Shown: positions 1 to 64,000 of the stretch, piece by piece
Layout of the letters: each line of letters starts with the position of its first letter
Position numbering within the stretch: position 1 is the first letter of the stretch
Assembly: GCA_030265395.1 (NCBI GenBank)
Contig: JARFYF010000036.1
Location: forward strand, 1,701,884-1,765,883
Reading direction: 5' to 3'
DNA from: Rhina ancylostomus
Taxonomy: Eukaryota
DNA: 64,000 nucleotides
Translations under genes and position numbers: made by a program
The notes under the pieces: generated by a model
Databases searched by the model: none
What the model was told of the DNA's origin: nothing
Seen by the model: the letters and a program-made list of their open reading frames with translations, nothing else

Positions 1-154
1 GCAGTAATGAAGCCTACCACTGTCTCTATTCCTACTCATGTGGTTCACTGTCCAGTTTGTTTGCTAATAGTCCTATGAAGCATTTTAGGACCTTTTGTTA
101 CATTAAAAAATACACTTGGTAAATGGAAATTGTTGTCACTGAAACTAGTGTATG

Positions 155-455
155 GGGGCAGGCACGGTAGTGTAGCAGTTAGCGTAACGCTGTTACAGTG
201 CCAGCGACCTGGGTTCAATTCCGGCCGCTGTCTGTAAGGAGTTTGTACATTCTCTCCGTGTCCGTGTGGGTTTCCTCCGGGTGCTCCGGTTTCCTCCCAC
301 GTTCCAAAAAGATATACGGGTTAGGAAGTTGTGGGCGTGCTATATTGGTGCCGGAAGCGTGGTGACACTTGAGGGCTGCCCCCCAGCACGTTCTCAGTAA
401 TGCAAAAAGATGCATTTCACTGTGTGTCTCGATGTACATGTGACTAATAAAGAAA
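155..455 (+). mobile_element. tRNA-derived SINE (V-SINE/HE1-like), near full length
   Basis: tRNA-like head with B-box GGGTTCAATTCC, V-domain core GTGTGGGTTTCCTCCGGGTGCTCCGGTTTCCTCCCAC, 3' tail ending ATGTACATGTGACTAATAAAG; ends approximate. Confidence 0.85.
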
Positions 456-924
456 TACCTCATCTCAAGTGTAATATGGTTACTACCTCCCCACTGAATC
501 CCACTTAAGTTCTCTCTTAAAGACTGTTGTTTTGGAATGTCATGGAATGGGCCTTCAAGTGCAATTGTGCATGTATGATGTGAAGCTGTTAAATTAATAA
601 TGCTTGTGTTAAGCAAGTTTTTCCTCAGATTAATCCTAATCCTTTATTGGTTTAACAGTTGCATTCTGTTGGGCAAGCAGTGGATTACAAACTGAATGCA
701 AATGTAAGAGTGTTAAAATGGTAACATGATTATAAATAAGTAGTCGGGATGTTATGCCTTTTGTTTCATCACGGTGCAGTATCAAACGTTTCTAAAAATG
801 CACAATGTTACATCACATTTAGCAATCTGTAGTATATGACAGTTACTCATTTTTTCAGTAATAAAGCATTTCAACAATTAACAGTCCGTTAGGTGGAGAT
901 ATCTAAAGCAGCAAACAACTCTGT

Positions 925-1215
925 TTTCACAAGTGAGAGGGTCTCAAATGAGGGGGAGTAGTTACAAGATAAGGGAACGGCCACATCAAACAGAGGTGTG
1001 TAGAAATTTCTCTTCACAGAGGACTGTGAATCTCTGGAATCTTCTACTCCATAGGGTCATGGAAGATGGCCCATGGGAAGTGTTTAAGGTGGAAGGTGGA
1101 AGTTGATACATTTTTGAAAGATCAGTGAATTGGAGGCTATTGTGGGATCTGGCACAGAGGAAGATTAAAGCTGGTGTTGGTGGGGCAGGGTCAAGGTGTC
1201 AGTAGCTTATTCTTG
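925..1215 (+). mobile_element. Degraded CR1-type LINE 3' fragment
   Basis: Typical CR1 ORF2 end/3'UTR text (AATTTCTCTTCACAGAGGACTGTGAATCTCTGGAAT...GTTTAAGG...GATACATTTTTG); near-identical 3' part recurs at about 38320-38560. Confidence 0.65.
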
Positions 1216-2523
1216 CTCACATTTTGTTGTGCTCTGAAATGTGGGGTAACTTTCAAGTTACATCTGAGTTTAGCAAAACACTCAATACTTGAACATTTCG
1301 ATGGGTCTGTAACTACCAATCTTCAGTCACTGAGCCACGTTATCCTGGTTGTGGACAGTGGGTCTGGACGGAAAGGTAAGGCAGACAAACCAAAGTAAAT
1401 CCCTGACATGCGCTCATGTGCAGTCAGTCGGGACCTTCTGACAGAGTCAGGGGACAGAACTCTACTGCACGATTCCCTGCAGAAGTCAAAGGCCAGTCTT
1501 GCTGGAGTACCCAGCACAAAATAGCAGAATCTCCTCTCAGGAGGAGCATCTGGGACCCTTTTGATTTCAGTGGGGATTCTAGGTCTACAGATGAGCAGGC
1601 AAAAAGAAAGGCAAGTTCTTCTTGATTTTTCAAAACATTTTTCATTATTTCTAGTTATTATACTTAATTTTATTCATTTACTTGAAGTATTAACTTGTTT
1701 TAATAGTTTTTGAATATTTCTGCAATATCAGAGATATAAAAACTGCTTGGTGGGAAGGCCAAGCTCTGACCCTTCCTCAGTTCTGCCTTGTCAGGGGCTG
1801 TCAGCAGCATTCCAGTGTGGTCCCTCTGCATTCCTCCGCCTGGGGCTCGTCAAATTCAGACCTTGCCACTAGACTGGGGAGGGGCAATCAATCGGTCTTC
1901 TGTATTCCTGGGGCCTGGCTTCACCCACTCCATTGTCTGCACTTCACACTGGGCACAAGTCTCCCTGCCCTTTCATTTGCACTTTCACCCGGTCGGACAT
2001 TCCCCCTCCTGATGCCTTGGTCCTGCCAGCAGTTTATGTGACTGCTGGTGACAGAACGCTCTATCATGAGTTTGCATGCCATGTTTCAGATGATGAAGAT
2101 TATACTTGTAGCTTGTGATCTGCTGCTTAGCTTGTGGCTCACTGTGAAACTTGTGCAGCTGCTTGCTGAAGCTGTCTCTGGGATAACTTTCTGCATTTTC
2201 ACTATATGTGAACGCATGAAGTATCCATCCTATGGTGTAGGTTAGGACTATAGAATCCTGACCTACTACTATTAAGATTGTTTAACTTCGGGTCTCATCT
2301 TGGAGAAATGCATGACTTCTGATCTGCCTAAGGATATATTAATGATTGTAATCTGAACTTGTGAACTACAAGTTCCTTCCTGTATGTTGTCTTAAAGATG
2401 GTGAGGTTCTGATATTTTCGGGAGGAAGTGGGAAGAAATGAGTTTGGGATGTTATTCAGTAGTTGATTTCAATTTTTTTTTGATAAGAAACCATTGAATT
2501 CTCACCAGTTTTTCTATTTCCAG

Positions 2524-2628
2524 GGAAAGCTGGCATTGATGGCTTCAAACAGCTGCTTCATTTCATGTAATGAAGAAGGTGACATTATTGCCAAGCAAAA
2601 AACAGCTGGAGAAGAGGAGATGATAAAG
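2524..2628 (+). CDS. FRG1: FRG1 (FSHD region gene 1) internal coding exon, equivalent to human exon 6
   Basis: TTTCTATTTCCAG|105 nt|GTATTC, phase 0-0; translates [35 protein letters not shown], matching recalled human FRG1 [35 protein letters not shown] with the same exon boundaries. Confidence 0.96.
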
Positions 2629-2899
2629 GTATTCATGAGGGGTTTAATTGATTGTAGATTAAGACAGGGAATAAGTTGTTTCTTCCACTTCCTTTTATAA
2701 AATGACATGACCTTACTATCAAATGTCTAACAGTACAAGGTCTGATTTTGCCATCTTAAATTCTGCATGAGTATTCTAAATGTTTTTTGGCACATAATCT
2801 ACAGTTACTGAAAAGACATGTATGCCTCTGTGCAGATAATTTGTACACTAAATCTAAATAATGGTGGCTATAAGCTCTTTAATATCAATTTGTGTGCAT

Positions 2900-3245
2900 T
2901 GGAAGACCACATGTGCTTGTTGGAAAAAGACCTGGCCTTTTCATGTAATGAATTGAACACAAGCAGTTAAAATTGATGCTACATTTCACCAAGCCCTGGT
3001 CAGATTACACATGGTGTACCATTAACAGTTCTAAGCATCAAAGTTTATAAAGAATGTATTGGTTTTGAAGGAGGTGCAGTGTAGATGCACCAAGATGATA
3101 CTTGGACTCTAAGAATTCAATTAGGAAAAGAGTTTACTTGGATTCAGATTATGTTCCCTGGAATTTAAGAGATTGAGGGTTGATTTGATTTAAGTTTTCA
3201 AGATACTAGGGTTGGTAGAGGAATCTTTTCTGGTGGTTGGGAAGA
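2900..3245 (+). mobile_element. Degraded CR1 LINE ORF2 C-terminal fragment
   Basis: Decayed CR1 motifs (GGAGGTGCAGTGTAGATGCACCAAGATGATAC; TTAAGAGATTGAGGGTTGATTTGATTTAAGTTTTCAAGAT). Confidence 0.6.
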
Positions 3246-4234
3246 TCACAAACTCCCGTACATACAAACAAGCATGTGGGAGACTGGGGTGGATGGGGAT
3301 GGATTTAGGACTTCTGCGGGGCTGCCGGGATCTTCTGCCCCGTGGGACCAGGACATTTCCACCAGCCTTCTCTTCCCCCCCCCCCNNNNNNNNNNNNNNN
3401 NNNNNNNNNNNNNNNNNNNNNNNNNNNNNNNNNNNNNNNNNNNNNNNNNNNNNNNNNNNNNNNNNNNNNNNNNNNNNNNNNNNNNGGCATTAGTTTCCAG
3501 TGAATTCTGATCCCGAGTTGGGTTGGCAGTGGGTTATTGGGCGTGAGGGGTGCTGGCGAGTGGGACAGTGCGTGAAATTCCACTTCCTATTACAACTAAC
3601 GTGTGAAGGGGTGTTGGAACTGTGTCCAGGTTTACTGTGAAAGCAGCAAGCTAACAGCAGCTGCTATTGGTTCACATTGGGGCAGATCTTCTGAGGCCAA
3701 CATTTACAGGTTTTCCCATGAGGAAGGTCCGCACCCGAGCTCTGGCATGTACCGAATCTGATTTGCCGACCTTTCCGCCCTCTGCACTTTGACCCTGGAG
3801 TGCCGGGCAGCGGCACTGAATTCTCCACACAGACCCACGTCCCAAAGCAGTCTTCCCTTCACGGTACCAGCTGCACCCTCCTCTCCCATCAGTCCCGGCA
3901 GGGCTGCACGGGGCTTGCACATCTGGACTTTGGGAACATCTGTAGGAAAATGGCCACGACTTGCGGGAAGGGATTTTCTGGGCAACCCTTGCTGATATAA
4001 AACTATATGACAACCGGACCATCATAGCGTGGGTGCTATAGGCTTTTGCTTATTGAGTACAAACGAGAGCCAGCACCAACCCACGCCCCATCAGTATTAT
4101 TTCCATCGAGAGATGGAAGAGTCATAACGGATATTGAGGAAAATGGCTCATATGTTCAATTCAAACAGCTGTTAAAATTTTTGGGTTCAATATATTATCG
4201 TCCTTGTGTTTGGGCACTGAATGCATGAATGCTG

Positions 4235-4498
4235 GGCAGCACAGTGCTGTGTCACAGCTATAGTGGCCTGCAATCAATCCTGCCTCTGCAATTTGCACAT
4301 TCTCCGTGAATGAGTGGGTTCCCTTTGGCTGCTTCGGACTCCTCCCACACCCCTGACAGGTTAAATGTTTGCTGCAAATTGACCCTCGTGTTCGGGTGAG
4401 TGGTGGAATCTGGAAAAAACTTACCGGGAAAATTAGTGGGGAATGGTATCACTGCATGGACTCGATGGGCCAGAATGGCACCTCCTATATCGTAAGAC
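4235..4498 (+). mobile_element. Degraded V-SINE copy
   Basis: Contains TTTGCACATTCTCCGTG..GTGGGTTCCCTTTGGCTGCTTCGGACTCCTCCCACAC core and CR1-like tail GGACTCGATGGGCCAGAATGGCACCTCCT. Confidence 0.65.
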
Positions 4499-4594
4499 AA
4501 GATGGACATGGAGGATGTTCAGACTGTGGAAGAGACAAGTGAAATATGAGAAGTGCTGATCCTTCTTGAACTAAGCAAGGGATTACAGGTGCAC

Positions 4595-5115
4595 CATGGA
4601 AAGCGTTCTTTGTGTCTGCATCACAGCTTAGTACGGCAACTGCTCTGCCCAAGACTGCAAGAAACTGCAGAGAGTTGTGGACGCAGCTCAGTCCAATCAC
4701 ACAAACCAGCCTCCCCTCCATGGACCCTACACTTCCTGCTGCCTTGGGAAATAAGCCAACATGATCTAGGACCCCCTCCCGACCCGGTCATTCCTTCTTC
4801 TCTCCTGTCAGACAGAAGATGCAAGAGCTTGAAAGCACATGCCACCAGACTCGAGGACAGCTTCTATCCCACTGTTATCGGAGTCTTGAATGGACCTCTC
4901 GTACAATAAAGATGAACTCTTAACCTCCCACTGTACCTCGTCGTGGCCCTTGCACTTTACTTGTTTACCTGCACTGCACTTTCTCTGGAGCTGCAACACT
5001 ATATCCCACATTTTGTTTTACTACCTCAATGTAAGTATACGTGGCATGATCTATCTGGAGGGCACACAAGCAAAAGCTTTTCATTGGATCCCGGTACATG
5101 TGACAATAAGAAACC
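4595..5115 (+). mobile_element. Rex1/Babar-type non-LTR retrotransposon 3' fragment
   Basis: Remnant coding for GNCSAQDCKKLQRVV and ...SLKAHATRLEDSFYPTVIGVLN, followed by family 3'UTR ending GTACATGTGACAATAA. Confidence 0.7.
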
Positions 5116-5356
5116 AATACCAATATTTCAGACTGCAGATTTCTTTCATTGTTTTCCTCATGATCCCACCTTTGGCCCACGTCCAGAATTTCAGTTTGCA
5201 CTCAGACCTACATAGAAACATTAGAGATGGCAGGAATGGGTCCTCGCGCATGCTCCACCATTCAACAGGATTGTGGGTGATCCTTTAGTGCAACTTTCCT
5301 GCACTAACCTCACATTCCTTGGTTCCTATACCTGAAAATCAGTTGACGTCTGTCTT

Positions 5357-5757
5357 TTCTATTTCAATCTTTTTATTAGTTTTCAAATTAATACAGATTA
5401 ATACAGATATAATCATAAAGAATAAAAAATATATTCTAGGCCCCACGGTCTCTTAGTAAATGAATATAATACAAAAAATATCAAAAAGGGAAAGAAAAAG
5501 ATTTATTGTATGAAAAAAACAAATTGGAAAAAATTATAAGTAATAAGATGAAACAAACTAAAAAAAATTCCAAACGAAAAACTGGACTGACATTTTTCGA
5601 TGAACAAAGAGCATTATTACGTCGTCAACTCCTCTCCTCTGAGTTCAAAGGTTATTGAAAAGGGATCTATATCATGTGAAAATATTGAATGAATGGACTC
5701 CAAACTTCCTCAAATTTAAGCGAAGAATCAACAGTTCACCTCTAATTTTCTACCGAT
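5357..5757 (-). mobile_element. Probable L1/Tx1-type LINE 3' end
   Basis: Minus-strand AATAAA/A-rich tail (plus strand TTTCAATCTTTTTATTAG) with an AT-rich 3'UTR and ORF-end-like sequence; family call from general appearance only. Confidence 0.45.
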
Positions 5758-7368
5758 GATGGAATCTGGCCATTTATCTGCTGATGCTTGTCGTATGNNN
5801 NNNNNNNNNNNNNNNNNNNNNNNNNNNNNNNNNNNNNNNNNNNNNNNNNNNNNNNNNNNNNNNNNNNNNNNNNNNNNNNNNNNNNNNNNNNNNNNNNATG
5901 TTTAAATTTAGAAAAAATTAGGAGTGATGTCTGTCTTGATTGATCCTCCACAGACCACTTGGGTGGAAGATCCCAAAGATCATTACCGTCTGGGGGAATA
6001 AGCTTCTCCTCATCTCTGTCCTGATGGCCAAACCCTTGCTTTGAGACTGGGTGGAAGGAGTTGAATGTCAATCCCGGAGTGAGGCCGGGGCGTATGGAAG
6101 GAGTAACCATTCATGTGATTGAGGTTGTGAGGTGCTGGTGGTGGTGTGTCTGGTCACGCGTGCCCATTCATCTTTACCTACTGTGTACGCTTGTGAACTT
6201 TCCTCAGACTTTGGGCATCTTCAAGCCGGGAGAAGGCCATTCCAGGCTCCTCTAACTCTGGGCCTGACAGTCTGGTCCTTGTCCCTGCCCACCCCGAGGT
6301 ACAAGACCACTCTTCCGTCACACATCTTACTTGAGCTTGGCCCTGTTGGGAGTCATGCAGATTCCATCTTGGCCTTGGTTCTGGATGTAACCCTGCTCCA
6401 AGCACCCTCCTGACCAACCTCACCTTTCCTTATCGCACATGGGATCATCACCAATAGGTCACCTTCTCAACAAATGACAATACCGTGAATACCTCAGCTT
6501 TACAATACACTTTAATGAATGTATTCAGATATTTCCAATTTGTTTCAATTCTGTGGTTATTTGACAAGCATTGAAACATTAGGGAAGTAGAAATGGATTT
6601 ATACATGGAGATTTTATTTCCTAACACTTATTTTACTCAGTTATTCATTTAAGTGAATAACTGATTAAAACTAGAGAGATCATGTAGGTCCATGCTGACT
6701 TGAATAATTCAGGATATGGAGTTGCAATGCCAGGTACACTCTTGACTTCTGGCTTGATTATGCACCGATTGACAAACTGCTGTGAAAATCATGAGTCCAC
6801 CTGTCCAAAGCTTAATCCGGCTGAGAGAGAGGCAGTGCAGATGGGAGAGCTGTAAAACTATTCCTGCCAAATAATTATATCTGATCTCCCACCACCAAAA
6901 GGCTTCGCAGTATGTGAAATCAGCTTTATGAGAGGAAGTGTATTTTTGTTTGGGGAGGGGGTGGATCTTTCACTGTGCTGACAAATTGAGTTGTAGCCAC
7001 CTCATCAGGAGATTGACTTGAGGGACCAAGATGATGGTTAGTCTCTAAGCTGCAAAGTTTACACCTTTTCTGTCGCTGAATAATCATCAGTCACAACTGT
7101 GCTTGTGCAGTTTCAGTGGATTATGATTATTGCTGTCTGTCCCCTCAAATGGGGCAGCATACTTTAGAAGAGAACATAGCACAAATGCAGTGAGGTTTAA
7201 GATCCTCTCTATTATTGGTGTGAAATATTTGCATGAAAGTTTAAAGTATAATCACAGCTGTAGTATCGGAAACATGCCAGGTAGTTTGTGCTGAGGAAAG
7301 TCTCTCAGAGTAATTTGATTATGATCATATAATCAGTTTGATTGAGAGATAAAGATTGATCAAAGTAC

Positions 7369-7456
7369 CTCAGACCAAAATGTGGACTGTCCATTTCCCT
7401 CCACAGATGCTGCCTGACCTGCTGAGTTCCTCCAGCACTTTGTGTGTGTTGCTCCA
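7369..7456 (+). mobile_element. Penelope-like repeat end fragment
   Basis: CCACAGATGCTGCCTGACCTGCTGAGTTCCTCCAGCA motif, abundant in chondrichthyan genomes; related copies at about 17470-17670 and 30447-30785. Confidence 0.55.
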
Positions 7457-7484
7457 GGGAGAATTCATCTCCATGAATACAGTG

Positions 7485-7897
7485 TGTTATGGACTAGGAC
7501 TATTAGTGAGTGTCCCTTTTAGAGTGTGTGTGTGTGTGTGTGTGTGTNNNNNNNNNNNNNNNNNNNNNNNNNNNNNNNNNNNNNNNNNNNNNNNNNNNNN
7601 NNNNNNNNNNNNNNNNNNNNNNNNNNNNNNNNNNNNNNNNNNNNNNNACAACGGTGGTTGTTGAAGAAGCCTTTACTCATGTTTCACCTTATGGCTTGCT
7701 GAACTGAACTTTAAGAACCATTCCAGGACGTGGAGTTTGGGAATTTGCCACACACACACAGCAAGTTTAGTTAGTTTTTGGGGTTAATGTTCGAGGCTTA
7801 ACATTTTTACTTTTATTTTACTTATTATCATAAGTAGTTGTTAATGAAGTAGTTTTTACATGTCTCGGGGTGTTTCTGTTGTTGCTGGTTTGTAACA
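7485..7897. mobile_element. Solo LTR (Gypsy-type), interrupted by an assembly gap
   Basis: Starts TGTTA (7485), ends TAACA (7897); 4-bp target-site duplication AGTG at 7481-7484 and 7898-7901; contains (TG)n before the gap 7548-7647. Confidence 0.7.
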
Positions 7898-9191
7898 AGT
7901 GCAATTCAAGCCTTGCCTGATCATGGTACAGTCAGCATTGAAATTAGTTTCTTCAACTAATTTGTTGACGTATTCCACTCATTTTATTTCAATTGCCATT
8001 CATTAAATGCCCTGTGACAGGAAAAATTAACAGATGCACATTTTAATATTAGTTTCCATTGTTCCTTTCTCTTTCCCAAATGAACTTTACGTTCCTTCTC
8101 TTACTCCCCTTGTTTTACCCCAGCCCTTGTTTAGTTTGCAGCCAAATTTGCTTCAGAGTCCAATGGCATAACTTAAGACATTTTCTGTGCAATCACAAAA
8201 TAATTGTTCAGCATATAACGGGTAAAGACAAATTGGCTGGTATTTATTGTAACAAGTCTGTTTTCTCTTCCAAATCATCTGTCCCTCTCTGAAAGCATCA
8301 ATCTTTATTGGGTTATTATTGATGTGCATGTGTAAATGATAACTGACAGCATCGACAGGTTAGCTGACTGCATGGGGCATTTCAACAGAACTTGATGCTG
8401 ACCTAACCCAACATTATCATTCTCCTGCTTCCAGGAGTCATCGGATAGCAATAAGGAGCGGGCACCTTGGCTGACATCTCCATCCCATTCCTAACTGGCA
8501 CCAAAGCCACTGCAGCTCCCCTATTGGCTCAATTAAAATCAGCTAACTCACCACAGACCAGGGATCAGAGATTCCCCTACCGTTCAGTTCTGAGGCTCAC
8601 TGGACACACTTGCTGAGCCCTCGGGGGAGTTCAGGAGAAATCTGCTTGTAANNNNNNNNNNNNNNNNNNNNNNNNNNNNNNNNNNNNNNNNNNNNNNNNN
8701 NNNNNNNNNNNNNNNNNNNNNNNNNNNNNNNNNNNNNNNNNNNNNNNNNNNNNNNNNNNNNNNNNNNNNNNNNNNNNNNNNNNNNNNNNNNNNNNNNNNN
8801 NNNNNNNNNNNNNNNNNNNNNNNNNNNNNNNNNNNNNNNNNNNNNNNNNNNNNNNNNNNNNNNNNNNNNNNNNNNNNNNNNNNNNNNNNNNNNNNNNNNN
8901 NNNNNNNNNNNNNNNNNNNNNNNNNNNNNNNNNNNNNNNNNNNNNNNNNNNNNNNNNNNNNNNNNNNNNNNNNNNNNNNNNNNNNNNNNNNNNNNNNNNN
9001 NNNNNNNNNNNNNNNNNNNNNNNNNNNNNNNNNNNNNNNNNNNNNNNNNNNNNNNNNNNNNNNNNNNNNNACGATGCCACAACTATCCTCATTCAGGTGA
9101 GGCAGCACCAAACTGGTCTCAGCACCATTAGGCAGAGACAAGCCCAGCCAGCACTCCTGCTCCTCGCCTTTGTGATCGGTGTTGAATGCTC

Positions 9192-9223
9192 CTAAAACTC
9201 AGGCCCCTAAAACTCAGGCCCCT
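9192..9223. repeat. Short tandem duplication of CTAAAACTCAGGCCC
   Basis: Two adjacent 15-bp copies seen directly. Confidence 0.8.
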
Positions 9224-11867
9224 GTATCTGCCAGAGAACTGAAATGGCTCAAGCCAGTCCGAGTGACGTCCTATGTGACTGTGACAAAGGAAACAACCCT
9301 TTCCCATCCTTCTCAAGCTACTTGCAGCAGTTGACCGTGACATTACCCTCAGAGATGAACGTAACTGAAGTTTCTCACCAGTATGTTTGTATCACTAACA
9401 CTGCCGATATTACCCAACTCCACTGATTGCATTGGCCATTTCCTTACAGGTGCCATAGTAGCTCATTTTGATTGCTGATTGCCCTCCGATGCCTTCCAAC
9501 TGTATTCTGAGCTGGGTAGGAGTGCACATCTGTGTCCTTTACCTGTCCAGTAGTAACCAATCGTCTCTCTTGCTACCACTCCCTAGCCAAGTGTCAGTCC
9601 CTAACCTCCTATTTCTCATCTACGTGGTACTTCTCAATGACACCATCGAAAACAGTAATGGTGTTCCCACATTCACACGGGGCACCTGACCTTATCACCA
9701 CTGCTGCCACTCAACTGTCACACTACTTTCCCACCATTCGATTTCCTCCAAATGTTCTGACCACAAATAAACCACCATCACCTTTAATATTTTCCAAACT
9801 GTTAGCCAGAAGACTAAATGTTCAAAAAAATATTTACACCTTCAGTCTCATTCCCTCCCATCCACCGTCATCATAACCTGCAAGTTATTTTCTTTCAATT
9901 GTCCATTTGAAAACCTTGATTGATTTGGCATTCACGGGATCCCAATCATTACTAGCAGTGTAAATGTCTCTCTTTCACTCACCTCCCCCGTGTCTCTTTT
10001 GCCCAAATGGTACAAGTTTGCCACACACCCTCTTCTCCCTCCCGGGTACTGGAACCCTCCCACTAACCAGCCCTGATCTTCTACCCCTCCAGCAGGTGAC
10101 TGCTAAGCCTCTTGTTCCAAGGAGACAATCCCAGCTTCTCCGCCCTAACCTTGTAGCTGGAATCTTGCCCCCCTGGAATTATTCTGATAAATGCAGTCTG
10201 TGCCCTGTCCAGTTCCTTCACATCTTCCCTTAAAGCCCAGGTAATGCTTCACACAGGTTCAACAGACTAAGATTAAACAATTTTAACCCACTGGAGTACT
10301 AGGTGGAGCATTAATACACAAGTTGATGTAGCTAACNNNNNNNNNNNNNNNNNNNNNNNNNNNNNNNNNNNNNNNNNNNNNNNNNNNNNNNNNNNNNNNN
10401 NNNNNNNNNNNNNNNNNNNNNNNNNNNNNNNNNCTGAGTGGGGTAACCCTCCCTGCCCATCATCATTCCTCCTCCGAGGACATTCCCATCAGCATCACCC
10501 CTCAGACAGGGCCCCTCAAGTGAGCCTGGGGCTGTAGATAATTTTTCCAAGTTTGGGAATACAGGGAGAAAGGGCAAATAGCATGTGATTAGGAATGAAT
10601 CCAAGTCTCCGGAGCTGTGAGGCAGCAGTATTGCCTGCTACATCATCATGTCACCCAAGCTGGGGATGGAGGCTGCTCTGGGTGGTAATCTGTGAAGCCC
10701 GAGTGGTTCAGTCTTTGCCCTGCTTGCTCACCTTCGCTCACCTGTGGCAGGGTTTTCAGATAAGCAGGATGTCCACTCCAATGTTTGTCTTGCTGGTCTT
10801 AGCATTAGATCAACTGAGTCTGCCCACTACTTGCAGTGTTTGTCAGAAGACCAGAACTTTAAGTGTTCCCACCCCAGCAGAGAATCACACAAGGAAGCTT
10901 GTGCATTTGTGTCTCATGAGACTTCCAAAAGTTATTTACACCCAGGAATTGTACACCTACACACATCATGCCTTGCTCATGCATAGACCCCTCCTCTGGC
11001 CCATGACAGTAGGTTGGGTGCAATGGGCAACACCAATTTAGTGCTTTTATATGCAAGTGAACCAGCAAGCCTTTTATCTCCGATGGCATGAGCAGTGGGA
11101 CAAATTCACACGGTAGTGTAAAATGACAAAAATCTCAATTAAAATGAACATCAGCTATTAAAGTCTCCATAAACACAGTACAAAAGACATCAAAAAAGTT
11201 GATACCTTCAGTTTGTTGTTTTTATCATATCCATTTAAGGCTTGACCTGCAATTTTAAAATCAGCCAAGATAAAGTGGAGTTACTATCTTTGCATAAATA
11301 ATTTAGACACAGTGTAATGCAAGTACAGTATTGGGTAACTGAAAACAAAAAAAGGTAATTAAGCTCAACTGCAATGAGATGACAACATGCACTTTGAAGC
11401 ATTAAGAATGGTTATATTGGGCACTCCTGCATCGTTTGTGGTTGATGTGAGCATGCTTCCAGATTTCTGTTTCATTCTCTACCACCACCACCTTGCCAAG
11501 TTACAGCTCCAAAAGTAGCAGAAAGTCCTCAGCCGATATTCATCCACAAGCAACTCCAGGGAAAGGTTGTGTGACTCGGTGAGGAGTGCTTATTGGTGTC
11601 AACTCAAAGACCATCTTCACATCAAACATGAGTCCTACCAGCGCATCACTCATTAATGATGTGGTCATAGTTTCAGAAGATCAACTGCTAGATAATAATC
11701 ACCTGGTTCAGACAGCAAATTTCTTTGATGGAAACCTAGAAGGCATTGGCTAAAGAACTGTCCCACCTGCAGATCAGTCTTAAAACAGATACTGTGCTGT
11801 AAGTAAAAGTAATCCAAAGGAATTTTGCTCAGACAAAAGAAAGGACATTTTAAGAAGCAACTGTAAC

Positions 11868-11873
11868 TTTATT
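11868..11873 (-). promoter_or_regulatory. Candidate polyadenylation signal of the SOWAH-like gene
   Basis: AATAAA on - strand followed by a U/GU-rich tract (TGTCCTTTCTTTTGTCT); other AATAAA hexamers lie between here and the stop, so the choice is uncertain. Confidence 0.35.
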
Positions 11874-14800
11874 TGTTTGGCAATGTAAATAACACAATTT
11901 ATAGGTATAACAATTAGCTGTAGACAATTCTGTAAATTAGTTATTGAGTTTGAAAAGTAATTTGAGCTGCACCAACATCAAATCCAGATGAACAAAAGAG
12001 AAAAGCACAGCCTTGTGAGGCTCGTTGAACATCCACGTTGGTCTCTGCTTGGAATCAACAATACAGTACCAGTTGAGATAGACAAACTGCAGTAACTGTA
12101 GACTTAATAATGCAGCCATTACCTTTACAACCAGCTCCTCAAAAGCTTCATTTAATGAACAGTTTAATTTACTAGGTTTCCATTAACAAACATGATCTAA
12201 ATAACATTTTGTGTAGCTATGTTTTAATGTATATTGCTTGAGAAGATGGAAGCACATGCTATATAAGCTTTCAAAGAGAAATGGCCAGACAGTTGAAAAA
12301 GGGGGCAATGGGAATAAAAAGAGAATGGGACTAATTGAATGATCATTTNNNNNNNNNNCGCACACACACACACAGCGAGTTGATGGGCTTCCTCTGCATC
12401 AGTAGCGCTGGTTTCAACCAATTTACCACAGAATGATGCCTGACCATCATTTCCCAGTATTCACCACTGAATTTTGTGAGAGTTTCAATCCCCACTTAAC
12501 ATCTATCTGCAAAATAGTTCTGGTATTCAATTATATCCAGAATGACAGTTGTGTTCCTATACTGGAATTCCTAGTTTAGAATTACACAGATTGGGAAATT
12601 ATACACCACGTTTAAAAGATGTGCTGTCAATGAGGCAAATTTTCATCCTGTGGTGAAGCAGACTGCTTGTTCACTGTGGACTTCCTATTTGCATTTATTA
12701 AGGAAACATGAAACCCAATATATTCTCCTATGTATATACTACTTTGCTTTTAATACTGATTTGATGACATATTCATTGCATGATAATTTAAACTGCAATT
12801 GAAATAGTACATCAGTAACCAATTTCGCACAGAAACTGTAATTGAGAAATAGGCATTTGCCAAAATGGTCTGCTTTTCCATGTTAGCAACATAAGCAGTA
12901 GTATTAATGCCGCGTGCTTCAACTATTCTCATATCCCTTCATCTGCCTTTATTGTAACTATATTTAAATCTATTCTGAATCATTGATCTGCTTGCTCCCT
13001 GCTGGAATCACAATTCTGGCGGAGAACATGCAGTCTTATAACCTTTGTGTAAAAAAAGTTTGGTATCACATTTCATTTGACAGCTGTGCCCTCGTCATTT
13101 TACGTTTCAAACCTTTGGAAACAGCTTCTAATCATTCTGTCCCATCATTCATACTTTGAAACACTTATCAAAATATTCTGGGTCTAATAAGTGACCCTAA
13201 TTTTTCCACGTTGCCTTCCTTTTGTATTTTCTCATACTGACAGCATTTTAGTGAAACTGCACAATACTCTCACTATTGCTTCGACATCCTTATTCTGGGG
13301 AATTCAAAACTGCAGTAACTTCTTGTAATTTCCATCACAGGTACTCCAAAAAAAACATAATTACATAATTCATATTTATCAAGGCTTTACTCACTCAAGG
13401 CGCTGGTGTTGGTACTTTGTGAACACAAAATTTCTGACCTTTCACATCACACAATTTACCCAGTAAAGGCATAATATGCTTCAAACTCTGGAAAAAATCA
13501 TCATGCAAGCTGCTTAATCTACACCAGGTCCTCCAAAGGATTTAGGAGACTGATAATAGAGTACATATTTCAGGTCTTTTGAGACCATCTAGAATTACAT
13601 AAATCTCTGCTATTAACATTAAAGAAAACAGTGCTAAGTAAAGAGTTTAGAGCCTGCAGTTGACCAGCTTTACTTGGCACAAATTGTTATATCCTGTCTC
13701 CTTCAGAGTGCTGTCAGATGTGCATAACAATATGCATGATTTTACTTCATTTTTTTTTACATTTCCCACCTGCTGTTAATGCTATTTATTTTATTTTTAA
13801 TTNNNCAAGGTAGTTTTCAGTTTGGCTAATCCAACCACCCATTGGTCACTTGAGGGTTTCAAAGCACAATGACATTGAATTAAGATGTCACTTTGACTTG
13901 GGAGGTTGGTTGTTGGCCAAGAAATTGCTTGGTTTTTTTTAAACCTGATAGTTGTTTAGTTCACACAACTCATTTGAAAATGATAAAGCAGAAACACTTT
14001 TTTTTTACATCACCCTCCCATGTAAAAAGATCATATCAGCATACAAGGCACTGTTTCAGGAATACATTCATCAAATACAAAAATCAGGCATATTTTGAAT
14101 TAACTCAGAACTAATTCATCTTTACATGTTCTGTAACTGCGTGGAAGAAGAAAACATGTTGGCAGAATCAGGGCATTATTTTGTTGTGCTGAACTTGCCA
14201 TTTAGTGGTTTATGAATCAGTTATACGTTAATATTAATCCAGATGCCACATATTGTTCAATTTTCCTATTAACCCATTAATTCTCAGAAGTTGCAACTCA
14301 CAGTCATAAGTTGCAAAATACTTCAGTCATTTGGCACTTCATTTATGTGGGTATTCTCCATAAAAGATCCATAGGTTGGCAGTTTATTTGAACTTCAGAC
14401 CAACCCAGCTGAGCATTTCTGCACACTACTGCCTATTAATAACAAAATAATTAATTAAAAAGCAGCACTAAACACCAACATTGTTCTGGTCAGCATGGGT
14501 CAGTATAATACAATGGAGTTACAAGGTAAGGTTTTAAGAGGTATTTTAATTTTCAGTACATTGCACTAAATGTATGGAACAATACTCGCTCCAGACCCTC
14601 TCTCTGTAGTTGATATTGTGGAATTGTAAACCTGTAATAATACTGGAATCTTACTACTGTGGCAGTGAGTCATAGCTAACAAATAAATAATCGATATAGT
14701 TGAAGTCTTCAGACATAACTAAATTCTGCACAAATAAAGGAAAATAGATAGTTGAAGCAAGATAGAAGAGGAGTTATGCATTAAGGTTTCTTCCTCATGA

Positions 14801-16294
14801 TTCTGAAGCTGCAGTTATACAATCCGTGATGTCATACCACTGAAAAATAGTTTCATGTAGAATTATTGCAATTTGATTTTAGAACCTTATCTGAAGAAAA
14901 GCCAAGTAATAAGATAGCCTGGCGTACTCTACAGATGGTGCAGATTCATGCAACTTCAATAAGGCTAATCATACTGGAATCAGCACAAATCCAGTCTTCC
15001 CACTGTAAATCATAGGAAACCAGCAGCTACAAGTACTCATAGCCTTAGCATGACTGTAGAAGCAATGGTGTGAAGCAGGTACATCATAGGTGATATTTAT
15101 TGCTGCACAAGAGAAATGAGTTAAGATCATATGCCGCTGCAGGGTTGCTCAGGAAAACTATGGACCTCCTAGAATGGGACAGTTTCTGTCAACCTCCTGG
15201 CAAGTTTATTTTATGGTTAAGTGATGCAAAAGCTTAAACACATTACACTCAATTAAATTGGTCTCTTGCAAATTAAACCCTCTTATCGTACTGTTGTCAT
15301 TTAGGGACATTTACCCTGATCTGGATGACTACAACTTTCTACAGAGAGAGCTACAAATGTTTACTTCTTGAGTGCAACAAAATGAATGCATTATTTTTTC
15401 TTCCAGATTTTACTTCAGATAATTTCACTTCCCAGAGTCCCTGATTTTACTCAAGATATTTTCCCATGCATGCAAGCATCTTTCTCATACATCCCCAAAT
15501 AACCATGCTCATGTGGCACAAATGTAATAAACACTGTGTTTGCATTGGAAATCTGCACCATGAAGCCAAATCACAATACTCAAAGAAAGGCATTACCATA
15601 TGCTCATAGCTGAGCCACTGGGAGCCTTGTGCATAGCAGATGGAAGGATGGAGTCAATACCTATCCCTCTTACAACAGCCACACCAACATGAGTTGGGAT
15701 GTTACTGCTTTAATTTATGATGATGTTCATTACATGGATGATTGTCTTTATGGGCACTGAAACCCACTGTTTACCCAAAATGAGATCCAAACACATACAT
15801 CTCAAATGCAAGAGGAAACATTAAAACCAGACAGAGTGCAAGTACAACCTCCCAGTGATTTTCATACAAGTGGCCCTTTGAAACCAAGAGCAGGGTTTTC
15901 CATTCCAAGCCTTGCAATGGGAGGCATGGGAAATAGAGAACCAAGTGTAAACCCACCATACAAAATGGTTTAAAATAATAAGTAAGGAAGATTCCCCTGG
16001 TTTATGTGTAGGAACATAATACAGTGGGAAAATAGATGCCTAAAACACAACTGCACTTTAACTTGCTGTTAAGTGTTGATAGTAGTGTAATGCACAATAT
16101 ATTTGCAGCTTGTTTAAAATAAAAGGATGTAACAGATCTCCTAACTTATTCAANNNNNNNNNNNNNNNNNNNNNNNNNNNNNNNNNNNNNNNNNNNNNNN
16201 NNNNNNNNNNNNNNNNNNNNNNNNNNNNNNNNNNNNNNNNNNNNNNNNNNNNNTCTCCTAACTTATTCAAATCATGATTTCTTGCTCAAGTGTC

Positions 16295-16479
16295 CTATCT
16301 GGAGAACTTGCGAACAGCTTTGTATGACGTCGGTATAGACAGGAATATCGAGCCATCTTTGTCATCTGTTGTCAGGTTCTCTACTGAGCCCCAATTCTTT
16401 TTACTGCTTCCATAACTCTTTGGCAGGAAGAGTTCGGCAAGCTTCCGGTTCCGTCGCTCTCCCCGAGACTGCTGGAATT
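16295..16479 (-). CDS. SOWAH-family ankyrin-repeat gene, terminal coding exon
   Basis: TCTTTCTTGTGTTTTAG acceptor; phase 1 matches preceding exon; (K)FQQSRGERRNRKLAELFLPKSYGSSKKNWGSVENLTTDDKDGSIFLSIPTSYKAVRKFSR then TAG at 16295-16297. Confidence 0.85.
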
Positions 16480-17959
16480 CTAAAACACAAGAAAGAAAGA
16501 ACTGTTGCCAACAAAGTCAAATGCATTGCTAGGTAATTGAAAAACAACGACAGATACCAATACAACCGCAGTGGCTCAAAAAAAACAATTACAGTACAAA
16601 AGCAAATTTATATAGTTCTCTTTCTTTTAAAATTGAACCCTTTATTCACAGTCAGTTCTTGTGAATTCAATTATTGATCAGCTCTGCACAGTCAGTTCTT
16701 GTGAATTCTAGAGCAATTCAGATTAAGGATGGGACACAAGAAACTGTTTTCAAACAGAAAATCGATCCTTCATTTATTAAAACAAAGTGACTTGAAAGTA
16801 CAAGTAGCATAATGTATTTAAACTTAAAAATTAACTTATTTTCATCTGGCAAGTGGTTTTATTATACTGCCATGGAAAATGTCATTCAAAGTAGTTATTT
16901 TCTTATTAAATACAAAGTTGTTACAGCAACTTACAAACATGGGCTCTTGACAACAACAACAACATGCATTTACGCCTGTCAAAGTAAAATCTGAAACATT
17001 ATCAATCAGCATATCACCACATTTTCACTGGAATGCAACAACACTCCAGTGCAATTAATGAGCACTGGGCTATGGCAAATTACAATCTGAAAAAGCTTTG
17101 TTACTGCCACTTATTATTTCAGTAAGCCCTAAATGCTACAATGTTTAAAGTTAGCCATAATGCAAATGAACTCAGTATATAGATGCACGAAAAATTACTT
17201 CACAGGTCTACTTAGGTAAACAAGAATTTATTTATTAAAAATCTATTTCTATAGTGCCTTTCATGACCCTTTCTTTCAGTGTGAACCTAAGCTACTTATA
17301 GTGTTAGGACAAACATTAATTCAATGCCAGAAGCACAGCACAAATGTACACAAGGTCCCACAGACATAAACTTAGATTTCTTTTGCTTATATTATCTGAT
17401 GGATTAATATTGACAACAAAATATCTTGCTCTTCTTTGGAAGAGAGAAGCCACATAAATGAAGTTAGACTTGCATCTAAAAGCTGGAAATAATGTAGCAT
17501 CAGTGGAGAAAGAAAAGAGTTAACAGTTTACATTGACGATCTTTCAGTTTGGATGAAAAATTGTCAATCTAAAATTTTAACTCAGTTTCATTCTCCATAG
17601 AAGTTATCTGATTTGGTGAGTATTCAAGCATTTTCTCCTTTTTATTTCAACTTTCTAGCAACTGCAGCCTTTGGATTTTGCAATCTTGGGCATTTTATAA
17701 CAAAAGGAATTTTTTTGATGTACAACCACGATTTTAACGCAGGCAGCACAACAGCCAATTTGCACCTAGCAGGTTTCCATAAACAGCAAAGTGATAATTC
17801 ATTTATCTGATTTTGTTCTGGCACAGGAGGCAGCCATTTGGCCCAGAGTCCATGAGAATTCACATAAATCCCACTTCCCCACTCTGCCTCCTATTCTCTC
17901 TCAAGTGCCCATTAACCACTGCTCTCCCCACCCCACAGCCAATTCTCCTACTAACCACC

Positions 17960-18090
17960 AACACTAGGGCCAAATTACATTCCATCCAACACTTTTGGGA
18001 TACAGGACACCGGAGTGCCCACACAGACTCCACACAAATACCCAAGTTCGGGATTGAACCCAGGTCGCTGAATTCTAGCAGTTGCAGCTG
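17960..18090 (-). mobile_element. Degraded V-SINE copy
   Basis: Reverse-complement B-box GGGATTGAACCCAGGTCGCTG and CACCGGAGTGCCCACAC core. Confidence 0.6.
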
Positions 18091-19641
18091 AAATTTGTAC
18101 CAAGTGCCTGGAGTGTGTATTGAACATGTAACATAGACAAGAGTTAATAATCGTTTCATGACTGACACAAAGTTTAGAGATACTCCTGACTACAACATGT
18201 ATTTTTCAGATATCGCTGATGTGAGAAAAGAAAGGCAGTTGATAAAACTCCATCTAGAGACACTTTCATTGAAATCAATTTTATACAGAAAAATAACCGA
18301 AATAGGCCAACCAATGTGGGCAAGAACTTATAGTCTGTTCAAGCTGACAAAATAGTATTTTGAAGCATCTAGCAAATAGCTTGCTTGTAAACAAGCTGCA
18401 CTGGGTCAATAGTGTCTAACGTGATCCTTTAAGATTAAGAGATAACAGCACTCAAAAATCTCTTCTGAGGCATTGCCTCCAACGAGTCCAGACTCCGTAG
18501 CCACCCATATTTACTGTGTTCACAAGCATTTCTTCTCTCAACCTTTCTGCAACCTTAGTGGTGGGAATGATCACTAAACCAATCAGGAGTTTGGTCTGGA
18601 CACCAGAGGTGTAGGTTCAATTCCATTCTGATATATGAGGAATATAGTTTCTATTTTTTGACCCATGCAAGTCATGTGGTTACACATTAAATCCCCAGAA
18701 GCAGCTAATTTCACATGGAACAGCAGTAACTATGCTAAATTTGACTTGGGTTAGAGCAGGAAATACTGGACAGGGTTACTATTTAGTAACTCCTGCTGGA
18801 ACAGTACCTTTAACACCAGATGAGAACCAGATTCAGATACCACCATTTTTATACCAAAAGCATTCTAAGTATACTTATGATAGATCACAAGGTGTAACAG
18901 AATCCACAAATCCATTCACGCTTATAACATAAAACTATTAACATTCACGATTATAACATAAAACACAACCATCAATAAAGGAGCATCTATTTTGGTGTTT
19001 GCTTACTCTCCCACCAAGCTTATACTATCAGAACACTTGTGTACAGTACACCTTGATCTTTCAACTAGTTATTTTTTTTGTGAATAGCCAAGGGGTCAGT
19101 ATTGATCCTCGTGGCATTCAACAATCCTCCAATCTGTAAAAAAAAAGACCGAATCAGTCCTCCTTCATGTTTTTACCCAACCCTCTAATTTTGTTATTAT
19201 CGTATATCCCAATCCTTTGGGATCACCTTTTAGGTAGCATCTTCTGCATGGTTTTAAATTGGATGCCTTGTGAAAAGCCAGGTACAAGACATCCACAGGT
19301 TTCCCATTTTCACCCAACTGGTTATATTGGAATAATTAGATTTGTCAAAACTCCCTATAATGACTGCTTAACTGTATCAAACACATTCTAACTGCACTGC
19401 TACCATGTCTTAATAATGGATTCCAACACTTTCCTGACAACCAATTTTATCCTTACTGTACTGAATAGCAGATCATAGACAGTTTTGTGCCACTACTTTA
19501 TATTTTAGAATGATACTGAATGTAAAATAATTTTGTCTGTAGTTTTAGAAACATCATAGCAAAATGTGAAGTAAACAGGACAATCAGCAAACACATAGGA
19601 ATCAGTAAAATTCAGTAAATATTAGTACAAGGAAAGCTTAC

Positions 19642-19737
19642 TTGAAGAGACATTAGACTGATCTGTAGGGTCATCATTGTCTTTTAGATAGTGGGATGCA
19701 AACCGTCCACTATAGTCCCTTACATTTGTTTTTGCAC
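19642..19737 (-). CDS. SOWAH-family ankyrin-repeat gene, coding exon (end of ankyrin region)
   Basis: CAG|96 nt|GTAAGC, phase 1-1; GAKTNVRDYSGRFASHYLKDNDDPTDQSNVSS contains the SOWAH RDYSG...YL motif. Confidence 0.92.
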
Positions 19738-20499
19738 CTGTTTAAAAATCAAAAATATTTGTTATTATACCATCAAATATTTGTTATTATATTTCCGGGA
19801 AAATTCTACAAGTGGATAGGCATAGCATTAGGATATTTCAAGCAATTAATAAAACTTCAACACTGCTCAACAGATTTGAACTGATAAAAGTCTGTACAAT
19901 ACAGAACAGTAGGGCAGTCAGTGTCTGTAGGAAGAGAAATAATTAACATTGCAGGTCTGAGATCCTTCATCTGATGTTCTGATATTCACAAACATTAAAT
20001 AATGTGAAAACACTTAAACAATAAAATACTTTAAACTAAGTTACCCAAACCTGCCCCTCCCCTGTGTAGCCATTCTACCTCAACAAAATGAATGGGCTCT
20101 GGAAACCTGGTGCAATTTCAGCAGCAGGTCTACCAGGGGAACTGCAGCAAGTGGTCTTTCCACTGAGGGATCATGAGGGATCCAATGTTGGAGCGCAGTC
20201 TGGGAATCATCAGTAGTCACGCAAGGAAATTTGGAACTTGAGTGTTCCCGTTTTGCTTGCGGGTTCCTGAGCCCCGACTATTTATGGAGATAGATTCCCA
20301 CAGCTCAGGATGAAACTGGCAGAAATTAGGAAAATGTAGGCTGATAAAAATCAGTTATTCTGTCAATAATTTCTTTGCCAAATTGCTTTATATAGAAAGG
20401 GACCATTCAACACATCAGATCCATGCTGGTCCCAGGGAACAATCCCATTCCATTTCTCCTTATTCCCTTGTACTCCAGCTCATCAATGCCCCCCCCCCC

Positions 20500-20710
20500 A
20501 CTGATTTTTGCCATTAATCTACACAAAGGGTAGTTTACTGTAGTCAATTAGCATGGATGTCTTGGGATGTGGAGGAAACTAATGCACCTAAAGGAATCTC
20601 GTGTGATCAGGAGGTAGAATATACAAACTCCTCATATAAAGCAAAGGTCAGGATTGAACCAGGTTCTTGGAGCTGTAAGGCAGCAACACTACCTGCTGCA
20701 CCAGCGTTGC
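20500..20710 (-). mobile_element. Degraded V-SINE copy
   Basis: GGATGTGGAGGAAACTAATGCACC...CAAACTCC...GGATTGAACCAGGTTCTTGGAGCTGTAAGGCAGC, the reverse complement of the SINE head and core. Confidence 0.65.
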
Positions 20711-21619
20711 ACAGCAAAGTCCATGGTCAGAAATAGAAACCCAGCACAGTAATAGAAGGAACTCAGAACCCCAGTAGGTAGCTTCAGTAATGCAAATAAC
20801 CATTCCTCCCATCCTGCCACCCACACCGATTCACCTCTTGACTAATGGCTGTATGAACTAACTAGTTGTCTTACGTTACGGGTATTTCAATAGACCAAAG
20901 TGCCCCCAGTTCAGAGAGAGGCAAAACAGGCCAGAAAGACAATAGGTAATTACATCCCTTAAGCCTTGACAGAAGTTAATGTCAGAAATGGGGCTTAATT
21001 TTCATTTTGAACATCGAAATCAATCCTTAGTACTTTGCTTCCACTTGTGGATAATGCCTACAAGGGAATCAAAGGGCTGGATCTTCCAGTTAAAAACTAG
21101 CAGCTGTGCTTGACACTACTGACTTTTATCTACTTAACCAGGTGGAAGCACAAGACCTGAACCCAGCCTTCTGTTCAGGTGAGCACCAACTCCTTGACAC
21201 CCACCATCTGCCATTAAATTCCTCATGAAGTCCTACAGGTGAGACTGGCACAAGTTCAGCAGGTCTACTGGCTTCAATGGGAGGAAACTGCTCTGGGCAG
21301 AATAGCAAGTTCATTTTCTTTCACTTGATTATAGTAATTTGAAGAGTAGTTAACTGTTTTTACTTTTGTGTTTGTTGTAGCTTGTTAAACGTTGTTAATA
21401 GTATATTTTCTAATTCAGTGCTTGCAAGTATCAAAATCATTCGTAAATATTCAATCTAAATGATAGCTTTGCCAGCCAGCAAGTCTGGGGACCTCAAAAG
21501 GCCATCAAAGCAACCCAGGATTCAAATTAACCCTTTTTAAAATGTACATTTTGGAATATCTACCAATGAATACCACAAAAGATTACTTTGATAGACATGC
21601 AATGCAGCAGGAATCTCAC

Positions 21620-21692
21620 CATAATTATGAACTAGAAGATCCATGATGTCCAAGTGGGAATGCAGAGCTGCTATGTGCAAAGGTGTGTAACC
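21620..21692 (-). CDS. SOWAH-family gene, ankyrin repeat exon (GYTPLH)
   Basis: TGTTTCCTCAG|73 nt|GTGAGA, phase 0-1; GYTPLHIAALHSHLDIMDLLVHNY. Confidence 0.95.
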
Positions 21693-22736
21693 CTGAGGAA
21701 ACAGTTAATCATTCTTAACTTTAAATGTACCTCATTGACCATAATAACAAGATGATGCTTCGTAGGATGAAATGGAAAACCTTAATTCAGCTGTTGTGTA
21801 AGCGACTTCCCTACCTCCCCCATTAAATGCAATTTGTCAAACTAAGGAAAAATCATACAACTAAAAGGCAATGTATTTCATCAACATTTAATACTATATT
21901 CAGAAAGTAGCTAGGAGAAATTAGTTCCTCAAAAGTTATTACTTCTTTCCACATTATAAGTAGCCTCATTCTTAAAATTAAAACATATCACAACTTCTAT
22001 AATCGCTCTGTCTCAGACACATTAAAACCCATTAAGGGCTGTTAATTTTCTTAATAACTTCAGTGCCGATGCTGCCTAATAAAAGTTGCAATACGTTTGT
22101 TTCTAATCTCAGATTTTCAGCATCTGGATAATTTTACTTTTGCACTTCTGTATCTGTAAGAGACTCATTACTTTTGGCTGGTTAAATAGACTACCTGTAT
22201 GTATTTTCATAACACCCACAAAACAAATAAGAATATTAGTGTATGATTGCACTTATGGTTACAAAATAATTTTAACAGATGAGACTGATTACTGATTGAA
22301 GAATAAACGTAATTCAACCAATTGAGAAGCAGGCTTGAACTGTGTTACGAAAGTGTCAGGTGAACTACCAAAGACAATTACTTTTATAAGTTGTGCTTGG
22401 AAATCCTCTCATTTGCTTACATTACCACTATACAGCGAAGTAGCGTGTTAACTTATAAACAAACAATATGTTGAATACTTTGCCCCTGCCCTTCCACAAC
22501 CACAACTTTCTCAAATATTTTACTGCATAAAAGGTTAAACATTGAATAGAGCTATTTTTTTCCAAAATGCTGGACAGTCTTATCCTTATAAATGCAAGGT
22601 ACTGGAGACTGATAGTGCACATAACATCTTCAGTAACAAATCAGTGATCATAAAAAGCAAAGTAAAGCTGCAAACTAAAGCGGATAATTTGTTAGGCAAA
22701 GGAAAAGCAGTAATTAAAAAGACATGCAATACTCAC

Positions 22737-22739
22737 ACC
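22737..22739 (-). CDS. Single-codon microexon (GGT, Gly) of the SOWAH-family gene
   Basis: - strand TGTCATCTGTTTCTACTCCAG|GGT|GTGAGT; good pyrimidine tract and consensus donor; supplies the G of the HG-GYTPLH motif. Confidence 0.8.
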
Positions 22740-24573
22740 CTGGAGTAGAAACAGATGACAAGACAATCACCAAAAGCAGGGAAGAAAAAAAATTAAGTGT
22801 TTATTCAAAGATTGAATTTATAACAATACTTTTCCCCCTCCCACATTTCTTTTCCCCATCAGAATAATTCCTACTAAGGTGACGATCCTCACCTTCACTC
22901 AAATTCCTCAATCTTTCTTAATGACTAAATAATATTGACAGGAGATGGATGGAGAAGTAGTACACATGCTTTAATCTAAACAACTGGTCGGAGTGATTTT
23001 AACAGGAGGACACCAATTTAAAATCAATGATGAAAAATGTGTCCATATTGTCAATCTTTGCCACTTATAAAAAGGGCCGGATCTCTCTGTGGCTAAATAT
23101 GATGGGTCTAAACAAAACCATCAGCATTCAGCTGTTCAAACTGCAGCAAGTCATGGATCTGCATGCATTGCTGCCAAATGCGCAAGTCCCAAACTTACTG
23201 ACTGATTTGATGTCACAATAGACTATATAGCTCTGCCACTGGGAGTCCAGCGGAGGAGTTCACACTAGGTGGGGTTCCTCAGCATTACGTTCCTCAGTGA
23301 ACGTTCCATCTTGACCCCTGCATCAGGGTGACCCTGTTGCAGAATCCCAACCCCAATTTTTAAAAAAAATTTCATTTTAGTTTTTTTTATTGTTTCTAGA
23401 TGATTTGAACTTGTTAATTTTTAAAACATTTTTTGTTACAAGTCATCAAAAGCATCACAATTATCTTGCAGCTATTAAAGTCAACATATCTGGGTGCAAA
23501 GCTATATTGGTTGTGAAAGGTTTCATGGAGTTTTTGGGGCAAGTCAGACTCACTTTATTGCAGGAAGCCCTGCGCCCAAGCAGGCCCTGCACTGGAATGG
23601 TGGACGTTGAGGACCAAAATTACCCTTCTTCATCTGACCAGATTATGGTGAGGGAGCCCGTGGTTAAAGAAAAGTCTATTAATTCTTCAAGAAATGAATG
23701 AGAATATTACCAGAAGAGAAATATTAAAAGTGACTTGCCATAACCGGGAAGTTGCAAACTGTAGTGCTGGTATTGTAACACTGTATGATTTTACAAGATG
23801 TTTCTTCTTATATTTTAATTGTCTTTTTAAAATGTGGAATTGTGAGATATCACTTTTGACTTAAAGTGAAACAAACAGTGCTCAAGTACAATACAGCTTT
23901 ACATTAATTTTCATTTAAGAATAACGAAATGATGATTCAAGGTTGGGTTTGACCACTGATTTAATAAAAAGATCAAAACTATATTTCCATAATTGTTAAA
24001 TTCCTAGTTTGGTGAGTAAGTAATATCCTGTGTGTAAACGATATTCAGTACAACAACCACTGCCAGGACTAAAACTATGGTAGGAACTAAGCATTACAGA
24101 ATCTGTGGTTGAGTGCTACAGTGACCTTGTTTGCGAGGAACCACAAACATAACAAGGTTAATCACTTCATTCCATGAAGAAGTCATGCTAATGCAAACAG
24201 CAGGTAAGCAAGGCTCCTCATTCAACACTGCCAAAAAGGTGTTTGTCACGGCTTGCAAGGATGGAAGAATGAGGTTCATATGAATATGGATGGACCACAT
24301 CAGCAAAGCCATGGCTAACAAGGAGCTGATGCTTTTAAGGTGGGGAACGACAAAAAAACTGGCAGAGGAAACTGGCAAGAAAAATAAGAAAATATGCCTT
24401 TCAAACACACAAGTCAAGTTAAACTGATTTAAATGTGGAATTAACTGAACTATGCAAAGTTGCACTCAAATGTCTAGTGGTCATTTATTTGCCTTTTAAC
24501 TGAATCCTCTTAAATTTGGTTTCACTTAACAGGACATAATTGCTCAAAACAACATTAAACAACTTCAACTTAC

Positions 24574-24576
24574 ATG
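24574..24576 (-). CDS. Single-codon microexon (CAT, His) of the SOWAH-family gene
   Basis: - strand CTGCTTTCTGCCGTCTGATGGATAAACAAAG|CAT|GTAAGT; supplies the H of the HG-GYTPLH motif. Confidence 0.75.
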
Positions 24577-27500
24577 CTTTGTTTATCCATCAGACGGCAG
24601 AAAGCAGTGAAAGAGGAAACAAAAAATTATTCACTTCAAGTTCACTAAAAATTATATAGCATATTGAAGTAACAAAAGAGGTTTGAATATCCCATGTCAA
24701 AGATTAGATCTCTATGTTACACTTGTTCAATATGCAACATGCTGTTCAATCTGGGTTAGCTGTTAACACCCCCAGGAACGTGGCATTGGTTCAACTAATT
24801 AACCAACCTCCTTCAGTACACCACTTGTAACTGAGAATACTACGCCACTTGAATTTTCTATTATGAAACATGCAAGATAGCTATAAAACAAAAGCCAGGC
24901 TTTTAACTAGGCAGTAAATAATATGAGGAAATCAGGATACTTGCCACCAGAATAAACTGATAGCTAATAACACTCTAATATTCAAGCCTTTAGTCTATCA
25001 TTCCATTTGGAAACCTTTTTCCATATTATATCTTAAATAAAGTGAGCATATAGCTGGCCTTTCATTTCCAATTCCTTTAATCTCACAAAATATCCAATAC
25101 ATTATATAGTCTTTATTATGTTTCAATCACATTNNNNNNNNNNNNNNNNNNNNNNNNNNNNNNNNNNNNNNNNNNNNNNNNNNNNNNNNNNNNNNNNNNN
25201 NNNNNNNNNNNNNNNNNNNNNNNNNNNNNNNNNNNNNNNNNNNNNNNNNNNNNNNNNNNNNNNNNNNNNNNNNNNNNNNNNNNNNNNNNNNNNNNNNNNN
25301 NNNNNNNNNNNNNNNNNNNNNNNNNNNNNNNNNNNNNNNNNNNNNNNNNNNNNNNNNNNNNNNNNNNNNNNNNNNNNNNNNNNNNNNNNNNNNNNNNNNN
25401 NNNNNNNNNNNNNNNNNNNNNNNNNNNNNNNNNNNNNNNNNNNNNNNNNNNNNNNNNNNNNNNNNNNNNNNNNNNNNNNNNNNNNNNNNNNNNNNNNNNN
25501 NNNNNNNNNNNNNNNNNNNNNNNNNGTGATAGGCAGGTGCGGGGGAGGAGGGGAGAGCAGATCCACCGAGGGATGGGTCAAAGGTAAGGAGAGGAAAAAA
25601 AGGCTAGGAAAGGGAAGAGAAGCATGATGGGGGAGGGGGGTGGGGATTACCTAAAGTGGAGCTCTGCACCGTGGAACAATGCCATAAACCATTGTTTCTT
25701 AAAAAAAAGAACATGAACCCGTACATTCACTTTTAGATCATCTATCTTCTATTCCTTGGAACATTTTAACCAGCAATACATCAGTTGCTAAGTTTTTGTA
25801 CAAGCACACTGGAACAATGAGACACAACAAATAGAACTTTCAACATTCAGTGCCACAACCCATGCATCATTATCATGTACAACATGGTGGTTTGGTACAA
25901 TGTCTGTGGAAGTGTGTGCTAATTTTAATGCTAACTAAATTAAGGAGTTTTTCTATCATTTTGTTACTGGTGATTATTCTATAGTGGTGTATGTTACTAT
26001 ATGTTTTAAAATGAAATTTCATAATTTATCACATAGGCTTATCCTGGCTTTAATTCCAATTCTTTTCTTTTACTCAACCACTTTCCACACCTGCCTAATT
26101 ACCCAAGTATGAATTCTTTGCCTTGTCCATTCTCGTCCTCCAGCTGCCTGTCACATGCACTGTTCTCCAATACCCAAAGGACCTGTATGACAAGCTACCT
26201 ACCCAATAATGACCTCTATAATTAGCTTTGTACATTAGTTAACCTTCTTCCACTTCCATTGCTGCCTTTATGCTCCTGTGTCAAGTCTATACCCGACTGT
26301 CTGCAAATTGGTTCATGCTTGTGTATTCCACAAGTGACACAACTTTTCCCAGTTAATGTGTTTGTGCTTCAGAACATGTGGTATTCATTTTAATCATTTA
26401 CATAAGTGTGTAATTATATATAATGTAAATAATGTCATGTAAGGCATATATTGTAATGCTGTTTTACTGAAACAGGTTAAGTGGGATTGTAGTTTAAAAT
26501 ATATTTCAAATTACAATAAGGACACCAGTGTAAGTAAAGATGTGATTTTATATAATACATAATAAACTGGTTTACAGCCTTATGAAACCAGGCTCAGTGA
26601 CTCCGATCCATCATATTAGCACCAAAGTTCACAAGCTTTAAAGTTGGGTATTTTCTCATATTAAGTGTACGAGTTATTTATGGGAGTTCAATATACTTTT
26701 TGTACTTTGTTGAAGTTCAATAACCATAATCCTCTCCACTTCAAGTTCAAAGCCTAGCTTGACTTTGGGCATATTGAAGTATTTATCATGTGTCTTTCAA
26801 CTTGCATTTATATTCACTTGATACACAGGGACTGAGTACCCAAGTGCTGTTGTGGAGACTTTACCATTGCTTAAATTGGGATTGTGTGAGCGAGTGATGA
26901 GATTACCAAACAGGCACTTATAACGAGAGTTCAATTTTCTTTGATTCAGATTTCCTCTCTCCAGTTTTGTTTTTGATGGCTCCTATATGAATAGAAGCCA
27001 GAAATTTGTGGCCACAGCATAATTCGAGCAGAGCCTAGAGTGTTACTGAGACGTTTCACTTCTTGGCTTTATTTTCCATCTTGTGAAGGAGGAATTGTAT
27101 TAGAAAAGATGTGCCGACTCCAAAAAAGTGGAGAGTGTACTGCAAATAACAGCATGATTTTATTCAAGTATAATCATAATATTTCCACTTTTGCCATTTC
27201 AGACTCAATAATTCTCCCTTTCACTGTAATCTTTTTTTAATAAGACTGTGTTCAAAAACATTAGCTACCCTCCAGTCGTTCATCCAATTGGCCGTCATCA
27301 ACCTGGGCACTGTGAGAAGGGTAAAAACTTACCCAAAAGAGAATTACAAGCCTGATCACACCAGTTCACATCCAAGACATGCACACTCTCAGTGAAGATT
27401 AGGAGCATAAACTCTGTTCAATTGTCCTTATCCTCAAGCCAAAAACAACAGATAATTGATGAATCAGCTGGAGCTAGCTGATCACGTACTGAAGATGAAA

Positions 27501-28144
27501 CCAAGGGCATTTCTAGATTGTTTGTCCAAGGAAGTGGTAGTTATTCATAATACATTTACATAACTGATTTATTTTCTTATTGTTTTAAATGAAATTTTCT
27601 TTCACAAATACCTTTTCTTCGCATTTAACAGTTGCTTTTAATCAAGGCAAAGGATGCTTATACTCAATAATGGCACCTCTTTGCTTGCTTGGGTATGGAA
27701 ATGAATTGATAGTGAACTAGGATCTCCAATTTTGGATTTAATTTTCTTCCGTGCATTGATAAGCACAATATGATGAGAACAATACAAAGAATGGGCAAAA
27801 GGATTTAGCAATTTATTCGTGTTGCATATGTTATATACATAATGAAAATATGTAGTATCCAAGATGTGGTTTCAGTGAAGTCAAGCATTTGGCATGCATG
27901 ACCAAGCTAAACTTCTAACCCATGACCTTCTATTCTTGTTCTCAGAAATGACCTCTGTTACACCCAAATTCATGCCAGCAGGAAACTGACATCAGTAATT
28001 ATCCCACCACCCAAATAAAAGGTTATCCCGAAAGGCCTACCTCAATGGATGGAATTATGGAACATGAAGTACCATTGAAAATGAACAAAAAAAAGCCTCG
28101 TCATCTATTTTTATATTCTCTGTTGCATCATTCACACAGCATAC

Positions 28145-28420
28145 CGAGACTGTGTGGAATCTGCACATTCTTCCTGTGTATGCGTGGGTTTCCCCCAGGT
28201 GCTTTGGTTTCATCCCACATACCAAAGACCTGCGGGTTGGTAAGTTAATTGACCACTGTAAATTGCCTTTAGTATGTAGGTGAGTAGTAGAATCTGGGAG
28301 GAGGGGCTGGATGAAAATGAGGGGAAAACAAAATAGGATTCTTCTGTAAATGGAAGGTTGATTGATTTTCAGTGTGGACTTGGTGGGCAGAAGGGCCTGT
28401 TTCTGTGCTCTGTAACTTTA
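28145..28420 (+). mobile_element. V-SINE copy, 5' truncated
   Basis: GCACATTCTTCCTGTGTATGCGTGGGTTTCCCCCAGGTGCTTTGGTTTCATCCCACA core and GGGCAGAAGGGCCTGTTTCTGTGCT tail. Confidence 0.75.
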
Positions 28421-29897
28421 TGGCCAAGTCTTGACAAACATCAAACACTAGATCCTAATGAGTGCATCATGCAGGAACTTCCCAAGATGTACTATGGATA
28501 CAAATGGTCAAGGTGAAAAGCCAAGACAATGGGAAAAGGGAGCATACTACTCAGAATTTCAACTTCTTAAAAAGTGACTCAAGGAAGTTCCAGTAGCCGA
28601 CATGGAAATACATTTTTCAAATTTGCTATCACTGTCATTTTGGCATATGGCCTCAATAAAATTGTGCTAATGTAGCCTTCAGCCACAGTGAACTTCAGTT
28701 CCATCCTTTTGGAAATGACAAAAGATCGGAATAAAAACATTTCTAATTGAGGCAAACTCTTTCCAACTCCACTGATGTTAATCCAAGTCAACCGACAACA
28801 CAACAGCTGGTCTGAATACTCCCAAGTAAGAGAAGATTGCTTTTGACAAGGAGAGTCTTCTCTACTAGTTGCCAGCAGCCAAGCATCCCCATCGATGTTT
28901 TCCCTTGCAGATCATTGCCTGAATTCAAATAAGGATCCTCAAGGATAGGATTCATTTGGAACCACGTTAAGCAAATTAAGCTTCCAAAAGGAATCTCCAT
29001 TGATTATCAGTCTTATAAAACCATGCATTTAAAAAAAAACTGAAGTACTGCAGCAATCACTCAAACTCCAGCCAAAATATCTGAAGCTGCAGCTTTTAAA
29101 CAGGCATGATGCTAAATATACCGACGATAAGGATAATAATATCATCGGCACCTTGGACATTAACTCCAGAAATTATCATTCTGACTGCTAATGTGCAACA
29201 CAAAATTTTGTTGACTGAATCTCTTGGATGCCTGACAAAGAAACAAAACATTAGACAGGCAAATAATGTTTAACAATGATATTGTCACTTAGCCACAACA
29301 TAGCTTTGGATAAAATAAATGATGTTTTAAACAGGGAGAAGTTAGATACCAGATCATGGGGCTTTATACAACACAAGAGCAGGCTTATCTGTAACACTTG
29401 CATGCTCCTCAGGTTCCTTCCCTGGGGCATTTTCCAATAGTTTGTAAAGGATGCAGAACTAAGAAAGAAAGCAAAATTGGATGACAGTGGAGGGTAGCTA
29501 GTGAGCAGGCAACTATACGAATTAGTCATAGCATGAATTACTATATAAAGGAAATGATCAGAAAGCAGAGAAAATCAGAAGAAAATTTAAATTAAAATTC
29601 ACACTTAGCACTGCACAATGTATTCACACTAAATTTCAAAGACACGTGGCTCTGAGTCTTGGGTTCTGTACAAAAATAAAGTCAGCTTTCACCACATTAT
29701 ATAGTAAATTTGGGTGAACTTACTCAAAGGACATGCCTGCTCTTCACTATAAATAGCAATGCAGCAAAGAATCACAAGTTGTAGGCTGCTGTTCCATGGT
29801 TTCATTTGCAGGTTGTTAACAATGGAAATACGTTTTTAAGATATACAGACCCCCTTCAGCAGAATAGTAAAATTAAAAAGGAAAATATGTAACTCAC

Positions 29898-29984
29898 AGC
29901 TCTGAGATTAATATCCACTCCTGCATTTATCAACATTCGTGCCATGTTTTCTTTGCCGTGTTTGGCTGCCCAGTGTAAAGCAGT
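29898..29984 (-). CDS. SOWAH-family gene, ankyrin repeat exon (TALHWAAKHG)
   Basis: TTTTTCTTCTTCCAG|87 nt|GTGAGT, phase 0-0; TALHWAAKHGKENMARMLINAGVDINLRA. Confidence 0.96.
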
Positions 29985-30446
29985 CTGGAAGAAGAAAAAT
30001 TAACAACTTGAAAATTTAAACAAATATTTTACTTGCAAAGCAAGGACTGATATTAAAATGTTAGTTAATGCCATCACAGCCCCTTTTGCTTCACTTACAA
30101 CAGATGAAGTATTATTACATACGGAAAAATGGAAAACAGGTGTTGGGTCATCTGTCAATATCTACTTATCCAGATGCCATACATTTGTTCAAAAATAGCA
30201 CTGAAAAAAATCTTGGGACAAGCTGTTATATTCAAGACATTACTCAATGTAAGTTTTCATTATTAGAATGTATCACCATTTGTTGTGACATTCAAATAGA
30301 ACAGGGAACGGTGTCAAATGTTGTAATCCCCCCCCAAACACTCAGATTGTATATTGTTGTGAGTTTAAAAAAAACATCAATTTGCATTTACGTAAAAACA
30401 TTTTCAATGCATGACTTAAAGTGCTCCCTTTCTATTTTAATATCCG

Positions 30447-30785
30447 TGAAGAAAATGCTGGAAAAACTCAGGACAGGCAACGTCTGCGGAAAGAAATACA
30501 ATTAACATCGAGTCCAGGACCCTGAGAAAGAGAGAAACAAATTAATCTGGGTAGCAGATAAGGTGGGGGGGGGGAGGGCAATGGGTGGGACAAAGGGAAG
30601 TTCTCAGATCAGCTGCAATAAACGGACCAATTTTGGAGAAGTTCCCTTTGAAGAGCAGAGAAGCACAGCTCTGATGAAGAGTCCTGGATCTTAAACATTA
30701 ATTGTTTCTCTTTTTGCAGATACCGCACAACCTGCTGCTGAATTGTTCCAGCATTCTCTCTTTATTTCAGATTTCCAGCAACTGC
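30447..30785. mobile_element. Penelope-like remnant with inverted ends
   Basis: AAATGCTGGAAAAACTCAGG..GGCAACGTCTGCGGAAAGA at the left and its approximate reverse complement GCAGATACCGCACAACCTGCTG..TTCCAGCATT at the right. Confidence 0.5.
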
Positions 30786-33700
30786 TTATTGATCTTCACT
30801 CCCTTTCTTCATCCCGGAAGAAGTCAGAACCTTTTTAAACTAGTTGCCAGCATTATTTGTCAAATCCCACTCTAAAACCCAATGTCCTAATCTGCTTTGA
30901 CAAACTGGTGCAGTACTGTGGGAGCACCATACTGCTAGAGGTACCATCTTTCATATGGAAATTAAATTGCTCTCTCAAGTAAACAGATACAATCACAAAG
31001 CACTATCCAAATGAGCAGAGAGACTCTCCCTGTGTCCTGGCCAATATTCATCCATCAGCTACCACCACCAAAGTAGACTGGGAAAAATCTGGTCTACAAA
31101 GTTCTGGCAATGTCATGAAGACCTGCCAACATTCATCTCCACAAAGAAAGTTTGGGATACTGGCTCAAGCAAATTCATATNNNNNNNNNNNNNNNNNNNN
31201 NNNNNNNNNNNNNNNNNNNNNNNNNNNNNNNNNNNNNNNNNNNNNNNNNNNNNNNNNNNNNNNNNNNNNNNNNNNNNNNNTAGAGAAGCCCTGAACTTGC
31301 TGAGGCATTCCAGGCAGGAAACTTGTCAGTCCACTCCACTGCTGGGCTTTGCATGGAATTCAAGTGCGGGCCACAAACTCATGGAAATTCCCCAGCCACT
31401 CACACAAGGCATCTGCACAAGGATCACAAGCCAGGATCCAAGAGACCATTTCAAAATGGACTTTATAGCTGCAAGGAAGAAAGTCTATTTAAAAAATCTT
31501 GCCTCTCCCCATTATTTGAGTTTGCAGAAACATTTTATTTAACAATGCTTTGTATTATTTTAGTCTTTTTAACAATACATTTTACTTTTAATTATGCATC
31601 TTTTAAGGTTTTGAATGCCCTGAATGGCAGTGACAGTTAGAAACATTCCAAAAACATGACAAATCTGATGAGAGAGCCAAGTTAGAGCTGAAGGTTTGCT
31701 GTCAAAGATTTCCCCAGCACCTTCCCCAGGTAGGGCTTGTTCTGGCTTGTACGTTACATCATGAAAGGCATTGCTGTTGGGTCACAGACATTTTTGGTTA
31801 GCAAATTCCTCTTCATTAATCCAAACTAGTTCAGTGCAGGGCCTCTGGGGCAATCCAAATGGATAACAGAAATAAGGCAGGCTGGGCCATTATCTGATCC
31901 CCATCACGAGGACCTTGCTCAACCTCACTGTGCACTAATTGGCTGTTAGCTATAACAGTGGTTGTAAATCACTATGGAACACACTGGTCATCAAAAATAC
32001 AAATTTAAGTACATGCTCTTGTTCTAAATTAAATGTTCAACATTGCTTCTGTGATCCAGATGGTTCAGTTTTTAACCATGAGGCACACTCAAATATCCAA
32101 TTTCTCCTTATAACCACAGCCCTTCATTCCAGGCAACATCCTGGTGAATTTCTTCTGCACTCTTTCTAATGCTATTCCATCATTCCTGTAGTGTGGTGAT
32201 CAACACAATACTCCAAGTGCAGCCTGACCAATGCTTTTTTTCACAGCTGCAACATGACATCCCAACTCCTTTACTCAATGAGTTGTCTTGTCGTATTGCT
32301 CAATTATACTCAACGTACCAGGTTCGATCGCTAGTCTGCTGTGTGTCATGCCTCCCAACACCTCAACCACAATGGGGGAAGGCTGCCAGAGTCCTGACTC
32401 CTGAGCATTAGTCAAGGGGAGGAGGGCACATTGAGCAAGAACAAAATTGAGTTCACAGATAATGACCTTTCCAATGTGAACAATCTTTCAGCATTTTTCA
32501 TTGTGCTTCAAATATGAGAAATCCCAACGTATAAGTGAAGCATTGGAGAAAGCCCAGTGCTCATGAAACTGTCCCTTTAGTAGTAAACCAAAATCAGGGA
32601 AGGGATGCAACTGGGAAAAACAACCAGCTTCTGTTCACCCAACATTTTCTTCATCTCAGTAGATAATACATTTTGTTGAGACATTGCATTAGCAATGTTT
32701 AAAATCAAAATATTCATATCCTATTTGATTGCATTATGACAGAGACATTTGAGGGGAATTGAATTTTGCTGCTAAAATATAAAGGCTAGTTTGCTATTAA
32801 AATACAAGTTTAAATTGTTCTAATATTTTTATATTTAAATTTTCTCTGGGTCTTCAAATGGGGAAAATCTAAATAACTGCAGGTATACTTTAAGGATATA
32901 CTAAATGTAAAAAAAAACAATTTTGAATTAACGTGTTTTTCTAACCTGGATCACAAATCTGTCTTTGATGATCCTAAGAAAATTGTCGGGCTGTTACTAC
33001 CTGATGATCATCTTCCCTCCTTGGAGGCCCCATGTTTGTAGTTCACCGTCTGTTTCGTACTGGAAAATTCCCTGAATTTGCCAGCTGCTCACGAGTGTAT
33101 GTACGACATTTCCTGCCCATTCGGCTAAGCTAATTACAAAACAACAAACCAAACGTGCCTCAAATGAAGCCAAGGTGTAAGTGCTTGACAGGACTGATGA
33201 TTGATGATGTTTGCTGCGACCCATCGGCTGTGGTGAACAGGGGCCTAGTTATGCTCTCACCAACTTCCCGCTCAGTGGGAATGTCACAACTGAAGCCTAA
33301 TATTTATGTTAAAAATAATTTTAGTGAAAGAAAGAAAACCAGAGTAATTGCAATGGGCTCATTAGACACCTGGGAGAAGAAACTTCCTCTAGAAGTAGAT
33401 TTATTTTAATGAGACAGTATTATTACCATCTCATTATAACCAAACAGCTTTTTTGATCGTCTCTTGGTAATCTAAACATTCAATTTAGACAATGCATGCC
33501 TAATTTTAAAGTGTAATTTATAGCAGCATGCACAGAACTTTGACGTGTGTGGCAAAGACATTACCAACTGAGATTTCACTGACTAATGTATATAGATTTA
33601 CTTTCTACAGACTGTTTTTCTATATGCACGCTTTAGATGTGTACATAAACAAAGTAATCAGATCTAAAAGCTGTCTTCTCTTTAAAGGGAATTCTTTAAG

Positions 33701-33974
33701 GTTTTCTTAAGAGACAGAGGATGTACATAGTTCAGAATCAGAATTATTAATTATCACTGACATATGACATGAAATTTGTTGCTTTGTTGTATTTCTGGAG
33801 GTTACAACCAACCATCTATCAGTCCATCTACCAGAGTTAACAGCAGGGGAGGGTGGAGAGATGAAGATTAAAGATGAAATTGATCTGCTTATTTGTGGGC
33901 CATCTACTAGCTAAATGTACATGAGCCTTATCAGAAATATACATCGAAAGAGTAATTCTGCAATTGCGCATATA

Positions 33975-34202
33975 AATTGGTAAGTTGGTTTATTATTGTC
34001 ACAGGCACCAAAGTACAGTGAAAAACTTGTTTTGCATGCCAGCCACACAGATCATTTCTTACACGGTGCATTGAGGTAGTACAAGGGAAAACAATAACAG
34101 AATGCAGAATAAAGCATGACAGTTGCAGAGAAAGTGCAGTGCAGGCAGACAATAAGGTGCAAGGGTCATAATGAGGTAGATTGTGAGGTCAAGAGTCCAT
34201 CT
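33975..34202 (-). mobile_element. Rex1/Babar-type 3'UTR fragment, runs into a gap
   Basis: Reverse complement of the 3'UTR at about 4910-5115 (TTTATTATTGTCAC...GCAGAGAAAGTGCAGTGCAGG...GTGCAAGGGTCAT). Confidence 0.7.
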
Positions 34203-36341
34203 NNNNNNNNNNNNNNNNNNNNNNNNNNNNNNNNNNNNNNNNNNNNNNNNNNNNNNNNNNNNNNNNNNNNNNNNNNNNNNNNNNNNNNNNNNNNNNNNNN
34301 NNNNNNNNNNNNNNNNNNNNNNNNNNNNNNNNNNNNNNNNNNNNNNNNNNNNNNNNNNNNNNNNNNNNNNNNNNNNNNNNNNNNNNNNNNNNNNNNNNNN
34401 NNNNNNNNNNNNNNNNNNNNNNNNNNNNNNNNNNNNNNNNNNNNNNNNNNNNNNNNNNNNNNNNNNNNNNNNNNNNNNNNNNNNNNNNNNNNNNNNNNNN
34501 NNNNNNNNNNNNNNNNNNNNNNNNNNNNNNNNNNNNNNNNNNNNNNNNNNNNNNNNNNNNNNNNNNNNNNNNNNNNNNNNNNNNNNNNNNNNNNNNNNNN
34601 NNNNNNNNNNNNNNNNNNNNNNNNNNNNNNNNNNNNNNNNNNNNNNNNNNNNGACCAGCTACAAGAAGAATGGGGTTAGTAGCAATATCTCCCTATTCTA
34701 TGCAGGGTCACAGAATTATCCCTTTGAGTTAATTGTATTGCTCAAGCGACACAAGTGAATTTTCAAACTGGACTAATCTAAAAATATTTTAACTTCTTCC
34801 ATAGGAAGGCATATTCATAGACAAGTTCTGAAACATTTAGATCCAGGTAGTTTTCTTTTTGAAAAAAGTCTTTGTCAAGCTTCTGGCAAAATTCTTGCAG
34901 TTACCATTGTGAGGAAATGGTACCAATAAATGGGAGGAAGAAAGGGGTAAACTTGGGTCGCCCTGGACACCCAAATGAATGGTGCTTCTACAATGGCCAT
35001 CTGACTTGGAAGGACATCCGGCACTGTACCTTGAAGGTCTACTGAGCAAAGTGCTTGAGGGCCTGTTTCTACCTATGGTCCTGGTTCAGGCAACAGATGC
35101 AAAGTGGACCACGAGGAAAATCATGGCTTTATGGAACTTCAGATCCTTAGTTTTCCTTTGGAGTGAAATTGTGATTGAAATTGAATTACAGGGCACAAAG
35201 CCATGGTTCAATTTCTAGCTCCAATATTTACGGACTTTAAATTCATTCATGCAAAATCCAAAATCCCACCTGCTTTTCTAATTACTTGCTACAGCTCCAC
35301 TTTGGCAAGCAGAATATGCGTAACATTTTCAAAAAGTCTTTTCTCTGCATTTACAACTATCAAGAACGTCACAGCTCTGGACTGGCCAAGAGATTGCATA
35401 CTCTGCCTTAAATAACTATAGGCAGATGTACATCTCCCCAATTCCCAGATTTTTTAAAATTTTGAGTGAGCTGTCAAATCACCATAGCAGTAAATTCTGA
35501 ACACATTTGAAACCATCCACCATTAGCATCCAAATTTTCCTACTCTCTCCTCCTCCAGTAGGCAATTCAAGAGATTATTCTGACTTCTTAATCAAGATTT
35601 GGGCTCAACATGAAGGTGTAACAGGTCCTTCAGAAACCTCCCTACCATAAATCCTTTAGTCTTGTGGTTTTACGTACATTATTTTTGAATTACAGAATTA
35701 CTGTTGGTCTCACTCCTCAAACACAGTTAATGATTTGCTTAAGAAATTAAATTGCTTTTACAATTTACAACAAGAAGCAAATGAAGCTCAGTACCAACAA
35801 ATGTGAAGCGGCAGACAGTGAATAAGAGTTTGAGATATTAGGTATACAAATAAAGAAATGAAAAATAAAATTAAAGAGGCTTAAAAATTTTTTCATTGGC
35901 CAGATAAAGTGATGATACAAATAGTGAAGCAAGGAACAAGGTCTAACAGAATTGTGGAATAGTTAGTCAGGACACTTAACACATATAGATTATTCCGAAA
36001 GCTCTGATGATATTCACACCACATTAGGGAGGTCTATGTATTAGAAAGATACAAATCACTGTGAAGAACTCATTATTTCACTCCGAAGGATGAAGACAGG
36101 ATGGATCTTTAAATTATGAGCTTAACTGACAGAATTGTACTACAAAGATCAGTTTTGGAGGATGCAAAAAAAATGCTCAAACTAAATACAGTATTATTAT
36201 TTTTTCCCCCTCTGATTATCTCCCTTCGTTACATCAAGACAGAGGTGGCTCACAGGGCTAGAAGTCAATAAAATCCAGTATTTACAAATTTAGCAAAAAT
36301 AAACCTTCTACAGTTATACTTAAGATACAAAAGAAACTTAC

Positions 36342-36344
36342 GAA
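36342..36344 (-). CDS. Single-codon microexon (TTC, Phe) of the SOWAH-family gene
   Basis: - strand GATTGTTCCTCGCCGTAG|TTC|GTAAGT; supplies the F of DFTS-GF-TALHW. Confidence 0.8.
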
Positions 36345-37399
36345 CTACGGCGAGGAACAATCATTTCCGAAGTTGAAGAGATGATCCACAATTCAGAGAT
36401 GAGAAGCAAATTGTGATAAGGTAAAGAGAAAAATGTCATTGAGAAAAACCTGAACACAAATATTTCAATAAAGCTATTCTACATTCCAAAGAGTAGAAAG
36501 TGGCTTTGTACTGCATGAAACGTGCCAAATTAGCAACCTGTAATTGCATGCAGACCCTAGCTCATAAAGCAATCAAAGACAACGTTACTTGTGTGCAGCT
36601 TCACTTCTGGTAAAGGATAAATTTACAGTTTTGTGTTCTTGGAGATGTCCTGAAGTGTACATTGAGAATCCAGGCATTGTCTGATTTCCCCATTTTGTAC
36701 CTACCACAGGCAATGATCTGTGCTCTCAATACTGACAAGCAAACATAATTAATTTGCTCTACTCTGGGTTCTTTATTAACTTTAAATAAACAAATACAAG
36801 GATAAATTTTTTCATACAAAATAGACTTTATTCTATATAAACAAAGAAATCTATTAGTTCTCAACATGCATCGCTAACACATATCGAATTGTCGCACTGA
36901 ATTATAATTTTCCTTGGTAAAACTTGTTGAATGATAGTCATTAACAATGATGACATTGTTGAAAGAGTATTTTTGCTGTTAATTACCAGACAACTTTTGG
37001 TGGCAAGTTTAATTGCCAATTCATGTCATGCATTAATAAATCACAAGCAAGATGACATTTTCGCAAAGATATTGCAGAGTAGTACAAATTAATCAGCAAC
37101 TTGTAGCCATTTCTAATTCAAGTGGGATCTCTTTATAGCAGTGTTACAGGGCTATTTGCACATTAATATTGCTGTGCATTGTTCATAAGGTGGTATGAAC
37201 AATGCACCTTTAGCACAATTTGGGTCTTCAGCATGAGTACGAACTGATATATCTGGACCGAATGCCAGGTTTGAGAGCATCATTCGGTCCACAGTGCTTT
37301 TCAACTAGATCAGCTCACAAAACTAGTAACATAAAATAATTATCAAATGGTTTGCGAGATTTCTTTTCTAAAGAAAATAAATGCAACACAATCTCAGCT

Positions 37400-38560
37400 G
37401 GGACAGTTGAGGGAAAACAAAGACATCAAAGTTTAAACAAAAAATGAAAAGCATTAAAAGTGGCAAAACTTAGTGGTAGACAAGAGGACTGGGAACTTTT
37501 CAGGAATCAGCAGTGGTGGTCTTAAAAGCTAATGGGAAGTGGGAAAATTGATTACACTGGCAAGTAATTATCGAAACAGTGAGAGTTACTATCCTTGTAT
37601 TAAAGGGAAGATGGCAGCTAAGTGTGGAACTCCTTAAGAGTGAGACTGGGGAATTAATAAAGGGAACAGCAGATAATTTAAATCAATACCTTGCATTAGT
37701 CTTCACAGTAGGAGGACAATGCAAGCGTCCCAAGGATAACTAATGGGCTAGTTTCAAATAGGAGGGATTGTTACAAGTTCTTCCCTATCATCAAGGCTCA
37801 AGGCATTGGAAAAGCTAATGGACTAAGGACAGACAAATCAACAACACCCAATGGCCTGCATTCAAGGATTTTAAAGGAAGTGGCTGCAGAGATAGCAGAG
37901 CTATTGGTTGGATTTTTTCCAAAAACCCTGTTTTCCAGGGAGGTACAAGTGGATTGGAAAGCAGTGCACATGATTGCCTAGTTTAAGAGATAAAAAACAG
38001 GAAACTACAGGCCAGGTAGTTGATGACTACGTCAGGAAGATGCTGGAGCTTCTAATGAAAGAAGAAATAACTAGTTATAAAGAAAAGCTTCATGCAAGCA
38101 AACCAAGTCACCATGGCTTTATCAAAGGAAATTCATGTTTGAGAAATTTGTTGAGAAGTTCTTCCAGGATATAAACAAGCAGAGTCAACAGAAGAAAGTG
38201 AGACGATATGACTGAAACACAAGACCCTAAGCAGGAATGTTGTTGAGTTGTTTCCACTAGGGGGAGTGTTTTGAATTAGGGGAGGGGAGGAGTCATTGTT
38301 AAAAACCCGTGGTGCACAGGAATTCCTTCTCAGATGGTGGAATCTCTCTGGAGTTCTCTACCCCAGAGGGCAGCAGAGGCTAGATCATATCATTTGAGGT
38401 ATTTAAAGAGGAGGTAGATAAACTTTTGAAAGATTGGGGAATTGAGGGCTATGTGGATCTGGCACAGAAGGAGCTGAGGCTAGGGGAAGATCTGGCATGA
38501 TCCTATTGAATGGTGGGGCAGGTTGGAATTGCCCAGCCCTGCTCCTATTTTCTTGTGTAT
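37400..38560 (+). mobile_element. Degraded CR1 LINE (ORF2 pieces plus 3' end)
   Basis: CR1 remnants such as YLALVFT, LHSRILKEVAAEI, DWK, HHGFIKGNSCLRNL, with frameshifts and stops. Confidence 0.8.
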
Positions 38561-40288
38561 AAACAGGCAAGCCTGAAGGTCATGGTGTTCCCATGCACTG
38601 CTGACCACATCCTCCTTGTTGGGCTTGGTCAGAGGGTTGGGGAGGTGCTGCAGCTGCCTGCCACTATAGCCACCCTGTGCCAATGGAAGGGGTGATGAGT
38701 GTTAGATGTTCTTATTAGCACTTATTTAAAAAAAGTCACAGGAAGGTTGATGTTAATAGATAAGAATTTGGCAAAGCAATCATGCCTTGACTTTGCTGAT
38801 TGCTCACTTTCAAGAAAACTGCCCATGAAGATCTGTCTTTAGTCTGGATGTTCCCCTTGGATCTGTTGGCCTCTAAAGATCCCCAGTGCCTGGTGAATTC
38901 AAGTTCACAGAAAGTATTTCCACACTCCCACCCAAACAATCTAACCATATCCTCACACAGCAAACCAGCACATTGAAAGCTTTAGCTTATCTTTAGCGTA
39001 AAAAGACACAAAAAATTTTAGAGAACAAAATAGATTTTGGGACCTCACAATATTAAGGGAGAAGCAGAGATTTTACCTTTAAAAATATGGCATTCTGGAT
39101 TAATTACCTGAAGGAACTGGACTTCTTATAAAAAGGTTTGACAGGCAATGGGGTCACTAACTATTATAGTTTAGTCTGCAGTAAAAATAAGGTCGACCAC
39201 ATTCAACGAGGCATATCATTTACTTCTTAATAAAAAGTTAGAATAGTTTGCAATTTGTTGGAACGCTCGACAAATCTCAACCAGCGTCTGAATTTTGGGA
39301 TTAAACTGTGCATATTTTTTCAGAAGCAGCGGCTGTCAGATATTCTTCATAATAACTGTTTCTGTATTAGATTAAATTACAATTATTTTGTATTTGATAA
39401 GCCCTGTGGCTTTGAAATGTACATTTCCCTCAGGATAAAAAAAAGAAATTTACAAAAAGAATTGTGAATTAGTTATCTTTCTTTATGACAACACTAATAC
39501 TTCTGGCAATCACCACCAGTATAATAACCCAACCATGCGATAGATTCTGGTGAAGCTGAATGTGGTCCTCACCTGACTGAGGACTGAACCTTCCATTATG
39601 GATGGCTCTTTTCCTTTACCTACCTGAAGACGTTCAATTCCACATCTCAAACCTAAATGTCCAGATCCAGAACAATTATTAAATGCTTTTTCATTTGAAA
39701 AAAATAGGGCGGTCCTGTTATCTAGCTATCATCTTGTGCCATGCATCACCAACTGTCCTCCAAGCCTTGCTGGTATGTTTGCCTCATGAGGCAGATCACT
39801 TTGCACATGACAAGACCTTTGGCAGTGGATCCGGAGTCCTGACCCCAGATTGGTGATCTAGCATTTTGAACAATTTCTAAATTCATCAAGTATTAGTGCC
39901 TGTAATTGGATAAAAGTATAGTTACTACAAAGCACGGCTCTTTACAAAGTTCTATTGGTTGAAAAAGGCCACTCAGTGCCGCTCTAAAGGATGTTATAAA
40001 ATGTATCAACTTCCAATTAAAATTCTGAAATTAGTTATATAGATAACATTTCATTCTCTGACCTGCAGATCTGAGTTTAGCAGCACTTGGGAAATTTTAA
40101 GATAGATAGAATTTCCATCAATTTTCCTTAGCACAGACCAATTGGAGTGTTCTGTCCCAAATGGCCCAGTGGAGATTAACTGACATACCATACACCATGG
40201 ACTGACCGTAAGTCTTCCTTGATCAGTAACAAACATGATATAGTTTTACACAAGACCAAAATTGTTCCAATTGTGGTTAAGTACTTAC

Positions 40289-40291
40289 CCC
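40289..40291 (-). CDS. Single-codon microexon (GGG, Gly) of the SOWAH-family gene
   Basis: - strand CACTAAC-TTTGAAATGATCTGTGTGATGATAG|GGG|GTAAGT; consensus branch point 27 nt upstream; supplies the G of DFTS-GF-TALHW. Confidence 0.78.
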
Positions 40292-40316
40292 CTATCATCA
40301 CACAGATCATTTCAAA

Positions 40317-40323
40317 GTTAGTG
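40317..40323 (-). promoter_or_regulatory. Consensus splicing branch point CACTAAC for the Gly microexon
   Basis: Near-perfect U2 branch sequence with branch A at -27 from the 3' splice site. Confidence 0.6.
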
Positions 40324-41272
40324 GGATCAAACAGGCACACCGATTACAAAGGAGTTATAGGGCAGGAGAAAAAGGAAATATATTTCAGTCAAGAATTTAA
40401 AACTTCCAAAACATCAGCAAATTGAACTGAGATGAATCTGCAGATAGGATATCCTGCAAAATTATATTCAGGCATTTTTGTTTTGTATATCTTTAACATT
40501 TAAAATAATTATAAATATTAAAACAGCAATACAGGCTACAATAAAGGAGTTAACAGAATCAGCATTTACATTGCTATTGGAAAAAGGAAGCAAGAATTTG
40601 CATGAAATTAACACAATCTTTGGCAGCACCAGTGTCAAAGATTAGGATAAATCAATGGGACAATACATTTCTAAAAATCTTCAGTAATTTACAAAATGTC
40701 CAGATGACAGAGGCATATTAGTTAAGTGAATTAATTCCCACATTACAATGCAGTAAAACTTCACTAAAGTCTTACAAGATCTTGGGATCTTTCAAAATAT
40801 TTTTACAATCAATTAAGTATTTTAGAAGTGTAGTTACTATTTTAATATAGGAAACAAAGTAAAAGAATCTCCAGAAGAGCAATGATATAATGGCTAATTG
40901 TTTTCTTAAAATACTGTTGGGTTTGAGGAATAAACATTAACCAAAACATCAAGGACAAATTTAGTTTCTTTTTGTAATAGGGCCATGTCTTCCACTGGCC
41001 ACTAAGGACCTCAGGTTGTGGTCTCAGAACATTAGTATTCCACTGAGCTGTCAGACACAATTTTGCTCATCACTGGAGTGGAGCACGATTCCACAACTTT
41101 CTGACTCAGGTGAGTGCACTGTGGTTGTTGAATCATCTCACTTCATTTTGAAAATGCTGTATGATATTGAGTAGCTCAATATGGATTGTACCTAATATGT
41201 CTTGAGCACATTTTAAATATCATAAATTTAAAATATATTCAAAGAAAAGCTAGTAGAAATATAGGTACTTAC

Positions 41273-41284
41273 AGATGTGAAGTC
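41273..41284 (-). CDS. 12-nt microexon (DFTS) of the SOWAH-family gene
   Basis: - strand AATTCTGAAG|GACTTCACATCT|GTAAGT, phase 0-0; matches the SOWAH K-DF(I/M/T)S motif. Confidence 0.9.
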
Positions 41285-42230
41285 CTTCAGAATTTCAATG
41301 GAACAGTTTACATGGAAGAGACAAAATTATTTTAAGTTTTCTTGGTACTTTTACAGAAATCACAAATGAAGCAAAGATCTTTAATGACCTGCAATTATCT
41401 TAAATACATTGCATAATATATCCAATAATGTTGAATTTGCACGCGAATCCTGATGAGACAAGTTTCCTATTCAAATTCAGTGTTTTATTTAATCTCCACA
41501 AAAGCCTCTGGAACTGGACCCCACCAGAAGCTGATCGCCAAGGTGAAAATCAAATATTTTTGGAAGCTATGACTTAGTTGCTGTCTGACCTGCCACTTCT
41601 AGTAAAATTGTCACACAGTATACAGCAAGGCAACATTTCAACTCTCTGCATGATGAGCAGCTCTCACTGGATATTCCAATCATACTTCCTGACTACTGGA
41701 TGGAAAATGGCATTCATGCTACTTGTTACATTAAATATTCAGTAAAAGTGATATACACAGGGTACAGAAGAACCTCCTACTGTTGTTAACATTGGCATAT
41801 CTGGGTCATCTAGATTTTGTTCTTGATTATTCAGAATTGCTTATAACACAGATGAACAAGGCTCCAAGTTTGGAGTAATAGCAGAAGGGTGGCACACTTC
41901 AGAAAGAAAATGCATGATTTCTGCTTGTACGAGTCAGAGAGCCCAAACGTGCAACCCATAGTTTGAATTGCTTTGGTCAACAATGAGTAGAGAATGTGGC
42001 AGAATATTACTCTCCCAACCCAATTCCTAATGCAGCTATTTTAAGAAATTCTATACATAAAAGGATGCTTGGATGATAACAAAGTTGAAAAGATATTTTA
42101 ATTGAATGCACTAAGAAATCATTGCATATTATTTTCTTTTTCAAACAAAAACACTATATTTTAGTTGCATTTTTTTCCAAGTAATTTTTCATTACAACAT
42201 GTAAATGAATTCAACTGTGGCGAAGTTTAC

Positions 42231-42332
42231 CTTTTTCATTGCCAGAGATGGATCCTGCTTGAGAAGGTCGCACAAAGCAGTTAAATGTCCAATGGCAGCA
42301 CACTTCAGCCACTCCTTCTCTAAAGGATCCAA
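42231..42332 (-). CDS. SOWAH-family gene, exon preceding the ankyrin repeats
   Basis: TTACTTTTCTTAAAG|102 nt|GTAAAC, phase 0-0; LDPLEKEWLKCAAIGHLTALCDLLKQDPSLAMKK, the SOWAH L(D/E)PLExEW...LLxxDPxLA motif. Confidence 0.95.
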
Positions 42333-44035
42333 CTTTAAGAAAAGTAAGATTGAAAATAGTTCATGAAACAAACACTTTTTTCATTCAACAATAGCTCTAC
42401 TTTCTGTAGGGATTTGCTGTTGTTCACTCTGGGATAATAGGGCTGAATCATCCAATTATCAGACACCAGGATAAAATCATGGTCTTGCATAGAATTTAGA
42501 AAGTCTTTCATGTAATTCCACTTGCAGTACAAGATGGAACTTTGCAAATCAAGATACCCATTTTACAGGACGCAACTGCTGCAGTAACAACTAGGAGATA
42601 TGGAATAATCCTCTCATGAAAGGTCACACCTATTAATCTATTATAATAAATTGCATATTTTGATGGGCGTTTCTTATACATGGGCTAAGCTGATCAGAAA
42701 TGTATACATTTTATTGACAGAAATCCTGCAAAGTCTAACCTTGGTTCCTACCGGCAAATGCGATCACAAGTTCAGTTACTACAAGTATGTTCTATCATTA
42801 CCAATAACCGTAGATTAAAATATACAAACAGAACAAATAGTCAAAGGTCAGCACAATGTTTGAATCCAACTCTCCAGCTGAAGTATCCTGTGTGCTATCT
42901 GTGAGTCTCTTATGACGAGTTTACACAATTACATCCAATTCCCAATGACAGTAATTCCACACCGCAAAGCAGCTTCAATTACCGCAGCAACGGATGGATG
43001 GGGGAGGGATGCATTAAGACTGAAAGCAATTATTGAAGGAAGTGAAACAGACTGTTTTCCAAGTGTGTTTGATATCTTCANNNNNNNNNNNNNNNNNNNN
43101 NNNNNNNNNNNNNNNNNNNNNNNNNNNNNNNNNNNNNNNNNNNNNNNNNNNNNNNNNNNNNNNNNNNNNNNNNNNNNNNNNNNNNNNNNNNNNNNNNNNN
43201 NNNNNNNNNNNNNNNNNNNNNNNNNNNNNNNNNNNNNNNNNNNNNNNNNNNNNNNNNNNNNNNNNNNNNNNNNNNNNNNNNNNNNNNNNNNNNNNNNNNN
43301 NNNNNNNNNNNNNNNNNNNNNNNNNNNNNNNNNNNNNNNNNNNNNNNNNNNNNNNNNNNNNNNNNNNNNNNNNNNNNNNNNNNNNNNNNNNNNNNNNNNN
43401 NNNNNNNNNNNNNNNNNNNNNNNNNNNNNNNNNNNNNNNNNNNNNNNNNNNNNNNNNNNNNNNNNNNNNNNNNNNNNNNNNNNNNNNNNNNNNNNNNNNN
43501 NNNNNNNNNNNNNNNNNNNNNNNNNNNNNNNNNNNNNNNNNNNNNNNNNNNNNNNNNNNNNNNNNNNNNNNNNNNNNNNNNNNNNNNNNNNNNNNNNNNN
43601 NNNNNNNNNNNNNNNNNNNNNNNNNNNNNNNNNNNNNNNNNNNNNNNNNNNNNNNNNNNNNNNNNNNNNNNNNNNNNNNNNNNNNNNNNNNNNNNNNNNN
43701 NNNNNNNNNNNNNNNNNNNNNNNNNNNNNNNNNNNNNNNNNNNNNNNNNNNNNNNNNNNNNNNNNNNNNNNNNNNNNNNNNNNNNNNNNNNNNNNNNNNN
43801 NNNNNNNNNNNNNNNNNNNNNNNNNNNNNNNNNNNNNNNNNNNNNNNNNNNNNNNNNNNNNNNNNNNNNNNNNNNNNNNNNNNNNNNNNNNNNNNNNNNN
43901 NNNNNNNNNNNNNNNNNNNNNNNNNNNNNNNNNNNNNNNNNNNNNNNNNNNNNNNNNNNNNNNNNNNNNNNNNNNNNNNNNNNNNNNNNNNNNNNNNNNN
44001 NNNNNNNNNNNNNNNNNNNNNNNNNNNNNNNNNNN

Positions 44036-44430
44036 TTGTCCCATCTACCTGCACCCAGACCATATCGCTCCAAACCCCTCCCATCTATGTACCTAAACTT
44101 CTCCTAAATGTTACAATTGAACCTGCATCCACCACTTCCACTAACAGCTCGTTCCACACTCACACCACCCTCTGAGTGAAGAAGTTTTCCCTCAGATTCC
44201 TCTTAAATATTTTGCCTTTCACCCTAAACCTATGTCCTCTAGTTCTAGTCTCACCCAACCTTAGGGGAAAAGGCCTGCATGCACTCACCCATTGATACGC
44301 CTCATAATTTTATACAACTCTAAGATCTCCCTCATTCTCCTGTGCTCCAGGGAATAAAATCCAAGCCTGTTCCACCTTTCCCTATAACTCAGGTCCTCAT
44401 GTCCTGGCAACATTTGTGCAAATTTTCTTT
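44036..44430 (-). mobile_element. CR1 LINE 3' fragment
   Basis: Reverse-complement CR1 end (TTCCACACTCACACCACCCTCTGAGTGAAGAAGTT...CTTTCCCTATAACTCAGGTCCTCATGTCCTGGCAACAT). Confidence 0.8.
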
Positions 44431-45859
44431 GAAACTTCAGCAAGGCTCAAAGTCCCACCCTACGCACAGCCAAGTGAGGAAATCTGAGAGTTACTGACTG
44501 ACAGACGGATAGAACTGCACTGGTCATCACATGGAGTCCAGCAGGGAGGCGGCCTTGCTGGGGCCCCAACACTCTGCTGGGGAAATCACCTCCTTAGTCT
44601 TGCAGCACGTCAGACCTGGCATATTCTTAGAGACCCCACTGATTTCAATCAGGATCTGAAGGCCTGTGGACTAGGAAGCAAAAGGGAAGGTAATTTAATT
44701 ACTAACACTAAAGAAAAGCAATTTAGTGTTTTAATTATTTCTCATCTTAAAATTATATTCTTCAAATTTTAATAGGTTTTAAGCAGTTCCAAAGGCCCAC
44801 AGACATTTAATAGCTTTGACAGGGGACTAGTTCAGCCCCAGATTTGCCTTCAGACAGAGTCGGTTGGGGGTATTCTCGTGGCTGGGCTTCTGCACAACAA
44901 TGCCCAAGACCCAGTTGCCACTGAGACACAACTGACATCTGTTCGCCCCATCCAGGCCAGGTGAGTGCAGATGGGCGGGAACCATGGCTTCCAGATACCA
45001 GGCAGGTTTGGATCACCACAACTTGTTGCATGTGACCACAGACAAAATTATCCGTAACTCTAGACTGGCATTCATGAGTCACCATGGGGCAACTTCAACA
45101 ACGTCTATGTTAACCAAGGCTTGCTAATGTTTTAAAAAACAAAATAGATAGCTGATTATCTTCCACAGAAACTAGGTTTAAGGGGACAGTTGACTGGACA
45201 TCGTGTGTTAACCAGAGGAAATGAAGGAAGATGCCAGCAAGCAAAAAGAATGATACAGATGGAGAGGATTGTATATTACCTTCCTTATTTATATCACATT
45301 ATAAAAATCCGATCTGAAATCTAAGGATACATAACAGAAAATTGTATACTGGAAGAGGATAGAGACAATGATTAGAAAGTTTGAACTCAGATGCTACTTC
45401 CATCATTCTAGTAACTAGGGAATAATGTACAGGCCAAGTTGACTTGAGGATAGCAGAGAAGTGATAAATAAGGAACACGTTTCATTGTTTAATTGTGCCA
45501 CAGTTTACATGTTTACTGATTATTTGACTTTTGAATAACACCTTCATTCTTCAAAATATTAGAAAACTATTAATTCAACTTTTCCTGCTAGGTTGAGTTA
45601 TCCTAAGACCTTTCAAGATTCATTCCTATGGCTTCTTATACAGTGCCCAAACTATGGCAATTCAAGAGCAACTGTACTAGATAGGGGAAAACAAGACTAG
45701 AGTTTGTTGGAAGTAAATGAACTTTGACACCGTGTAAGAGAAGTGAAAGAAGTTGGTGAGAAAGACATAAAACTGAGAGGGGAGAAACCAAGGGAACTGG
45801 GGAAAAGAGGATGGACATGCAAACAAATATTGGAACAGATTAGGTAGAGGTAAAGTTTA

Positions 45860-46270
45860 TACAGACGTATGGTGGAGAGCATTCTGACTGGTTGCATCAC
45901 AGCCTGCAGAGGGTTATAGACACAGTCAGCATGACCCTCCCCACCATTGAGGTCATTTTCAAGAAGTGGTATCCCAAGAAGACAGCATCCATCACCAAGG
46001 ACCCTCACCATCCGGGACATGCCCTCTTCGCATTACCACCATTGGGGAGGAGGTACAGGAGCCTGAAGACCCTCACTCAATGATTCAGAAACAGATTCTT
46101 CCCCTCCACCATCAGATTTCTGAATGGTCCATGAACCCATGAAAACTACATTCTTATTCCTTTTTTTTGCACTATTTATTTTTGTAATTTATAGTGATCG
46201 TCTTTGCACTCTACTGCTGCTGCAAAATAACAAATTTCACATCATACAAGTCAGTGATAATACATCCAAT
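45860..46270 (+). mobile_element. Rex1/Babar-type non-LTR retrotransposon 3' fragment
   Basis: VESILTGCITA and ASITKDPHHPGHALFALPPLGRRYRSLKT remnants, then family 3'UTR ending GTCAGTGATAAT. Confidence 0.8.
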
Positions 46271-46959
46271 TCCTCTATTTATTTTGCATAGAATTCCAAG
46301 AACTAGCACTTTCTCAGGCAGGTCACCCTTTAAATAATGCTGAAGCAGACCTTACAAATACTATGAAGCCTGCCTTAAGAATCTGATATGGCACACACAA
46401 TGAAAATCTCATAGCTGCTACTAGCATGCATATTGCATGCCAATGGATGCCACTATGCATGCCAGATCTCAAGGCGAGGAAAAATAGCAGACTTTATGCA
46501 GCTCACAGATTATGATGTCCCTTTAAAAAACTATTTCAGTAAAACAATAGCTCATAAAAAAACTGGCTCCAATTGTGTACCACACAAAAACCTGGCCCAA
46601 TTTGAAGCAACAGTATGTGAGCTATCATTTTATGTTACAAAATAATGGAATTGCTGTCAATTTTTTTTGTATATTAAAAGTACAGCATATATTGCAAGGT
46701 AGCAATGACATTGGGAACATTAACAAGCTATTATATAATTTTAAGCATCACAGAATATTTATTGCAACAAAGTCCATGAGGTTACAAAATCCCCAGGCTG
46801 GTCCTACTCATTTAAAAGTACTGTATATAACCCTTTTTTTCAGTAAGGGACATTTTCCCCCCTTCCCCACACCCTTACTCTGCAGTACTTGTTTGTACCT
46901 TCAACTAAAATTGGTTTGTGAGGAGGAAACCAAATGGTGGTTTAAGTGAAAGGGGAAAA

Positions 46960-48050
46960 AAGGTGACAGATGGAATTCAATGAGAGCAAATAGGAGATTT
47001 TCCATTTAGGCAGAAACAGCAAAAAGCGGGAGAATTATTTAAATGATGAGAGACTAACAATTGTTAGTGTTTGCAGAGATCTGGTAGAAAAATGGATAAG
47101 GTTGCCTCAGGTAATTCAGACAAGTGGAGTGTTGGCCCTTAAAGCAAGGTTGATGGAGAAAAAGAATAAAGAAGTTGTATTGCCACTTTCAAGTGCATTG
47201 GTAGGAACTCAAAATTACTGTGCATAATTTTGGTCTCTTTATTCGAGAAAAGACATTTATTTAGAAACTGCAATGACTCAAAATTGATTTCTAGCTGACA
47301 GGATTGTCAGCCAAGGAAAGGCTTGAACAATGGACCTACACACTGAGGTTAGGAAGAAGAGGTGACGTATTGAAAGATACAAGCTTCATTGTATGATGAA
47401 GGTTCAACTTGTTTGGGAATCTCAAATTCGATGGCAACATCCCAGGATAAGAGAACAACGACTCCATACTGAAATGAGGAGGTCTTTGTTCTCTTAAAAG
47501 ATTATGGAGCTTCAGTATTCTCTAGCCCAGAAAGTTGTGAACAATGGGTCATTAAGTACATATTGCATCCGATTATGGTAACTTCAGGGAGGATGGGAAG
47601 GTCCCAGAGTGGGCAGAAAAAAAACCTTATAGATTTGCTTCGCCCTGGATCCATGAATGGATCCAGGGTGAGGCAAATCTAAGGATAGATAAGAGGAGTT
47701 GGGGTTATTCTCTTTGCAATAATAGTTTTTTTTAAAAAAAAGAGATCTGATTGTTTAGATATGGTAGATTTTTTTTTAAGAAGTTGTGCTTGTTCATAGA
47801 TGTTTCAAGAACTGGGAGTACTAATATATCATCGGCAAACCATACAAGTGAGCCATTATAGATGTCGTTAAAAAAAAACAGGTTGTAGACATGATCTGGG
47901 ATTCAAGGTCTGCAAGGATGGCAGAAACAGAATGAGTGCTTTGAAAAGCAAGCTGAATAGGCACTTATTAAGGAAGAGCAGGAAAGAGGTCTGAGAATAT
48001 TGTTCTATTAAAAGCAGGCACAGATTCAATGGACCAAATGGCCACTCCTG
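46960..48050 (+). mobile_element. Heavily degraded CR1 LINE fragments (two pieces)
   Basis: GACAGATGGAATTCAATG..., ACTGTGCATAATTTTGGTCTC, GAAGAAGAGGTGACGTATTGAA and a CR1-like tail near 48020-48050. Confidence 0.6.
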
Positions 48051-49107
48051 TGCCCGATGGATGCAAAGGTTACAGGCATCAGGCTGAAAAAAATGGAGTC
48101 AAGTCCGAAGATTNNNNNNNNNNATTCTGCAAGTTCACTTTAAGCCTTTTTGTACTGTGCAATAGAAACAAAATCTACTCAGGAAAAAAAAAATCAGCAT
48201 CTGGAAGAAAGGGGAATGTAGTAAATAGAATTACATGCATCTTTGTAGAAAATCATTTGAGCAATCTTTCAAATCTGTCAACTATTATCTGTCTATATTA
48301 ATTTTTTCATTTCAATTATATTGAACTGTAATGTATGATTAAACAAAAATCTGGAAAAGAAAATACTAGTTACCCAAATACAGATCTTTGGCAGTATCCC
48401 AGTCAGATCTAGCCTGTATCTGTCTGATAGATGATTACATAACATTATTACTGACAGAGTTAAAGTATTAAGGCTAGTTTTTGATGTGCCCAGTAATAAG
48501 ATCTAATTTGCTGATCATTTTCTGCAATCACAGTTGCTTTAATGTCACCACTTTAGTGTAATTACTTGTTGGAATAATACACTATCCACATCCATAAGAC
48601 GGCTTTACACATTCCTAGAATAAAATTCATTTAGTATCAAGGGATTACACACTGCTTATTCACTGCATCCCTTCCAATGAAAAGTGACCCAAGGCAAATA
48701 AAAACAGATCTTGACAGACTATTAAACTAGGCTTATGCTTTCATGATGGATGATCCCTCAACGACTGCAATCATTCAAAGCTGGCATTATGTTTACTGTT
48801 GGAAATGTACTTCACAATCAATGTAATAAATTAATCTACTTCCAACAATGCATTAATACAAGCACCTAAAGCAGTCCATTATTGATTTCAAAATTCTGCA
48901 ACACCACTGTATGCATACTTCAACAATAAAGCAAGTGGCATTTTCTGTTACTTTTTATAAACATCCCAAGGTACCCTAAGATGCAATGAAATAACAGGGA
49001 ATGGAGGGAGTTAAGTATTCTCAGATGTTCACAATATTGCATCCATTACTTGTTAAGTTTGGTACATTTATAAAGGAACTCCACAGACTGAATAACATTG
49101 ATAAGAT

Positions 49108-49290
49108 CTCTTTATTGGTCACATGTACATTGAAACACACAGCGAAATACATCTTTTTGCCTAGAGTGTTCTGAGGGCAGCCCGCAGGTGTTGCCACCCT
49201 TCAGGCGCTAATATAGCATGCGCACAGCTCCTAACCTGCATGTCTCTGGAATGAAATCGGAAAATCTGGAGGAAAGTCACGCAGACACAA
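49108..49290 (-). mobile_element. SINE copy, same family as 155-455
   Basis: Reverse complement of 260-450 (CTTTATTGGTCACATGTACATTGAAACACACAG...GGGCAGCCC). Confidence 0.8.
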
Positions 49291-49420
49291 GCATTGCACA
49301 TAAATACTTCTGTGGACTGAAACAACATACCGAGAATAAAGACTGGCCAGGTGTGTTAAAATTATAAATCAATGACAGGGTAATACTAGAGGACAAACAG
49401 TTTGCATGGATGCTGTGTAT

Positions 49421-49441
49421 ACACACACACACACACACACA
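49421..49441. repeat. (AC)10 microsatellite
   Basis: Seen directly. Confidence 0.9.
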
Positions 49442-52400
49442 AATTTTCCAGATGATACAGAAAGGTAGTAGCCTGTGGAAGCTCTGACTAATTCTTCAAA
49501 GGCAGGAGATAGTGTATGATGGCAATTTAATATAGCAAGCTACTACCTCAATATGTTCAAGGAAGCATTAGGAGGGGGAAGGGACAAAAGTACACTATGG
49601 AAGAGTCGACTTGTTCTTGGTTGAAGAATGTTATTGGCAGTGAAAGTAAGCTGCTTGGGCAGATGAAATGTTGTACACGAGAAAGTTAATAGAGGAGACA
49701 ACAAGCTACTGACCAGATGATAAAGTAAACTAATATTAAACTGGATTTGCAAGAATACAGAAAGGGAGTATTGCCAAAAGGAGTTCAAGTCTGGTACAGA
49801 AAATCTGATAAAACTGTCAATCATAAACCAATATATAATAATCCAAATGCATCTGTATAAGGGTTAACATGCAAATACAGTGTAACAGACTCAACAAAAC
49901 TAAATCAANNNNNNNNNNTAGAAAGATTTGAATTACATTAAAAGGCAACATACTGAAGAGAAATATATTTATCAATTTTGGTGTTGGGAAGCAGCAAAAT
50001 AATCAAATAAAATTCTGGACATGTGACTACTGAGGTATAAAGAGAACAGATCACAGAAGCATATAATGATAAGGAGTCCTCTACAATTTTTTGCATAAAT
50101 TCCTTGTGTTCCAGAATTGGCCTCAAAGCCTCTGGAATCTGAAGCCTTCTTTCCCGCATAATTTCATTAGCCAGACATTTTCCGACTTTGCTATTGAGTA
50201 TAAAACAAAAAAAATCCAGATCCCACTATTAAATTTCTTCAGAGTCGAGTTTATTGTCATGTGCACAGGTGCCACGAAAAAAAAACTTGCAGCAGCATCA
50301 TGGGCACGTGGCATCAGATAACAGCATCCTCCTAAACTTTACTACAGGCCTTCAAACCTTTACCTTCCTGACACTAGTTCCCACCAACACTGTATTGTCT
50401 GTTCCCTTTCCTACCTTTTAAAATGCTCTGCACTTTCCATAAATTATCCTTTATAAGGAGACAACATATCATTTGGAAATCATTTTGATGGTTTCACTAG
50501 CATCAATCTGTTCCCTTAACTACAGAGTCCCAATAATCAAGCCTGTGGCAATACTGATTAAAATATCACCATCTTCACCCATAATGTTGCTAGTAGCAAA
50601 TTTCCAGAGGAGATCTTTATTGTCTACCTCTTCCTATCTAGCCAGATGGTTATACAGTTACAAGTTAGGACTCTGTAGCTGGGTGGTGACCACTTTGTAC
50701 AGCTGTTAGGATTTCCCACATCATGGTTATTCAGGATACCTGAAGCTTTCTAGAGTTGACACAAGAAACGAGAATTGCAGGCAAGTGATCTCAGTTGTAC
50801 AAGTTGTCCCTGGGTTCGATTTTTACAGATGTTCACAAACCGAATTTGTCCGCAAGTCAGAAAATACACAAAAAGAAATCACTTGATAAGGTTACCTTAT
50901 CTCTACACTACTGTAATGAATGACATTAAAAGCACATTAGACTGATAAAAATTGAACAATTACTAAAAATGGAGAGAGAGGAAACTAGTTCTGCTGTTTA
51001 TAGGAATGAATCTTTGCAAGTATGTTGAACTTTTCAAATTAATAATCTTACGTGAGCTTGTCCATATGTAGTGATGTCCATGAGTCAGGCATTCATAATC
51101 CAGGGATGGACCATGCCTCTAATTGACTTAATGTACATGATATAAAGGTAAACTTAAGGTTATGACAAGGTGAAGTAAGGTAATGCCTACAGTAGACTTT
51201 CCAATTGTGGTTCTACATTACTGGAAAAGCACAACCATGAAGCCATTCTTAAAATTCAAAAAGCACCAATAAAGTTCTGAGATTTCTCTGTCTGAAGAGG
51301 TTTAATTCAGAGTTTGTAGATTAAGCAACCAAGGCAGAGCGAAATAATGCCAGTAAAAACCAATCATATATGGAAATACCAGATACAGGCGACCTCTATC
51401 ATCGCCATTCAGGTAAGGGAAATTCACCCTTACAGAACTCACACATCATTACCAAAACATTTGAGATTCAAAATAAAATTTGCTCTCACAGAACTTATGC
51501 AAAAAGAGAAAATAAATGAACACAATCTTTTCTTGAGGTATGTGCAGATGACTCGGCTTCTCATTAGAGAGGAAAAAATATCATAAGGACTGTTTGCTAG
51601 GAATGCAAACCCCTCCACCATAACACAACATCTGCGCAAGCTTCTATGATTACCACAGTCATTGATTTATGATTTTGAAACACCTAGTCAGTCTTAATTT
51701 TCAGCATGTTGTCAAATCCACAGAAGTGCTTGTGTGCAATGTTATTCAGTCTGTAGAGTTCCTTTATAAATGTACTTAACTAAGCAAGGGGGGAGAAGGA
51801 GAGGGAGTCTTTAGTGCCAATAATGAACTTGCTCTATTCACAAACTACTGCAGGCTCTGGTGTGTCTTCTTGAGATCGCATATCCCACTTTAATAGTTTG
51901 CCCACTTTCCTTATTTTAAATCTTCTGCTTTAATTAGTTTACTGCTTTATTTTCCCCCTAGAGCAGTCATGCCTCATGACTAGAAATTAATGTGCTCTCT
52001 TCATATTCATTGGTTTCAGAACCATTTTTCATACTACCTGCACCCTGCCCCCACCCCCCCACGATCATCCCTCCACTTACCTGTGCAAAGTCCTTTCGTC
52101 CACTACACTTATCCTTTCTGTTACATCCCAGTCGGGTTCATTCCTTCCTGTCCCAGTGCTGATGCGAGTGTCACTGAAATGGGACTCGTCTATCACACAC
52201 TTTTGTGAGGTGACCTCACTAATGTCCTTGTGCAGCACAATTCGTACACAGCTTGGGTAATAATCCAGTGATTGTAACCCTTGAGATCCTGTTTAAGCAA
52301 GCTCCTGGCATCTGGTAAATTCCAGACAGGACCTCTGGCCCATTCCATCCTGTGTTGTTAAATCAAAGTGTGATGCGGGCCCAAATTGTTAAGGATTGTA

Positions 52401-54654
52401 TTGCACATTGTTCTGCTGCCAAGGTAGTACTGTCAACAAGATGGTCCTTTGCCTTTACGAAAGCAAAGTTTACTATGTGCTGAGATACAAGAGAATGATT
52501 GTAGGCAATGCAGGCCTGATGGAATGAAGATGCAGATCAGCTTTGATTTAATAGTGGAACAGATTTAAGATGCTGAGCGGTTTACTGCTGTTGCAACGTA
52601 CATACAATTCTGAACTAAATTAAGAGGGCCCCATTGTTTCTGAGGGAAAATTGGATTTGAAAAAGTATCAAGGAAGAAAACAGGAGAAGAACAGAATTGA
52701 GACTAGATAATCAGAAAGGGCAGCCAAAAGACAAAACATTCCTAAATACAGGACAATCACTAGTTAAATTTAAATAAGGAATTCAAGAGAAACATCACTA
52801 CTGCGAGAATACTCAAAATGAGGAACTTACTTCCGCATGGAGTGATGGAGAAATGACAAACGTGCTTGAGGTGGAGGCTAAATATTCATAAAGAGAGAAA
52901 CAGAAGGATACCATAACAAGGCAAGATGAAGAGAAGGTAGGAGACAGTATGGAACATAAACATACAGAGAAATACAATTTCTATGCAACTGTTGCCAAGT
53001 AAAAAATCTAAGCAATATGTAAAAGGCCATAATTGCATAACATTTCTTGGTATGTACACTACAGATAAGATAAAATGAATAAAGAAAGTGCTAACAGATT
53101 ATGCAACATGTGAAATAAGAGGAGCTTGACATAGGATTACATTATTGAAAACACCTTTCAATAATATTAAATTCCTACAGAAATTAAATGGTCTTTGAAA
53201 ACTGCTTTTGGCTATTGTTGGTAGAAAAGAAACTAAATTATGACAATTGCATTAATTGAGAAAACAAACTCTGTAATAGTCTACAGATCTAATCTTGGAA
53301 AACACTAGCCATACGCAATGAAAGTACAAAACATGCAAGGACGTTTTAAGTGATTAAAGGAGATTAATAACTGGTTTCAGTTATTAATAATTATCTCAAG
53401 GTGATTAAAAGGAACATTAATAACTGGTAAATGATGCCACCAGTTACCAGGTTAACAAACAGAAGATGATCATGTTGCCAACTGCGTTCAGCACAAATTG
53501 GTCACATTTTATACACTAATGCCACTTGTTATTTGCATGTAACCAATGAACAATTTCAGGCAAGGAGCTGATGCAGAGTGAAATGTGAATATTCAAAAGT
53601 TGAATGAGTTCCATGACTCTTTGCTGGTTTTGTGAAAAGCCACTGATGTCTGGTGCGGTATTGAGAGTACTGAATACAGGCAAGTTGCTATGTTTGTACA
53701 GTAAACCTGCTGCAGGCATTTAAAGCATAAGCACCCTTTTAAAAATGTCATCTGTTAAATACTAGGAATCAATCTCTCTGGCACTGGAAACAGTTTGGGC
53801 TGCAGTGGGATGTTAAAAATATTGTACTTTTTCCATTCCTTCCGTTATCCATCTCTGATTTTGCCTGTATTTCTCTCTAATGCTTTGACACTAAACTCAT
53901 TTTCTCTGTTTCAACAAGCTACTCAGCTTGTCTGCATTTTACTTTTCAATCATTTTAGTTCTTCTATTTAGTCGGGACCCAAATACATTTCCCTGATTGC
54001 AGAATTATCAATTCATGTCTGTAATAGTTTTGTAGCACCAAAGGCTGCAGGAATGAACCAAACTAACAGTAGATGCCATTTGACGTAGCAATCTGGTATA
54101 CATAAAAATTGATTCAACTCCCCAGTGAGATGTCAGTCCAAATCATGGGAAGCACCCATGTGCATTCACAGCTAAGCAATCTAAGAATATTTCAGTTTAC
54201 AACTCATTTTAACCTATTTTGATACTTCATTGCAATTGTTAAAAATCTCATTGTAAAAAGTGAGCTGTCCTTAAATGGTGCTCAACCAACTTCATTCATT
54301 ATTTTGAATGTGAATGGACATTTCAGTTTCCAATTCTCTAAGTAGATTCCTCCATATTTCAGCACCTCAGTTATTCCATAAACTTTCAATGGAAAGTGCT
54401 TAACCCAGCTGAATAAACTGCATTAAAAACAGTAAATAATTTTTTCTTTAAAAAGTTTTACCAATTTGAAACAGTCAACTTTTATTTCTTACTCTAACAT
54501 TAATCCACTCTAAAAAATTTTATTTTAATTATGGTTATATTCCACAAGTTTTAGTTTTCTGATTCAAATATCAAAATACAAGTCAGTGTCAAACGAAATT
54601 ATGCAACAAATTTCAAATGACAAGTATTACCTTCATAAAATTATCAATACTTAC

Positions 54655-54717
54655 AGCAACAGAGGGCGATCCCATACTTCCACTGCCATCCTCAAATCCA
54701 TTTTGTTCCAAGTCATC
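54655..54717 (-). CDS. SOWAH-family gene, coding exon
   Basis: TGTTCTATTTCAG|63 nt|GTAAGT, phase 0-0; DDLEQNGFEDGSGSMGSPSVA joins to give SVA-LDPLE, as in SOWAH proteins. Confidence 0.85.
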
Positions 54718-55064
54718 CTGAAATAGAACACATGATACTTTATGGACCAAAGCAGGTTACATATTACAAATCATTCAATATATAAACATTCAATATTACT
54801 TTTCTCCTTCAATTTATGCCCAATACATTCAATTCTTGCTATGCCCTGCTCTTAAACAAAATGGTCTAGAAGTTAATTGTTCAGCATAATTTTATTCAGT
54901 ACATAAATCAAAACAGTAATTTCCAGTGTGGTATTCTATTAATTATTTGCAAGGCAAATTGTGCCTCTATAGTAACTTAGTGAGCCACTTCAATTTGCAG
55001 ATCACACTAGTGCAAGGGATGTGATTCCTGTGTCAGATGGCAACCGACATGACATGATTCTGAG

Positions 55065-55372
55065 CTGGCATATTGACATAGCAGTTAGTGCTTCTGCCTC
55101 ACAGCTCCAAGGATTCCGTTTTAATCCTGACCCAAGGTGTTGCCTGTGCGGACTTGTACATTCTCCCCATGAGTGTGTGGGTTTCCTCTAGGTGTGCCAT
55201 TTTTCTTCTACATTTTATAGACATGCTGGGCTCATTAGGTGAATTTGTAGTGAGATGGGAGAATCAGTGGTTGTTAATGGGCATGCACAAGAAAATTGGG
55301 TGCAGCAAAATAAGTGGGTGAATGGGATTGCTCTGAGAGCCAGCATAGACAATGGACTGAATGGCCTCCTTT
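55065..55372 (+). mobile_element. Degraded V-SINE copy
   Basis: TTAGTGCTTCTGCCTCACAGCTCCAAGG head, TTGTACATTCTCCCCATGAGTGTGTGGGTTTCCTCTAGGTG core, GGACTGAATGGCCTCCT tail. Confidence 0.75.
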
Positions 55373-56924
55373 GTTGTGGTATGGAAAATTCACTGTTCTT
55401 TGAAGTTACATGGTTGCTAATTTAAATTCTTATTCAAAGGCTGTGGTTTATACTCAAATTACAGGAATGTTATGTATTCAATGGGAATTTCTCTATAAGC
55501 AACATTATTAAGAATTTCTCACAAAATTATCAAGCACATTTTAAACAGTTCAATAAAAATATTGGCAATGTGCTCATTGAAATTCAAAAATATTTTCAGT
55601 ACTGCATTTTGCAGATTAGAGACTTAAACCTTATTAAATTGAATCATATTGAAATTACTTTTGAGTCTCATTCAAAGCTTCAAACACTAAACAGAGTTAC
55701 TAGCGATCTGTCAACATTTAGGATTACTCATTTATGCATTTTAAGTCACAGAACAATGATAAATGCAAAATGGTTCCCATTTGTAAATTACTGACTTCCA
55801 TATATGATCTTGTTATAAGAAAATGAACTTGTTTTGCGCATTTACCAAAAGGCTGAGAAGTGACATGGTGAAATGTCCTAAAATTTTAGATAAATAAATA
55901 CCTTGTAATTATTTAGGTCTGAACACAGACTACAACAAAAAAATGAAATCACTCAGTTTCCTTTCTGCCTCCTTTCACTCCGCTACGTTGCTGGAAAACA
56001 GTTCCATAGTGCAAGCAACTTTTTCGTCTGATCAACTGGATTTATTTCATACACAAGTATATGTATGTCTGCAAGCTGTTAATGGTGAGAAATTCTATTC
56101 TTTTCTAACCATCTGATCAAAAATATTAGACAATAAAAAACTGCAACTTCAATTGATATTTGAAAGGTATTCTATCTTTTCCCGCAAAAACCTGTTTACT
56201 TTTAAAAATCACGGTATATAAAGTCACCGTTTGCAAAAGACAATGGCAATTTTGCTTGTTTTGTGAAGACTAAGGAACTTTTTCTTTGCTCCTGACACTA
56301 ACTTTAACCCAGTAATATATTTTGCTTCGTCTGATACTGATAGGCTGAAATTGAACAGTTACCAACTGTTTAATTTGCTCCATAATCGCCTGCCTCAGGG
56401 ATGCAGATATCACTAGCAATGCCAACATCCATTCCCCATCCCCAACTGTCACTGAACCATAGGCAGCTGCAAGTCAATTCCATTGATGTATTAGGAGCTA
56501 GATATCAGTCAGATTAAGGATGGCAGATTCCCTGGATTTTTACAACAATCCAGGAGTGTAATTCTAAGACCAATTCCAGATTTGTTTATTGAACTACTTA
56601 AATTTAAAATTCCCCAATTGTCATGGCGCAATGTAAGCTTGAGTCTGGATCATGATTAACAAACACTTCAACCTAATTTAAATGCTATTTACTTTACGAG
56701 TTGTACGAGTCCTAGAGAGGTACAACAAACCTTTCTGTCCACCCTCTCTGCCAAACCACTAGGCACCCATTTTTACACCAATCTTTTCCAACCTATTTTA
56801 TTATTCCCAGATTCTACCGCTCTTCTGCAGACTAGTGGGCAACTTACAGTGGCCAATTAACCTACCATTTTTGGAATGTGGGAGGGAACCCACATTGTCA
56901 CGGAGAATGTGTAAACCTCTTTGG

Positions 56925-57715
56925 TAGGGCACCAAGAAATGTTGGTGAACAGAGACCTAGGGGTCCAAGTCTACGGTTGCCTGAAAGTGGCAACACAGGT
57001 GGATAGAGTGACAAAGGAGGCATGTGGCATGCTTGCCTTCAAAGGACGGGACATAGAAGAGTAGGGACGTTACGTGCGACTTCACTCAATCCTTGTTAGG
57101 CTATGCTACGGACGTTGTCTAGTCCCAGTCANNNNNNNNNNNNNNNNNNNNNNNNNNNNNNNNNNNNNNNNNNNNNNNNNNNNNNNNNNNNNNNNNNNNN
57201 NNNNNNNNNNNNNNNNNNNNNNNNNNNNNNNCTAGTCCCAGTCACCACACTATAGGAATGATGTGATTCCACTGGAGAGAGTGCAGAGGAGATTCACCAG
57301 GATGTTCCTTGCATTGGAGGACTTTGGTATGGGAAGAGATTAGAGGGGCTGGATATCCTTTGCTCCCAGGAAAACAAGGAGTCACCTGATAGAAGTAAAT
57401 GAAATTATTAGAGGCAAAGTTAGGGTAGGTAGTCAATCTGTTTTTCTATGATATGGATATCAAAAGCAAAAGATCATTTAGGTTTAGGGTTCTGAGGGCT
57501 AAGTTATTTTACACAGACAGTGGTTGATACCTGGAAAGTGCTGACAGTATATGGTGGAATCAAATACAATAATTACACTTAAGAGGCGTTTAGATAAACG
57601 ATAGGCAAGACATGGTCCTTGTGCAGGTAAATGGGATGAGTGTAGATGGGCAAAAAGGTTGGCATGGATGTGGTGGGCTGAAGGGCCTGTTTCTGTGCTG
57701 TATAACACTGACTCC
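56925..57715 (+). mobile_element. CR1 LINE 3' fragment spanning a gap
   Basis: EQRDLGV, GMLAF, LERVQRRFTRM remnants and GGGCTGAAGGGCCTGTTTCTGTGCTGTAT tail. Confidence 0.8.
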
Positions 57716-58918
57716 ACACAGAAATCCTGCTGCTAGTCCAGTAATTTAATCATTGTGCTACTGTACTAACTTCTAAATTGGAAATGCCAGATTACCAAAT
57801 TCACCAACTTGCAGCATTTTTGTAATCTGTTTAAATTACTCCATGTACCAACAATCCTATTCAGAGGAAAATTAAAATTAAGATCACAAATTAAACAAGT
57901 AAACATAAAAAATGTAAAATCAAAGATTAAGTATAACATCAGGGATTTTCTCAATCAGAATTCTGAGTCATCTAATTATGTTGAGAAACAATTATTCCAC
58001 ATTAATTGTGTCAAATAGCTGTTGTTGCGGTGGACTTTCCTAATTTTATCACCAATCATTGGAGCATTAAACACTTCCATTAGAAATGGGAGATAAAAAT
58101 TATTCAAGATATTATCTGACTGGATGCCTCACTCTTCATACAGGCTCAGTGTTCACCTATTTACCAAATGCAGGGCAGAGCAATCTTTATAGTTTTATAG
58201 TTCCTTTGCAAGTGAAAGAAAAATAGTACAACACCTATCACTAACTGTCACTCTAAACATCTTGTTACTTAAGTACAAAATAAATCTGTTCCTTCATCAT
58301 GTAGTTCTATTTTTGAACTACCAAATGAGAGCAATTTTATGAAAGGTACTTATGGTATATGATTTAAATTTCAGTAAAATGCCATTTGATGGGCATCAAT
58401 GCTGGGTTTGTACATTAGCTTCACAGCCAAAGTACACATACTATAAATCAGTAGTTGGTGTATTATGACTCCTTTGGGAAAATCACTAAGAGGAAACTTC
58501 CACCTACTACAAATGAATAATTTTGAAAACTCTCAAGTTAACTTTGGAATTAATTTTTAGTGGACAATTATTATACAACAATCAAAGCCTTATTTAATCC
58601 TCACAAAGCATCAGAAAATGACACTCAAGCACCATTTCTCAATGCTGTGATAAACTTCAGTGCTGAAGTTCCCATCACCATAGTAATAACACGCCCGTAT
58701 ATCCAGTCTTTCCTCACAATTGAGATATGACGCCTCTGTTTTGCTGTTATACATTCCTTTCATCATGAAATCTAACTCCATCCCAAGTGGTCCGTAAGCA
58801 GGGAACAGCACAGTGCACAGCACCGATGAAGATAAAACAGCATTTGCAGTGCAAACATAAAAAACCCAACCACTTTAAAAATGGTTAAGCTGAAAACTTT
58901 AAAAATTAAAAGATGTGT

Positions 58919-59332
58919 TGTAGCGACTAGCTACACTGAATACAGACACGAGACACTTGTTTGGAGTCCAAGAGTCGAATGAATGACTGGGGTGCGCTGN
59001 NNNNNNNNNNNNNNNNNNNNNNNNNNNNNNNNNNNNNNNNNNNNNNNNNNNNNNNNNNNNNNNNNNNNNNNNNNNNNNNNNNNNNNNNNNNNNNNNNNNG
59101 AATAAAGACACGAGACACTTGTTTGGAGTCCAAGAGTCGAATGAACGACTGGGGTGCGCTGCCCCTTTAATAAACATCGTTCCCGCGCTGATGTCACGCG
59201 CAGGTCACGTGACCTTCCCGCGCGGGGGCTCCACTAGCCCACAAAGGAGGAATGCCCAGCGCCATCTTGTGTCGGGGCCTCCGACGACGCTCGCAATCGT
59301 GGGAGCCGGTTCGTGAAAGGTAAGTCACCACA
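58919..59332. mobile_element. Young solo LTR (Gypsy-type)
   Basis: Begins TGTAGCGACT, ends AGTCACCACA (8/10 inverted repeat); 4-bp target-site duplication GTGT at 58915-58918 and 59333-59336; CpG-rich; internal gap with duplicated flanks. Confidence 0.8.
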
Positions 59333-60236
59333 GTGTCACATTTGGTTAGAATAGATCTTAGTACTTGCTGGTGAACCCTTTGATCAGAAATACAGATGCA
59401 ATGAATTCAGAAAAGAACAACATGATGAAGAAATACATGAAAGCAGCTAATGATTTAACCATCTTCTGGAAAATTGCTGGTTACATGGCTGACAGAGGAG
59501 ACAAAATAAGTAGCTGGTCAAGAGTCAGAGAATGTGAGGCGTTGAAATCATGGGGAAGGCAGGCAGGCCACATTGAGAACATGGAAAGCTTGCAGATTTA
59601 GGACCCTTTAACTCTACCTTGCAATTTTTACTTTAGGGTGGTGGAGGTGATGGATAGCCTAGCAGTCAAAATGGAAGCTCGCAATTCTGCAGTGCTGAAT
59701 GGAAACCTTTGTGCTGAACTATTTTGTTCTCCTCTTAGTAATGTTATCCAGAGATATGATATCAAGTTCCTTTTCTGTCCCTCCAAAAATATTAACAATC
59801 CCAGCTGTTTCTCAAACATTTCTCATGCTGACTCATCATTGACACACATGTACGTAACCTACCCACTGATGCATCATTATTTCATTCAGTTAAATAATGT
59901 GTAGGCAGACAATTGCCTTTGGCCCTAGCAATAAATTCTCATCAGCACCATTCCCCTCCCTGATTGTTGTCTCCAATTGCAACAGATGATATACAACCCT
60001 GTCATGTTTGACTCCATGCCAAGCTTCAAACCCCATCACAAAGTTGACCCACTTCTACTTCCCTAACACCACCCAACCTCAGAACTGGAGGGGCACAGGT
60101 ATCTCCAGGTTTTGCAGGGCTGGAAGTAATCAGTGATGGGGAGAGGTGAGGAATTGTAAATCAGGGTTTATAAAAAAGACACATTGGTTAACCAGTGCCC
60201 ATGCAAGTCAGCAAGGGTCACAGGTAAACAGCCAGG

Positions 60237-61157
60237 CATATAGAACATAGAACAATACAGGCCCTTCAGCCCACCATGTTGTGCTGTCTATCAAACCACA
60301 CCTAACACTATCTAACCCCTTCCTCCCACATATCCCTCCATATGCCTATCCAACAATCTCTTGAACCTGTCCAATGTATTCCATGCACCAACCACTCTCT
60401 GGGTGAAAAACCTCCCTCTGACACCTCCCCTGAACTTCCCACCCTTAACCTTAAAGCCATGCCCTTATCTTGAGCATTGGTGCCCTGGGAAAGAGGCACT
60501 GGCTGTCTACTCTATCTATTCCTCTCAATATTTTATGCACCTCTATCATGTCTCCCCTCATCCTCCTCCTCTCCAATGAGTAAAGCCCTAGCACCTTAAG
60601 CCTCTCCTCATATTNNNNNNNNNNNNNNNNNNNNNNNNNNNNNNNNNNNNNNNNNNNNNNNNNNNNNNNNNNNNNNNNNNNNNNNNNNNNNNNNNNNNNN
60701 NNNNNNNNNNNNNNTAATGCGGCGACCAGAACTGAACACAGTACTCTAAGTGTGGTCTAACTAGAGTTTTGTAAAGCTGCATCATCACTTCACGGCTCTT
60801 AAACTCAATCCCACGACTTATGAAAGCTAGCATCCCACAGGACTTCTTAGCTGCCCTATCCACCTGTGAGGCAACTTTCAGTGAACTGTGAATATGAACC
60901 CCCTTTGCTCTTCTACACTGCCAAGTACCTTGCCATTTACCTTGTACTCTGCCCTGGAGTTGTCTGCCCAGTGCTGCATCCTATCAATGTCCCTCTGTAA
61001 GCTTCGACAGCCCTCCACACTATTCACAACACCACCGATCTTAGTGTCATCCACAAACTTGCTAACAGAGCCTTCTACCCTCTCATCTAAGTCATCTATA
61101 AATATACCAAAAAGTAGAGGTCCCAGAACCAATCCCTGCGGGACACCACTAGTCACA
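60237..61157 (-). mobile_element. CR1 LINE, 5'-truncated, with reverse transcriptase remnant
   Basis: [24 protein letters not shown]...[11 protein letters not shown] and GMLAFISRGIEFKSREVMMQLYKTLVRPHLEYCVQFWSPH; (CATAGAA)n tail at about 60237-60253. Confidence 0.92.
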
Positions 61158-62950
61158 CATTTGGGTAGTGCAGTGATGTGGGCAGCAGGATTTGGAGATG
61201 AGACACAAAGGAGGAAAGAATGTGTGTATACATCCAACAAGACTAGGTCCATGTGCCACCCCCTCCATACCTGTACAGATTCACTATCTGGGTTCACATA
61301 TGGAGCCAGGCCATTTGGGCACAATCTAGGAGGGAAGGATGCACTTGAAAAACTGCACCCCAATAAGGACTAATGACTTCACCTCAGGAAGGGATATACA
61401 CGGGCTTTACACAACAATTTCAGATTTTGAAAGTTGTGGAATAATATTATGCAGTAGACTATTGACTGTAACAGCACTGGTGGTGTTAAGCTCATAGGCT
61501 AGTTTGAGAATTAGGAAACACATTAGAAAAACTACCACAGGTAACTATGAATGAGAATGACAAATTCACATTTTCACTGCAACAAGCCATAACTCAGCAT
61601 TATCTTCTTTTAACAACCTGGGACCTGTTCAAGTAATAAGTACAGCTATAATTCAGGAAATCCAGAGGCTCTCCGTACCCCACCCCCATCACTCCATTTC
61701 TCACAGAGCATAGGGAACCTATGCTAATTACAAAAACGACCAGATGGTAGAGATTGGAAGACTTTTATGGTGAGGACCGAATAATTAACATTTATAAATA
61801 AAATTAGTTGCCCTATTAGTCTTGCAGACGAGAAAGATAGCTAAGCTGTTCCATACAGTAGTATCCACAATAGTGTAACAAAGGTAAAACAATCTGATTG
61901 CAATTAGCTTTGAAACTATGTTGTAATAAATGGCAATTTCCATGTCAGTTTTATCAGTCAGAACTGACTTTGCTTCAATGTTATAATTCTGACCCGCAGT
62001 CAAGCAGAACTTGGCTTTGTAAGAAATGGTGGTCAGGTCTGAAATTATTCTGGGCTACATAAACAAACCTCTGCCAAAATGCTAAATCCTGAAGCAATTA
62101 CCATTCCTTCTAATTCACAGCAATTTTATACAATTTCATTTAATGTTTGACTATTACAGATTCTATACCAAATTGAAGGCTTTCCATGATCCAGCATTTG
62201 AAATGTGTATCCACTGATCCTTACCAAAAAAAACAGCATCACTATACAATTTGTCAATTCAGACAGATTGTTTTCACCCTCTCAAAAGCCACTCCAATTT
62301 AAAACTTCTTCTAGTACCTTCCCAAAACACTAATATTCTCTGTGACGATAATGAANNNNNNNNNNNNNNNNNNNNNNNNNNNNNNNNNNNNNNNNNNNNN
62401 NNNNNNNNNNNNNNNNNNNNNNNNNNNNNNNNNNNNNNNNNNNNNNNNNNNNNNNNNNNNNNNNNNNNNNNNNNNNNNNNNNNNNNNNNNNNNNNNNNNN
62501 NNNNNNNNNNNNNNNNNNNNNNNNNNNNNNNNNAGGATCAACAGAATGTTCCTTTGTACATGACACTGCCTTCAACATTGCAACACCTTTCTTTTACTGC
62601 TCATCTTTTCACTCCCAAATCAGTAGCCATTCTTTGAATCATGTAGCATAATGTCCAAGAATATACAATGTATACATTTGACAAGGTTCTCAAATTATAT
62701 TTTAATTTACTATTTACTTATTTCTTAACCTTTTAATGACAATTCTTACTTCTAGTAATTCAGGTATAGTCTTTCCTCAAAACAGCATCAGCATTTTCTG
62801 GGCAAGTTGAAGTTCAAATTATCGAATAAGATTCTATTAAATTTTAAATCTGCCTTCACATTTTGGTGTTGACTTTCGTAACCCCTCAGCTTGCTTTTAT
62901 TTTTCTTAATTTCCCCAAAAGATTGTAGGGGGACAGATTTATGAGAGTAC

Positions 62951-63100
62951 CTTGAACACAGATTCAAATTCTTCCTGCTGAGCTTCTTCCACCTTTATTT
63001 CAATATTCACTGGATTTCCTGCATTGTTTTCAGAAGCAACATCAGACTTTTCATCCTGCTTTTCTTCAGATGCTTCACTGTAGCGAAGTCCAGGATTTCC
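62951..63100 (-). CDS. Probable upstream coding exon of the SOWAH-family gene (acidic, low-complexity region)
   Basis: TTAAATTCTAG|150 nt|GTACTC, open only in phase 0; GNPGLRYSEASEEKQDEKSDVASENNAGNPVNIEIKVEEAQQEEFESVFK; donor is weak and homology is not verified. Confidence 0.55.
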
Positions 63101-64000
63101 CTAGAATTTAATCAATAAAAAGGTCAACTGCCTGAGCAGGCCAGATGTAGCTTGAGTTTAGTGTTCTGTCTGGTGTATGCTGGCTATGCCCTAGCATCAT
63201 TTCCTCAGTACAATGAGTTGGTAGAAGATTAGTATGTGGGCAAAACAACATGAGAAACAAAGTCACATGCAACATGGAAGGAAAAATAAAAAAAAGACTA
63301 AGATATGGCAAAATTCCAAATAGATAAAACAACAGCATTTACGAAAGGTCACTAACAGAACTGTAATTATAACAGATAACTTGGTGAGTTTTTTTAAAAC
63401 TCAGGAAAGGTGTGTTTGAAATCATCTTATAGCTATGTGGTTAGGAGCATGAAAATATTAAATTGCAACAGTGGTACATGGTAAAACATGGGTTAAAAGC
63501 AAATTTTGATCAATATCAAATTTACTTGCAAAGAGTAACTTATAAATAAGAGACTCCTAGATACAATAGAAGACAATTCACATAACAGGATGATGGAATG
63601 GGGAATAACTGAATTCCTGGATAGATGAAGTAATGAGTGAAATGCATTTGATATCTCTAATTATCTTCTTGTGCAATTGCATTTTATTTTAAATAAACAC
63701 TTATTGTTCAGAAATAGCACAGGAGATTTTATCCAAGTCTTGACTTCTCCTAATTTTAATCACCCTACCACTATATGCTGCGCTTTCAGCTGCTATACCA
63801 TTTCTGGAACTACCTTCCTAAAATCCCCCACCTCTTTTCTTCAGATGTTTCTTAATATTTGTACCTTTAACCACTCTATTGGACATGAACCCAAATATCT
63901 CCTGTGGCTCAATTAGTCATTCCCGCGCGCATCCCCCCCCCCTCCAAATGCTCTTATGAAGCAGCTTGCAGTGGTAAAGGCAAACATAATAACAAATTGT

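Follow-up and report, generated by a model that had tools for sequence, protein, structure and literature searches.

A SOWAH-family gene in a cartilaginous-fish genome very probably encodes the boundary regions of its ankyrin repeats in five microexons, a 12-nt exon for DFTS and four one-codon exons for Gly, Phe, His and Gly, all of which are spliced into the main mRNA. The window, by which we mean the whole 64-kb stretch of DNA that was analyzed, carries the 3´ two thirds of this gene on its minus strand; earlier exons, including those for the N-terminal winged-helix domain, fall outside it. The arrangement, in which four conserved amino acids each come from their own three-letter exon, is most likely a real one and seemingly common to jawed vertebrates.

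Results

Exon layout of the gene

SOWAH (sosondowah ankyrin repeat) proteins have a winged-helix N-terminal domain and two ankyrin repeats. Pfam Ank was found on two exons of the window (B and C below), and close relatives that are 84-91% identical over the shared exons carry PF25877 (SOWAHA-C winged helix-turn-helix) together with Ank. Exons were searched separately, never as a joined spliced model. Using tblastn and the reading of splice contexts, we found 12 exons, all open and collinear, with intact splice sites and 70-100% identity to relatives:

62951-63100 (boundaries approximate), minus strand: upstream coding exon, linker region, between ttctag and gtactc; tblastn with P0036, P0001 and P0033
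54655-54717, minus strand: coding exon (..DDLEQNGFEDGSGSMGSPSVA), between tttcag and gtaagt; tblastn
42231-42332, minus strand: exon A, 102 nt, 34 aa (LDPLEKEW...LAMKK), phase 0 at both ends, donor gtaaac; tblastn
41273-41284, minus strand: 12-nt exon coding DFTS, GACTTCACATCT between ctgaag and gtaagt; from sequence, DFTS being invariant in 25 complete homologues
40289-40291, minus strand: putative single-codon exon GGG (Gly), between gatag and gtaagt; ankyrin profile position 2, repeat 1
36342-36344, minus strand: putative single-codon exon TTC (Phe), between ccgtag and gtaagt; ankyrin profile position 3, repeat 1
29898-29984, minus strand: exon B, 87 nt, 29 aa (TALHWAAKHG...INLRA), body of ankyrin repeat 1; Pfam Ank and tblastn
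24574-24576, minus strand: putative single-codon exon CAT (His), between acaaag and gtaagt; profile position 33, repeat 1
22737-22739, minus strand: putative single-codon exon GGT (Gly), between ctccag and gtgagt; profile position 1, repeat 2
21620-21692, minus strand: exon C, 73 nt (GYTPLHIAALHSHLDIMDLLVHNY plus 1 nt), start of ankyrin repeat 2; Pfam Ank
19642-19737, minus strand: exon D, 96 nt (..AKTNVRDYSGRFASHYLKDNDDPTDQSNVSS..), between acag and gtaagc; tblastn
16295-16479, minus strand: last coding exon (..FQQSRGERRNRKL...KAVRKFSR, then stop); tblastn, 93% identity to P0036

Every junction between exon A and exon C is in phase 0, which bears out what the preliminary description had said of the five small exons, and its arithmetic also holds, in that the span between exons A and C measures 20,538 nt and contains 111 coding nt. 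With exon A as a phmmer query, 32 relatives were retrieved; exon B is 100% identical to P0036, a homologue of the skate cluster (tblastn). The exons of the window account for every residue from 246 to 341 of P0036, so no coding sequence need hide in assembly gaps. Three gaps (25134-25525, 31181-31280 and 34203-34652) are all intronic, with flanking exons collinear and on one strand, and could hold alternative exons. Another, at 16154-16253, lies just beyond the last coding exon, where the C-terminal motif of the family precedes the stop.

The single-codon sites

The codons GGG, TTC, CAT and GGT do stand on the minus strand where the preliminary description had placed them, in the right introns and in the right order. 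A canonical AG acceptor and a GT donor directly adjoin each of the five small exons. The donor is GTRAGT in five of five, versus two of six among the gene's ordinary exons in this window. The GGG exon has a weak pyrimidine tract and a branch-point-like cactaac about 27 nt upstream; the tract of the GGT exon is strong. Rivals to the single-codon exons have poor donors or lie in the wrong order: apart from this GGG, no GGN flanked by AG and GT lies ahead of the TTC site, and the three rival TTY sites all have poor donors. No 6-nt GGNTTY or CAYGGN exon flanked by AG and GT was found. These exact sites are very probably the ones used in the mRNA of this species.

At the 12-nt, GGG and TTC exons, the letters are matched by DNA-like X1 contigs with no differences (36335-42334 compared). 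A second DNA-like contig set (organism B) is about 97% alike over 36335-42334, with 159 substitutions. We considered 13 batoid and shark proteins as possible products of same-species transcripts; the best reaches 84% identity overall (tblastn against the window), so none is from this species.

One further site, AG-TCA-GTAAGT at 23199-23201, between CAT and GGT, did not figure in the preliminary description. We rejected it as a fifth single-codon exon, as homologues have no residue between H and G and its acceptor region is purine-rich. A repeat origin of the sites was also rejected, every flank being single-copy in the window.

Repeat spacing and structure

Pfam Ank matches exon B with E=2.5e-08 (residues 1-28 on profile positions 4-31) and exon C with E=7.5e-07 (residues 1-22 on profile positions 2-23), a placement that calls for exactly two further residues at each junction. 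An mRNA with all microexons would read S-G-F-TALH and A-H-G-GYTPLH, restoring the 33-residue repeat spacing. In the AlphaFold model of P0036, where the ankyrin region has a pLDDT of 71-92, helix 284-294 begins with G284 and F285, and the loop 306-319 contains H315 and G316.

Evidence from relatives

The family motifs that the preliminary description had named can now be read from an alignment of 25 complete homologues: all of them agree at D280-F285 and G316, and at least 90% share H315. Short Logan contigs (1.2-4.3 kb) carry contiguous ORFs that read DFTSGF-TALH and HGG-YTPLH without exception; these 23 Logan-only ORFs fall in skate-, newt- and teleost-type clusters. From uninterrupted ORFs on such short contigs, we infer that the contigs represent spliced mRNA.

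Genome-predicted models look different. The preliminary description had supposed that these are real exons which gene predictors and spliced aligners would usually miss, and the counts agree with it: 23 of 23 contig ORFs are complete, versus 20 of 149 genome-predicted relatives at both junctions, and the four residues are invariant or nearly so. In the remaining models, the four residues (G, F, H and G) go missing individually. Among models from other sources, junction 1 (n=160) lacks G in 46, is full in 41, lacks F in 14 and has no small exon in 14, with the 12-nt exon only in 6, G only in 2, F only in 2, read-through in 8 and other forms in 27. Junction 2 (n=157) is full in 60 and has neither codon in 42, VS read-through in 23, H only in 20, G only in 2 and other forms in 10. 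Several species have the gene split into two models, and isoform X3 of Cetorhinus, the closest named relative, is without all five small exons. Database models are thus wrong or incomplete at the microexon junctions in 129 of the 149 with both junctions readable, although some of the models short of one codon may not be errors and may represent isoforms that truly skip it.

The truncated models are informative about exon structure. In most of those from other species, DFTS is followed by VS, a read-through of GTxAGy. Read-through past the single G is seen as DFTSG-VS in Chelonoidis (tortoise) and Megalops (tarpon), and as RAHG-VS in the Geotrypetes (caecilian) model P0061. Since a 6-nt GGNTTY or CAYGGN exon cannot yield such halves with GT-AG sites, each codon is, as read from these models, a separate exon in other species too. 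The microexon architecture seems old, as judged from its apparent presence in sharks, rays, chimaera, coelacanth, lungfish, amphibians, turtles and ray-finned fishes, and in a second teleost paralogue.

Alternative explanations

If the matches were due to chance, the mRNA of this species would be without the four residues or would have another source for them, such as exons concealed in the three intronic gaps; the TCA site at 23199-23201 does show that a consensus-like site can exist with no need for it. AG-NNN-GTRAGT occurs at only five sites in the 64-kb window, none on the plus and five on the minus strand, all within 22737-40291. Dinucleotide-preserving shuffles of the two intron spans, 3000 in all, contained 0.51 such sites on average, and none reached five. 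For each site, 0.6-1.4% of the shuffles produced one with the right residue, close to an earlier rough estimate of 0.01-0.02, and none of the 3000 produced a correctly ordered pair. Moreover, the residues are invariant in relatives, exon B is identical to that of a relative whose ORF carries them, and better sites, again in that order, would be needed in the gaps that separate TTC from exon B and exon B from CAT. We consider chance highly improbable. Still harder to credit is a decaying pseudogene in which the sites are relics: nothing specific speaks for it, and against it stand the 12 open, collinear exons with their identity to relatives, the intact splice sites and the C-terminal motif before the stop.

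A more serious, if doubtful, possibility is that the four sites are real but regulated cassette exons, such that tissues make single-residue isoforms and the full form is one of several. Phase 0 at all five small exons would allow this, the preliminary description putting the possible number of isoforms at up to 32, and there are RefSeq isoforms one such residue apart in Amblyraja, Denticeps and Salmo; Amblyraja isoforms X1-X4 are distinguished solely by microexon residues. The salmon GenBank protein ACN11450.1, presumably derived from cDNA given its accession series, is without the first G and equals RefSeq isoform X2, and annotated models show junction 1 without G more often than in any other form (46/160). 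On this view, single residues would be left out where ankyrin helix 1 begins and in the loop between the repeats. However, none of the 23 contig ORFs is missing any of the four codons, the residues vary little or not at all among homologues, and their deletion from these positions of a 33-residue repeat should harm the fold. One-residue "isoforms" are also what aligner artefacts would look like, and short-read aligners have been reported to lose exons under 8-10 nt (PMC7821500). It is unlikely, in our judgment, that independently regulated cassettes were kept for more than 400 million years to give graded binding surfaces, with obligatory ordered, recursive-like splicing without exon definition.

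Discussion

How such exons could be spliced

If all five microexons are included in the main mRNA, the spliceosome would have to work across a region of about 20.5 kb in which introns of about 1-6 kb set the microexons apart from their neighbors. A 3-nt exon would itself make up positions -3 to -1 of the 5´ splice site in full. None of the four single codons matches the CAG consensus at these positions, so U1 would have to recognize the site through the perfect intronic positions +1 to +6. The 3´ splice-site complex and U1 presumably cannot share 3 nt. Since there would be no room for both, we infer that the flanking introns are probably removed in a fixed order; ordered removal would first fuse the codon to a larger neighbor.

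Recursive (ratchet) splice sites, AG-GTAAGT, leave nothing in the mRNA. Like the sites described here, they lie deep in long introns and join a 3´ splice site to a strong 5´ one, which would fit stepwise intron removal, but the SOWAH-gene sites would keep 3 nt for translation. We rejected a recursive, zero-length site as the explanation because the residues are retained in the ORFs of relatives. Neural SRRM3/4-dependent microexons show neural or retinal inclusion and a UGC-type enhancer near the acceptor. UGC occurs upstream of the CAT and GGT exons.

Relation to known microexons

Three-nucleotide microexons are already known. Single examples have been described in cytohesin-1, where the exon makes diglycine and triglycine variants (PMC6314551), and in Drosophila homothorax, as micro-Ex8 (PMC7392893). 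As described, both are likewise internal one-codon exons with canonical splice sites, and that of cytohesin-1 also adds one residue to a functional motif. These exons are lone and alternatively spliced there, whereas the SOWAH gene has four, as two adjacent pairs beside a 12-nt exon, and these code residues that are invariant or nearly so and are apparently included in every transcript-like ORF. The cluster differs from the known lone 3-nt microexons in having four single-codon exons in one gene.

Consecutive microexons have been reported for RPS24, of 3, 18 and 22 bp (PMC12207440; PMC11162997). As those papers present them, they resemble the SOWAH cluster in including a 3-nt exon and in being hard for standard tools; they are alternative and set the C-terminal end, whereas the SOWAH-gene exons are internal and in frame and would build the boundaries of a folded repeat. 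Plants have microexon clusters and 1-nt microexons, with pervasive misannotation, deep conservation and location inside conserved domains; rice has adjacent microexons of 5 and 12 nt, and GTRAGT donors are conserved at the smallest plant exons (PMC8831610). The plant clusters share misannotation, deep conservation, domain location, adjacency and GTRAGT donors with the SOWAH gene. They belong to another kingdom and other genes, and the passages of PMC8831610 on them describe no run of single-codon exons.

Our search for SOWAH, ANKRD43/56/57/58 or ankyrin repeat together with microexon found no paper on this cluster; catalogue supplements may list the exons of zebrafish or other species. Gene structure is not a topic of the SOWAH-gene papers among the matches listed.

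One codon is the lower limit for an in-frame exon, a size that poses the question of how the spliceosome recognizes such exons. Here, two adjacent pairs lie amid kilobase introns and encode invariant or nearly invariant repeat residues, with conservation apparently from cartilaginous fishes to turtles. These features commend the gene as a natural system for testing how splice sites are recognized without exon definition and in what order introns are removed. Given the proportion of faulty models and the genes split in two, the locus is also a sharp benchmark for microexon-aware annotation.

Among the best 120 matches to a newt-type query, there was no mammal, bird or frog. NCBI names for the orthologues follow no pattern (SOWAHA/B/C/D(-like), HOS4-like and uncharacterized), and this inconsistency suggests that the gene is an unnamed paralogue.

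Exon layout of the ankyrin region

The preliminary description assembled the ankyrin region of this SOWAH-family gene from ordinary exons, a 12-nt exon and four single-codon exons. Every splice site it named is present when the minus strand is read, and phase 0 holds at all junctions from exon A through exon C. A tblastn search with three relatives added six further pieces of the gene, four of them given here by coordinates; the 5´ part lies beyond the window edge.

Exons and coding pieces of the SOWAH-family gene in the window
~63100-62951, minus strand: upstream coding piece (tblastn)
54717-54655, minus strand: coding piece (tblastn)
42332..42231, minus strand: exon A, ending ..LAMKK
41284..41273, minus strand: 12-nt exon encoding DFTS, ag-GACTTCACATCT-gtaagt
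40291..40289, minus strand: single-codon exon GGG, AG before, GTAAGT after
36344..36342, minus strand: single-codon exon TTC, AG before, GTAAGT after
29984..29898, minus strand: exon B, encoding TALHWAAKHG...INLRA, between the two single-codon pairs
24576..24574, minus strand: single-codon exon CAT, AG before, GTAAGT after
22739..22737, minus strand: single-codon exon GGT, AG before, GTGAGT after
21692..21620, minus strand: exon C, encoding GYTPLH...
19737-19642, minus strand: exon D (tblastn)
16479-16295, minus strand: last coding exon, ending ..KAVRKFSR and stop (tblastn)

Two sets of DNA-like contigs, X1 and X2, were compared with the window over 36335-42334. X1 contigs show no difference from it over 38440-41818, for the 12-nt and GGG exons, or over 36335-36559, for the TTC exon. 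X1, from which the assembly may have been built, shares 0.91 of the words of a mostly intronic stretch of 8.9 kb; X2, from another organism, shares 0.29 and is about 97% alike to the window over the compared interval (159 substitutions). The best overall identity of database proteins to the window gene is 84%, for skate-cluster and sawfish models, and thus no database protein comes from this species.

The three assembly gaps (25134-25525, 31181-31280 and 34203-34652) are all intronic, and strand and order are unchanged in the exons flanking them. For P0036, the skate-cluster homologue used for residue numbering, every residue from 246 to 341 matches an exon outside the gaps: exon A covers 246-279, the DFTS exon 280-283, the single codons G284 and F285, exon B 286-314, the second pair H315 and G316, and exon C begins at 317. 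By this mapping, the reading frame is independent of the gaps and requires no hidden coding exon; an alternative exon inside a gap is possible.

In the intron between the 63-kb and 54-kb exons, a 163-aa open stretch with a reverse-transcriptase-like run (60881-61369, minus strand) is probably a LINE fragment. In the GGG-TTC intron, at 37735-37934 and 38335-38534, both DNA-like runs have a very high summed contig depth (about 500 and about 3,900, compared with about 6 elsewhere); many joints are ragged, and the pattern points to high-copy interspersed repeats.

Chance matches and rival sites

Across the whole window there are five AG-NNN-GTRAGT sites, none on the plus strand and five on the minus strand, all within 22737-40291. 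When the two intron spans were shuffled 3000 times with dinucleotides preserved, the mean was 0.51 such sites, and a count of five was reached in none. A site coding for the required residue arose in 0.6-1.4% of shuffles per site, and a correctly ordered pair in 0 of 3000.

Other ways of encoding the same residues were weighed against the four sites. A 6-nt exon, either GGNTTY or CAYGGN between AG and GT, was not found in the intron spans. If any GT is accepted as the donor, each codon gains between one and three rivals, every one of which is in the wrong order or has a poor donor (gtgaag, gtactc, gtggcc, gtcaaa, gttgca, gtgtac, gtctgt). The fifth strict site, AG-TCA-GTAAGT at 23199-23201 (minus strand), lies between CAT and GGT, is absent from the preliminary description and, if used, would insert a Ser in frame. 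We reject it as a fifth exon, given that the relatives lack a residue at that place and the region upstream is purine-rich; since about 0.5 sites are expected in the shuffles, it probably arose by chance and would at most be a rare cryptic exon.

Residues expected at the two junctions

The ankyrin spacing of the preliminary description, which called for two residues at junction 1 (exon A to B) and two at junction 2 (exon B to C), is borne out by the Pfam Ank alignment and by the alignment of homologues. On the 33-position Pfam profile, residues 1-28 of exon B fall on positions 4-31 and residues 1-22 of exon C on positions 2-23. Because exon B begins at position 4, positions 2 and 3 are missing before it; between exons B and C, position 33 and the following repeat's position 1 are likewise uncovered. 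D280, F281, T282, S283, G284, F285 and G316 do not vary among 25 aligned homologues with both junctions complete, and at least 90% of these homologues share H315. An AlphaFold model of P0036 made from the alignment of these homologues has a pLDDT of 71-92 in the ankyrin part and 61 overall, the low overall value being due to a disordered linker. In the model, G284 and F285 are predicted to open helix 284-294, and H315 and G316 to lie in the loop 306-319, ahead of helix 320-326.

Relatives and their gene models

Relatives were collected by phmmer with exon A against 1.84 billion representatives (32 matches), by word-index searches with a Cetorhinus model (P0001; best 120 of 566) and a newt-cluster contig ORF (P0052; best 120 of 1010), and by two cluster look-ups that supplied further members. 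Of 248 proteins overall, 236 entered the junction tallies and the last 12 were read separately. The relatives carry PF25877 (SOWAHA-C winged helix) and ankyrin domains. Represented are sharks, rays, skates, a chimaera, coelacanth, lungfish, caecilians, salamanders, turtles, sturgeon, paddlefish, gar and numerous teleosts. The best 120 of 1010 matches to the newt-type query include no mammal, bird or frog, a hint that the gene may have been lost in these groups. The gene has the look of a SOWAH paralogue without a name of its own that fishes, salamanders, caecilians and turtles have retained. The NCBI names of the orthologues are patternless (SOWAHA, B, C, D, -like, HOS4-like, uncharacterized).

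The core claim of the preliminary description, that these are real exons usually missed by gene predictors, is supported by comparing contig ORFs with other models. Each of the 21 Logan-only proteins is an unbroken ORF (340-433 aa) on a contig of 1.2-4.3 kb. Given that the gene is split by many introns, we take the contigs to be spliced mRNA, from which a retrocopy, too, would stem. All 21 have DFTSGF before TALH and (H)GG before YTPLH, and with two tuna ORFs the count is 23 of 23. By comparison, both junctions are readable in 149 of the other 215 proteins and complete in 20 of the 149, a share biased toward complete matches by the second word-index search, whose query (P0052) was complete; among the first 180 proteins, it is 6/107.

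Junction readings among the other proteins
Junction 1 (160 readable): G absent 46, full 41, F absent 14, no small exon 14, two read-through residues 8, 12-nt exon only 6, G only 2, F only 2, other 27
Junction 2 (157 readable): full 60, none 42, VS read-through 23, H only 20, G only 2, other 10

A 6-nt GGNTTY or CAYGGN exon is not divisible by GT-AG splicing, having no AG before TTY or GGN and no GT after GGN or CAY. The single-residue losses thus imply a separate exon for every one of the four codons in those species as well. Truncated models of a tortoise, Chelonoidis (P0008, P0168, P0169), and a tarpon, Megalops (P0029), read DFTSG followed by VS, and a caecilian model (P0061) reads RAHG followed by VS; this VS is the translated GTxAGy donor directly after the single G codon. 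Amblyraja isoforms X1-X4 (447, 446, 446 and 446 aa) are distinct only at single-codon-exon residues, with the last G in none, and the nearest named relative, Cetorhinus X3, lacks all five small exons.

In five genera the gene is annotated as two models, with the break precisely at the microexon cluster; the N-terminal model, named 'uncharacterized', runs into the intron at its end, and the C-terminal one is short and named 'SOWAH-like'. The genera are Leucoraja (P0149/P0153-P0159), Heterodontus (P0038/P0150), Chiloscyllium (P0148 and P0154), Lissotriton (P0162/P0163) and Megalops (P0029/P0244). A second paralogue (DFVTGF..., MDPLEREW...) is seen in clupeiform and characiform teleosts (Alosa, Denticeps, Metynnis; P0009, P0013, P0016, P0023, P0025, P0173-P0176). 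Its isoforms have the same one-residue losses, and also six-residue losses; the microexon layout would thus predate that duplication.

Discussion

It is very likely that these exact GGG, TTC, CAT and GGT sites are used in Rhina ancylostomus. Combinatorial isoforms, of which up to 32 had been proposed, seem unlikely. The only hints of them are one-residue RefSeq isoforms and one salmon GenBank protein without the first G. In Salmo salar (P0236-P0238), ACN11450.1 ('Ankyrin repeat domain-containing protein 57', 395 aa) and RefSeq X2 lack the first Gly (DFVSF-TALH), which is present in isoform X1 (396 aa). ACN11450.1, which we take to be derived from a cDNA, may be a real transcript skipping one single-codon exon.

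GTRAGT donors follow all five microexons, compared with two of six ordinary exons of the gene. The pyrimidine tract is good at GGT, fair at TTC and CAT, and weak at GGG, which has a branch-point-like cactaac motif about 27 nt upstream. A 3-nt exon constitutes donor positions -3 to -1, where the consensus is CAG. Since GGG, TTC, CAT and GGT are all unlike CAG, U1 pairing would have to rest on the six intronic bases of the donor. Acceptor and donor complexes could hardly share 3 nt at once, so the introns on either side of each single codon would likely be removed in a set order, as has been proposed for other mini-exons. The same donor, a conserved GTRAGT, is reported for plant 1-nt exons (PMC8831610).

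Published work describes lone 3-nt microexons in cytohesin-1 (PMC6314551) and homothorax (PMC7392893), a run of 3, 18 and 22 bp in RPS24 (PMC12207440), plant microexon clusters with pervasive misannotation (PMC8831610), and the loss of exons under 8-10 nt by short-read aligners (PMC7821500). In contrast to these cases, four single-codon exons here occupy one gene, in two adjacent pairs, and encode invariant residues of a folded repeat, an arrangement apparently kept across jawed vertebrates. Some RefSeq models already include the single-codon exons, so the data are public; a description was not found within the literature searched, where nothing tied SOWAH or old ANKRD names or ankyrin repeats to microexons.

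Outside the window, in the N-terminal winged-helix domain, Carcharodon and Scyliorhinus isoforms (P0033, P0034, P0035) have an extra 13-residue insert (..NGIHMMCKARKTQ..) that is absent from Cetorhinus X3 and the contig ORFs, and that may be another small alternative exon.

Follow-up and report, generated by a model that had tools for sequence, protein, structure and literature searches.

Are exons of a single codon included in every transcript of a gene, or do they serve as a switch? The question is raised by a Sowah gene on the minus strand of the window (the whole 64-kb stretch of Rhina ancylostomus DNA that was analysed), in which a first-pass annotation had placed two 3-nt exons, one for His and one for Gly, ahead of the exon encoding GYTPLH. 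How the spliceosome handles exons that are too short to accommodate its complexes has usually been studied in regulated neural microexons, and a vertebrate gene whose four one-codon exons seem to be part of every transcript offers a contrasting, testable case.

A Sowah gene with four predicted single-codon exons

When the exons in Table 1 are joined, they give an open frame that reads ...LAMKK|DFTS|G|F|TALHW...NLRA|H|G|GYTPLH... across GT-AG introns. Five of the exons are small (12, 3, 3, 3 and 3 nt) and four of these hold one codon each; the preceding ankyrin loop, DFTSGF, is divided among the 12-nt exon and the first two 3-nt exons. The gene of this cartilaginous fish matches its orthologues from catshark, white shark, basking shark, skates and elephant shark exon by exon, with 112/117 identities between the window exons and orthologue P0007. 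Earlier exons lie beyond the window, at about 1767500–1787700 of contig G000:C36, where the N-terminal exons of P0007 match 1767500–1787662; P0007 itself matches PF25877 and ankyrin. The protein thus combines the ankyrin region and the N-terminal SOWAH winged-helix domain of the Sowah family. In the tree it groups with skate, white shark and chimaera (support 100/99), with a skate-cluster protein as closest neighbour, and falls inside a vertebrate multi-exon clade (91/92) that stands apart from the retrocopies. A 13-residue insert after ...VKQED is present in the shark isoforms P0004, P0008 and P0009 and absent from P0007 and P0010, which suggests an alternative exon of the winged-helix domain, outside the window.

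About 45 kb beyond the Sowah stop codon, the same strand encodes a TALE homeobox (G000:C36:1672878-1672997), and its PKIWSLAE motif resembles the Irx proteins of supplement 1 of PMC2674049. This Irx-type match beside Sowah (L032) is single, and clusters of three hits sit on contigs C17 and C1. The EHLKNPY...LAIVTKM signature of the homeobox presumably marks it as Irx7-like. Searches of the genome, which give a lower bound, found no second intron-containing Sowah paralogue. The window gene fits the ancestral, intron-containing, Irx-linked Sowah that is set apart from intronless retrocopies in the relevant parts of PMC5803294 and PMC2674049. One of its introns holds decayed reverse-transcriptase-like fragments, presumably of a LINE, with an FVDDTK-type stretch (window 60450–61370).

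Table 1. Exons and related features of the Sowah gene in the window, in order of transcription
Feature	Position	Strand	Remarks
150-nt exon, GNPG...ESVFK	62951..63100	-	
63-nt exon, DDLEQ...SPSVA	54655..54717	-	
102-nt exon, LDPLEKEW...LAMKK	42231..42332	-	
12-nt exon, DFTS	41273..41284	-	predicted; in preceding loop
3-nt exon GGG (Gly), first pair	40289..40291	-	predicted; AG-free zone 109 nt
3-nt exon TTC (Phe), first pair	36342..36344	-	predicted; AG-free zone 103 nt
87-nt exon, TALHWAAKHG...DINLRA	29898..29984	-	ankyrin helices; phase 0 on both sides
3-nt exon CAT (His)	24574..24576	-	predicted; AAG acceptor, GTAAGT donor
GT-AG intron between His and Gly exons	22740..24573	-	1834 nt
Look-alike CAG|TCA|GTAAGT (Ser)	23199..23201	-	between His and Gly exons; perfect donor
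3-nt exon GGT (Gly)	22737..22739	-	predicted; CAG acceptor, GTGAGT donor, pyrimidine-rich
73-nt exon, GYTPLH...HNY	21620..21692	-	next ankyrin repeat; begins GGT
96-nt exon, AKTNVRDYSG...NVSS	19642..19737	-	
Last coding exon, FQQSRG...RKFSR, stop	16295..16479	-	

Splice sites of the His and Gly exons

The exon 5' of the pair ends AGA GCT|GTGAGT at 29898 (...DINLRA) and the exon 3' of it starts CAG|GGT TAC ACA CCT at 21692 (GYTPLH), both in phase 0. At the corresponding spot shark, skate and chimaera orthologues read R-A-H-G-G-Y-T-P-L-H, so two codons are absent between the flanking exons. Two triplets on the minus strand, aaacaaag[CAT]gtaagt and ctactccag[GGT]gtgagt, are flanked by AG and GT, keep the frame and supply the residues that the orthologues demand. 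The sites first proposed, AAG|CAT|GTAAGT and CAG|GGT|GTGAGT at a distance of 1834 nt, proved exactly right in triplets, flanks and spacing, and the restoration of RA-H-G-GYTPLH by two 3-nt exons is borne out by the phase-0 flanks and the orthologue residues. The exon model is thus confirmed at the level of DNA, with both exons as predictions. A 6-nt exon of the form AG-CAYGGN-GT/GC was not found in the sequenced part of the intron, and the alternative splits 1+5, 2+4, 4+2, 5+1 and 6 yielded no complete pair with good sites. The same intron contains an assembly gap of 392 N (25134–25525), which is spanned by none of the contigs from two DNA runs and whose right edge is a very high-copy repeat.

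The pattern AG-NNN-GTRAGT occurs five times on the minus strand of the window and not once on the plus strand, and four of the five minus-strand sites encode residues required by the orthologues, in the correct order (G, F, H, G). When the donor was relaxed to GTRAG, 1/3000 dinucleotide shuffles of the 8.2-kb intron held a His site with a Gly site after it, and a Gly site followed by a Phe site was equally rare in shuffles of the preceding intron (1/3000). The look-alike TCA triplet has an AG-free zone of 19 nt and a poor pyrimidine tract, and three residues at the His-Gly spot were seen in 0/135 tallied proteins, a tally that includes the best 120 of 1255 hits. The TCA site is therefore likely to be unused, given its short AG-free zone, its poor tract and the lack of an orthologue residue to match it.

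Upstream of the five small exons, in the 12-, 3-, 3-, 3-, 3-nt order, the AG-free zones measure 54, 109, 103, 55 and 87 nt, compared with 18–40 nt for six of seven ordinary exons and 66 nt for the remaining one; AG-to-AG gaps of at least 54 nt make up 3.3% of the 2639 in the gene span. All five small exons have GTRAGT donors. At the His exon the AAG acceptor is weak and rich in purines, the pyrimidine tract is set back about 15–50 nt from it and UGC occurs at −30 and −23; the Gly exon has a pyrimidine-rich CAG acceptor and UGC at −39. UGC also lies within 100 nt of ordinary exons.

A contig from a related organism (B), aligned over 23904–24970 and thus covering the His exon and not the Gly exon, differs by 27 substitutions, 26 of them listed. 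The stretch 24500–24750 with the His exon contains none of the listed substitutions (P about 0.006, post hoc), although two 1-nt indels are present. This conservation is weak evidence because a similar low-substitution stretch, partly unlisted, extends over the TCA look-alike (P about 0.03), and enhancers in Sowah introns may be another source of it. The stretch around the TCA site, with few listed differences, is possibly a conserved non-coding element.

Position of the two residues in the ankyrin repeat

The distance from T(ALH) to T(PLH) is 33 residues, the ankyrin period, only when both codons are present, and the repeat then aligns with those of ankyrin-1 without gaps. In long ankyrin proteins the spacing between repeats is 33 residues in 500/841 cases, 34 in 212, 32 in 10 and 31 in 1, a count from a profile search of 50% representatives that was swamped by many-repeat ankyrin proteins and was used for spacing alone. 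An AlphaFold model (mean pLDDT 63, about 75 over residues 311–320) puts His315-Gly316 in the loop between helices 297–305 and 320–326. The residues had been assigned to the tip of a β-hairpin. Their place in an inter-repeat loop holds, by the AlphaFold model and the ankyrin-1 alignment; the hairpin tip rests on knowledge of the ankyrin consensus, since DSSP assigned no strand to the loop. By alignment, His and Gly occupy two variable positions that precede the conserved hairpin Gly. Variable hairpin positions of ankyrin repeats contact partners. Contact at such positions is loosely backed by the relevant part of PMC8229355.

Inclusion of the His and Gly exons

We tallied the residues at this spot in 151 stored proteins, from which 16 without one of the flanking motifs (non-Sowah proteins and shortened models) were dropped. 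The tally is biased to full forms because it includes the best 120 of 1255 hits, ranked against a query with full inclusion, and Logan contigs drop rare variants. Within these bounds, 21/21 Logan-assembled proteins carry both HG and DFTSGF, and the 114 non-Logan proteins have HG in 66 cases, H only in 19, G only in 3, neither in 13 and other fillings in the rest (VS 7, QG 2, HE 2, DG 1, YA 1). VS would be GTGAGT read into the intron, which indicates that annotation errs at this junction. The first-pass expectation that aligners hide these exons, the GGT exon above all, agrees with the excess of His-only over Gly-only models (19 versus 3) in the same set with its best 120 of 1255 hits.

In white shark, thorny skate, swan, goose and painted turtle, RefSeq sets include isoforms that carry just the His, just the Gly or neither residue. 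In the swan and goose cluster the sole Logan member has HG and 6/6 RefSeq models lack one or both residues. The skipping isoforms may be alignment artefacts or may represent real minor skipping. If the exons were real and their alternative splicing meaningful (for example neural and SRRM3/4-dependent), loops of zero, one or two residues would change the partners of the protein. These RefSeq sets speak for such a switch, as do the set-back tract, weak acceptor and nearby UGC of the His exon and the presence of seven other 3-nt fly microexons on the alternative list of PMC8042270. Against it stand the uniformly full Logan proteins (21/21, again with the best 120 of 1255 hits), the full retrocopies described below, the rarity of repeats shortened to 31 or 32 residues and the seven V-S models, read as above, which show annotation error at the junction. 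Table S5 of PMC8042270 places all four fly sowah microexons among the constitutive ones, and the one sowah row in the fly eMIC table S2 of PMC8797185 is a separate eMIC-sensitive exon of 46 nt. We consider a meaningful switch unlikely. The suggestion that skipping retunes partner choice is not supported, nor is the neural regulation that it implied.

The reading that we favour, and regard as probable, is that the predicted His and Gly exons of the Irx-linked Sowah gene are included in nearly every transcript and complete the inter-repeat loop. Counting against constitutive use are the RefSeq combinations, the 48/114 non-Logan proteins without HG in this tally with its best 120 of 1255 hits, and the fact that what is listed as constitutive in fly is, for this loop, one 6-nt exon rather than a 3+3 pair. 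Given the same 48/114, apparent isoform diversity may be an artefact, and Sowah models in databases are often wrong at this spot.

Multi-exon-type Sowah models were also seen in turtles, waterfowl, a lizard and caecilians (P0039, P0052, P0053, P0073, P0080, P0123, P0146, P0331). Several of the tetrapod models have microexon-dependent variants, and the two that were tested group with the multi-exon clade. According to the passage concerned in PMC5803294, the parental Sowah gene was lost in tetrapods.

Intronless copies and a distant animal with the same split

The genome also holds four Sowah copies without introns, on contigs other than that of the window gene (C74, C52, C7 and C112; L004–L007). 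They keep two or three residues at the loop spot (HG, SG, NC and GGG), and one of them reads NSKSHGGYTPLH. Such retrocopies would have recorded the fully spliced form. Compared with the multi-exon protein, each carries a short insertion ahead of the loop, and the four may stem from one event.

A metagenome scan, from which 80 of 213 confirmed loci were kept, gave two loci among those 80, L075 and L072, that hold a Sowah gene with a predicted 3+3 split; they count as one observation because they are 98–99% identical to each other. In L075 the exon ends DAKS|GTGAGT, at a codon boundary identical to RA| of the Rhina gene, and is followed by AG|AAT|GTAAGT, AG|GGG|GTGAGT and CAG|GGT ATG ACT CCA CTA CAT. 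The predicted product, K-S-N-G-G-M-T-P-L-H, has the 33-residue spacing, with Asn-Gly as in fly. The 1.5-kb intron of L075 contains just two AG-NNN-GTRAG sites, preceded by 90 and 126 nt free of AG, and any codon followed by Gly arose in 4/5000 shuffles of it. Long AG-free zones thus also occur at exons that seem constitutive here, L075 included, and not just at neural microexons. The first loop of L075 is free of introns and the second pair is kept (5198–5404).

In the tree L075 sits on a long branch outside the jawed-vertebrate multi-exon clade (91/92), and its distance to vertebrate Sowahs is about the same as that to invertebrate ones, with 30–45 identities over about 80–95 positions. Its matches in the Atlas were generic ankyrin clusters. 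Its repeat-rich introns may hint at a sponge. Downstream of its Sowah gene lies a long tandem repeat array (11200–15395). The loop is uninterrupted in 12/12 other invertebrate-like contigs that were checked, some of which may be transcripts. In five loci (L067, L090, L097, L101 and L112) both intron sets are missing, and an intron follows directly on WAAKHG. A search for long proteins returned few invertebrate Sowahs.

The match of L075 at the same intron positions suggests that the 3+3 split is ancestral, and the simplest history would be an old split that was fused or erased in several lines. The split is likely to be older than jawed vertebrates, with the fly pair fused into one 6-nt exon by intron loss. 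Taken further, as a possibility that we put forward tentatively, a constitutive one-codon pair would have survived since the earliest animals, with L075 a non-bilaterian and the 6-nt exon of fly a later fusion. Alternatively, the exons would be constitutive and the 3+3 form would have arisen from a 6-nt exon in the vertebrate or chordate line, L075 being a divergent chordate, a convergent case or a product of chance. The 6-nt exon listed for fly in PMC8042270 and the long branch and loose placement of L075 would agree with this origin, but L075 falls outside the jawed-vertebrate clade and is about equidistant to the two groups of Sowahs, and independent gain at an identical codon boundary would be unlikely; we regard such an origin as quite improbable. 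That a single 6-nt His-Gly exon hides in the unread gap at 25134–25525 and the triplets are chance look-alikes is very improbable: fly does have a single 6-nt AACGGG at this place in the tables of PMC8042270, but the shuffles (1/3000), the long AG-free zones at both triplets, the lack of listed substitutions around the His triplet in organism B (P about 0.006, post hoc) and the same split in L075 all argue against it, and the His-only and Gly-only models of sharks, bony fish and tetrapods require separable exons.

Recognition and persistence of one-codon exons

Three exonic bases cannot hold enhancers, so recognition would have to come from the introns. Each 3-nt exon would be marked by a GTRAGT donor that fits the consensus and by a long pyrimidine-rich run without AG, and by virtue of that run the first AG after the branch point would be the correct acceptor. 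The exons would persist because their residues are needed for a normal ankyrin repeat, and Irx enhancers within the Sowah introns, of the kind described for fly in the relevant part of PMC12311624, may be a reason why these introns are kept. A 3+3 layout common to a very distant animal provides a marker for intron loss. If the pair does date from the earliest animals, exact splicing of 3-nt exons would predate the eMIC/SRRM4 programme of neurons and rely on intronic signals alone, and Sowah would lend itself to testing how small an exon can be and why introns of this kind persist.

Comparison with known systems

Small Sowah exons are already known in fly, where they are listed as constitutive and the second loop has a 6-nt exon. 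Table S4 of PMC8042270 gives the FlyBase sowah microexons ME119, ME3, ME2 and ME19 as 12, 3 (GGC), 3 (TAT) and 6 nt (AACGGG), in that order. Drosophila sowah thus shares with the Rhina gene its family, the two ankyrin loops, the 12-3-3 chain in the first loop and a small exon in the matching position ahead of GYTPLH; it differs in the second loop, where one 6-nt exon encodes Asn-Gly in place of 3+3 nt separated by the 1834-nt intron. Tiny conserved Sowah exons are reportedly noted by Maeso in 2012. The main text of open papers yielded nothing on Sowah microexons in vertebrates, on the 3+3 form or on its counterpart in L075; earlier descriptions may exist in supplements or subscription papers. 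In the 2009 alignment of supplement 5 of PMC2674049, 11/12 models, all but Nematostella, have gaps at both loop spots.

As in the Irx-Sowah genomic regulatory block treated in parts of PMC5803294, PMC12311624, PMC3342872 and PMC2674049, the Rhina genome has a multi-exon Sowah beside an Iroquois gene and intronless copies elsewhere; unlike here, microexons go unmentioned in the portions of the first three that describe the block.

Neural SRRM3/4 (eMIC) microexons resemble the Rhina exons in their 3n length, their position in a surface loop of an interaction domain and a lengthened region between branch point and acceptor, which section 20 of PMC12871342 describes for neural microexons; the weak acceptor of the His exon with its UGC is a further likeness to that section. 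The eMIC exons are regulated, whereas the evidence from Rhina Sowah points to constitutive use, and the eMIC targets of fly overlap poorly with those of mammals, whereas the Sowah layout seems common to distant animals. Single 3-nt exons are known from mouse Ncam and Drosophila troponin T (cited in PMC8042270) and from homothorax, as micro-Ex8 (PMC7392893), in the parts of those papers concerned. Troponin T and homothorax have single one-codon exons that are described as alternatively spliced, in contrast to Rhina Sowah with its two tandem pairs flanking one 87-nt exon.

Follow-up and report, generated by a model that had tools for sequence, protein, structure and literature searches.

The minus strand of a 64,000-nucleotide stretch of the Rhina ancylostomus genome (the window) carries a Sowah gene with four exons of a single codon each, arranged as two tandem pairs, Gly-Phe at ankyrin repeat 1 and His-Gly at repeat 2. 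These single-codon exons are almost certainly real. They belong to the Sowah copy of this cartilaginous fish that has many exons and is linked to Irx.

Homologue mapping and tblastn placed 12 coding exons in the window, and 3 further 5' exons, matching the region of the N-terminal SOWAH domain PF25877, lay past its right end (C36 about 1767500-1787662). When joined, the window exons gave a single open frame with a stop at 16295, and Pfam Ank matches were found on them. Use of the 102-nt exon as a query recovered 20 proteins, 20/20 with PF25877; 19 were annotated shark or ray models, most of them bearing the SOWAH name. A TALE homeobox was detected at C36:1672878-1672997, in a frame that also holds what we take to be an IRO-box-like motif. 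This Irx-type gene lies 45 kb from the Sowah stop codon, with an FRG1 exon between the two genes. Four intronless-looking Sowah paralogues were found elsewhere in the same genome. The second junction was read through in one frame in 4/4 of these paralogues and the first junction as well in 3/4, the fourth having an N run just ahead of it; at the first junction the paralogues keep G-F, G-Y or G-L. A tree tentatively placed the window gene with 23 vertebrate homologues in one group that excluded the four paralogues; support for it was moderate (91/87, unstarred), and the paralogues had long branches. The presence of a multi-exon Sowah near an Irx-type gene, together with intronless-looking paralogues elsewhere, is shared with the Iroquois-Sowah regulatory block and its intronless Sowah retrogenes (Maeso et al. 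2012, as described in the covered parts of PMC12311624 and PMC5803294), from which the present locus differs in the FRG1 exon that separates the two genes. The locus and the paralogues fit this block with retrogene copies.

Table 1. Features of the Sowah gene in the window (positions are those of the window; ordered as transcribed, with assembly gaps last).
Feature	Position	Strand	Evidence or remark
Sowah coding exon, 150 nt	62951..63100	-	tblastn with homologues; joined frame open
Sowah coding exon, 63 nt	54655..54717	-	homologue mapping
Coding exon, 102 nt; helices preceding first full ankyrin repeat	42231..42332	-	homologue mapping, spliced contigs
12-nt microexon DFTS; AG-free zone 54 nt	41273..41284	-	contigs, fly table; fly counterpart also 12 nt
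AG-free zone, 109 nt, upstream of Gly exon	40294..40402	-	19/20 pyrimidine window at -87..-68; branch-point-like motifs at -98, -27
3-nt exon GGG, Gly, ankyrin position 2 of repeat 1	40289..40291	-	splice sites, contigs; fly 3-nt GGC exon
AG-free zone, 103 nt, upstream of Phe exon	36347..36449	-	17/20 pyrimidine window at -88..-69
3-nt exon TTC, Phe, ankyrin position 3 of repeat 1	36342..36344	-	splice sites, contigs; fly 3-nt TAT (Tyr) exon
87-nt exon, ankyrin repeat 1 body (TALHW...)	29898..29984	-	Ank match, homologues, contigs
3-nt exon CAT, His, first of second tandem pair; AG-free zone 55 nt	24574..24576	-	relative's transcript CAC
3-nt exon GGT, Gly, ankyrin position 1 of repeat 2; AG-free zone 87 nt	22737..22739	-	relative's transcript GGC
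73-nt exon, ankyrin repeat 2 (GYTPLH...)	21620..21692	-	Ank match, homologues, contigs
Coding exon, 96 nt	19642..19737	-	homologue mapping, contigs
Last coding exon, to stop codon	16295..16479	-	homologue mapping, open frame
N gaps in first-pair interval	31181-31280, 34203-34652		sequence absent
N gap, 392 nt, in second-pair interval	25134-25525		sequence absent

The earlier note on this DNA had described two tandem 3-nt exons, TAG/GGG/GTAAGT and TAG/TTC/GTAAGT, behind a 12-nt DFTS exon. All three were confirmed on the minus strand (Table 1) and in spliced contigs of a relative, and recomputation returned the same intron sizes of 946, 981, 3944 and 6357 nt. A contiguous 6-nt Gly-Phe exon, the alternative that the note had raised, was absent from the 11,288-nt interval as far as it is sequenced; two N gaps remain in it. 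Among the five possible splits of the six bases, only 3+3 had splice sites for both pieces within the sequenced interval. Dinucleotide shuffling of the interval produced the ordered pair, Gly site before Phe site and GTRAGT at each donor, in 0/2000 cases; when the looser GTRAG was allowed, the pair appeared in 5/2000. Across the whole 64-kb window, AG-NNN-GTRAGT sites numbered five on the minus strand and zero on the plus strand, and 4/5 of the minus-strand sites encode, in order, the G, F, H and G required by the protein. The fifth (Ser, 23201) was rejected as a decoy, since its AG zone is 19 nt and the site is missing from the transcript contigs. A plus-strand location was also discarded: the scan gave no matching microexons there, and the minus strand carries the gene.

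The His and Gly exons form a second tandem 3+3 set, which was absent from the earlier note. The assembly-derived homologue P0020 requires His-Gly between the TALH and GYTPLH exons, and the sites AAG/CAT/GTAAGT and CAG/GGT/GTGAGT were found on the minus strand, 1834 nt apart (Table 1). No single 6-nt His-Gly exon (AG-CAYGGN-GT/GC) was present in the sequenced interval, where one gap remains, and the pair was recovered in 0/2000 shuffles. The codons are CAT and GGT in the window and CAC and GGC in the relative's transcript, synonymous third-base changes that are both C-to-T at CpG. Since these third bases differ from the transcript, the second pair is slightly less certain than the first.

Transcript evidence was drawn from RNA-like contigs of four runs (X1-X4) from one study of one related species, R. 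ancylostomus itself being unrepresented. These runs were classed 'RNA?' (share 0.06), and X4 also 'probably DNA'; their contigs were nonetheless spliced. In contigs of X1 and X4 (2/2 runs), the 102-nt exon was joined to the 87-nt exon through the exact 12+3+3 bases of the window, so that GGGTTC, as the earlier note had predicted, is present at the junction in mRNA-like sequence. The 18 bases were identical in the relative, synonymous positions included. The six His-Gly bases joined the next two exons in X1-X4 (4/4 runs). The joint with the 12+3+3 bases was absent from the DNA runs X5 and X6; X5, which had zero differences in the pieces listed, may be the assembly's own source and hence give no independent support. 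The constitutive inclusion proposed in the earlier note agrees with the full form seen in 19/19 assembly-only homologues and in the relative's spliced contigs; contigs show presence only and drop rare skipped forms, so they leave the frequency of inclusion unquantified. Collectively, these contigs and homologues suggest that the four 3-nt exons are probably included as a matter of routine.

Of 738 homologues, the top 120 were used; the query behind the ranking bore GF and HG, and this set therefore leans to inclusion. Within it, every assembly-only (Logan) protein carried both GF and HG (19/19). At the first junction, the 101 annotated proteins among the best 120 had GF in 41, F only in 31, G only in 8, neither in 5 and other residues in 16; at the second junction of the same 101, both residues were present in 65, H only in 14, G only in 2, neither in 7, intron read-in in 9 and other residues in 4. 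H-only and G-only models occurred in other vertebrates, including a shark and a chimaera, and there were species with isoform models both having and missing GF. Loss of single residues from models is what separate exons predict, and the scattered absence of one residue or the other from models of teleosts, turtles, birds and a caecilian, read from annotation errors, suggests separate exons across jawed vertebrates. Among 19 annotated shark and ray models, all of them cluster representatives for which better isoforms may exist, GF was present in 2 and both pairs in 0, and an in-frame ankyrin repeat was missing in 15. Thus, Sowah looks truncated in databases, the shark and ray models mostly breaking at the microexons. 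A search of representatives for invertebrate homologues was dominated by generic ankyrin proteins, and a search for longer proteins gave 1 match among 8 candidates, a goose model.

The first-pair Gly had been named in the earlier note as the conserved ankyrin glycine, and the register of the protein bears this out. The Pfam Ank stretch begins at residue 284 of P0020, which is profile position 2, and the Gly, which takes position 2 in repeat 1, falls on the G of the GxTxLH motif when set against ankyrin chains; the Phe occupies position 3. In repeat 2, the position-2 Gly lies within the ordinary exon and the microexons supply the two residues preceding it. Because of this placement, the registers of the two pairs differ, and the intron preceding position 2 is all that they have in common. 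GF closes a loop and opens the first helix in the predicted model. In a natural annotated model without GF, the loop at 277-283 was replaced by a helix at 234-247 and the pLDDT of the block went from 84-89 to 78, a comparison of two different species with one model each. The expectation that skipping of GF would disturb the fold is weakly supported by the loss of the loop; the ankyrin helices were kept with confidence in the predicted models. These models hint that the effect of GF loss may be local, not global.

The microexons are set apart on the acceptor side rather than by the donor. AG-free zones upstream of the five microexons measured 54, 109, 103, 55 and 87 nt in order, as compared with 25, 18, 40, 20, 19, 66 and 20 nt for the seven ordinary exons (one-sided p=0.005), one of which, at 66 nt, overlaps the microexon range. 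The four used AG-NNN-GTRAG sites had zones of 55-109 nt, and the 11 unused sites had zones of 0-23 nt. The perfect donors emphasised in the earlier note were found at both first-pair exons (GTAAGT) but are not peculiar to microexons, since GTRAGT occurs at 5/5 microexons and at 2/6 ordinary internal exons. The best pyrimidine windows of the microexons lay 23-88 nt upstream of the acceptor, and the proximal tract was weakest at the leading exon in both pairs, where 7 and 6 of 15 bases are pyrimidines. A consensus branch-point-like motif was present at -27 of the Gly exon, besides the one at -98, and the branch-point pattern had no match before the Phe exon. UGC was found at -30 and -23 of the His exon and at -39 of the second Gly exon, and was absent within 40 nt of the DFTS, Gly and Phe acceptors. 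In potato invertase, inclusion of the 9-nt mini-exon is reportedly linked to a branch point and a pyrimidine tract that lie upstream of it.

A displaced-tract, donor-anchored mechanism would be the best explanation of these sequence features, and we regard it as moderately probable. U1 would be anchored through the intron side of the donor, and the branch-point and tract factors would sit 25-100 nt upstream, away from the AG. With the factors placed upstream, we propose, recognition would extend over much more than 3 nt, which would relieve the steric clash. Choice of the AG would come late and fall on whichever AG lies first past the tract, and for this reason AGs would have been purged upstream. 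The steric clash is expected to lead to successive removal of the two introns flanking each exon in an order that is not fixed, probably with a downstream-first bias that would not be obligatory. The long introns would likely persist because, according to the literature, Sowah introns house Iroquois enhancers. The long AG-free zones could equally reflect selection against cryptic acceptors. In assays of SRRM4 microexons, inclusion was predicted by donor strength; the length of the AG zone was only weakly correlated with inclusion and mattered far less (bioRxiv 10.1101/2024.09.17.613571, in the parts covered). For tiny exons, intron definition via PRP-40 has also been proposed (PMC8378409, in the parts covered). 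SRRM4-type neural control of Gly and Phe is unlikely, because UGC is not nearby and the fly eMIC table, in the part covered, holds only a different sowah exon, of 46 nt (PMC8797185).

A fixed sequence of events, as the earlier note had favored, would make inclusion hang on one strict order of intron removal, whether 5' to 3' and co-transcriptional or a strict 3' to 5' chain. The covered parts of two reports carry the steric argument that the two splice-site complexes cannot both fit on so tiny an exon (PMC10250204, PMC8378409); the introns of 0.9-6.4 kb that space the microexons would allow time for each removal, and the weakest proximal tracts fall on the first exon of each pair. However, the data covered on SRRM4 microexons gave downstream-first removal in 58% and upstream-first in 26%, with control microexons about evenly divided between the two orders (PMC10250204), and the displaced tracts would permit inclusion in whatever order the introns leave. 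We therefore consider a strict order unlikely. The single-codon exons might also be alternatively spliced, tuning the ankyrin loops through G-only, F-only and neither forms in the manner of truffle nank. Every skip keeps the frame, full GF is missing from 60/101 annotated homologues among the best 120 of 738, some species have GF-bearing and GF-free isoform models, the annotated G-only and F-only models could reflect genuine skipping, and the model without GF retains confident ankyrin helices. Nevertheless, all RNA-like runs and all 19 assembly-only proteins have the full form, intronless paralogues preserve the included form, and many of the variants in annotated models run on into the intron (VS, VI), which betrays misalignment. 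Moreover, as far as they were covered, the tables of alternative exons did not list the 3-nt exons of the fly (PMC8042270, PMC8797185). Tuning by alternative splicing thus appears improbable, somewhat more so than a strict order.

The remaining explanation takes at least one of the pairs for a decoy and puts an unbroken 6-nt exon, as at the second fly junction, inside an assembly gap. It draws on the three unsequenced gaps (Table 1) and on the third positions of the His and Gly codons, which differ from those of the relative. Neither pair was reproduced in the shuffles, the long AG-free pyrimidine zones of the used sites are missing at decoy sites, the Gly and Phe codons equal the transcript exactly, and models with H or G alone exist in other vertebrates, shark and chimaera among them. 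We consider decoys highly implausible and retain single-codon exons as the preferred reading.

The closest known counterpart is Drosophila sowah (FBgn0036302), for which FlyBase-tagged exons of 12, 3 (Gly), 3 (Tyr) and 6 (Asn-Gly) nt are tabulated in that order (Pang et al. 2021, PMC8042270, Supplementary Table 4, in the part covered). Among the ten 3-nt rows of its sheet 1, sowah was the only gene with two 3-nt exons. The ray gene shares with the covered fly entries a 12-nt exon, a 3-nt Gly exon and a 3-nt exon for an aromatic residue in the same order, at fly spacings of 1-3 kb, followed by a short xG exon. It differs in having Phe rather than Tyr at the second 3-nt exon, and 3-nt His and Gly exons 1834 nt apart in place of the single 6-nt Asn-Gly exon of the fly. 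Judged by length, order and codons, from which the orthology of the exons is inferred, the first three microexons very likely predate the fly-vertebrate split.

Other systems resemble the ray exons in part. As far as the sources were covered, neural microexons under SRRM3/4 (eMIC) control share tiny size, strong donors, weak proximal acceptors and a set-back tract (PMC10250204, bioRxiv 10.1101/2024.09.17.613571, PMC8797185). In contrast to these, the Gly and Phe acceptors have no UGC within 40 nt, tandem single codons build a structural ankyrin motif, and no tissue switching was seen for the Sowah exons in RNA-like contigs whose tissues are unrecorded. Truffle nank likewise has several codon-sized exons in an ankyrin-containing gene, but in the covered part of that report these are alternatively spliced and diversifying, whereas the Sowah exons encode conserved residues and appear included (PMC4986451). 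Plant microexons are similarly conserved and often overlooked by annotation; the parts of that work covered describe adjacent microexons of 5 and 12 nt and no tandem 3-nt pairs (PMC8831610).

The 12/3/3/6 sowah exons of the fly are already known, being annotated in FlyBase (PMC8042270, in the part covered). The split of the 6-nt exon into 3+3 and the AG-free signature were not found in the literature. No main-text description of Sowah microexons was found, and Maeso et al. 2012 or Simpson 2000, with their supplements, may already cover the exons or the mechanism. As a tentative model, possible though short of probable, we suggest that vertebrate multi-exon Sowah has two independent constitutive single-codon pairs, one shared with the fly and the other one intron gain or loss from the fly 6-nt exon, all included independently of SRRM3/4 through a 55-109 nt AG-free pyrimidine zone and a full donor.

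How a 3-nt exon is included between kilobase introns is still argued on steric grounds (PMC10250204 and PMC8378409, in the parts covered). Interest in the Sowah exons is tempered by their prior annotation in the fly and by the poorly known function of the Sowah protein. There is also a stake in annotation, as Sowah seems truncated in databases; if the model is true, misannotation would be concealing a parental gene in sharks, in fish and in part of the tetrapods. Four exons in two pairs, with a shared measurable signature and built-in decoys, allow a direct test of order and branch-point models. If the model is true, Sowah would provide a natural test, and an ancient one, of how small an exon can be in genomes with long introns.

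A second tandem pair of 3-nt exons, encoding His and Gly, lies on the minus strand in the window, where Drosophila sowah instead has a single 6-nt exon. Between the two exons, an AG-TCA-GTAAGT site was also considered as an exon. This site is preceded by a short AG-free stretch and was not found in the transcripts of a related species, and is thus probably a decoy.

Intronic high-copy repeats were recognized by very high depth in sequencing runs mapped to the window; the assembly gap starting at 34203 begins within such a repeat. Three further frames resembled, by eye, LINE-type reverse transcriptase fragments. The gene order is Irx gene, FRG1, Sowah. Four intronless-looking Sowah paralogues were observed elsewhere in the same genome (L004-L008).

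Features in and beside the window (approximate positions marked ~)
Feature	Position	Strand	Remark
His exon, 3 nt	24574-24576	-	second pair
Gly exon, 3 nt	22737-22739	-	second pair
AG-TCA-GTAAGT	23199-23201	-	unused
High-copy repeat	~25526-25600
High-copy repeat	~28240-28420
High-copy repeat	~32120-32270
High-copy repeat	~33985-34202
High-copy repeat	~38390-38540
Putative LINE-type frame	~44163-44309	-
Putative LINE-type frame	~60315-60464	-
Putative LINE-type frame	~60717-61325	-
FRG1 exon	~2515-2631	+	PF06229
Irx-type homeobox gene	L022:5333-6157	-	G000:C36:1672878-1672997; 29 kb left of window

Among annotated shark and ray Sowah models (P0001-P0019), 15 of 19 lost the ankyrin frame at the microexons, and several read into the intron following the DFTS exon. 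Since the resulting read-through peptides were alike across sharks, this intron sequence may be conserved among them.

Tetrapods are said, in a published summary, to have lost multi-exon Sowah. Proteins from turtle, bird, lizard and caecilian (P0022, P0029, P0040, P0057, P0062, P0066) nevertheless clustered with it, several lacking single microexon residues; PF25877, the N-terminal SOWAH domain, was absent from the reptile and bird members. The grouping and the missing single residues suggest that, contrary to that summary, multi-exon Sowah persists in some tetrapods.
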